A stretch of 54,944 bases of DNA from Prorocentrum cordatum (Eukaryota): positions 62,001 through 116,944 of the forward strand of contig CAUYUJ010000196.1 of assembly GCA_963575745.1 (NCBI GenBank), written 5' to 3'. Under the pieces are notes generated by a model that saw only the letters and a program-made list of their open reading frames with translations, did not search any database and was not told the origin of the DNA. Within the stretch, counting starts at the first letter, position 1; every line of letters starts with the position of its first letter. The translations under genes were made by a program, and so were the position numbers. Below are positions 1-54,944 of this stretch, piece by piece.

Positions 1-418
1 AGGCGCCACCAGGGGTCCCAGAGCCCGATGCAAGAATGCCGCGCGTACCTCCGAAAGTGTACGCTTACGCAGTTTTCCTTCGTCGAGCACCGCGGACCTC
101 CTCGCCTGAGTGGCCCCCGTGGCGGCGGTTCGACTGTACCCCCTCGGCCCACCACACCTCGCAGTCGACCCCTGGACCTGTCCAGGGGTGCATCGTGGTC
201 AAGTTTTCGATGAAGCTCCGTCCGCGGAGACGAGCCGCCGCCGCGGCCGCCACCGTCGTCCACCGCCGCCGCCGCCGCCATCGTCTACCGTCCTCGTCCT
301 CGTCCTCGTCCTCGTCGCCGTCGTCGTCGTCGTCGTCGTCGTCGCCCCCCGTGTGCACCACGGCCACAAATTCGGTGGAGGTCCGGCCGCGGTGGCGAGG
401 GCACCGCAGGGCGCGCCA

Positions 419-623
419 CCAAGGCGCACGGCGTCCGAAAAGCCTCGAGCCTCGACTCCCCGTCGCTCGGACGTCCATTCCCTGTGTTTTTTTCGGTTTC
501 GTGCGCGGTTTTTGTCGCAGGATGATCCAGGGTGCTCGTTCATAATTCGCGCCGAGAAAAAGTGCACACGTCCGAGCGACACCAGGCCAAGGCGCACGGC
601 GTCCGAAAAGCCTCGAGCCTCGA
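419..623 (+). repeat. 37-bp direct repeat pair (419-455, 587-623) followed by short GCCTCGAG reiterations
   Basis: CCAAGGCGCACGGCGTCCGAAAAGCCTCGAGCCTCGA occurs twice, identical. Confidence 0.85.
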
Positions 624-1090
624 GAGCCTCGAGGGCCTCGAGACCGACGCCGACGCCTCTGGCGGCCCCTCCGCGGCGCCTCTCGGGCACGCGGCGGTCG
701 GCCTCCGGCGGTGCGGGGCGCGCCTGGCGCGGGAGCGCGGCCGGGCGCCCCGCCCTCGTCCGCTGGCGCGGAACGGAAGAGCGAGGATCCTCCCCCTCCT
801 CCTCCTCCTCCTCCTCCTCCTCCTCCTCCTCCTCCTCATCCAGCTCTCTTCCTTCCCTCCCTCCGTCTCCTCCTCCTTCCTGCTCCCCCCTTTCCCTCCT
901 CGTCATCATCACCCTTCCTCTCCGGGAACTCGAGGAACAGGCGAGGGAGAGCGAGGAGCGGGCAAGGGGGAGAAGGCGGAGAGTGTGCAAAGCGGGTGAT
1001 GGGCTGGGTCCGCCGGCCCAGCTCCAGGAGGCAAAGGCAGACATCGCGGATGGGGAGGCTCGAAGAATAACGGTGACAGGAACGAGGGGC

Positions 1091-1107
1091 AGGAGAAGGA
1101 TGGAATG
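1091..1107 (+). repeat. Target-site duplication, left copy (3' side of LINE)
   Basis: AGGAGAAGGATGGAATG is identical to 5505-5521 and lies 46 bp beyond the RT stop codon. Confidence 0.9.
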
Positions 1108-1153
1108 AATGAGTGCAAGCCAGGTGTCGAAGCACATGGGCAGCAATGCGACA

Positions 1154-4100
1154 CTATGGGCAGTAGTGTCGCACAGCGGCTTTCCAGGCTTCTGCTGGGA
1201 TTGCCGCGAGCTGTCGAAAATCATACGCATTGCTCTCGCAGACTCTCTTCGCATGCTTGTACAATTCATTCGTCCATGACTGTCTCGGCCTGCCCCGGGG
1301 TCGTCTGCCGGCCGGCGGACGCAGCTCCGAAGAAGACGGCTGGAAGACCGCACGCCGCACAGGATGATCAACCGGTTGCCGGGCAATCTGCGCAAAAAGA
1401 CATAATTGACGGTGCAACAAGATGCGGCTCAACGGCGGCCGGCGGGCCCTGTCCAGAACTTCAGCGTTCGAGATACGACTAATGTATGAATGCGGTATCC
1501 TTAACACCTTCCTCAGACACCGCACGCGGAAGCTGTCGAGCTTGGCCAACTCATGTTTCCGGAGCCACGCCGCGTGCAATCCGTACAGCAACTTTGTCTG
1601 CACGCAGTCTTCGAAGATCTGCAACTTCCGTTGTGTGGACAAGGTGGAATGAGACCAGACTCGGGCAAGGGTGTCGAACTCAGCCCTGGCGCAACCAAGT
1701 CGCCTGCTCAGCTCGGAAGCGATCGATCCATCCGCAGCCAAAACACTCCCCAAATAAACCATGGAGTCCTTTTTGGGGATCTGGGCGCCGTCTGGACTCG
1801 TCACGCCCCCCTGGCACCAGATTGTCAGCAATTCAAGCTTCCCCCAATTGAATTTGAGGCCGTAGTTCGTGCCAGCGGCAGCAATAGCTGTCATGTACTC
1901 CTGCGCGCGCTCCGTGCTAGTGGCTACGATGAGCGTGTCATCAGCGTGCACGAGATCCTCCGCGCCCCCCATGCGGTCGCCCAGCGTGACCCGGGCGTCG
2001 CGCAGCAGCGCGGTCATCACCATGGCGAAGAGAAAAGGTGAGAGAGGACAACCTTGACATATTCCCGCGTGCTGCTCGCGGGTCCCTGACGTCACGCCGG
2101 CCTCGCGAACCGCGAAGTTCCTGCCCGTGTAGATGGCTTGAATCATTGTCAACATCTTCCCTGGGACTCCGAAGCGCTGCAGCGCTTCCAGCAGAGGCCC
2201 CGGCATGACGCTGTCGAACGCCTTGGCCCAGTCCAGAGCGAGCAGCACGAGCTGGCCCTCTGCGCTCGACCACGTTTCCTCCAGCCTCCGCCTGGCGAGG
2301 AAGATGGCGTCGGTGGTGCCGTGGCGCGATTTGAATCCAAACTGGGCGCCCCAGATGCGGCCCTCGGCCCCGGCGTCCTTCAGGCGGCGGAGGAGAAGAG
2401 TCGCAAACAACTTGCACCCGGCCTGGAGCAGGCACACTGGTCTGCAGTTGCCGCAGAGCGCGGCGTCACCCCTTTGAACAACGCAATCACTAAGGAATTG
2501 TGCCAAGATTCTGGCACGACGCCCTGGTCCCAACATCGCCGGCACAACGCTAGCGCCCATGCTCTCGCCGGGGAGTCGCGAGCGCAGGTCGCTTTCCAGA
2601 AGTCGCCGGGGATGCCGTCACTGCCGCACGCCTTGCCCCACTTCATGCGCTTTGCTGCCTCGGTCACCTCCCAGTCTTCGATCTGCCCCAAGTTGACCGG
2701 CAAGTCGGGGCCAATGGGGCGTTGTCGACATCGGCGCGGTGTCGCGCGCGGCCCACTGCACCTCCGTCAGGAAGTCTGCCAGCGTGTCCGCACGGACCTC
2801 GGAGTCAACCAGGTCGCCGCGAACGTTGCGAAGTTTGCCTTGCTTCCGCCCGGCCCCTTGACACAATCGTCGCACCTGGCCCCAGTCGCCCGTCGCCAGG
2901 AAGTGTTCCAACCGCTCCGCCCTATCCGTTTTCACAGAGCTCTTGACGACGTAAATCAAACGTCTCTCTTCTGCCAAGTCGCCGCGTGTTCTGGCCTCGG
3001 TGCGCTTCGCGATGAGCGTCATGGCGCGGTCTAAAATCCACGGCTTCCGCGGCGCCGGCGGCGCTATAGGTAGCGCGGCGGCTGCCTGTTGGAAGGACAC
3101 CACGGCTGCAGCATCGATTTCGCTGGCCCCACCGTCGCCCGCGTCGGCGGCCTCCATCTCGTCGGCAAAGGCCACGGCGAAACGGTTGGCATGCTCTGGC
3201 AGCCGGAGAGCCCGCAAGTCAGGCCGAGTCGATTGCTCGCGGCGGGCCTCGATCGGCACCATTATGTCCACGTCCGCCTGCACGAGGACGTGGTGAGACG
3301 CCAGTGCCAAGTCCTTGTTGATTGCCACTGATTGCAAATGCTCAGCCCAATTCTGTAAAACCAAAACAAAATCGATCTGGCCAAAATTGTCCGGCGTGTC
3401 AGGGTGAGATGGCTTCTTGCCCACGTTGTAGCAGGTGACCTGACGACGTGCTGGCTCATGAAACATTGTGTTGCCAATGCAGAGTTCGTGATGCTCGCAC
3501 AGCTCAACCAGCAGGCGGCGGTTGGAAGCGGCGTTGTGCTCAGCCTCCGGGCGCCCAAACACATGCGGTCCCATGATATGCTCTTCTTGCGGGGGGCGCC
3601 TGCGCAGGCGCGCGTTAAAGTCTCCGAGCAAAATCATCGGGCCGTGCCGCGACGTCTGAGCGAGGAAAGCTCCAAGAGATGTGAAGAACCGCTGCCTGTC
3701 CTCGAAGTTCTTCCCGTTATGCGGCGCATACGCGCTGCCAACGATAACTTTCCCGCCTTGCACCCGCAACCTCACGTATGCCATTCTTGCTGACTCCTGC
3801 CTGAAGCCGACCGCGCTCGAGCGCAGCCGCGGAGAGATGATGAAGCCAACGCCTGCCGTCTCTTTATCCTCCTCGTCCGCGGACCCAGAGAAAATGAACA
3901 AGTAGCCGCCGTCCGATACGAGGTAGTCTGATATGTCCCTGTGAGTCTCTTGCACGCACCAAATGTCAATGCTCTGTTGGCGCATGTGCCATTCCAGCTC
4001 GATCTCTTTCGCGCCCGTGAAACCCTCAACGTTCCAAGTGGCAATCCGGAGCTGCCGCGAGCAAGGTCTGAGGCCGCCACCTCGGAAGACACGTGCCTGT

Positions 4101-4240
4101 CCGGCCCAGTTGAGTGGAGGCTGCTCCACAGTAGTGCCGACTGTGGGTGAAACTACGTCGTTCGTGCATTCATGAGTTTTCAAACGATGATGGCTTGTAG
4201 TTGCAGTATTGCCGACTGCTGCCGGTGAAACTCTGCCCAT
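1154..4240 (-). pseudogene. LINE ORF2: apurinic-type endonuclease + reverse transcriptase, split by two frameshifts (~2720 and ~2472)
   Basis: EN motifs in 2618-4240: ATWNVEG, CVQET, GVGF, YAP, LGDFNAR, QIDFVL. Linker KACGSDGIP..W..IALFK in 2380-2703. RT motifs in 1154-2470: GD..N(C)RP..LL, QFGF, LDWAKAFDSV, QGCPLSP, HADD (1937-1948), YLG, and C-terminal RGRPRQSW. Confidence 0.93.
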
Positions 4241-4252
4241 GTGCTGTGCGTC

Positions 4253-5434
4253 CTAATGGGGCCCGCTGCCCCTGCCCTTCCCTTTGGTTCCGCCCTTCAT
4301 GCCCTTGCCGGCACGAGCGAGCAGATCCACAGACTTGGTCGCGAGGTCCTTGATGAGGGGGTGGCCGTGCAACTCTTCCCACGAAACCCACGCGCCGCGC
4401 CACTGGTACTCAACGTCGCGGTCCTTCACGGTCGCTGTCAACGCGTGCTCGCCACCAACGACCACCTCGTAGGGGTCCTCGTCCGACACGTTCACAACGT
4501 ACGGCACTTTGAACTCCTGCTTCAGGATCCGCTTGAAGCCAAGGCAAAAGTTGCGTGCCGCCCAGTTCGCTGGTGAGCGATCTTCACTAGCCCACACCTT
4601 CTTCTCGCCGTTGGTGGGGGCGCTGGCACGGAGGACCTCGACTGCACGGTCACGCTCGTCTGTAGTGCCAAACTCTTTAAACAGAATGCCGTTGAACTCG
4701 CCTTTCGAGTAAATCTTGGACGGGGCTGGCGAGCACAAGGCCTTGAGGCGCTCCGTCAGCCACTGGATCGACGTGGCAAGGTCCCCCAGGCCGTCCAAAT
4801 TTCCAACGACCATGCTCAAGGACCTCTTGGACATCAGCGTGAGCGAAGAGGCTGTGGTTTTTGGGGTGGGGCTCGCCGAGAGGGCTTCCTTGATGTACTC
4901 CTGGGTCTTCATCTCGAACGCGTCCCCTCCCGGAATCTTCGGCGCCATCGTCTCGTACATGGTCTCTAGCTTCTCGACGCGCATCTCCGTGGAGTTGATG
5001 CTCGCCTCCACGTCCCCCAACCGGCCGCCGAGGGTCTCCGCAAGGTTCCCGACCTTGCCGTCTAAGGTCCCGAGCTTCTTTTCGAGGTCCTCCACAACGT
5101 TGGTGACCGGGGCGAGCTGCTGCTGGAGGAGTGCAGCAATGCCAGCCATTGTGACTGGCTCGGCCTCGGCCGCCATAGCTTCTCCGAAATCTGGTTGGCG
5201 AACAGCGTCCCCGGGGCCCCCCGCCATCGGCACGTACCCCTCGAGGTGGGCCTGCGCGTCATCCAGGAGAGGGGTGTACGGGGAGTCGGGGCCGTGGCCG
5301 GAGCGCTGCTTCTTGGCCGCCATGTTCGCCCACGGGTCATTCTCCTGGAGGCCGTCCTTGAACAGATGGCCTACCGGGGAACCTGGCACGCGGGACCGAG
5401 GCTTCGGGGTAGCAATACTATGAGCATCCGCCAT
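4253..5434 (-). CDS. LINE ORF1 protein (coiled-coil + probable RRM-like domain, basic GK-rich tail), 393 aa
   Basis: Open frame from the ATG at 5434 (MADAHS..). Heptad stretch VEDLEKKLGTLDGKVGNLAETLGGRLGDVEASINSTEMRVEKLE, followed by SMVVGNL..ILFKEF..ERDRAVEVL..VWASEDRS. Sits directly upstream of ORF2 inside the TSD. Confidence 0.8.
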   Translation of the reverse strand: MADAHSIATPKPRSRVPGSPVGHLFKDGLQENDPWANMAAKKQRSGHGPDSPYTPLLDDAQAHLEGYVPMAGGPGDAVRQPDFGEAMAAEAEPVTMAGIAALLQQQLAPVTNVVEDLEKKLGTLDGKVGNLAETLGGRLGDVEASINSTEMRVEKLETMYETMAPKIPGGDAFEMKTQEYIKEALSASPTPKTTASSLTLMSKRSLSMVVGNLDGLGDLATSIQWLTERLKALCSPAPSKIYSKGEFNGILFKEFGTTDERDRAVEVLRASAPTNGEKKVWASEDRSPANWAARNFCLGFKRILKQEFKVPYVVNVSDEDPYEVVVGGEHALTATVKDRDVEYQWRGAWVSWEELHGHPLIKDLATKSVDLLARAGKGMKGGTKGKGRGSGPH

Positions 5435-5504
5435 GTTAGGAGGGGAATGTAAGGGGAATGGAAGTAAGGTGAAAGTAGAGAAAGTCGGTACCAATCGTTG
5501 CAAA

Positions 5505-5521
5505 AGGAGAAGGATGGAATG
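5505..5521 (+). repeat. Target-site duplication, right copy (5' side of LINE)
   Basis: Identical to 1091-1107. Confidence 0.9.
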
Positions 5522-5526
5522 GGGGG

Positions 5527-6237
5527 TAATCTGAATCTGCGTATGACGTCACTCCGCTGGGCCCCCCAGCAGCCCTCGAAAGTGGCGACAGTTTCGCAGA
5601 TCGCAGCCCCCCAGGGATGGCGAGGTCTAATCTGAATATGCGTATGACGTCACTCCGCTGGGCCCCCCAGCAGCCCTCGAAAGTGGCGACAGTTTCGCAG
5701 ATCGCAGCCCCCCAGGGATGGCGAGGTCTAATATGAATCTGCGTATGACCCCACTCCGCTGGGCCCCCCAGCAGCCCTCGAAAGTGGCGACAGCTTCGCA
5801 GATCGCAGCCCCCCAGGGATGGCGAGGTCTAAGCTAATCTGCGTATGACCCCACTCCGCTGGGCCCCCTGACAGCCCTCGAAAGGAAAGTGGTGACAGTT
5901 TCGCAGATCGCAGCCCCCCAAGGATGGCGAGGTCTAATCTGAATCTGCGTATGACGTCACTCCGCTGGTTCCCCCCAGCAGCCCTCGACAGTGGTGTCAG
6001 CTTCGCAGATCGCAGCCCCCCAGGGATGGCGAGGTCTAATCTGAATCTGCGTATGACTCCACTCCGCTGGGCTCCCCAACAACCCTCGAAAGTGGTGACA
6101 GTTTGGCAGATCGCAGCCCCCCAGGGATGCCGAGGCCTAGTCTGAATCTGCGTATGACGTCACTCCGCTGGGCCCCCCAGCAGCCCTCGAAAGTGGCGAC
6201 AGTTTCGCAGATCGCAGCCCCCCAGGGATGGTGAGGT
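5527..6237 (+). repeat. Tandem array, 7 copies of a ~101-bp unit
   Basis: Unit TAATCTGAATCTGCGTATGACGTCACTCCGCTGGGCCCCCCAGCAGCCCTCGAAAGTGGCGACAGTTTCGCAGATCGCAGCCCCCCAGGGATGGCGAGGTC. Copies start at 5527, 5628, 5729, 5830, 5935, 6037 and 6138. Confidence 0.97.
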
Positions 6238-6335
6238 AGGAGACAAAATGGCACGCAGGAGCGAGCGAGGTAGGAAGCAGGGGGAAGAGGAAAGGAGGGG
6301 GCGGGAGAGGAGAGGAGAGGAGTCGCGACCGCAGC

Positions 6336-6377
6336 CGCTCTATTCAAAACGAGAACCCAACGCAGGAGGGTTGGGAA
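6336..6377 (+). other. Conserved array-terminal motif with hairpin (copy 1)
   Basis: CGCTCTATTCAAAACGAGAACCCAACGCAGGAGGGTTGGGAA with a CCCAAC/GTTGGG stem. Homologous to 50800-50848. Confidence 0.8.
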
Positions 6378-7410
6378 TTAACTAAACTTCGATTCCCCAT
6401 AGAACACGCCAGGAAAACCTTGGACAATCTGCACAACAATTGAAGAACACTGAGACCCTCCCCAACGAAAAGGGTTCCAGCGGCCCAGCTGCAAAATCGA
6501 TCGAGACGGAGGAGGACTCCTACACCTGGGTGTCAAACCGTGCGCGCTGGCCTGGGCGCCGCTGCAAGAACACGACGGGCGCTTTTGCCTGGTTTCGGAC
6601 CCCCCGCGGCCCTGACAAATCGGCCCAGCTCAGACACCGCGCGAAGGGATGGGCCGAGAGGGGGACTCAAGAGTGGCGGTACCGTATGCGTGCGGGGGCG
6701 CTCTCGCGGGAAATCCTGCACGTCTGCACCTCGTCTGCGTCGCCGCCGCCACGACAAAAACGTTGCCCCGCCGACCGCCACCTCGCCCGCTCCTGCTGAC
6801 GACGAGGAGGTCCGCGCACACTCGGATCGGGGCTGGGCCCGCCTCCGGCACACACCCCGGGGCGCGCCTCGCGCGCCAGGGAGAGGAGGTCCAGAGGCTG
6901 CTCACGAACCCCGCGCAGACATCCGACAGTTGTCGTGCCGTGCCTGCACAGCTCTTGCCTTCATGGCAATGACATGGGCCGCCACAGCGTCCGCAGTGCG
7001 TCAAAGATGGCCGCTTCGCGACGCCTCGACGCGGCGGCGACGCTGGAGATCTTCTCTGATCTGGTTTGACCGACTTCTAGCTGGAAGTGATCCCAGTCAC
7101 CCTCCTCAGCAGACTTGAAAGCTGACGTGGGAGGTTGGGAAACCGTGCGCGTAGCAGGCTGGATATTGAATCCCGTCGGGGGATCGAACTGTCGCTCCTC
7201 GACGAATCCAAATGTGGGACGTGTGCCCTGATACCGTCGCCAGGGCAAGAATAGCAACGAGCGCGTTGCCGATCAACGAACACGCAATGTGTCGTGGTGC
7301 AGTGATCTCTTGGGTGAGCCTTGATGGAAACCAGAGTGAAAACCCGCGGCCCTATCATAAACGTGACTTCGACCGGATGTCGTCCAGAGTTCGGCCACCC
7401 CTCTTCACCC

Positions 7411-7486
7411 TTTCGTCCAGATGTCGTCCAGATGTCGTTCAGATGTCGTTCAGATGTCGACCAAATCCGAAGACATCTGGACGAAA
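7411..7486. repeat. Four 11-bp tandem units enclosed by a perfect 15-bp inverted repeat
   Basis: CGT(C/T)CAGATGT x4 from 7414. TTTCGTCCAGATGTC (7411-7425) is the reverse complement of GACATCTGGACGAAA (7472-7486). Confidence 0.85.
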
Positions 7487-7741
7487 TCCCGAGAACCGCA
7501 AGGAATTTGGGAATCCTCTCAGGCTCCCATAAGAGACCACACAGGATCTCTGCCGCCCTAGCGTCTGGCTTATCGGTCATCTACGTTGAACTCCCTGGCG
7601 ATGTCACACCTGGTCTGGGTGGGGGAATAATCTGATATCCCGAAACAAAGAGTAAGACAAGTCCTGAACGAAGTTGTTGCCGCGTTGGTTTTCAACATCT
7701 AGCATGTCGGCTGACAAACCTGCGCTTCGACTGTTAACACA

Positions 7742-8773
7742 TCCACCACCGTGCCAGCGCGGAGTGGGCGTATCAGAATGCCGGTCTGTTGCCTGGAAGG
7801 TTGCGCTCATGCTTTCCAGGGCCGACCCCCCCCCTCGCCGCGCCACTCCCCTAAACAAATAGCGCCCCTTCTGAATTTGCTTCGCGACGCATGTTGCGCA
7901 TCCAGACGGCCAAGATGGCTCTCAAGACGGCCTCCGGTCAGCCAATGTGACACCAAGACGGTCCAAGGTGGTTTCAAGACGGCAGAAGAGTCTCCCAGAC
8001 GGCCCCAGGATGATTCGAGAAGCTTCCAAGACGGCCCAAGAGGGCTCCAAGAGACTCTCCAGGAGAGCCCGAGGTGGCAACAAATATCGATTGCTTTCGT
8101 TTTGTTTGTTTAACATCTTTTGATGATCTCCCGAGAAGCCGAAGAGGCCTCCGAGGTAGTTCCAAGACACCCCATCAGGCCTCCAAAGAGGGCCCCCCAA
8201 GAGGACCCCAAGATTGCCCAAAAGCCTCCCAAGAGGGCTCTACTGGCACTAAAGCGCTCCAAGAGGGCACCAAGACGACCAAGAGATGCCCCTAGAACGG
8301 CCTCCGAAGGCGTCCGACGGGTGAATGGCCCCCTAAGACGGTCCAAGAGTCCCCCAAGAGCCCACTACGACTGCCCAGGAGGCCCCAAAAGGCCTACAAA
8401 AGGTTCCCAAACGGCTCCAGAGGGGTCTCCAGGAGGCGCCCAGGAGGGTCCCTAAGAGGCCTTTTCCTTCTTGCCTTCATTGCCTCGCTCTCCTCCTCCT
8501 CCTCCTCCTCCTCCTCCTCCTCCTCCTCCTCCTCCTCCTGCTCCTCATCCTCCTTACCGCGCGGGCGATGATGAGGTCGAATTCACGACCCGCCTCAGTT
8601 AAGACTGCCCGCTGAACTGCAGCGGGGCTTGAACTCGACGTCCCCCTACCGCGCGGACGAAGCCAAGGTTGAGTTCACGACCCGTCGTTGGAATTGCGCT
8701 GTTCCTGCACTCAATCTCATTCCTGCTGCGCTGTTGCATAAGCACGGTGGCGGATTTGCCGCAGGCAGCTAGA
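7742..8773 (+). mobile_element. Putative non-autonomous Helitron2/Helentron-like element (CCAAGACGGCC-rich body + (TCC)n)
   Basis: 5' ATCCACCACCGTGC (7741-7754) is a 13/14 inverted match to GCACGGTGGCGGAT (8742-8755). This is followed by a TGCC-GCA-GGCA hairpin and CTAGA. The body has degenerate CCAAGA(C/T)GGCC repeats (7905-8460) and (TCC)n (8491-8550). Confidence 0.5.
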
Positions 8774-9243
8774 TATCCGAGTCAGCTTTACGCTGGCTTC
8801 GATGTTGAAACGTCATAATCATCCGAGCCATGCATTCGAACATAAACGGCGGCGGTGAGGAGTATTAGCTGAACATGCGCACAACACTAAACTAACATAG
8901 GCGCATCATGCATATATACACATATATATACATGTATACATATTACATAAATATGCATAAATCTCCTCCTGCGCCCGCCCCTCCTGGCCACACATCTCTC
9001 CGTATCAGAACCCCTACAAGGGGAAAGCCGCGCAAACGAGGCGCCTCCTCTGGCCTGTGCCTGCCGTCACCGTACCTGATTGCCTCCGCGGCGGCGGCGT
9101 CCTGAACCCGAGGGGGACACACCAACCACCTCGCCTGCCCAAGGGGGAGGAGACGGAAAGAAGATCTGAGAAAAGTTTGCGAAAATGGCAGCCGGGGAAC
9201 CCTACCCATCCCCCTCTCCGTTTTCCCCAAACTGATGTGTTTG

Positions 9244-9525
9244 TCCTCCTCCTCCTCCTCCGCCTCTTCCTGGTCTTCCTCCTCCTCCTCCTCCTCATCA
9301 TCATCATCAAGCCTCATCCAGCTCCTCTTTCTCATCCCCCATGCCTCCGCCTCCTCCTCCTCCTCTCCTCCTCCTCCTCCTCCTCCTGCTGGCCCTCTCC
9401 TCCTCCTCCTCCTCTCCTCCTCCTCCTCCTCTACTCCTCCTCCTCCTCCTCCTCCTCCTCCTCCTCCTCCTCCTCCTCCTCCTCCTTCTCCTCCCCCTCA
9501 TCCTCCTCTCCTCCTGTTCTTCCTC
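9244..9525 (+). repeat. Degenerate (TCC)n microsatellite
   Basis: Long runs of TCC. Similar tracts occur at 796-838 and 8491-8550. Confidence 0.9.
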
Positions 9526-9708
9526 CGCCCCATCATGCCGCACCTCTCGCCGTCTACCCGCCCCTCCTCATCTCGAACAGGCCGATGACGTGTCGATCCC
9601 GCTGGTTCAACGGGGGTTGCCCACAGCATCACCATGGGTATCCCCCGTCTCTCCCCCCACATTGGCCCAGCGCCTGACAGACGCCGCAGACCCCTGGGAG
9701 GATGTCAG

Positions 9709-9737
<29 letters not shown>

Positions 9738-9740
<3 letters not shown>

Positions 9741-9873
9741 CTCCACCGATCCTGGCCAGGCCGATCCTGCGCTGGGATCGGAGCATGCGCCGTCCTTGCA
9801 AGGGCAGGCACAGCATAGGCCAGACAAGGATCTCAGGCCCAGGACTGGCCTGGCAAGAATCGGTGGGGGTGTA
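9738..9873. mobile_element. MITE-like element with ~30-bp imperfect TIRs next to a (TA)n tract
   Basis: Left arm CTCCACCGATCCTGGCCAGGCCGATCCTG (9741-9769). The right arm (9840-9868) reverse-complements to CCCCACCGATTCTTGCCAGGCCAGTCCTG. (TA)n lies at 9710-9739 on the left and TA at 9872-9873 on the right. Confidence 0.6.
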
Positions 9874-10120
9874 TGGCTGGCCCCCTCTGATATCCTGTCC
9901 TTCCCCCCATCGTCATGAATCCACCTCCCACTTCTGAGCCAAGGGGGTTCGGCCCAGCCCTCCCCTGACGCTGCCAGCAACTCTCATCGAGCAGCTAGAG
10001 ATGCCCACCGTCCCTGAGTTCGCCTCCTCCTCATCGGAGCAAGGCGGCATAGAGGAGTCAGATGACGAGGACAGGGAGCAAGCGGAGGCTAAGGAGGAGG
10101 AGGAGGGAGGAGGAAGCGAG

Positions 10121-10190
10121 TGGTGATGATGCTGATGGTATTATCGATGATGATGATGATGATGATGCTGATGATGGATGATGATTCTGC

Positions 10191-10248
<58 letters not shown>

Positions 10249-10925
10249 GGTGATAATTATGATGGTGCTGATGCTGGTGCCGTCGACAACGGTGACGTTA
10301 AGGATGTTGATGATGATGGTGGTGAAGATGAAGATGATGGTGGTGAGATTACAACGTCGATAATGAGAATGATCAGAATGATAATGATGACAATACAAAA
10401 TGCGAATGATAATGCTGATGCTGATGATGATGCCGACGCCGAGAACGACGAGGACGACGTCGGCGACGCTGACGGTGATGACGATGATGGCGATACCGAT
10501 GACGAGCCTAATGACGATGATGGTGATGATGATGATTGCTGATGATTATGATTATGATGTTGATGCTGATGACGATGCTTGTGATGACGATGGTGATGAT
10601 GGTCATGCTGCTGTTGCTGATGATGATGACGATGCTGATGATGATGATGCTGGTGATAATAAGAATGATACTGATAAGGATGATGATGATGCTGATGGTG
10701 ATGATGGTACCGCTCACGCTGACGCTGGCGCTGCTGGCGATGATGATGCTGATGACGATGGTGGTGCTGATGAGGTTGATGTGTATCTTCATGATGACGA
10801 TAACGATGATGATGCCGAAGGTACTGACGACGATGACGGGGACAATGACGATGAACGATAAGTGATGATTGATGGTCGTGATGACGATGAGTCTGGTGGT
10901 GGTGATGATGATAATGATGATAATG
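10121..10925 (+). repeat. Degenerate (GAT)n microsatellite
   Basis: About 800 bp of GAT with GAC/GGT/GCT variants. Confidence 0.95.
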
Positions 10926-13593
10926 CATGCGGTTCAGGATGAGTGGATCCGCTTGCCAATTCCACTCGCACTGCCCCCTGCACCTATTGACCTCGCCTCG
11001 CTTTCGCCCGTCATCTCTGACCCTGGTCGCCCTGTCTAGCGGATTGATCACCCACTTCCGCCAGCCACCACTCCCCCTCTTTCCCCTGTCGCTCTGCCCA
11101 GGAGGTGTTAGGAAGTCCTGGAAGGGGGGCTCAAGGAGGTTCTTGGAGGTCCGCTGTATCACTTGTCTTTCCTACTCCTTTCCCCCCTCTATAGATATAC
11201 CCATATATATGTACACACCTCTCTCTCTCTCTCTCTTTCCCGCCCCCATCTTCTTTGCTCCTCATATACAATCCTCTCCTCCCCTTCCTCCCCACACCGC
11301 ATCTCACGGACACATGGAAACGCGGCGTCGTGCAACGGGCAACACGCAGCGCCCAGCGGTAGACCAACGGCCATCCCCCTCTCACTCCCTTCTTACTATG
11401 GCCCGTTCAGCTCAAAGGCCGCCCTCGATCGCAGACCAATGGGATAGAACCGCTTGCAGAGTGGAATCGACCGAATCGACCCACCACCAGTGCAGGAGGG
11501 AAATCGCCCCTTAGGGGTGCATGATCGAGTCGATCGATTCCGCGCGCAGATGCCAGACATCGGCATGCATCCATCGCCAAACCATCGAGCCGCGGATGGC
11601 GAGGCGGTGCTCCGAAGATTGGCTCCTCAGCCACAGGGTGCCCAACGGGGGGCCAGTCGAGGAACCTGTACCGCCGTCCTGGGGCTCCCTCTCTGGGCTG
11701 AGGCCGACAGAAGCCACCTTAGAAAACAAAACATGCCGAGCGAAAACCTGGACCACCTGACTGCACGCATCTCACACCGCGATGCGTGGTTCTCGTCGCG
11801 CCCTCGCGCCCTCGCGCCCTGGAGAAAGGCAAAGCCCTCAGGCCCATGCCGCGACGCGCGCAGCGCGAACACCTTCGCGCCCCTGGGGGTGGCCTAAGAT
11901 GCAGCTTCAAAGCCTCGTCGCTCTGGAGGGCCATGGCCGCCCTCCTCGCCCCTCTCCTGCCCCCCTCCCCCGATGGCCCCCGAGAGGGCCGGGAGGCCCA
12001 GGACCCCCGCGACGAGCGCAGCTGCACGCAAAGCTGGGCTCTGCGCCAACAACGCCAAGCCCAGGCCACGCGCCTTGCCGCCTGCCCCTCCTCGCCCGTC
12101 TCTGCCCGCCCCCCGGTCTGGAAGGCTTCGTCTGGCGGCCATGTGATGTGGTTCCCCCTGCTGTGCACCGCACTGCTCGGGGCGGCTCGGGGAGGGGGTC
12201 GTGGCCATCCTCGCTGGAGGTGGCCCGCTGGAAGCGGTGGTGTCGCTCCTCCTCCCTTCGAGATCCTCGATCCTCGGCCCCCATCAAGAAACGACAACGA
12301 GCCGAACCCTGGACATGTCTGGGGATGCGTCCTAGCCAGAACTTCGAGGCGGATCCAGCCGAGGCGACGACGCCGAATGAGCCCCAGGACGCGCAAAAAT
12401 GGCGAACAACGTCCCAAAGGCTTCGAGCCTCGACCGAGCTGCACTTCCCCCTTCAGGAGGGGCATGCCCCGCACTCCCCCAGACCAGCGCGAACGGCGGC
12501 GTCCTCGTTCTCGGTGGCCGAGGACGGCCGGCGGTTCCAGGAGGGCTGGCCGGCGCCCTCAAGCGGGAGCGGGCGCTCTCTCCGAGTGAAGGGGTGGCCG
12601 GGGAGCATATTCAGCGCAGACTGCGCGCTCATCTGGCCCTGCTGTGTGCAGGGACGCGCCCATCAGGGCGGGACTGGCAAGGCCCTGCCGTGGCCCAGGA
12701 GGCCGCCCAGATGTGGCCAGAGTGATGGGGTCGGAGGTGCCACCGCACTGCCGATGCTCGGGTGACGTCAGGATTGAACGTCGGGCGCAGGGTCACGATT
12801 GTGTCCGGCCCCATCTACCCCGGCCCCCATTTGGGCGGCCTGGGGATGAGATAGGATTTACCCCGCGGCAAGAACACGAAAGCGGACTCAGGTCGTGGCC
12901 GACCTCGCGGTGTATAGCCTCTTGCAACCGGCCGCCGTACTGTCCGACCGACACCCTCTGGGCATGGGTGAATTAGCGGGTCAGCCCACGCAGGACAACC
13001 CCTGAGTCTCCCCCTTCGGGGATCGGACTATTGGCAATCGCAGCAGTATCACCTCGGCAGAAATAGCAGAGGCATCCATAAAACTGGATGGTACCAGTTC
13101 AACGCTCTGCAATTGATCAGGAACATGTTCAAGATAGTGTCCCCTTGCGCCCTCGTCCCCCCTCCCCCCCCTCCTCCCCCCCTTTTTTCCCTCCCCCCAA
13201 TTCCCCCCTCCCTCTAGTCCCATCTTCGGACGGGTCCAGAGGCTGATTTTGCGAGGACATTTCGTGTGAAAGACGCTCGTTTGGGGTGATCCTTGCGCTC
13301 GCCGTCATCCCTCGTCCTCGGTCTTCGTACGGCGATTGGTGGCCGCAGCTCGTCGTGCGCTGGGAATCTGGATGGTGTGCGTTCAGAAGACAAATCTGAA
13401 CACAACCGAGCCACACCTCAGAAGTATCCGATTTTCCAAGTGCGTGGGCTCCGATCGTCACTACCTTTTTGTTGCGCTCTTGGGAACTGAAGTTACGCCC
13501 CAAATATTTGCTGACGATTGCGGGGCCCCAACACGGCCGCAAAGGCGCCCCTCATGGTTCGACAGGTTCGGAGCCACTCGGCTACACTGGGAA

Positions 13594-16980
<3,387 letters not shown>

Positions 16981-16981
16981 A

Positions 16982-17019
16982 CGCAGCCGATGAGCAATCA
17001 ATGTGCGCCACCAATTACA
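16982..17019 (+). other. Conserved cap of (TAG)n block 2
   Basis: CGCAGCCGATGAGCAATCAATGTGCGCCACCAATTACA, near-identical to 15219-15255. Confidence 0.85.
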
Positions 17020-17785
17020 TTTTTTGTTCGGCGGGTCGGGAGCGGACCCCTTTCAGTCAAGAGTTAGGCGGAGGGCGCGAAGCCCTAATTGGGGAGACAA
17101 GGCGCGGGCGGGCAGGGCCTCAGGCGGCTGGAGGGTGCAGAGAACAGGCGGTGCCGAAGATCTTGCACAAGACAAGGTACGCCATGGACAGGAGCAGGGG
17201 GCGAAGTCCCAGAGGAAGAGTGGATTGGTGTTGCCGTCATCGGCACGCCAAGAACACCATCCTCGAGTGCTGCGTGGGGAGGGCCGCCACCAGTTACACA
17301 CGTGGAGCATCAGGAGTTGTATCATTCCTGTAGAAACTCAACGCACACTACTCGCGCACAGAAGAACGGGACCGAGCGAACCCGAGGGGACCGACAACGG
17401 AACCGAAACCGAGGAGGAACTGAGGGCCCGATGGACACGGGGAAGGAGGAAACGACAAGCATGCGACCCAGGGGACAGAACCAGCGAATCAAAACCGCAC
17501 TATGCGCTCCTGTCCGCTGTCCGTGCCTGGCGCACAACTCTATCATTTCCTGGTGCCACGGCTGCACAGCCGCGCTCAGATGCGCGACGCAAGGCCTGGC
17601 CGCACGTCCATCTCAACGAAAGAACTCCTGAACGACACTTGCCAAGACGTGCTGGCCGTCCTCCTGGTCCCAGAAATTGTGGTGGCTGGTCATCTCGTAT
17701 GGCGCGTCAAAGAACAACACAAACTCCGATTGGATGCGCTCCGTCCGCTCCAACAGAAGACGAGAGGACGTGCGATGAGAGCAGG

Positions 17786-18446
17786 TTACGTGAACCGTGA
17801 CTCCAACACGACGATCAACGCACGTCCGCCTCCGTCCAGGTCCACCTCGCCCTCCTCATCCACCATCTCGTGGCAACTGTGGTTGATGGCAATCTCCTCC
17901 CCGACTTTGATTTTACGTGCTGCCACCGCGTCGAGCACTGTACGTCGTAGTACATATTGGCCTCACATGAACGGTTACACATAATGTCGAAGGCATTACA
18001 CAGTACGGTCCAGTCGGCGCACATCCCGCTGTGCTCCGAGGGCGTGATAGGCACGGTAAGGCCCTCAGGAGGCAGGCTCGTCCCGAAAAGGTGCATGTCC
18101 ACATAATCTGCGATCTTCTCGGGGTGCCACGGTCGCGAGGCCAGGGTAATGAAATATACTTTTGGACCGCCTCGCCCTTTCTAAAGTTGGCGTCCGAGTA
18201 CAAGCCGTAACCACCGTCGCCAGAGTCGAGGGTGTTGTCCCCAACAGGCTCCTTCAGGATCTGAATGCCCGCAGGCATCTGCGCCTTCAAATCGTAGGCG
18301 GCGAGGTGGCAATTGTCGTTGGCAGCAGGCATGGGCACCGAGGAATACTTGTTGTCCACCTCGCCATTCGTGGAGTTGGTGTCCGCGTACACGCCGTACC
18401 CACCGTCGCCAACGTCGTGGATGTCCACCCGATGGTCCTCGATCAT
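17786..18446 (-). pseudogene. SET-domain protein pseudogene (intronless, frameshifted)
   Basis: ATG at 18446 (MIEDHRVDIHDVGDGGYGVYA). SET N-motif GDGGYGLYSDANFRKGEAVQKY; second frame FDIMCNRSCEAN (NHSCxPN equivalent); third frame AVAARKIKVGEEIAINH (A.RDI..GEEIT..Y equivalent). The motifs are in the correct order. Confidence 0.72.
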
Positions 18447-18509
18447 CAGGGGCTCCGGGGGCTCGAAGGACGGTCGCGGGTACAGCGCCAAGATCGGGTA
18501 CTCCACGAA

Positions 18510-18535
18510 CTTGAGCCTGTAGTCAGTGGCAACGG
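18510..18535 (-). other. Possible degenerate DinoSL relic upstream of the SET pseudogene
   Basis: The minus strand reads CCGTTGCCA-CTGACTACA-GGCTCAAG versus DinoSL CCGTAGCCA-TTTT-GGCTCAAG. It lies 63 nt before the ATG. Confidence 0.45.
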
Positions 18536-21500
18536 CCACCGCCTTCGCGAAAAAGACGCGAAAAAGACGAAGATGGGCTCTGGATCCAGACCAGGTGGAG
18601 GACCAGCCGCGCCATGGCGAAGGAGACGAAGGCGCCGTCGGTGACGATGGCACTGGGCCCGCGAGCGCCCACCCGCAGGGGCGCCGCAATCAGAGGCCTC
18701 CATCCCCAGCTCGTCGCCAGCGCCCCGAGCAGCCAGCGTGCCAGCCTCCCCCTGCGGGGGGGCACCCAGGGCGTCAGCGCGCTCGCAAGGCCACGGCTGC
18801 CCCCGTCGCGCGGTCGTGCCGATCGGCAAGGCCACCTCTGGAAGGGGGGCCTGTGCCGCTGCGGCGGCTTGGGAGGAGGAGGAGGAGGAGGAGAAGGATG
18901 AGGATGAGGAGGAAGGGGAGGTGGACGAGGAGGGGCCAGTGATGGCGAGGAAGACGAGGAGGACGCGAAGGGAGGAGGCGGCATGTGGAGCAGGAAGTGC
19001 ACCAGGCAGGCCCAGAAGGACTACGCTCCGACCTGGCGGCGGCGACAGCGGCGCCCTGGCGGCGACGGCGGCATCCTGACGTCGGCGCCCTGACGGCGGC
19101 GGCGGCTCCGCCGTGGCGGCGGCGGCGGCTCTGCTCTGGCGGAGACGACGGCGGCGGCTCCGCCACGGCAGCGGCGGCGGCCCCTGGCGGCGGCGGCCGC
19201 TCCGCCTGCGAAGGCGCACGGGCCGCTGGCTCCGCGCCGACTCCGCGCCCGACGGGGCGGTAGCCCGCGGAGCCCTGCCGGGTTGCGGCCTGCGCCGGTC
19301 GGGGGCGGCGAGCCCCGCTGGGCCCTCCATGGACCGTCATCGTCATGATCGTCGCCTCCGCCATGGGCGTCGCCGGTGCCGACGTCGGCGTCGTCGTCGT
19401 CGACGGGGGTGGCGGCGTCGTCGACGCTGGCGTCGTTGTCGCCGCTGCCGCAACCTTCGGCGTCGTTGCCACCGCATGACGTCAGCGTTGTGGTCGGCGC
19501 CACCCGCGACCGCCGTGAACGTCAGCGCCTGCGGTGCTGCCATCGCCATTTGTTGTCGTTATCGTTGTAGCTCTCTCGTGGATACCCCAAGCTCGCCTGC
19601 TCGTTTTGATCCGGGCGTCAACGCCATCCAAAGGTCGTCTCCGGGCTGCGCCCTCACACCCCCGCGCCGTGGGAAATGGCCCCCGCGCAACGCGGTGCCT
19701 GGGTGAAGTGGAAATGTGGATTTCTGATGTCTCGCCTTAGTTCTGGCGGCTCGGACAAGGCATGCGTCTGAGCCCGGCATCGAGGCGGCCCCAAGAGACA
19801 ATCTGGTGTAGGATGGATGGCGAGAAAATTGCAATCAACAAGAATACTAATGCAACACACCGCAGCGGCGGCAGAGGCGAAACCGATAATGGTGAGTGTC
19901 GGCTAATTACCCCACCCCCACTGGACCCACAGAAACTGAAAATGATTGGGTCATTGTTTCGAAAGCCGAGTTTGACATTAGCTCTAGCGCCCAAGGGGTC
20001 CCTTGAATGAGCCCTGGGAAAGACCCGACGACACCCCGCGCCCTCCTCCCGCCCTCCCCTGCCCTCCCTGTACCTTCCCTCGCTCCCTCGCTTCCCCCCC
20101 CTGCAATTTGTTGGGTTGTCTGCAGGCCCGCCTGTAATGGCGTCCCGAAAATGCTGGCCAACGCGATATAGTTAGTATGGCGCCGCGCGGGTGGGGTATA
20201 ATGATGCAACGAAAAAGGTCTGATTATATACCCCACGTGCGAATATACCCCACCCGCGGAAGGATAAGTTCGAAGGCGGCGCGGACGCTGGAGGTCCGTC
20301 GTGGACTGCTCCGCCTGGAGAGCCCAGGTACTCCTAATTTTGCAGGAAAGACTGAGAAGAACGAAATACTGGTCCACGTTTTACGCGATGCACTTGTCAT
20401 GCGACGCGCGGGGGCAAATTAACGCATTTCGCTCTGCAAAGGCACAAGGGACCGAAATACGACTTGCACAATCATAAAATCCACCCCGAACGCGTACATG
20501 CCTGGGGGTGGGTATCTTGGACCCGGAAATGGTGATGCGGTAACCGCGCGCCGCGAGCCGACGCCACGCAATGCGAGCCACTGGTGCGCACGGGCACGAG
20601 AAACTCGTGCCTTTGTCTGCCCAGGTCACGAATGTCCTTGTCTCCTTGCGCATTTTTTGCAGAGCCTGCCTTCCTTGGCCGAGTCTGGTTACAACCCGTG
20701 GTTTTCCAGGCATGCAAGCGTGATCCCGTTATCTTCGGCAATATTCTTCGTAGCATCATCCAATGTATCACTTGAGGAGTTGAGGTGGTCGTCTACGTGG
20801 AGACCACCCATCTCCCGATCCCGGTCGTGATGACATCGACATAGATCTGCCAGACATCACAGACCACAGACCAACCAATCTCACCCAATGCATGTAAAGA
20901 ACATTCGGTCTGCCGCGCTTCGAACACAATCTCTAAGTACATGTACCGTGGGTCAACCACCACGGCGTGCACGGACCACCTCTGAAGAGGATCGCGATCG
21001 CTCCGCTTGCTCTTCGCGTGTCTTCTTCCCACTCCCGTGTAATCCTCGGCCTCAAGAATGAGATCATATGACCGGCCATTCCCAAGTCAGATGTCCCGCT
21101 ATGCAGCTTGAAAACACCTGGGCTCGGCCAGACATTCGCCCCGGTGAGCGGCGAGTGCCGCAGGAGCGAGCCTCGGTGACCACTTCTGCCCCGAGCTGAC
21201 CCCAACAGCCGGCGCAAGCGGCCCGTGGCACCCTGCCAGCACAATCGCGCGAGCGGCGGCGCTCCACACACCACAGGCGCGAAGCTCAAAAGAGAGGGGG
21301 GCTGGGATTTGGAGAGGGTGCAGAAAGGAAACATATCTGGGAATAGATGGGAGGTAATAGGTGGGAGAGAAGAACAGGGTGGAGGAGGGGGAAGCAGATG
21401 GAGACCGCCTCCACTCGTGGTCTTGAGAAGCTGGATACATCGGAAAACGGCGCCCAGTCGAAAAGAGAGGGGTCTGAATGCTGGCGAGACCTCAGGAGTG

Positions 21501-23559
21501 CCGCCCGAAAACCGAAAGGTGCAAGGGGTATTCACAGGAAGGCGCGGTAAGGATGCAAGGCCCTTGGACACCCAAGGTGAAGCATATTTGGGGGTGCTGG
21601 TCAGCGGAACAGGCCAAGGATAGCCGAGGGGCAAGGATGCCAGGGCACCCTTGGCAAGCTACTCATCCTCACGATGTGGTCTGACTGCGGGAGCAGGGAG
21701 AAGAGCGAGGGAAGGATGAGGGAGGAGGCCTTCAGGAATTCTTGGGGGAATGCTCAATCATAAACGCCCACATAAGCAGAGCTATGCTTTCGAAGGTCCG
21801 CGCGAATCTATTGGATCTGCGTTGACCCTAACCTGGCAGCGCTTTTGGCGCCACCCCTGGAGCGCTCCGCGCGCCAGGGAGTGGGAACCAGCGCACATCC
21901 AAGAAATCGGACCTTCGAACGTTGATGCTTACGCCATGTGTTTTTATTAATTCAAGAGTTGGGGAAGCGACGCGGATGGTGGGCGCACTCATGAATTTCT
22001 GGCTCCCCGCGAGGTGCAGACACTTCGCGCCACCCGTGGAACCGGCATGATGGACTATCCGGATGCCCTGGGTATGACGGCGCGCCACTCTCTCCGAGCG
22101 GACTGGGGCCACTTGGAAACGACTCGGGGTCGAGGAGACGGGGCGCAAGATCGTGGTCGCTCTACTCGGCTTGAGCCCGACTGCTCCTCCGACGATTACT
22201 CGCAGTCAGAACCAACTTTGGAGCAGAACGACCTGGGACGTCCCCGCACATCTTATCCGCCAGCGCTGGACGCCTCACCCACCACCCCAGCTCGGCGCCT
22301 CCGACGCGATCCGCGCGCCGGGGAGGTGTGGCCACCGCCGGCGGAGAGATCGCCCGCGAACGCCCCAAGTTTACGTGCGTGCGGTCGTCTGCTTCTCTGC
22401 GCAGCCGCCCCTGACCCGCCGAGCCAGGCGGCCTCTCGCTTGAGGTCGGTCACCCATATGCCGTACTGCGACCCCTCGGTGCTTATGGCGAGCAGCTTCT
22501 CCTGCTGAGGGAGCAGGAAGAGCAGGAAGAGGGAGTCCTCCCTCTCGTGATCGTCGCCCTCCCCCCCCCCTGCGAGCTCGCTTGTCCTGTGCCAAGACGC
22601 CGCCACCGCGACGACGACGCCAACGTCAACGACGACGACGACGAGACTGGCCATGCCAACGGCCACGACGACGATCATGACGACGACGACGACAACCACG
22701 ACTACGACGACAGCGACGACGACACGCGCCGTCCTCTGGGAGGCACAACCTGCAGTCCTGCAAATTCCTCCAGTCCGCCGGCACCTCGTCCTCTTCGGGC
22801 GCGCGCGGCGGCGGGTGGTCCGCGGCTGGGAGCACAGCCCCTCTTGCAAATCAGATCGGGGGCGTCTTGAGCACAGCGCCCCGACCTTACTTCCAAGGGT
22901 CGCGAGCCTGTGCGGCCCCCCCCCCCCGAACGTGTTGCAGCCTGGATTCGGTTGGGCGGCGCGCTGCCCCACCGATGTCGGGTGCTCCGAAGCAGGGGTC
23001 CTGGAAGAGGGGGGGCTAGCTAAGCGCATCATAGTCCGAGGTATGTGCGCGGACGAGGTGGGGGGGCCAGGGAACAGATCGAAAGGAGAAGAAGAAGAAG
23101 AAGAAGAAGAAGAAGAAGAAGAAGAAGAGGGCACCATGAATTCTGGGAGATCTTGTGGCCCTGGCCATGATACTCAACCCCATCTGGTCCTCACCCCCAT
23201 CATCTTGGGGCAGAGAGGATAATCAAACACATCTTAGTCAGCGTGGACCCAGAACGGTGCGCTGTTGCACTGTGGAGGCGAAGCTACGCGGTGTAAGCTA
23301 CGCAGCCTCAGCATAGTCCAGTGAACGACGCCCACGAGCCGCCCACACGGCGGCACGGGCGGCATCGTGGCGCAATCTCAGCATACTCCCCAAGCGCGGG
23401 GCGCCCGCGAGGCACCCAGGATGCGGCATGGGCGGCTGCGTGGCTCAACCTCGGCATGGCACTCCCAGCGAACGGAGGGCCCACCAGCCGCCCTCAAGGC
23501 AGCACCGGCAACGTGAAAGCCCGGAATGCCAATCAATTACCTTCACGAAGCTAAGCACA

Positions 23560-23800
23560 AACCCCTCAATGCAAGCACTGTTTGGGGAAATCGGGAAACC
23601 GAAAAACCTGTTGTTTTTCTAACGATTTGAAAGGTTTGCGCTGCCTGGGGCCTGGGGACGTGCTTGGGGCCGCTTGAAGCGTCTCCTGAGACATCTTGTG
23701 GTTTCCAAGGGGCCGTCCTGGAGACTTCTAGGAGGGTCCTGGGCCTTCCTCGGCCAGTTTAGCGGTCTCTGGGCATCCTCCTGGACCATCTTGGGAAACT
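23560..23800 (-). repeat. CCAAGACGGCC-family dispersed repeat, reverse orientation
   Basis: The plus strand shows GGGCCGTCCTGGAG / CCATCTTGGG-type units after an AT-rich AAAAACC..GTTTTT segment, as in 7905-8460, 43860-44170 and 54580-54944. Confidence 0.55.
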
Positions 23801-26800
23801 CTCCAGGCCAGAATAGCCGCCTGGAAACCGCAGAACGGGTCCCAGGCTCCTGCGGCGAAAGGGAGGAGGGGAATCTTAAAAGTGTGCTGCCGGGGTCCCA
23901 GGGACTGGACGCGACCTGTTGCATGCTACCTACAATTGCATGTGTATACACATACATGCATAGTACAGTCGGACTTAGGACATAATAACATCCTTCAATA
24001 ACACGAGACCCTCCGCTGGTCGAAACAAGAAACATTCGAGGGTACCCTCTCCAAAATGCACACGAACATGCGACAAACACGAACACCACTAAGGCACCCT
24101 CCCCGGATCGACCTCGATCGGTTCCTCGGTACGACCGTATACGTCGGCACTCGGGACAGGATGGTAACGTCACCTCCGCAGTCCTCCCTCGTCCCTCTGT
24201 GGGCCCACAGGCCCCTCCTCGAGGGCCCGGGGGCCCCCCCGCCCTTGATCTACTCCGATGCCCTGGGCGCCCGAGAACAGCCCCAGGAGGGCGAGGAGAG
24301 GGGGCAGGAGAGGGAGGGAAGGAGGCAGGGGAAGAGGGGGGCAGGAGAAGGGGGGGCCAGGAGAGGGGGCAGGAGAGGGAAAGGGCCAGGAGAGGGGTAC
24401 AGGAGAAGGGGGGCAGGAGAACAGTGACGACCGTGACGAGAGCGTGCTCCCGGGGTCTGGGGTCCTCCATCGCCCCTCCCCTCCCTCCGCGCGCCGCGCG
24501 TCCAGCGGGGCGTGGAGCGCGTCTTGGCCGTAGACCCGGAGGGCCCCGTGGTCGGCGCAGAGCACGCACTCGGCGGGGCCGGCAGGGGCGGGCGGCGAGG
24601 GCCGCGCGAGGGCGGCAGCGGGGTAGGGTCGGCTGCAGTCGTCGGGCTGCCACGAGGGGCGCTAAATACAGTCGAAACGCTGGCAAGAGGAACCCCAAAC
24701 TAAAGAAGGAACGAGGCCACCTCCCTTCAGAAGTTGAACTTCGATTTGACATAGACAGCCATGGGCAAACCTCAGAAAAGCAGTAAGACAATCAAGATAC
24801 ACTGAGCCCCTCCCCAACGCGAAGGGTTGTTCATTCAGCGACCCGACTGTGAGGAGTGGAGAGGCTCTTCTGGCCACGGCGAGCCGCCTCGGCCACGAGC
24901 GGGCTCCCCGACCCAGATCCCAGGAGCGGCCCGAACATCGGGGCCCCTCCTGAGGCCAAAGCGGTCGTCACTTCAGCGCCTTGGCTGTGCGGCAGCTTCG
25001 TGTCGTGGAGACGTCGGCGTTCGTCTCTGATGCCGCGCGGATCGTTCATAGGGAAAAGAAAATCCACCCCCACAATGACCACCCCGACAAGCGAAGCCGT
25101 TTAGTAAACGCACCCGGGGAAGGAATCGAACAGGGCAGGGGTCTTCAGTGAACGCCCAGGGCCGTCTAGTAAACGCCAATCATGGGTGTCGGGGTGGCTC
25201 TTCCTCCCTTGAGATCAAGCGTAAGCGGCCGCGGCGCCCCGACGGCGCAGGTCGTCCTTTGTCGGCCGATGCTGGGCCACGGGCGGCGTTCCACCTGGAA
25301 CGCCCACGGCTGGGCCGCCGCCGCGTCGACGCGGCAGAAACCTACCGTGGGCAAAGAGGGCCTTTAGTGCGCGGCCTGCCACTCCTTTGGGCACCGTTTC
25401 ACCGATCCCTCCCCCCACTGGTGAAGCCTGGGCCCCACTGGCCGATCTGACCCCCCAGATGGGGATGTGGGTTGTTCCCTTCGTGCCTCGAGGGGGTATA
25501 TCCCCAACTGATTCGTGAGATGGATGGGCTCGGGGGCCGCGCACCACGGGAGTAGTCGAGAGGAGCGCGGGGGAAGAGGATGGCTCGGGGTGGCGAGGAG
25601 GGGCCGTTATCACATCGTTTGAGGTCCTCTATTCCTGCTCGTCGTCCTAATTCTCCTCCTCGGGGGGGTGTGCAGCTGGGCCGCGAAAGCCTCTTTGCAC
25701 AATGGGGGCCACGCGATGTGGCGGGTTATCAGAGGGGGGTGGCGGTAAAACAACTGCACACAACCGGTCTTGCCAGCGCTTCGTGGAGCCGGAGGCAACC
25801 GTGTACCGAGGACAGCGCTAGGCGACGGGGCCAAAAGCAGTTGCATGGTTGCCCCGTGGTTGTCCTTTATGTATATCACAAGTAAGGAAGCCAATCTATG
25901 GATAGTAAGATCGAGGCGTACAATGGTAAAAGGCCGTTTACATGCCGTGACACCCGTAAGTTGAGGATATTGGTATGTATACATGCGTATACAAGCATGG
26001 ACATATTGATCGTGAGATCGGTGGATATGTTGTGATACCGCGAGGTCGTAATTTTGGCCAGTGCGTTGACAGCTGGCATCGTGTTGTGTTCGCAAAACCG
26101 ATATATCGCAAGTGCGCGCGTTGTTTCCCCGAAAGGTCGAGAACATCGGACAAAGTCAGAGTTGTTTTTTTGTTTGCCCTGGGGGTGAAAACTCAGCAGT
26201 GAACTCTGGCGATTGGAGTCGCTTGCCTGTTTTCTGGTGTTGGGGCTTCTGGGATTTTATTTACGAGATTACATGAAGTGATTGGATTGTCTCGAGGTGC
26301 TTGAATGCCCCTGGATCCTCCTTGGCGGCTATAATCTAGAGCCCCATTGAGTTGCATCGGTCTGGATTATGCGACATGGCTTCTGGAGTGGCGGAGAAGA
26401 CTCGCAACTCTGATGTTACCTGTGGTCAAAAGATGCGCCGCGTTAGTGGTTATGCTGTGGTGTCATGGGACTTCCAACCGTACCCCGCTTTGGACGCATA
26501 TTGAAGCTCTGCGTTTAAGATCCACGCCTGCCTGCGCGTTCATATGTCCCTTGCTGTTCCCCGTGGCGCCGTGATGCTGCGATACAAACCTGTAGTTCAA
26601 GGCCCATGGAGGGCCTAATGAATGTTGATCGACCTGCTTGGAAGTCGCAGGAGAACAGAGTGTGGAGATGCCGTGAAGTGCGCACAACTTGAGTTTGACC
26701 GGCGTCAACGCACACAAGGGTACTCGGAACCGAAACCAAAAACAATGCACTGCTGCGGAAGTGATCCCCAGCTCTCGCGCTGGCCACGATTGGCTTGCGC

Positions 26801-27399
26801 CTGGTGGGCGCAGGGACAGAGCAGTAGCTGCGCAGGAGCAGACCCTACCCAAGAAATGACTCATGAAACAAAATTGTCCGCATCACTGTCTTGCTTTTTG
26901 GGCGATGATCCCGCCCCGCCTGCGCGACGTTGCTGTTGCCCTCAAGCGTGAAAGGCATCGCCCAGGCAGCCGCTCTCAGGGACATCCTCCGAGCGCGCGG
27001 TGACGAAGTCGGCCGCCATCTTAAGGGCTTGCCGACGCACGGCAAGCTGATGCCGCGACTGGGCGGTTGCAAAAGCACCCCCCGTCTGAGCCTGGGGAGC
27101 TTGAGATGGCCCAAAGGGCGCGCATCCCCGGTCCTTTGTCGCGCTTGGGTCGCAGCTCGAAAAGCTAACCGCGTCGGGCCCCAGGCCTGGTCAACGCAGA
27201 GTTTAGCCAGCGGTGCTAAGCATATCCGCAGGTAGACGACCTCGAGCTGGCCATGAGGCGCCTCCGTCCCGTTGCCGAACTGGAGGCGCTGCAGGCCCGC
27301 AGCATCGATGGCCAGGATCCTTTCTGCCTAAAAGCGCGTGTTTTTTATGCGACGCCGCCGTAGGAGTTAATGAATGGTCGCCCAGATCCCCAGCAACTC

Positions 27400-28450
27400 C
27401 CACAAGAGACCATCGAACATGTGGCAGCCCTGCTCGTTGGTCTTCAGCATGGTCTTACACCCCCCAAACATGCGAACTCGCGTTCCGTTGCGTTGCCCCC
27501 CAAGACCGTCACTACTGAGAGGCCGATTACTCTACGCCCCACCCTGCATCGAGCGCGCACACGTATCAGGGGGGGATCAGACGCCCATTGGGGCGCTGCT
27601 GCGAGAAACTGGCCAGCCCTGAGGCTCCTCGAGGTCCTTGCGCAGGCTGGCCAGTCCACTCTTGCGGGCTGCCCCCTGTCGCAACCATGGATTATAGACT
27701 GTCATTGGTATGGTATGCTAGAGGCACACCACTACCGGGCACCGAGAGTACCCATGTCAGCATGCGCGGATGACTCGACCCAGCGCGCCCAGGGCTCTGC
27801 GCAGGACATTGCGTCGAAGCTGGCGCCAGCTGCTCGTGAGTTACGCGAGCTGCCCAAGAAGCGTGGATGCAAAACTTCAGTCCAAGTCCTGTTGCGTTGC
27901 CTCTTCGCAGAAGGTTGGCCGCCTTTTCAAGCTTTCTGCGATGAGCTGATGTTTCCGCTCCACGTTGCTGAGACGGCGACGGTTCTGGGAGTTGGAACCA
28001 CCACGGGGAGGAGTAGGACGACGTGGAAAATGAAGCAAACAAAAGAGGAGGCTAGCCGCCGCGCTAAACAATTGACATTCCTTGCCCACGCCGGCACTCG
28101 CGCGGGGGGACTGTTCGAGCCCGGGTTCTAGCCGTGGGATGATGGAGTCATCGACCACTCCGCGCCCATCCTTCCAGATGCGACAATTGAGATCTCAAGC
28201 CGCCGAGGCGTCTGGGTGTCAACCTGGGCGTTGCACCAATACTCTCCCAGCCATGGACCACGCAATGTCCGACGACACCGCGTGCAAGATCAGACATGAC
28301 CACCTTCTAAAATAGAGCAGGACCTCGGAAGCCCTCGTCCCAAGTCACGCGCGCAGCGTGAAAGCTGCGTGGCATCATATATTAGAAAGACTTCGAGGCG
28401 CCCACCCAAACTCACCGGTGGCGTCGCGTTCGGGGGCCCATCGCGACCGC
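27400..28450 (+). pseudogene. Decayed non-LTR reverse transcriptase fragment
   Basis: Ordered RT-like remnants: LPPK..TERPITL..TLHR, LAGCPLS, SACADDS, VLGV.TT.GRSR, and downstream GRCTNT. Internally deleted and mutated. Confidence 0.6.
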
Positions 28451-30267
28451 CATCGCGCGCGCGCTCTGGAACTCAACAGGGAAGCCTCGGAAACTCGTGA
28501 ATGGGTTGTTCCTGGGGCCGCTTTGCACGTTGATCGGCGCGATGCCCCTTATTCGATTTGAAAATTGTTCACGGGCAGATTCGCGCTATAGGGGGCAAGT
28601 GTCTAAAGCGCACGGGGGCCAGCGCGGTCAGGAAAGCGTTTCTTTGAATTTGCTGAGGAAGCTGCGCAGCTCCCGCGCCACGCCAAGATACCGCGCGGAG
28701 TGTTTATTTGGAACAACCTTGCTGCAAGTGCCCAGTGGGCCGAGATGCACCTGAAAGACGCAAGCTACCTCAGCGATGGGAAACGCAACCGAACCCCTGG
28801 CACAGGCATTGGGAACGTCAGCGATGGCCGCATTGATGGTGATTTTACCAACCGAACCGCCCAAGTGTCCCAAGGTTCCCACGGCAACGCGTCTGAGTCT
28901 GAATGTTTCCAGACCCAAGGTCTCGCCCCCCCTTGGATGAACCCTCGGGCCCTCCCCCCGCAGAAGTCCGCGTCTGGGACGGGGGGTCTGTTCGCGAAGC
29001 TCTGAGAAGAGCATCGACGCACTAGGGGGAAGTTGCGGCAGCGATGGTTCTGGGGGGGGGGGGGGCATGCAAGATTCGAAGCTGAGGAGGTGTTCCTGGT
29101 CCTTAGTCCAGCTGCGCCCACGTTCTCTGCAGGTATCAAGCGTCACTGGCGGCGCGCTTCCTGGTGAGGACGAGCTCTATATGCAGTCATTCAGATGTTG
29201 CGCCTGGCCGAAGCCGATTCACTGTTGCACGCGGGTTATCTCCCTTGCGCGCGTGTTGCGAGCAGAATGGGAATCGAGGTCAGCGACTCGAGCATACTCG
29301 ACCTTTGGCAGTAGATCGATGATTTGATGACCTGCAGGGCGGGGGAATTTGAAATGCGCCAGCGCCAGGGTCAGACGCCTTGGAGAGAGACTGCCGCCTG
29401 CGGCCTGGGGTTAATCTCCAACGGCGTAGCTGCTTACTTTGCGGGGGGATCTGCAAAATGAGGTCCGTCCAGAAGAATGAACTACTGAATTGCAGATTGC
29501 CTCCCATTGATGAAGATGCCCCCGCTCTTTATCGGCAGGTCGTCCCTTGCTCGCCAAAAGGCGCGCGCGGATAGATTAAGCAGGGGGCACCGACGAGAGA
29601 AAACGGCCCACGTCGACGAATATCCACACAGAGAGGCTTACCCAGCAAGCCCCGCGCGCTGTCAAAGCCGGCGGCGCGTTTACATGTGCTCGTTGTTTGT
29701 GCCGTCAAACAATTATTGCGGCATCTGGCCTGCTCGGTGCCCTGGGGCACTCCACGGCAAAGGTTGGTCGGGCACCTCTCAGGCGACGGGCCCGACCCTG
29801 GGGAACCCGAGTGGGCGTGCGCGCGTCGGCCGTGAGCATTCGACGCATGTTATGGTTGCGTTCAAAGGTGTTTTGGTTTGTGTCGGAGATGCGGGAGTTG
29901 CGCGGTTCGCCCGGCGCAGAAACTGACCCAGTCTTGCCCCCCAGGGACGCCTGCCACGGGCGCGCGCTACATCGACAAGCTGGCTGAGAGCAAGCCCCCA
30001 TAAGAACGGCAGGTCCTTCCATGCTCCGCAAGCGACTTGTCCAAGGGCCGAGCTTGCGCTCGTTCGCCCCTGTTTGCTGGGATCGCTGGAATCTTCTGCC
30101 CCCCCGCGCCAATGGGAACCTCCGAAAGCAACTGGATCCGCCACCGTGCCCCTGGCACGTTGAGGCGTGGACGAATGCCAAATCTGCCGAGGTCTCCCAA
30201 AGGGCCGCCCCTCCCTGTACTAGCAGACTCTCGCGCGCATACCCCCGCACTCATCAAGGCCGCTTTC

Positions 30268-30890
30268 TTCGCGCCCGCTCGAGGATGGCGCGCCTCGCGC
30301 ATGGCAACTAAAGCCTGCGCCACCTGATCCACGCGCGCCTGCTCGAGGATGGTGCAGCCCCCGCGCGGCAGCTATTGCCTGACCCCCCCCCCATCCACGC
30401 GCGCCTCTTCGAGGGCGGTGCACCCCCCACATGGCAGCAATACCAGAGCATCCTTCCACGCGCGGCCGCTCGAGGATGGTGCACTTCCCGCATGGCAGCT
30501 ATGCCTGGGCCCACTTCCACGGGTGACTGCTCGAAGATTGTGCACTTCCCGCGCGGCGGCAAATGCCTGGCCCCCCATCCACGCGCGCCTGTTCGAGGGC
30601 GGTGCACTTCTCGCTTCCCGCATGGCAGCTACTGCCTGAACCCTCATGCCATGCGCAACCGCTGGGCGACGGCGCACTTCCCGCGTGGAAGTTATGCCTG
30701 AATCCCCTCCCACGCGTGACCGCTCGAGGATTGTGCACATCCAGCGCGGCAGCTATTGCCTGAACCTGCCAGTCCACCCGCGCCCGGCCGAGGCTGGCGC
30801 AGTTCCCGCGCGGCAGCTAATGCCTGAACCTCCCTGTCCACGCGCGCCCACTCGAGGATGGTGCACTCCCAGCATGGCTGCCGCATCCCA
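30268..30890 (+). repeat. Degenerate tandem array, ~10 copies of a ~62-bp unit
   Basis: Consensus-like unit CCACGCGCGCCTGCTCGAGGATGGTGCACTTCCCGCATGGCAGCTATTGCCTGA + C-rich linker, recurring every ~61-70 bp. Confidence 0.9.
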
Positions 30891-30929
30891 GGCCCCACCT
30901 GTCGGGCAGGTCTTGGCCGCGAGGGCGGA

Positions 30930-31360
30930 CCCAAGAGACGAGTTGATCCGCCACCGCCCCCCCCCGCCCCAAGACGGCAGGGGCCAACCCCCCTCCTGAA
31001 GGGGGGGTGCCATTTCCGTTTGTCGACCACCGCCTGCGAGAGGCCAGCCCATCGCCGTTGAATCGCGTCCACCTGCGCTCGAGATTGTCAGAGCGCGCGC
31101 AAGTTACAAACCAGTCGCATGATATAAGCTGTCCAGCGGCGGCGTCGCAGGCAGCCGCGTCGAGGCGGGCTTCCTCCAACTCCCAAATGGCAGCGTCAAC
31201 GCGGTCCCAAGCCGGGGCCCGCTCTTCGGCGACCGCCACGCAACCGGTCTGCGCGTGGTGGAAGAGCGCGCTCCAGTCTCGGAGGTCGTTGTTGCGGTGG
31301 TCGCGAGACCCCGCGCAACCGCACTTCAAGGGGTGCCAGCCATTCGCGTCTAAGGGCGCA
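30930..31360 (-). pseudogene. 3' fragment of an RLE-type (CRE/R2-like) non-LTR retrotransposon: zinc knuckle + restriction-like endonuclease
   Basis: LDANGWHPLKC.CAG.RDHRNNDLRDW (H..C..RHN..RD pattern), EE.APAWD, EEARLD, CDWFV, then a frameshifted AVVDKRKWHPP (K..Y region). Confidence 0.62.
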
Positions 31361-33339
31361 CCTTCCTCCTCGCCCCCACTCCCCCTCCCCCTCCCCCTCC
31401 CCCGCCTCCTCCTCTTCCTGCTCCTCCTGCTCCCCATCCTCTCTCTCCGCCCCCTCCTCCGTCTCCCCCTCCTTCCTCCACCGCCCGCCCCATGCCGCGA
31501 GCCTGCGGCGTGGCCATCAGCTCGTCGTCGTCGCGGTCGTCGTCGTCGTCTTCCTGGATTGGCGGCGCAAGCCCTGAGGCCTTCGCAGTACTGTTTCAAA
31601 ACGGCCCAAGTTTCTCTTCCCAGAGAACACAAAGGAGCCACGAGAGGAACTCAGACAGGGTCTGAAACAAATGCATTGAGCGCAGGTGGGTGTTTGGGTG
31701 AGTTTGGCACTCTCGCCTGTTCAAGTTTGTCTCCAATGACCCCGCTCGGCTCGCCGCGCACGTTGCGCTCGCCAGCGAGAGACAACACAGAAACGGCGAT
31801 GCGGCCTGCAGCCGCCGACGTTGAGCGCGCTCGATAAACGGCGCTCATGGGCGGACACTCGTAGCGTATGCGGGGCATACGGGCAACAGGCGATGAACGC
31901 ATGCAGCAGGAAGGAGGAGAAAGAGAAAGAAGAAGAAGAAGAAGGTGAAGGATGAGGAGGAGCCTCGCTCACTCACCTGAGGGCCTTGAGGCTCGACTTA
32001 GAGAAGAATGCAAAAGCGACCCCCCCCCCCCCCCCCCCCCCCCCCCTAGCATGCGCGCGCGGAGGCGCGGAGAGGGCGTGGCTTCCAGGGGCAAACGAAA
32101 GGGCCCGTCCAGCGCTCGCCGCGCACTGGACGGAGCAATTGCGTCAGCGGGGTTCGTGCAAGCGGGAACGTGACTGTGCCCGATCACACAGCCACAGACA
32201 AACAAAAAAGGTCGGGTGGGCTACCCCCGCCAGCGTCGCGTCGGGCGAGGCACATCCTCGGACGGGGGGGTGCCCATTCGGGTGCCCAGCCCGGGCCAAC
32301 TTGCCTGCAGCGCGCGCGCTGCGTCCGACCACCCCCCTCGCCCACGCCCCCCCCCCCCCCCGCCCCCCCCTCGTTCCCGTCCCCCGCGGACCCCCTGAGG
32401 GGGGTTCAATCAGGCGGGCGCGCGCTGAGGGCGCGCGCGCCGACTCAATTGACAAAGAAACTTAACTTCGCGACTCGGCCACCCGCTCCTTTCATGGAGG
32501 AACACCAGGCAACGTGCACCTGGGCAATACAGTCGGACAAATCTACTTAGCTGTGGTTGTGGCCCCCTGCTGTGTCCAGATAGGGGGCCGATCCGACCGC
32601 GGCGGGCGACCGCGGCGGACGCGCGCCACGCGGGGCGCGGCCGGGCGGCGCGCGGGCTAGACTTCGGCCCGTGCTGCCCGGCCAACGCTGCCCTGCCGGG
32701 CACTGGCGCCTCCTGCTGAGCCGGAGATCCATCCAGCTCAAGAGAATTGTAGTAAGCGTCGCCGCCGTCGCCTTCGCCAGCGTCGACGTCGTCGCCGCCT
32801 CGGTTCAATCCTGCCCCATCGGCCCACCTTGCAGCATGAGCTGTGAAGAAAACCTAGCGCGGCGCGCGGTATCTCCGCGCAGCTGTCTTCCACATTCCTG
32901 CTGGATTGATCTTTCGACCTCCTTTCGGAAAACCGAGAGCGTCGTGCAGGGCACTCCAGGCAGCGCGGCCCGCAGAGGGCGCGGCTGGCAACCCGCGCCC
33001 CAAGGTGCGAGCGGGGACCTCGACTGAGTTCTTTGTCCCGTCGAAGACCCACCAAGCCTGCGGTGGCGCGCGGCGCCCGCCCAGGCCGCGTCAGCGCAGA
33101 TCGCAAGCCGCGCGCTGGCGCGACCCCGCCCGCGGCAGTCGCCAGCCACCAGCGGCGGCGGCGCGGCGACCCAGCCGGCGGCGCCGCCGCGAGGCCGAGT
33201 CACCCGCGGGGGGGGGGCTCGACGCCGCGCCGCCCTAGGGCCAGAGGAAGGGCCCCTGGCAATCGGGGCGGGCCTTGGGGCTGGCTTTCTCGGAGTCGGC
33301 CAGCGCCGGGTTCCCGAGCCTCGACGCCAGACGACGGAG

Positions 33340-34330
33340 GTCTTGCGGCGCCCCAAGGAGAGCCACCGACGGAGCGACCATGTCGACTTTCATGGGCCCC
33401 CCCCCGCAGCTGAATGCCAAGTTCATCATGCCATCGCCGTCCAAATCCACGGCCTCCTAGAGGAAAGCGTTGAAACTAGAGACCCTTCTATCTACGACTA
33501 ACTGCCCCAAGATTCGCTGGAAAACGCTGTTCTCAATGACGGCGAAAAATTTGCCCTCTGTCCATTTGCACGTTCAGCGGAGCGTGGGTCCTCGGTCACG
33601 TGCGCCTCGCAGTCGCTGAACACTGCGCGCTGCAGTGTGCCCGCGCTCTTCGACCGATCCTGCGGACTGTCGGTCCACTCATAGTCGGTCCACTCATCGC
33701 CATGGTCGAAATACGAAGCAACGGTCTGGATCGGGCTCGCTCCGTCAGCTCTCGCTTCGCGCACTGGCGCTCAGACAGATTCCGTATATTCTGCTTCTGA
33801 TCGTCGAATTTCAACCCGTCCATCGTGGCCTCCACGAACATGGCGGCCATCGCACTGAAAAACATGATGGCGATGGTGAGCGGGGTAGCCGCAACGAGGA
33901 CTTCGCCGTGACTCTTGGGGCCGAAGTCCACAAGTTCGCTGGGGTGCCCCGTCGTCTTGCGATGTTGGCACGTAAGGTGCGGCGCTCGGGACATTCCAAA
34001 AACCTGGTCTGAAATTAGGCCACCGCCCTCCGCCGCGCGCGCAGGGGCGCCCCGTCTGCTGTCTTGTGTCCGTCGAAGACTGCGACTGCGAAGAACGCCC
34101 CAAGAAGGTTCTTGTCGGCCGCGGAGAGAGACTCTGCGTAGAGCTTGAAAGATCTGCCCGGGAGCGCGCCAACGTCGACTTCGTCGATCGCCTCGGACCC
34201 CCGCCTGGTCTGATGCGCGATCTGCATGCGTCGCGCCCGACAGATGGCTCGGATGATGTGCTGCTCCCGCTTCGCATGCCGTTCTTCGCCTGGTAGTTGC
34301 TCCCAGAAGCGCCCTCGCGCATCTGCCGGC
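33340..34330 (-). pseudogene. Decayed voltage-gated ion channel fragment (S4-S6 + EF-hand)
   Basis: IIRAICRARRM (S4-like), LLGAFFAVAVF (S5-like), IMFFSAMAAMFVEATMDGLKFDDQKQ (S6 and post-S6), DLDGDGMM..CGGGPMKVDMVA (EF-hand and C-terminal motif). Spread over several frames. Confidence 0.6.
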
Positions 34331-34939
34331 CCATGTGCCAGTCGGTGTACTGTGGTCGTCGTCACCTAAGACCTAGGACCTCGAAGAGACGCCCGCGATC
34401 GGCTGAAAAGCAGATATGGCTGAGACACGTACTCTGCGCATGTGCTACCATTGCTGTGTCAACAAACTGAGACCACATCAACTTCTCGTGTCTGGCTGTC
34501 CGAAAGGCCTGGAGAGCAGCCGAACAACATAGATGGCATTGTACCCTCGTGCACCGCCGTCGACCATGGCGCCGCAATGTGGCACCTGTCCGCTGAAATT
34601 GGAGGGTGAAAGAGGGGGTCTGCAACAGGGGGTTTTCAATGGGGGCTGAATGGCCCATGTATGCTCAATGTATCGCTCATGTATGTGAACGGGAACGATT
34701 GGCATCCAATGTTGGCGGTCATTGAGGGCCGGTCGTTCGTGCCCGCGCGTTGCCCGCGCGGGCACGCGCGCCGTCCATCCATTATCGTTCATGCGTGCGG
34801 GGGTTCTTAGATATTGCGCGTGGGGCAGCGAAGTGGAGTGCAAGTGTGCCTTGATTGTGCGATTGATGATCGTGTATGTTCCCAAGCGATGACTTCTCGA
34901 CCCCCAAGACAGATTTGGAACGGGGGCCTCTTTTCTCCC

Positions 34940-35162
34940 AAAATGTGAATTCACATTTTCCTTTTTACCAAAATGTGAATTCACATTTTCCTTTTTCCCA
35001 AAATGTGAATTCACATTCTGGCCCCTTTCATAAAGAATCCTACACATAATTCCAAAATGTGAATTCACATTTTCCTTTTTTTCCAAAATGTGAACTCACA
35101 TTTTCCTTTTTCCCAAAATGTGAATTCACATTTTTTTTCCCCACAATGTGAATTCACATTTT
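34940..35162. repeat. Array of 7 copies of a 20-bp perfect palindrome at ~30-bp period
   Basis: AAAATGTGAATTCACATTTT at 34940, 34970, 35000, 35054, 35085 (one mismatch), 35115 and 35143. Linkers are CCTTTTT(T)CC, with one longer unique insert after copy 3. Confidence 0.95.
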
Positions 35163-36599
35163 GCCCTGGCCTTCAAGATCCCCAACGCTGAGGCGTTGTG
35201 TTCCGCATGTCAGATCGTCTGGGCAGATTTCGACACTCACCTGACCGCTTTCGTGTGTTCCAGCCTTTTCTTTTTGCGCCCCCAACGCACGTCGCCTTCG
35301 TCGCCTTTCCCGAGCCCCCCGGCCCCTTGCTTCCTTTCCTTTCAAGTCTCGCGCATGGGTGCAGGCGGGGGGCTTCCATTAGTTCCCCCGCCGAACACAG
35401 CACTCGAGGATGCATCGCCCATTCATGGCCCATAAAGACATCATTGCCGGGACCCTGCGGCCGACCCCCACCATCACCCTCCAATGAAATTGCCGCGCGC
35501 AACTTCTTCGCCGGGTCGCCGGGGCAAGCTCCGAGCAGTGGCGGGCGCCATGTCCACGGGGGGCGGATGTAGAAAACTTCTAGCCGTTCGCGTGCTTCAG
35601 ATGCTCCTGGGACGGAGCCCAGGGTGCGCGCGGCCGCGCATGGCGTCTCCCGTCTTCCACGCAGGCCGATGGGGTGCTCTGGGCCGAACGGGCGGACCAC
35701 GAGACCCAGGTGCTCGACCAGCTTGGATGCGTCCTCATCCGTCGCCAACGTTCGGCGATAACCTTGGCTCTCAACGAAGCCGACCTCTCAGTCCAAAACT
35801 GCTGAGTACTGGAGGCCATCCTGCAGAAGGTCACTGTTGGCTGCGGTCATCGACTACGCATAGGGGTGACCCTAAGATAGAATGACCTTTGGCGCGCGGC
35901 TTCAAGGGCGCCCGCGGGGGCCCCGCGCAATCGCGCAAGCCGGCGCTGCCGCGCCGCATCAGCGATCGGCGGGCCGCCGCTCGGAAGAAATTTTGCACCG
36001 GCGGGCCACCGCGGAATTCCGCCGATTGAGTTCGAGCGCCCCGAATGGCACTTCGAAAGCGCTGCGAGAGCAAACGCTGCCGGGGGCCACCGCGATGAAG
36101 TCTGGCACTGCCGGGCTATCGCGATGGCGTCTGGCCAGGCTCGGCGCCATGAGCCATGGCCAGAAAAAAACCGTCCGAGAGTCTGGAATGCGTTTGAATA
36201 TCTTTTGGATAGTAAAGATCCGCATTGGTTCGGAACGCTCAAGCATTTATAATCAAAGATATCCAAGGACACCCAAATATATCTTAAAATATCCAAAGGT
36301 ATATGAAGCAGACGTTTCGGGATTTGGGCTTGGATTCGGGGCTATTCCTGGGCCAGAAAACGCGCCGTTTGGTTGACGGGCCCCCACTCGGGCAACCAAT
36401 GCAAGCTGCAAGGCGCGACGCGCATGCGTGGCTCTCGATTGCAAGGGGCGGGAACGAACCTGGCGCGCTCAGAGGCGAGCGTAATCACGCGATGCGGGTG
36501 CCGACGCGAGGCCAAGCTCAGTCCGCGAGAAAAATGACCCGCCCCCATTTGGGCCAGCACCAAAGGTCACTCCGGCGAAGGGTCACTCTTACGCGCAGT

Positions 36600-37300
36600 C
36601 GAATTCAGAAGGCGATCGTCCACGCACGCCCGGACACTGACTGGCTCCTAGGGCGCGAGGCTGGACCATCGCTGCTGGCGCAACACTATCACCTTGAGGC
36701 AGGCCGCGGTGGGGTCTGATGGGCGGTGCTACCGCGCCTGAATCACTAAAATGTCTGGGGCCGTTCCCCGCTGCCAGCGATGTGAGAGCAATTGGGTCGG
36801 GCGCCTCAGCTGCTCGTAATGCTGCTTCCCCAAAATGATGCTCAATATTGTCATGTACTTTCGTAAAATCCAGCTCCGCCCCCGGCATCCGTCTGACTCG
36901 CTTGCTCGAGCCAAGCCGTAATCGCATGGGCGCAGGAGACGCCCGCCTCGCTGGTCAGCGCATTGATTGTCTGGGCCGTCGGGAAGCACTGCTGAGAGGG
37001 CTGTCAACCAGCAGCGCAGGATAATACTTCCCATATGTATTGGGCCTCCATCGCACTCCCATTTCGGGAAATCAACACCCCTTCAGGGGAAAAAGCACGT
37101 CCAGCACGTCCTGGTCGAACTTGGCACGCCGTTGTACGCGCCACTTGTTTGTCGCCACCCAGGGCGCGTAGAGCTCATGGAAGAGCGCCAGGAAGGTTCG
37201 TTTGATCAACTTCAACTCCTTGGAGCTCCAGGCGTCGAAGCCAGGGCTGCCATGGGACAGCCTAGTCGCCTTCTCTAAAGTTTCCAAAGATGGGTGCGCT
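36600..37300 (-). pseudogene. Decayed non-LTR reverse transcriptase fragment
   Basis: SPGFDAWSSKEL (linker-like), then ELDFTKVHDNIEH (LD..KAFD equivalent) and PIRPHRGLPQGDSVAP (RG.PQG motif). Confidence 0.65.
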
Positions 37301-40300
37301 CTTCGGGAACACCACGTTGCGGCACCACCCTGTCCACTCGCGAAAGTGATCAGCAGCTGCATGCGCCGGTGGGTGCCGCTGCCGTTCCCGGGTCGTTCTC
37401 ATATCCGCAATAATTCCATTGGCGCCGTCGGTAGCGTGCGTCTGATGAGAGGAAGTGGCCAGCCTGTGCAGGTCTTGAGACCGCGAGGCAAAGCGGGAAC
37501 ACCACTCCTTTGACTTCTGTCTCTGGATCTTCTGGTTTTCGCAAATGATGCCTGACGGCGTCGCTCCCAGGGCGTCGAAGTATGTCGGATCGACTGCGGC
37601 TTTTACCTGGGGTGCCTCATCCCAGGCCGCTTGCGCCAGCTGGCTATGGTGACGAGGGATAATTTATCATCGGGGCGGCCAATGCCATCTGGTCTGACGT
37701 GGGCAATGGGACGCCAGTGTAGACCTAACAGCCTGCGAAGAGCAATAGTCGGGTACTCCCTCCACGCGCCTATGGTAGTCACAGGTCTCCCCGATGGGGG
37801 GGGGGCTTTCTTGCGTCCGGGCCCTCTGTTGACGATGGCGTAGTCGGCCTCCACCAGCAGCCGCGTAGCTTGCCCGGCACTCCCGCACCAGTGCTTCCAA
37901 AGACCCGCCAGCGCGAGGTCGTCCAGCTCAGGGGAGCTGAGAGGGGAGATCTTGGCACCATGTAGATCCGCGAGCCGTTTCATCTCCTGGTCGCCCGGTA
38001 TGTTCTCCAGCACGCACAGGGCAACGCGGTGGCATGCAGGGATGTCCATTCGGCATCGTGCCAGCCCAGGGCGCGGAATACCAGACGCTAGAGTCATCCC
38101 CATCGCAGCGTGGAAGCGTCGCCCCCAAGGAACCGAATAGGCAGCGCCGCGCGCGGGTCGTGGCTCGAGTGGATGTCGCGGCGAGGCCAACGGCCCCAGT
38201 CCATCCAGGTCCAAAGATGCGTCGGCGACCTCCCCTCCGAATAAGACCACCAATCGCCACTGTCGGAAGTCCGCTGGTCGAGATTGAGCGACTGTAGTTC
38301 TCGTGTCGGGGGGGTCAAATTTATATCGGGCGCGATGGGGCCATGGGCCGAGACGCAAGTGCACTGCTGAGTGCGCAAGCCGAATAGCCGATGTCCCAGG
38401 GCGCAATCATTGATAACTGAAGCCCCACCCAACTTCCGACGCCAAAGAATGGCCGCGCCGCCGCGGCCAACAGCGCGCGCAGTGGAGGGGGGGGGGGGGG
38501 CGAGCAGGCGCGCCCCCGTCCTCGCCGTCCAGCAAAATCCAGGATCAACCTGGGTCGCTTTGACTGTTGGCGGATCACCCGCAGCACGATCGCGTCGCCA
38601 TCTGGGCCCGCGAGGTCCACGATGTGCTCGAGTCGGGCCTTGGACGGGCTTGCAGCGCTGGTGGTCAGGAGGCGGCGGCTGGCTGCCACTGGCTCGTCCG
38701 AGCTTTCGTCTCCACCGCCCCGCAGGAGGCCGCGCTGACATTGCATGTCCGAATCCATCGCCTGTCCCCCCTCAAGCACTTGAGGCCCGCAAGGGGGAGC
38801 TGGTTTACTCGGGGCGACCTAGCGAGAGGGATAAAGCGAGGGCGGCGACGTGACATGGTTCTCCAACGGGCTAGGCGTTCTGACAGGAAATTTCGGAATC
38901 GCGTGCCCCAATCAAGCACTCGAGGTTCGCCAAGGGGGGCGGGTCGACCCCGGGCGACCTGGCGAGGGGGCAAAGTGGCCAAGGCGACGCGGCGCGGTTC
39001 TCCGGCGGTCCAGAGATGCGCATGTTTGACATGACTGAGAAACCATGCCCACCAAGTAGATCAGACGGCCCCCCCCCAGCTCGACGTTGCCGCGCCCGCC
39101 CAGGGGCATGCGCAGGGCGGGATAATCGCGGCGAGGCAGCCGCTGGGCGCCCCCTCAAACAACGCCGCTCCCATTCCCGCATAGCGAGTCGTGCTTTGTT
39201 GGCCCGGTAGCGTTCTCAAGCGCGCTCGGCTCGCGCGCCTGGTCCGTTCGCTTTCTCCCTCTGCTTGTCGACGACGCGCTGCTTCACGAGCGGCTTTTCC
39301 CGCCAAGCTTTCGCCGCCTGCTTGGCTGACGCGCGCGCGCTGGAGCCCCCCCGCCCCCATCGCGCCGGCAAGCGACTCGATGGTCTTGGGCTCCTTCTAG
39401 TTCTCTCTGGCCACGAAGATCCCCCTTCTCACGTCCACAAGCGCGTGTCTCCCAACGTCGTCGGCAGGCGTACTCCGTGGACTGCCACTTCGCCCCAACC
39501 GCGGCGCGGGCGCCGCGCCCCGGCGGAATTCAGACAACACCCTGGGCAGGGGGAGATGGACGTTGATACCAGGCTTGGCGAAGGCGCCAGGCCTTCGCCC
39601 CCTCGCCTCGGCGCGGGCCACGGTCGCGAGCTGCATGGCGCAGAGCCGCTGGGCAGCAGGCGCCTCGCCAGGAGGAGTCTCTCCTGTGTAGTAGCGACAG
39701 TGCACTCGAACTTCCTGGGCCCTTGCCCACGCCGTAGCTTTCGTGGCCCCCCTCCGCACTTCGGGCAACGAAAGTGAGCCGCCTTCTCGCGCTTGTCTGG
39801 GGTCCTGTACTCAGGCCAAGGTCGTCGTCGTGATACAAGTCGCCGGAGAGGCCCTCGAAGTCCGCGTCGATCTTGGCTGGTGCTTTGGGGGGCGGTCGGC
39901 GCGAACATAGGCCCGGCTCGTCTGGGGAAGCCGGGCGCACTCTGAGTCTCAGGCCCGCAGGGGCCGAAGAGGCTGAGGGCAGATGCTTCGCGAGTGCGTT
40001 GGAGCGCCCCACTTGAGGCCGACCCTGTCGAGCGGCCTCCACCCATGAACGCGTCTGGGCACGGGGGGGGAGGGGGGCGGCCCCCCAAGCCCCTGCTCGG
40101 TGTCCCCGCCCTGGTCTGTAGCCGTTGATGCCTTCCACTGCAGCAGTCTGCACTGCGATTTTGCCTTTGAGGGTGACCCAAACAGCCTTCCTGCATCTTG
40201 CACTTCGCGCCGGGGCCCGCGGGTGGAGCCCGTCTGCCTTCAGCGAACTTCAACGTGCAGGCGTCGACCCTCGAACTCATGGAGATGGATCGGACCCCCA

Positions 40301-42269
40301 GGGTATCGGCGCACTCGCCTGTCTTTCCGAGTCTCTCGGCGCCCTTCTTGGCGGCCCCGTACTTCTGGAGATGCCAGTTGATCTCGCTCGCAACTTTCTG
40401 GCGGACTGCAGCTTGGACTCGTCCGCCAATTTTCGCGCCGCCCTCCGCGAGTGGCTTCGCGTTGTTCCGCGCATCTGGGAGTCTGCGCAGGTGAATGAAA
40501 CAATAAACAAACATCCCGCCCACGTCCACTCCGCCCATGCCGGCGCGCCGAGGGGGGGGGGGGTCCCGCGCGCAGGGGGCTTCGGGGGGGGGGGCCAGCG
40601 CCCCCTGGAAGAGGGGGTTGGCGCTCGCCTGGGAAAGGGGCTGCGCCACCCGGAGCAGGGGTGTCCATCAGCTCGTCATCCGAGGGCGCCGCTGGCTCCT
40701 GCGGCCCAAACATGGGGGCTGCCACTCCCCGCGCACAGCGGGGCTTGGCTCCTTCAGGCCAGTGGCGCGTTCGCGTGGCTGTCTTCGCCGGGGACAGCAC
40801 TATTCCTGAAGCGAAACTGCGCGCAGCGTCGGTCGCCCCCCTGGAAGCGACGAGATCCGCTGGGCAAAAACCAGCGTCGTCTGCTTGTCCTGACAAGAAT
40901 CGGGACGTTCAGGGCGCCTCTGCCTGTCGCCCAACGCTGCAATTTAAGTGGGTCACTCCAATCTGCCGGGGCTCGCCTTCACTCCACCTCGGCAATGCGC
41001 ACTGGGGGCCCATAACCTTGCCCGACGAGATGCCGAAGGGGGCGTCCTGGGGGGGGCGGTGAACCAGACGGCCCTTGGCTGACGCGACCGAGGCCGCTCT
41101 GTCCAGGTAGGTGCCCGCATCCTCGCCCTCCCGTCGTTTGAACCATCTTGGCATGACCGCCGTCTTCTGAAGATTGAGGGATCTGCCATTGGGAATGCCC
41201 ATCTTCGCGAAACGATCGACGCGTTGATCGCCGGCAACATCCCGATCTCCGACTCGCAGTTGACTGCGCCCTTGGCGCGCGGAATATGTCGTCGCGAGGT
41301 CGCACCGAACGCCGGCGAGGCAGGATTCACTGGGCTCCGGGAGGACCCCCCGCGCAAGTCGCCAGCGCAAAACCCCCCGACCGCCGTGGCTCGGCAGGCC
41401 GAGGTTGGGCGCGTTAGCGCCCGCGCGGCGTCGTCGCCCTTAGCCCCAGGCGGCCGCCGTCGAAGCACTGGAGCTTCGGGGCCTTTCCTGGTCGCGCGGG
41501 CCATCGTCGGCGCGGCGCCTGAGTCCGCGTGGGTCACAATCTCAATGCCGGCGGCCCCTGCGTCACCGAGGCCCGCTGCGCTGGAAATTATGAAAGGCGC
41601 ATCCGCCCCCGCCGACGCCTGCGACCGCATCTTCGCGCGCCGCGACTGGCGGGTTGGAGCGGGCGCGGTCGCTGATCGAGTGGGCGGCGCACAAGGCGCT
41701 ATCTGGCCATTCCGACTGCGCGAGCCCGGGCGCGGGAACGGTCTGCTTCTCGGCGGCGGGGGCCCCGGGCGAAGTTGATCCCTGGCCAGGCCCCGTCGAC
41801 TTCCGCGAGCTAGGTCGGTCGCCAGTCAGTTCCCGCAACTCCTTGACGACCTGGTGGCGCGCAGGATTCGCGCCTACTTTGCCCACCTGGCGGAGAAGGC
41901 TCGCATGTACCCCGAGATCTCGGGATGTCGATCTCGAATCCGTCGAAGCGGCCTCGGCCTCCGAGCGGACTTCGGTCGTCCAGCAACTGGTCGGAGAGTC
42001 CCCGACGACTGTGCCGGCTGCCTCGCTGCCTTCGTGAGACCCCCCACCCGGGCGGCCACTTGTTCAACTCGAGCGACCTGCCCGCGTTGAGCTCGCCGCC
42101 CTCCCCGCCCACCCCCGCCTCCGATAAGCGGATCCTCATGACTGCACAGGTCGGCGGCCTCTTCAAGCGAGAAGACCACCGCCTGCGCGTCAATCTGACG
42201 CGCCCTGAGGGCGCCGCGCGGGTCGAACTCTGCAGCGGCGGGTGCCGCCCCGTCAACGCCGCGACAGAG

Positions 42270-43756
42270 GCGTGCAGCAGCGCTGTCTACATGGAAGATC
42301 GTAAAACCGGAAATCCGTAAGATCGTGTCGACGAGGTAAAAGATGTCGAACCTCGCGCCGAAGCCGCTGCTGAAATGCGCCGGCAAAGATTGGCCACCCT
42401 CGCTGCTGCAATCGCCGACGACGCAGCGGAACGCTGTGAACGAGCACTTCGGCACCGTGCCGCAGAGCCTCTCTGCGTAGATCCGACGCCTTTCGCAGTC
42501 GGGGCCCACGCCTACCTGAAATCTGACGCGTCACCAGGGCCGCGCACACTTGCCAAATCAGTCTTGTCAAGGCTGGGCCCCCCCGCAATCCGGAGACTCA
42601 TCGCCGCCAGAGACCTGCCGCGACCCCAGATGGCGACCGAAACCCACAAGAGGGCCGGCGAAGCAATCACTAATCCCATGACAAAATTCGAGATCTCGCG
42701 GACCAACGGCGAACGGCAAACCCTCGGAAGACGCCCGAGCCGAAAGAGTCGGAACACGCGGAAGACTCGTGCGAATTTGCCGCAGTCCACCCCGTCCTCC
42801 GAGCGATGCCGCGGACCATGCCAGATATCGTTATCCATGAACCAAGATCCCGCAGGCTAAGTTCGCAGCAAAGATGGCCGCGACCACGACCTCCAACACG
42901 AGCCAGCCGCCCCATTCATGATCCGTCTGTTTGCTGAGGCCCAAACAGAATACGCTCGCAATAGCAGTCAGCCGGACGGCTATCTATTCAGGGTGCTGTC
43001 CAGGTTCCTGCGCCAACGTGCGCTCGTCTCAAACTCGACTCCAGACGGATGCAGGTCCTCAGTCGTTGCGAGGCGCGTCCGAGACAGCTTGGCAATGGTC
43101 TCATTAACGCTATGCTTGAGCAGGACCTCTTGTATCTTGGTGGCGCCACGAGGGAATATTGGCTCCACCTGGCTCGGGAGATCGGGCATCAAGGTGGCGT
43201 CTACGAAGGCTTTGATAAAACATACCAGTGTCGCACCGAGGAGAACTAGTGCCAGCGCCTTGCCTCTTCGAATCGGCGTTATGCTGGCCAACTCTATGTT
43301 TTTTTACTATCAGGGTCGGATCGCACGGCGACGCGCGCAATATCCCGAAGGGCCATGTCCAGGAATATGTCCTTCATGTTGTACCAATATATCGTAGCCA
43401 ACACTTGGTTCAGTTGCTCGGCGGTGACTGTTTGGCCATGCTGCCGCGACACGTCCAAGCCGAACATATCGAGAAAACGCAACCTCTGCTTGACGACCTT
43501 CGCATGCAGTGTTCACCTTCCCTTGCGGCACCTCCACCAGAACCTCCTGCACAACCAGGACCTCCACCTCCGGGTTCTGCACCGGTCCGCCTCCCCGTGG
43601 CTCACTGCTCGACGACACCTGGCCGGGAATACTGATGCTGCCCCCGCGTTGTAGCTTCTGCCGCAGCCTGTAAACCTCTTCGGCAAACTCGTCCTTCTCT
43701 TGCTTCAGTTTGCTGTGCTCGTCAGCGAGCCTGGACAGCAACTGCTGGAAGTCCAT
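42270..43756 (-). pseudogene. SL-capped processed pseudogene of a single-domain voltage-gated ion channel
   Basis: ATG at 43756: MDFQQLLSRLADEHSKLKQEKDEFAEEVYRLRQKL (coiled coil). S1-like LTAIASVFCLGLS..TDHEW; S2-like GWLVLEVVVAAIFA; S4 ARVFRVFRLFRLGRLPRVCR; S5 FVMGLVIASPALLWVSV; pore GTVPKCSFTAFRCVVGDCS; S6-like RFDIFYLV. Multiple frameshifts and no evident introns. Confidence 0.8.
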
Positions 43757-43811
43757 CGCGGCGGCCAGCCAGCTCACCTTGGAGGCCCAGGGGCGGCGCG
43801 GCTGCTGGTCC

Positions 43812-43833
43812 CTCGAGCCAAACTGGCTACGGT
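43812..43833 (-). other. Dinoflagellate spliced-leader (DinoSL) relic
   Basis: The minus strand reads ACCGTAGCCAGTTTGGCTCGAG versus DCCGTAGCCATTTTGGCTCAAG, a 20/22 match, 55 nt upstream of the channel ATG. Confidence 0.9.
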
Positions 43834-44194
43834 TTCGCATTCTCGCCTTTTCGGGTTGCCGTCAGCTCAAGACGGCCCACGGGGATTCCTTGATGGCCCA
43901 AGAAGCAAGCATCCAAGACGGCCCCAAGACGGCCCACGAGGGCCTCCAGTGGAACCCAAAACGGCCTTAGAAGGCCCTTGGCCTGCCAGAGACGGCGCCA
44001 AGGCGATCCCACGACGGCCTCCACACCTCCACAATACGGCAAAGAATCCCCAAAGACGGCCCAAGAGAACCCAAAGCTGGCGTAAGAGGGCCCAAAGACG
44101 GCCCAACAGGGTCCCAAGGGACCACCAGGACTGCCTCACAGGGGGTCAAGCCAGCTCCACAGACTGCCCACACAAGATCCATCATCATCATCAT

Positions 44195-44249
<55 letters not shown>

Positions 44250-44260
44250 GTCATCATCAT

Positions 44261-44314
<54 letters not shown>

Positions 44315-45587
44315 GATCATGATCATCATCAACATCGACATCGACATCACCATCATCATCATCATCCTCATCATCGCCATCCTCATCCTCATCCTCATCA
44401 TCATCCTCATCCTCATCAGCATCTAGTACAATCATCATCATTATCATATTCCCCATCATCATCAGCATCGTCATCATCATCAGCATCGTTATCGACATCA
44501 TCATCATCATCATCATCAGCATCATCATCATAATCATCATAATCATCATCTATTATCATCCTCATTATCAGCATCACCATCATCGTCGGCCTTCTCATCA
44601 GCAACATCATCATCATCATTATCATTATCATTACCAGTAGCATTACCACTATCATCGTCACCATCATCATCATCATCATCATCATCACTACCACCACCAC
44701 CACCACTACCACCATCATCATCATCATCATCATTTGAATTGCACATCATCTTCAACATTTAAATTGTCATCATCATAATCATCATCATTATCATCATAAT
44801 CATCATCCTCGTCATCATTATCAGCATCCTAATCATCTTCAGTATCATGATCTGCATCATCATCACTATCATCAGCATCAACATCACCGTCATCATCATC
44901 ATCAACAAAATCATCATAAATATCATCATAGTGCACATCATAAAGATCATCACAGCTTCATTACCACCATCATCATCACCATTTGCGTCAGCGGTACCAT
45001 CATCAATGATAACACCATAATCATCAACAACATCATCAATGTAATCATCTTCAGAAGCAGCAGCAGCATTATCACCACCAGCACCATTACCATCAACCTC
45101 ATCATCGGTACCATCATCACCATGACCATCACTTTTGACCACTAAGATTGTCCTCAACATCATCACAATCACCATCAACGACCACCATCATCACAATCGT
45201 CCTACTCCTGATGATGATAATCATCATCATCACCATCACAATCACCATCATCATCGTCACCTTCCTCATCACCACCATCATCACATCCATCATCATGTTC
45301 ATCATCATCAGCATTATCATCATCAGCAGTATCAATAGCATCGTCATCATCATCATCATCACTACCATCATCATCATCATCATCATCATCAACAACAACA
45401 ACATCAACATCAACATCAACATCAACAGCATCGTCATCATCCTCATAATCCTCATCATAATGATTACAACTCTCCCCAACCTGGAGAAACGAAGTGTCAC
45501 ACGTGACGGCTTACCGTGCTCCCTCGAACAATCGCCACCCAGAAGGCTGTCCTGGCACGGTGGCGGGGCTTGCCGCAGGCAGCTGGA
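43834..45587 (+). mobile_element. 5'-truncated copy of the CCAAGACGGCC / microsatellite / GCACGGTGGCGG element family
   Basis: CCAAGACGGCC repeats at 43860-44170, (CAT)n at 44180-45465, and terminal GCACGGTGGCGGGGCTTGCCGCAGGCAGCTGGA at 45555-45587 matching 8742-8773. Confidence 0.55.
44180..45465 (+). repeat. Degenerate (CAT)n microsatellite
   Basis: About 1.3 kb of CAT and variants. Confidence 0.95.
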
Positions 45588-45749
45588 TACCTTCCACAAT
45601 AATCACACTAACAACTTTAAATGATTTCCCCACCCCGGAAACCTAATCCGCCTCCTCCGCCACCTGCATCCCCTCGCCCCGTCCACTTCTCTCTCCTTCC
45701 TAGACCCATCCTGCCATCCGCCACCCGATCTCGCGTCAGCAAACTAATA

Positions 45750-46090
45750 GCTGCAACAACTTTAGAACTCGACTGGGGCGTCTCCAACGGGACCCTGCGA
45801 TTTATCACCCCCCACCCCCATAGCAAAGATTACCCTACCGAATAACACAAACGTATACCAATAACGTTGAAAATATGTCGTCGTCCAAGCATGTCCGCAA
45901 TTCTTGAGCCGATAAGTAGTATCCCGACTGATCTCCCGCACGCTCGATGTGCGCGTCCCTACTTCGTCCAACATCCCTCTACAGAGACAGAGCAGCGTCG
46001 TTGCTGTCTATGCGCAGCTCGTTCGGTTTTCACAGCAAAAGCATGAAACGCCAGTCCCAGAATGCAGGACCGACTTTTGGAGGGTGCTCG
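45750..46090 (+). pseudogene. Possible Penelope-like RT C-terminal remnant
   Basis: TTLELDWGVSNGTLRF followed by PTSSNIP....VVAVYAQLVRF resembles the FLDL.I.I.NG.L and SNIP....GVY.SQL.R motifs of PLE RTs. No GIY-YIG domain was recognised. Confidence 0.3.
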
Positions 46091-47036
46091 ACAGGAGCGG
46101 CCCGCTCGTGATCAACAGAGACTGGACTAGCTTATGCCCCCTATGACTCGATCCGAACGGATCAACAGCCCTGCCCGGATTAAGAAAAACACCAAGATTC
46201 ATCACATGACGACAGGAGAGCGGGGGATACGGGGTAGCAGATGGCCTTGAGTTGAGCATGAACAACCGACACACCACAAGACAGTCCACACCCTTCGCAA
46301 TCTCCAATATCCTACCAATCCCACTGGCAAGAAGACCACCTTTGTTCGCATGCGACAAAGTTGACGACCGCAAATGGCCGAGGCAACAAGAGAAGCGAGC
46401 AATCATGGAAATGGTGGCCGCTCGCTGCCGCGCCTTCTCCTCAGCCCAGAACTTGACTGCCTGGCGACGGTCACCAGTCCAATGTGCCCTACTACCCCCG
46501 CTCCTCTCGCCCCGCGAAGGAAGAACCAATGTGGCACACGCCAGAAAACCGAACGGACGGATTACAACACGTCACGTTCCTGAAACAACCGCCGACCTAC
46601 GCTTGCCGTCGTACACCCCCATCTCCATTTTCAACAATGCTCAACGAACGAGACCTTCCAAGATTCCTGATCTGGCCACGTTCACCGGGACTCCTGGCAC
46701 CCTTACCTGTCGGAAGAACAGAACCGTGAGACCACTGACAAAAGCATTGTCCAACTAAAAAAAATGAAAACAAACTAGCGCTCCACTCTGCGAAATTACT
46801 GGCGGATCCTTGGGGGGCGACCAACGACTCCGAAGCGCACCTGGCCGTGGAGACGAAGAACCCCCCCGAAAACCCTGGAGTCACGGAGGCCTCGAAGACC
46901 TGGTCGGGCCGCGGCCCTGCAGCGCGTCGCATGCCGATTGGGGATGGCACGATGAGGAAATGAGGAAAAAACCGATAGAAGAAAACGAATACGGAGGCGG
47001 AAGGAAGAGGAACAGAAGGTGAAGGAGAGGAGGAGG

Positions 47037-47428
47037 ATCACCATCATCACCATCACCGTAATCACCACCATCACAACCATCATCGCAATCCTCCCCACAT
47101 CACTACAATCGCCGTGACCATCGCCACCAATATCGCCACAATCACTATCACGACAAAACCTCATCCCCATCATCCCCATCATCCCCATCATCATATTTCC
47201 AGCAGCATTGTCACTGCCATTGATATCACCACGATCAGCATAATAACCATCATCGCCATCACGAGTATAGCCATCATAACCATCATCGCCATCGTCGTCG
47301 CCAACATCACCTACATCATCAGCAGCAACATCAGCACCCCCATCATCTTCATAACACCCATCATCAACGTCATCGCCACCCTCAACATCAGTATGCGCCC
47401 CATCGGCGCCAGCAGCATCGACAACATA
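47037..47428 (+). repeat. Highly degenerate (CAT)n-derived tract
   Basis: Triplet periodicity of CAT/CAC/CGC/CAA. Confidence 0.85.
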
Positions 47429-48119
47429 ATTCTCTCGTTCCCGCGTTAGCGAGCGGTCGTCAGGGCGCGCAGGGCCGCGGCCAACGCGCGCGGAATGGGG
47501 CCCTAGAAAAGGCCAGGACCCCCCGGGTGCGCGAGGGCCGAGCACCGCCGCCAATGCGACGAGGGTCGCCAAAACCCCGCGGCGCGCCAGCAGCGGCGCA
47601 ACTAGCCTCGGCGAAGCAGAAGAGAGAGGAGAGGGCGGGGGGCCAAGCAGCTGCAACGACCGCGAGGTGCAAAGGAGAAGGGATAATAAGAGTGAGCGGT
47701 CCCCCGCCGCCGCGATAGCGAGCGGTCGCGATGGCGCGCGGGGCCGCGGCCGACGCGCGCAGAAGAAGGCCCGAACGAGACCGGGGCCCCCCGAGGCGAG
47801 CGAGGGCCAAAGACCGCCGCTCAGAGGGCAAGGGTCGCCAAGACGCAGCGGTGCGTCAGCGGCCACGCCCGGACTCCAAGCCTTTGCGCAGTGAGAAAAT
47901 TCCGGCGGGCGGCCGCAACTTGCGCTCACCGCGCAGACGGGCCCCCAGCGAGGAAATAATCGACAAGGCGGTCGCTGTCAGCAGCGAAGTGCACACCGCG
48001 CGCGCGAGCTAAATCAGGAAGGGCGGGCAAAACAAACGCGGCGGCGGCGGCCTGGAGACGGCGCTCAGCGCTGGAAACCTGGCGCCAGCGGCCGCGCCGC
48101 AAGAGACGCCGCGCGCCTT

Positions 48120-48560
48120 CCGTGACCATGCGCAAATTTCTCGCCCCTGAACCTCGCGAACAGGCAAGCGCACGTTTCAGCCCGCCCGCCGCTCTGGACG
48201 GCGCGGCGCCCGCGGCCGCGAGCAAATGGCACCGCCGAGCGCGGGGGCCGCTCTGCCCGAAGCGCGAACGCGGATCGGTCGTGCTTGAATGCTGGGACAC
48301 TAGCTCCAGGGTCCTCGCCGACGACCAATCGGAGCAGCGAGCGAGCTGCGTCGAACAGGCGCGGCTGGTCTACGGTGCTTTCACGGCGAGAAAGGCGCCG
48401 CCGCTGGCTTCCAAACGATCGCTGAGTAGCGAGAGATCGCGACGGCGGGCGACCATTGCATCGCCGGGGCGAGGGAACATGGCGAAAACAACCGTAGCCC
48501 GAAAGAGGGCGCGAGGCACTGGCGGGCAGGGCGCGGAGGGCCCAACAAGTCCCCACTGCT
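48120..48560 (+). pseudogene. Possible decayed RT fragment
   Basis: SRVLADD followed by A..VYGAF.ARKA.LASKRS resembles the xADD region of non-LTR RTs. Other motifs are not recognisable. Confidence 0.3.
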
Positions 48561-48647
48561 CGGCCACGCCGCAGGCCTCCAAAAGAATTAGCCAGACGAA
48601 GGACCCAACCATATGCAGGTGTGAGTACCGCAATTGTGATTCCCTTT

Positions 48648-48700
48648 TTCGGTGGTGATCCCTATGGGGCAACGAACCGTGCTAGTGGTGTGCCGAAATG
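48648..48700 (+). repeat. Solo degenerate half-copy of the 90-bp satellite unit
   Basis: TTCGGTGGTGATCCCTATGGGGCAACGAACCGTGCTAGTGGTGTGCCGAAATG aligns to the array unit. Confidence 0.8.
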
Positions 48701-49285
48701 AATGGCGTGGTACACAACGCGAACGAAAACGATCGATCTGAATACGTAGGGAGACTGAGCGCGGGTGAATCTGAGCGCGAGCGCGTCTGACTGTGAATGA
48801 ATCTGCGTGCGAGCGAGTCTACGTGCATGAATGAGAGTATGCCAATGCATGGTGCAATTGTATATGAATTCTAATAGTTTGTGAATGACTGCCTCTGAGT
48901 ACTCGTGACGCTGGGCGTGGCCGCCGCAAGGAGCTTCCCCGGGACTCCCCGACGGCATCGCCCGCGCGCCGCGACGCCACCGCGAGGATCGCGCCCGCTT
49001 CCTCCCCTTCTTTTACTCCCTCTTTGCCCGCGCACTCAAAAGTCCAAAGCTGCGGGCGCAGCGCAGCGCGGAGTCCCAGCGACGCGCGCAGGTCGCCCCG
49101 GAGGGGTCCCAGCGACGCGCGCGGGTCGTCCGCTGCGCGCAGCAAAGAGAGCTAGCTGGCTGGCTGATACCGGGCAAGGCTCTTGCCGCTGGGCAGAGCG
49201 ACGACGGGCGAGGGAGGCGCGGAACTCCGACGGCCTCCGACGGAGGTGTACTGGGCGGGGGAGACGCGTGCGGACTGCGCCACGG

Positions 49286-50760
49286 AGACCTTCGGTGGAG
49301 CTCCCAATGGGGCCACGAAACGCGTGAAGGGTGTGCCGAAATGGGCGTGCGGGACGCATGCGGGCACGCCCACTGGGGCCTTCGGTGGAGCTCCCTATGG
49401 GGCCACGAAACGTGTGAGGGGTGTGCCGAAATGGGTGCGCGGGACGCATGCGGGCACACCCACTGGGACCTTCGGTGGAGCTCCCCATGGGGCCACGAAG
49501 CGTGCGAGGGGTGTGCCGAAATGGGCGTGCGGGACGCATGCTGGCACACCCACTGGGACCTTCTGTGGAGCTCCCCATAAGGCCACGAAGCGTGTGAGGG
49601 GTGTGCCGCCATGGGTGTGCGGGACGCATGCGGGTACACCCACTGGGACCTTCGGCGGAGCTCCCTATGGGGCCACGAAACGCGCGAGGGTTGTGCCGAA
49701 ATGGGCGTGCGGGACGCATGCGGGCACGCCCACTGGGGCCTTCGGGGGAGCTCCCTATGGGGCCACGAAACGTGCGAGGGGTGGGCCGAAATGGGCGTGC
49801 GGGACGCACGCGGGCACACCCCTGGGACCTTCGGTTGAGCTCCCTATGGGGCCACGAACGTGCGAAGGGTATGTCGAAATGGGTGTGCGGGACGCATGGG
49901 GGCACACCCACTGGGACCTTCGGTGAGCTCCCTATGGGGCCACGAAACGTGCGAGGGGTGTGCCTAAATGGGTGTGCGGGACGCATGCGGGCACACCCAC
50001 TGGGAACTTCGGTGGGGCTCCCTATGGGGCGAGGGGTGTGCCGAAATGGGCGTGCGGGACGCATGCGGGCACGCCCACTGGGGCCTTCGGCGGAGCTCCC
50101 TATGGGGCCGCGAAACGTGCGAGGGGTGTGCCGAAATGGGTGCGCGGGGCGCATGCGGGCACACCCACTGGGACCTTCGGTGGAGCTCCCCATGGGGCCA
50201 CGAAACGTGCGAAGAGTGTGCCGAAATGGGCGTGCGGGACGCATGCTGGCACACCCACTGGGACCTTCGGTTGAGCTCCCTCCCCATGGGGCCACGAAGC
50301 GTGTGAGGGTTGTGCCGACATGGGTGTGCAGGACGCATGCGGGCACGCCCACTGGGACCTTCGGCGGAGCTCCCTATGGGGCCACGAAACGCGCGAGGGG
50401 TGTGCCGAAATGGGTGTGCGGGACGCATGCGGGCACACCCACTCGGACCTTCGGTGGAGCTCCGTATGGGGCCACGAAATGTCTAAAGGGTGCGCCGAAA
50501 TGGGCGTGCGGGACGCATGCGGTGGAGCTCCCATATGGGGCCGCGGAACGCGTGAGGGGTGTGCCGAAATGGGTGTGCGGGACGCACGCGGGCACACCCA
50601 CTGGGACCTTCGGTGGAGCTCCCTATGGGGCCACGAAACGTGCGAGGGGTGTGCCGAAATGGGTGTGCGGGACGCATCCGGGCACGCCCGCTGGGACCTT
50701 CGGCGGAGCTTTCTATGGGGCCACGAAGCGTGTGAGGGGCGTGCCGAAATGGGTGTGCGG
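49286..50760 (+). repeat. Tandem array, ~16-17 copies of a 90-bp unit
   Basis: Unit GGGACCTTCGGTGGAGCTCCCTATGGGGCCACGAAACGTGCGAGGGGTGTGCCGAAATGGGCGTGCGGGACGCATGCGGGCACACCCACT. TTCGG anchors at 49291, 49381, 49471, 49561, 49651, 49741, etc. Confidence 0.97.
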
Positions 50761-50799
50761 AGGAGGAGGGGGCAGCGGGAGGACGGTGGGAACGCGGGG

Positions 50800-50848
50800 C
50801 GCTGTCTCTTCAAAACGAGGACCCAACAACACAGGTTGGTTGAGAAAA
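50800..50848 (+). other. Conserved array-terminal motif with hairpin (copy 2)
   Basis: CGCTGTCTCTTCAAAACGAGGACCCAACAACACAGGTTGGTTGAGAAAA, homologous to 6336-6377. Confidence 0.8.
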
Positions 50849-53800
50849 ACACAATGAAGCCACGCGCCGAAGATGGCCGCCCACTGCGGTAAGACGCGGC
50901 AGGAAAATTGCGCAAGTGCCCCACGAGCCCGAGCTCGAAGGCGTCGATGGATTTCGAGCGCCGATCAAGGCACGGAAAGGCGAGGTGAGGATCGCGCCCT
51001 AGTGGGGTGCGGTGGGCGCGACGACATGCGCGCTGAGCCCCGGGCCCGCCGCCGCGGGGGCGCCGGCCGCCGCGGCGGCGGCGTCTGCGGCGCGGGCGCG
51101 GCGGCTGCAGGCGAGGCGCAGAGGCCGCGCGCGTGCCGCGGAATCAACCCTCTCGCGACGCCGGCGCGCAGCTCGGCCGCCGTGCGATTGCCCGCGATTC
51201 GCCCGGAGGCGCAGAGCGGATGCAGGCGCGCCTCGCGCCCGTCAAACACGACCCCCGAAGCGACGGCGACGTCCGCGCGCGCCGTCGCGAAGGGCGCGCC
51301 CGCGCCGATGGCGACGCGGCACGCCGGAGCCTTCGCCCCCGAAGGCAGCGCGCCCCTCGCCTCGAGGGCCCGCCAGTCGAAGGGCCCCCACCCCGATGGT
51401 TCGCCCCCCATGGAGGGTTGCGATCGCCAGCGACGACTCGCGTCGCTGAGCCGACGGGACAAGCCCGCGGGCGACTCCACCGGAACCGCGCGCTCGCGCG
51501 CGCGCGCCGCATCTCTGGGGGCTCATCATGCGGGCCCCGGCCCCTGATGTGGGTGGGCCCCAGGTCGGCGTGCCTTGAGGCGATCCAAGAGGGCGGCGAC
51601 GGTCGCTGCCCGTCGGCGACGGGCAACGTTGCCCTCCCGCCCGACCCCCCGAATGGCCCCTCGAGGAAAGGGGCGGGGTCCTCTCCCTTCAGCTCGTCGG
51701 GGCCTTCCACGGGGCGCGCGCCGCCCGTCTTGAACAGGCGGCGGCGGGCTGGAGACCGCAGCGGAGGCAGAGCAGGCGGGGCGAGCGAGCTCTCGGCCTC
51801 GTCGCGCCCCCCCGCTGCGAACCAGCGGAGTCGCGACGCGGCGCGCTGGCGCATGTCGCCCCAGTCCGACAACCAGCGGGCGACTGTCAGAGGCTCGCCC
51901 GCCACCTCCAGGCGCCAACCCGCCGCGCCCGACAGCAGCGCCGACGCCGCCCACGGACTCTCGGGCGGGTCGCCAGACGCCCGAGCGGCGCGAGCCCGGG
52001 CCTCGGGGGAGAGGAGAAACGCGGCAGGGCCCGCCGGCGCAAAGCCGCGCAGGGGGCGGGGGCGAGAGGCGCGAACCCGCGGCTCGGCGCGGCGTGGCGG
52101 GGCAGTCCACGGCCGCGGGCGCTTCGCCAGAAGATGCTCCTGCAGCCCCGCAGATGGCGCGACCTTCTCCCTGCGGGGCCGCGACGGCATCGCTGGATCG
52201 AGCGGAGCGCGCCCGCCGGCGGGGGGGGGGGGGGCAACCCTCCGTCGGCGCGGCGCCCGAGGCGCTCGCGCTGAGCGCAGGGCCTTGGGGCTGGGCCCAG
52301 GCGCTCGCGGAGCGGCGGGCCCCCGCCCCGCCCCCGCCCCGCCGAGGCCCAGCGGCCCGCGGCGGGGGCGAGGGGGCTGGCTCGCGCCAGGGACCTTGAC
52401 GAGAGCCGCTTTGGGATCAGAGTTTCGCGCGAAGCTAGGCCCGTCGCCCGCGCGGTTCGACTCGCGGCCCCTTGCGCCTGCGAAATCCTTTGGCCCGCAA
52501 GCAACGGCGCGCTCAGCTGGCGAGGCGGAGGGGGGCGCCCGCGGGGGGCCGCTGCGGAACAGCGGCAGCCGGCACCGAGCGAGCGAACCTACCGCGGCCG
52601 CTGAGCCCTGGGGCGCAGCTGGGCCCGGCGGCGAAGGGACTGGGCCTGGCGCGGAGCGAGGGCGCAGGGCCGCGTTCGCGTTCGCTGCCGCCCGCGCAAG
52701 GGCCTGGGGCTTGGGAAAGATGGCCCCAAGCCCAAGGGGGCCCGCATCCCTGGAGGAGGGGCCCCATGCAGAGGCGTGCCCGGGGCAGAACCCGAAGCCG
52801 GGGGGGCCCGGCGACGCGCGCGAAACCGACGGCCCGCCCGCTGGCGCTCGCGGCGGCTGTAGCCCGCGGCAGGCTTCGAACAAGCAGCGCGGCAGCCGCG
52901 GTTTGGACAGTCTGTGAGCGCCCCGCCCGCGGGCCCCGGCGCGCGCGCGCTTGCCGTCGGCCCCGCGAGATCGCCGGCGCCTAGCGCCTCGCGGTCGCGA
53001 AACCCTCGGCCTCGACGCGCGCCAACGCGCAGCTCACGGCCGACGCGGGGGCGCCGGGGCCCGCGCGCAACGCGCGGTCGCGCAGGCCTGGGCGGCGCTC
53101 GCGCGGCCCGCCGCCCGCAAGGGCCCGCCGCGGCCCCGCCCGAGCTGAGCGCGCGCGGCGCGCATCGGCCTACTTGCAGGCTTCGCGCCCCGCAGCGCCC
53201 GCCCGCCGCCGATGGCACTTGCGATCGGCAACGAGGCGGGCAGAGGCCTCGCGCGAGACCGCGCGCGCACCCTCGCCGCGCAGCGGGGCGGGGGCCAAGC
53301 CGCCGACGACGGCTGCCAACGCCTCGCGGATCGCTCCAACCTCGACGCGACCGCGCGCTGCAGCCTGCGCGCACTCCGAAGGGCTCGCAGCGGCCAGCGC
53401 AGAGCTCGCGGAGCCCATTCCGTTGGTGGCGACCCGAACATCAGGCAGGGCCCTGCGCAGCCGCAGCTCAGTCTCGGCCGCGGGCACTCGCGCGGACAGC
53501 GACTCGTCGAGCGCTGCCAGCGCAGAGGCATGCCCCGCGGGGGTCCATTTGCGGGCGAACCGCGGCGCGCGCGGCAGAAGCGCTAGAGCCGGGGCAGCAC
53601 TCGGGCTGCGACGCTGCCGCGAAGGCCTGCGCGAGCTCGGCCTCCTGCGTCGCACCGCGCGAGCCATCGGGCCACCCGCGCCGCGGGCGCCTCGGCAGCC
53701 GCGCCGCCGATCGACGGGGGCCTTGTCGGGAAGGCAGGTCGCCGAGGCCTGGCGGGAGGTAGCCTCGGCGACGGGCAGGCGGCCCCCGGCGGCGCCCTTG

Positions 53801-54429
53801 GCGCGTCGGCCGCCGCCTGCAAGCGCGCGGCGCTCGCGCACAGGCGCGGCGCAGCGCGCTGCTGGCACCGCGAGGGCGCGGGGGTCGAGCCGAGGTGGCC
53901 GGGGCGACTGCCCGCAACGGGAAGCGGCGGGCGTTCGCTCGGCCCCGAGGGGCCGCGAAATCCGGGCGGGGGCGCGGGGGGGCCTCAAGGGCAACCGCCG
54001 ACTCCGCGCCCGCATCGGAGCCTTCGCCCGGCGGGCCACGCTAACCGAACATCGCGTTGCGCGGCCCGCAGGGCGGGGCAGCCGCTAGAGGCCGCCTTGG
54101 ACCGCCCTCGGGGGCCCGAGCCCCCCGGGCTGCAAGCTAGAAGCAGCGCGACAAACCGACGCCGAAAACGCGCGGGGCAGAAAAACGCGCGTGAATCCGC
54201 AACGGCCAGGCAATCAAATCCGGAACTCACCCGGCGCCCGTCGACCGCGCGGGGGAGACGCGAGTGGGCGGGCGGACAGCACGATTGCGCGCGGGATCTT
54301 TTGCGCGCGTCGATGAGCCAATACAAGCCTCTAGTGAAAAGACCCCTCCCCGAATAATAGACGGCATCGCAATTGCGAGGTCACGGGGCGACCCCCGGAG
54401 AGCTGCCCCGGCCGCGCGTTGCATGACAG

Positions 54430-54944
54430 ACCCCGCCAGCCCTCTGGCCGTAGGTGGTCTCGGGGGGCTCCTCTTGACTCCTTCAACCCCCTTCTTCCCC
54501 TTCGGGGAAGGGTTCGCCCCCCCCGCCCACCCCGCCCCCGGGGTCTGGGCGGCTGCGGTCGCGGGCAGGCGGAGCGCCCAAGATCCAAGGCGGCTCCAGG
54601 AGCGCCTCGCAATGGCCAAGAAGACCTCCGACATGGCTCTAGATAACGCGAGATGCTGCAGTATGGCTTTCAAAATGACCCAGAAACCCTCGCGAACGCC
54701 CCACGGCGGCCCCCGGGGGGCCCGGAGACCTCCGAGGGGTTCCCCACGGGGCCAGAATCCTTCACACACCAAATGAAAACCAATGATTGTTGCCGCCTCG
54801 CCATCGCACCCGACGGCCATCCGAGGCCTCGAGACGGCGCCAAAATAACCCGGGAGAACCCCGGGAGAAGCCCGAGAGAGCCCCGAAAGGGCCCGAAGAG
54901 TGCCCGAGAGCGCCCTTTAAGAGCGCTCCAAGAGGGGCCCAGGT
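54430..54944 (+). repeat. CCAAGACGGCC-family dispersed repeat running off the window end
   Basis: TTCCCCTTCGGGGAA hairpin, then degenerate CCAAGA..GGC(C/T)CC units and an AT-rich AAAACCAATGATTG segment as in the other copies. Confidence 0.55.

What the first reader, a model, noticed from the sequence alone, without database searches (positions are those of the whole stretch)
5527..6377. Two unrelated satellites end in the same conserved hairpin cap (array + purine spacer + TTCAAAACGAG(A/G)ACCCAAC)
Seen: the 101-bp array (5527-6237) and the 90-bp array (49286-50760) have no obvious unit homology. Each is nevertheless followed on the same strand by a G/A-rich spacer and the motif CGCT..TTCAAAACGAG(A/G)ACCCAAC..AGG..GGTTG(G/A)GAA (6336-6377 and 50800-50848). 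The core matches at 18/19 positions and a CCCAAC/GTTGGG stem is present. A weaker third match, ACGAAGGACCCAAC (48596-48609), sits next to a solo 90-mer. Inference: these are members of a modular non-autonomous mobile element, in which a fixed terminal signal (an HUH/rolling-circle end or an RT recognition site) carries interchangeable tandem cargo. This could be a route for satellite birth and dispersal in dinoflagellates.
Basis: partly seen in the sequence, partly recalled or inferred. Interest (0 to 1): 0.85.

Follow-up and report, generated by a model that had tools for sequence, protein, structure and literature searches.

The report
Satellite-carrying transposon-like element in dinoflagellate DNA
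Two unrelated tandem-repeat arrays in this dinoflagellate-type DNA end in the same roughly 100-base module, and the same module sits beside other arrays in marine metagenomes, so it is most likely one end of a small non-coding mobile element that carries satellite repeats around the genome.

Summary
The 101-bp and 90-bp arrays are real and unrelated. Each is followed on the + strand by a purine-rich tract and the same core, TTCAAAACGAG(A/G)ACCCAAC, plus a CCCAAC/GTTGGG hairpin. An exact-motif scan of metagenome contigs gave 37 loci. 13 of them share the module and the other 24 are chance hits. In those 13, homology stops sharply after GTTGGG and an A-run.

Merging one duplicate pair leaves 14 independent copies. 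7 of these have a long-period array upstream on the same strand, and none has one within 600 nt downstream. The arrays fall into three unrelated types (90-mer family, 101-mer, 111-mer). A second conserved box ("head") bounds the far side of the arrays in 5 places. It carries an 8-9-nt inverted copy of the outer hairpin arm.

Read on the minus strand, the order is T-run, subterminal repeat plus nearby inverted repeat, core, microsatellite, tandem array, complementary subterminal repeat plus tail. This is the layout of DINE-1/HINE, the non-autonomous Helentron-type rolling-circle elements. A retroposon reading is the main rival, because the A-run fits the dinoflagellate poly(A)-site motif.

The adjacent LINE is a separate insertion with a 17-bp target duplication. 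Mobility, exact termini and an autonomous partner are not shown.

The parts
5527..6237 (+). 101-bp tandem array, 7 copies; cargo of the site-1 element
   Evidence: TRF. No other copy in the window or in any fetched locus. Unrelated to the 90-mer and 111-mer units.
6238..6335 (+). Purine-rich low-complexity tract between array and cap. On the minus strand it is a (CCT)-like microsatellite.
   Evidence: Sequence. 78% purine in the 120 nt upstream of the motif. L012 929-1044 aligns to 6257-6377 at 79%.
6336..6377 (+). Cap 1, subfamily A. Core 6343-6361, stem arms 6356-6361 and 6370-6375, then AATT. On the minus strand it reads AATT | CCCAACCC ... GTTGGG ... core.
   Evidence: nhmmer E 2e-14.
1108..5504 (-). 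Non-LTR retrotransposon (ORF1, AP endonuclease, RT). It inserted later at the edge of the 101-bp array and is not part of the element.
   Evidence: Pfam Exo_endo_phos 4e-10 and RVT_1 7e-31. Flanked by a 17-bp direct repeat. In-frame TAG at 4253-4255 and TGA at 2618-2620.
1091..1107 (.). Left copy of the LINE target-site duplication, AGGAGAAGGATGGAATG
5505..5521 (.). Right copy of the LINE target-site duplication, 5 nt from the start of the array
48546..48625 (+). Head box of the site-2 element. On the minus strand it is the 3' subterminal repeat plus tail.
   Evidence: nhmmer E 2e-15 against a model that includes this row. Independent alignments to the L011 and L015 heads beat 298-300 of 300 shuffles.
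48648..48700 (+). Solo partial 90-mer next to the head
   Evidence: blastn 87% over 53 nt.
49280..50760 (+). 90-bp tandem array, about 16 copies; cargo of the site-2 element
   Evidence: TRF. Same family as the arrays in L003, L015, L030 and L032.
50761..50799 (+). Purine-rich tract AGGAGGAGGGGGCAGCGGGAGGACGG, conserved in L003, L022/L037 and L032
50800..50850 (+). Cap 2, subfamily B. Core 50809-50827, 5-bp stem 50823-50827 with 50835-50839, A-run 50845-50849 followed by C.
   Evidence: nhmmer E 1e-19.

Best explanation
The two sites are copies of a modular, non-coding, probably DNA-mobile element built like DINE-1/HINE. Those are the non-autonomous partners of Helentron/Helitron2-type rolling-circle transposons.

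On the minus strand the element reads as follows:
- a host T-run;
- a 5' subterminal repeat, CCCAACC;
- 7-11 nt further on, an inverted repeat (GTTGGG) that pairs with it.
- a conserved core, TCCTCGTTTTGAAGAGACAGCGCCCCGCG;
- a microsatellite or low-complexity tract, (CCT)n-like here and (AATC)n in L007;
- a central tandem array whose unit differs between lineages (90-mer family, 101-mer, 111-mer);
- a 3' box (the 'head') carrying the complementary subterminal repeat, followed by a tail of about 46-62 nt.

Shown: the architecture, its fixed orientation, the sharp outer boundary, dispersal to unrelated flanks, and the different arrays. Inferred: a Rep/helicase supplied in trans recognises the two ends and copies whatever lies between them, so arrays that arise or expand between the ends are carried to new sites.
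For: 1. 13 of the 37 metagenome loci found by the exact motif share about 100 bp around it, while their flanks are unrelated.
2. GTTGGG lies within 30 nt of the core in 9 of 13 related loci and in 0 of 24 unrelated ones.
3. Homology ends right after GTTGGG and an A-run. On the minus strand at least 2 T directly precede the arm in 11 of the 14 printed copies that have sequence there. The exceptions are L030, L001 and W50809. L031 ends at the contig edge.
4. Long-period arrays lie upstream on the motif strand in 7 of 14 independent copies: W6343, W50809, L003, L015, L030, L032 and L007. None of 11 independent copies has one within 600 nt downstream. The three unit types show no similarity.
5. 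A low-complexity tract always lies between array and cap. In L007 it is 550 bp of (ATTG)n.
6. The head box is found 5 times: window 48546-48625, L011, L015 twice, and L007. It always has the same orientation. Four heads are followed by array units. The L011 head is followed directly by the cap, giving an array-less form of about 135 bp.
7. Head and cap outer arm are inverted repeats: 9 nt in L011, 9 nt in L007 and 8 nt in L015. L007 has the same 1-nt deletion at both ends.
8. This order matches the published DINE-1/HINE description: subTIRs, an IR 3-22 bp from the 5' subTIR, a microsatellite, central repeats, the 3' subTIR 38-60 bp from the end, T-rich targets with variable T number, and no TSD (passages of PMC4067079; PMC7492417).
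9. In L015 two elements lie head to tail with only TT between them.
10. A RepHel of the Helentron/Helitron2 clade has been reported in a dinoflagellate (passage of PMC8788227).
11. A k-mer search for words of 8 nt or more found no convincing target-site duplication around any of the 15 copies printed. The LINE in the same window has a clear 17-bp one.
Against: - No Rep/helicase, endonuclease or any other Pfam domain was found in ORFs of 120 aa or more in the 13 loci, or in ORFs of 110 aa or more in the window outside the LINE and 13.8-17 kb.
- No genome is held, so copy number, empty sites and an autonomous partner could not be checked.
- The 3' stem-loop that defines DINE-1/HINE is not conserved at the head end. 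Only one of four folded heads has one.
- The inverted repeats are 8-9 nt, shorter than the published 11-15.
- The head-side terminus is inferred only from where homology fades.
- The hairpin shows no compensatory change. Its folding energy is unremarkable (z -0.75 to -2.3, and +0.2 at site 2).
- The 5' arm is invariant by design of the search pattern.
- The A-run followed by G/C also fits the dinoflagellate poly(A)-site motif, which a retroposon would explain.
- 6 of 14 independent copies have the cap and tract with no long-period array, and no head was found beside them on their short contigs. L011 has a head but no array.
Confidence: 0.45

Rival explanations
1. A non-autonomous non-LTR retroposon of the SINE or SVA type, read on the + strand. 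The transcript would run head - VNTR-like array - purine tract - 3' hairpin - poly(A) site. A LINE reverse transcriptase copies it, the hairpin serves as the RT recognition site, and cap-only copies are 5'-truncated.
For: - The module ends in A4-6 followed by G or C in 11 of 13 related loci, against 6 of 24 unrelated ones. This matches the genomic poly(A)-site motif AAAAG/C reported for dinoflagellates (abstract and passages of PMC2488372).
- The boundary is sharp on the A-run side and the extent is variable on the other side.
- The same window holds a LINE with a target duplication and a retrocopy that starts with a spliced-leader relic and ends in A7C. RNA-mediated copying therefore occurs in this genome.
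Against: - No target duplication was found around any copy, unlike the LINE.
- A-runs are only 2-6 nt long.
- The only LINE available ends ...CACTCATT and has no cap-like 3' end.
- None of the 13 loci has RT homology (tblastn; Pfam).
- The model does not explain the inverted repeat between head and cap, or its shared indel.
- The head is not a spliced-leader relic: 23-39% of random window segments score as well.
- DINE-1 itself was at first misfiled as a non-LTR element because of its asymmetric ends (passage of PMC4067079).
Confidence: 0.25
2. Not a transposon. The cap and head would be conserved boundary sequences of one dispersed satellite family, spread by segmental duplication, ectopic recombination or circular DNA. 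The 101-mer adjacency would be secondary.
For: - 5 of the 7 arrays belong to one family, and array-cap junctions are shared. W50809 and L030 end at the same unit position, and so do L003 and L032.
- The 101-mer pairing is seen once.
- No mobility evidence was obtained.
Against: - Cap-plus-tract copies with completely unrelated flanks and no array exist: L022/L037, L019, L012 and L031.
- L011 holds an array-less head-plus-cap form, next to a conserved gene.
- A third, unrelated array (111-mer, in L007) lies between a head and a microsatellite-plus-cap, in DNA of much lower G+C.
- The outer boundary is identical to the base in copies whose neighbours are unrelated.
Confidence: 0.12
3. A cut-and-paste MITE with short inverted ends, or some other unknown DNA element that is not of the rolling-circle type.
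For: Inverted 8-9-nt repeats near both ends and a compact array-less form of about 135 bp. DINE-1-like elements were also once classed as MITEs (passage of PMC4067079).
Against: The ends are strongly asymmetric: the repeat is terminal at one end and roughly 50 nt inside at the other. No flanking duplication was seen. No transposase domain was found nearby.
Confidence: 0.08
4. The arrays are promoter monomers in the 5' UTR of the adjacent minus-strand LINE, as in mouse L1, and the cap is the LINE's 5' end.
For: The LINE ORF1 ATG lies 93 bp from the 101-bp array, on the strand that would place the cap upstream of it.
Against: The LINE is bracketed by a perfect 17-bp direct repeat at 1091-1107 and 5505-5521, which leaves the array outside it. 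For that search space the chance expectation is about 1e-5. None of the 13 related loci has LINE protein homology. Site 2 has no LINE.
Confidence: 0.01

Closest known systems
DINE-1 / HINE (Helentron-associated interspersed elements) of Drosophila, mites, oysters and other invertebrates
   Same: Same order of parts. The 5' subterminal repeat has a nearby inverted repeat nested in it. A conserved core, a microsatellite and central satellite-like tandem repeats in a fixed orientation follow. The complementary subterminal repeat lies tens of nt from the other end. Flanks are T-rich with a variable number of T, no target duplication is seen, and array-less forms exist.
   Different: The inverted repeats are 8-9 nt rather than 11-15. 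No conserved stem-loop was found near the 3' terminus. No partner is known. The host is a dinoflagellate-type genome. Two full-text searches listed no such element in dinoflagellates.
Helitron2-type elements, including the Helitron2-like RepHel element reported in Symbiodinium microadriaticum
   Same: Asymmetric terminal inverted repeats and palindromes near the ends (passage of PMC4067079). The lineage is reported in a dinoflagellate (passage of PMC8788227).
   Different: I have no sequence of that element to compare its ends with. Our element is non-coding.
SVA and related VNTR composite retroposons of hominoids
   Same: A non-autonomous composite with an internal variable tandem array, a low-complexity tract and a constant end next to an A-run. 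Modules are exchanged between families. The SVA structure is recalled here; PMC3287187 was seen only as a title and abstract in a search listing.
   Different: No target duplications, no long A tails and no matching LINE 3' end. Inverted repeats between the two ends are not a feature of SVA.
Canonical Helitron
   Same: A hairpin near one end, no target duplication, and capture of foreign sequence.
   Different: No conserved 5'-TC or 3'-CTRR, and no insertion between A and T. The nucleotides after the hairpin are A-runs of variable length. The canonical features are recalled, not read here.

Membership tests
DINE-1/HINE (non-autonomous Helentron-type) | Subterminal inverted repeats of about 11-15 bp at both ends | tested here: inconclusive
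   Inverted repeats are present but short: 9 nt (L011), 9 nt (L007), 8 nt (L015) and 6 nt within the window's site-2 element. L007 shares an indel at both ends.
DINE-1/HINE (non-autonomous Helentron-type) | A short inverted repeat 3-22 bp from the 5' subTIR, with its partner nested in the subTIR | tested here: met
   CCCAAC and GTTGGG are separated by 7-11 nt (20 in L030). GTTGGG is present in 9 of 13 related loci and 0 of 24 unrelated ones.
DINE-1/HINE (non-autonomous Helentron-type) | A microsatellite after the 5' module, followed in some copies by central tandem repeats in a fixed orientation | tested here: met
   A (CCT)-like tract or (AATC)n lies between cap and array in all 7 array-bearing copies. 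All 7 arrays are on the same side and strand.
DINE-1/HINE (non-autonomous Helentron-type) | A stem-loop or palindrome 8-35 bp from the 3' terminus | tested here: not met
   Folding four head-side tails gave a clear hairpin only in L015 head 1. Z-scores ran from -1.0 to +1.0.
DINE-1/HINE (non-autonomous Helentron-type) | Insertion into T-rich sequence with flanking T's, and no target-site duplication | tested here: inconclusive
   At least 2 T abut the cap-side arm in 11 of 14 copies with sequence there. TT follows the inferred head-side end in L015 (both heads) and in the window, but that end is only inferred. No duplication was found. No empty site was available.
DINE-1/HINE (non-autonomous Helentron-type) | An autonomous partner (RepHel, with or without AP endonuclease) that has the same ends | not testable with these tools
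   No genome is held. No Rep or helicase domain was found in the window or the loci.
SINE/SVA-type non-LTR retroposon | Target-site duplications flanking the copies | tested here: not met
   The k-mer search for words of 8 nt or more gave only low-complexity or array-internal matches. The LINE in the same window shows a 17-bp duplication.
SINE/SVA-type non-LTR retroposon | A 3' end shared with a partner LINE, or a poly(A) tail | tested here: inconclusive
   A short A-run followed by G/C occurs in 11 of 13 related loci. The one LINE available has an unrelated 3' end.
Canonical Helitron | 5'-TC and 3'-CTRR termini, with a hairpin 10-12 nt before the 3' end | tested here: not met
   No conserved CTRR follows the hairpin in the 14 aligned copies. 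The feature list is recalled.

The most novel reading that the evidence does not exclude
Dinoflagellates harbour a family of Helentron/Helitron2-dependent non-autonomous elements. Their two short ends act as a universal shuttle for tandem arrays. New satellites (90-, 101- and 111-bp units, and 4-nt microsatellites) are born between the ends and are then seeded across these very large genomes and across genera. If so, rolling-circle elements would be a main driver of satellite turnover in dinoflagellates.
Probability: 0.3. Interest if true: 0.7.

Novelty: new member of a known kind. Interest (0 to 1): 0.5.

Why it matters
Dinoflagellate genomes are huge and full of repeats, but the mechanisms that create and disperse their tandem arrays are poorly described. 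This element has two short conserved ends and can hold any of several unrelated arrays. It gives a concrete, searchable marker: the 19-nt core plus the head box. With a full assembly, that marker allows counting such carriers, finding their autonomous partner, and testing whether satellites spread by transposition. It would also extend the DINE-1/HINE type of satellite carrier, so far described in invertebrates, to alveolate protists.

Tried and rejected
- LINE 5'-UTR monomer idea: rejected by the 17-bp target duplication.
- Head box as a decayed spliced-leader relic: local alignment is no better than 23-39% of random window segments.
- 101-mer as a diverged 90-mer: no similarity above shuffles.
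- Rfam: nothing in the window at gathering thresholds, and nothing at 6200-6500 up to E 10.
- Pfam on stop-to-stop ORFs of 110 aa or more in the window, except about 13.8-17 kb: only the LINE domains, plus two weak hits below the curated cut-offs. ORFs of 120 aa or more in the 13 loci gave only four weak sub-cut-off hits in L007.
- More caps or heads: nhmmer profiles found none beyond those listed. The exceptions are a weak head in L007, which inspection confirmed, and a 19-nt loop-like fragment in L003.
- Own genome: none is held.
- Earlier scan findings: five look-ups, all empty.
- Sequencing runs: one marine-metagenome DNA run with a 0.05 share of words, and no RNA holder listed.
- Viral contigs: one unrelated hit for the core, and none for the 90-mer core.
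- Prokaryote genome contigs: no hit for the 90-mer core.
- Stem covariation: none can be seen, because the search pattern fixed the 5' arm.
- A second small hairpin (CUCUUC/GAGGA) predicted in subfamily B is broken in subfamily A, L011 and L015.

Full report
**Observation.** TRF confirms a 101-bp array (5527-6237, 7 copies) and a 90-bp array (49280-50760). Their units show no similarity above shuffled controls. The 19-nt core TTCAAAACGAG(A/G)ACCCAAC, allowing up to 3 mismatches, occurs only at 6343 and 50809. Both are on the + strand, and none of 100 shuffles gave a match. Each core follows its array after a purine-rich tract. Direct comparison of the two neighbourhoods aligns only 23 nt. The window alone therefore could not show whether this is more than a lucky match next to two arrays.

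**Related copies.** No genome is held for the window. An exact scan of metagenome contigs for the core returned 37 loci. 24 are plainly unrelated. 13 share about 100 bp: a purine-rich tract, GGAACGCGGGGCGCTGTCTC, the core, a loop of 7-11 nt, GTTGGG and an A-run. Similarity to one another ends after that. L022 and L037 are the same locus. L001 and L016 are paralogues that lack the 3' arm.
- GTTGGG lies within 30 nt of the core in 9 of 13 related loci and 0 of 24 unrelated loci.
- Profile searches found no further cap in the window.
- The loci differ widely in G+C (0.46-0.71), so several taxa are probably represented.
- A spliced-leader relic with 2 mismatches lies at 43812-43832, followed by an ORF and an A7C run. 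The leader sequence was checked in PMC6616646.

**Association with arrays.** Long-period arrays lie upstream on the core's strand in 7 of 14 independent copies:
- 101-mer: W6343.
- 90-mer family, with units of 77-128 bp: W50809, L003, L015, L030 and L032.
- 111-mer: L007. Remnants of the unit are followed by 550 bp of (ATTG)n and then the cap.

None of 11 independent copies has such an array within 600 nt downstream. The three unit types are unrelated. Shorter-period repeats are common on both sides and were not counted. The 101-mer pairing is seen only once. 5 of the 7 arrays are one family whose array-cap junctions are inherited, not independent.

**A second end.** A conserved 'head' box, (A)TTAGCCTGGCGAAG..CCCAACC.., occurs five times:
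- in the window at 48546-48625.
- in L011;
- twice in L015;
- in L007.

The orientation is always the same. Four heads are followed by array units. In L011 the head is followed directly by the cap, giving an array-less form of about 135 bp. That form lies about 75 nt beyond the stop codon of a conserved protist gene on the other strand. In L015 a cap is followed after 40 nt by the next head and a second array. The head carries the reverse complement of the cap's outer arm: 9 nt in L011, 9 nt in L007 (with the same one-base deletion at both ends) and 8 nt in L015.

**Interpretation.** On the minus strand the order of parts is:
- T-run;
- CCCAACC repeat;
- its partner, 7-11 nt away;
- conserved core;
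- microsatellite;
- tandem array;
- complementary repeat;
- a tail of about 46-62 nt.

This matches the published layout of DINE-1 and HINE elements, the non-autonomous relatives of Helentrons. Those elements insert into T-rich DNA with variable numbers of flanking T and make no target duplication. In oysters and flies they carry satellite-like central repeats (passages of PMC4067079 and PMC7492417). A RepHel of the Helentron/Helitron2 clade has been reported from a dinoflagellate (passage of PMC8788227).

Some features speak against filing it as a member:
- The 3' stem-loop is not conserved.
- The inverted repeats are short.
- The head-side terminus is only inferred.
- No partner could be looked for.
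- The hairpin shows 83% pairing but no covariation, and its energies are ordinary.

**Main rival.** The A-run followed by G or C fits the dinoflagellate poly(A)-site motif (PMC2488372). The window also shows active retroposition, in the form of a LINE with a 17-bp duplication and a spliced-leader retrocopy. A SINE/SVA-like retroposon read on the + strand therefore remains possible. Against it: no target duplications, very short A-runs, no matching LINE 3' end, and no explanation for the inverted repeats at the two ends. DINE-1 itself was first mistaken for a non-LTR element.

**The LINE.** ORF1, endonuclease and RT lie on the minus strand. At first they suggested L1-like promoter monomers. The perfect 17-bp direct repeat at 1091-1107 and 5505-5521 shows that the LINE (1108-5504) is a later, separate insertion at the edge of the array.

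**Verdict.** The finding is a genuine modular repeat family whose conserved ends enclose different tandem arrays. Confidence by reading:
- DINE-1/HINE-like rolling-circle passenger: 0.45.
- Retroposon: 0.25.
- Non-mobile dispersed satellite flank: 0.12.
- Other DNA element: 0.08.

It is a new member of a known kind of satellite-carrying element, in a lineage where my two searches listed no such report. Mobility and mechanism remain to be shown in a whole genome.

Noticed in passing
window 1108-5504 (minus), repeats at 1091-1107 and 5505-5521: A full-length-looking non-LTR retrotransposon of 4,397 bp with a perfect 17-bp target-site duplication and no A tail. ORF1, the endonuclease part and the RT part are all in one frame, separated by a single TAG (4253-4255) and a single TGA (2618-2620). 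The closest database RTs are about 60% identical.
   Followed up: partly
window 43297-43832 (minus): A likely retrocopy. A dinoflagellate spliced-leader relic (19 of 21 nt) lies at 43832-43812, an ATG about 55 nt downstream opens an ORF, and an A7C run lies near 43300. No Pfam domain was found.
   Followed up: partly
window 13593-16981, 44180-45458, 10124-10706 and 9244-9526: Very long trinucleotide arrays: (AGT)n of about 1,126 copies, (CAT)n of about 424, (TGA)n of about 194 and (TCC)n of 95. They cause strong local skews in G+C and GC skew.
   Followed up: no
window 30270-30878 and 34930-35162: Two further arrays: a 61-bp unit x9.6 (with a 193-bp higher-order period) and a 30-bp unit x8 that contains the palindrome AAAATGTGAATTCACATTTT. 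Neither has a cap or a head nearby.
   Followed up: partly
window 44049-44117; L016 2505-2803; L022 93-229; L037 451-587: A 21-bp repeat, CCCAAGACGGCCCAAGAGG-like, recurs in the window and in three of the related metagenome loci. This may be another shared repeat family of the same organisms.
   Followed up: no
L011 212-1123 (minus): An intronless gene of the PF27522 family, annotated as methyltransferase-like in some sources, with 70-86% identical relatives in marine protist transcriptomes. It ends about 75 nt from the array-less head-plus-cap element.
   Followed up: partly
L031 (cap-oriented coordinates) 3559-3699 and about 3870-3900: Upstream of this cap there are GGTGAG/GGTTAG-type short repeats and a G run of about 28 nt instead of an array. 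An open frame of 1,228 codons on the other strand in 71% G+C DNA has no Pfam match.
   Followed up: no
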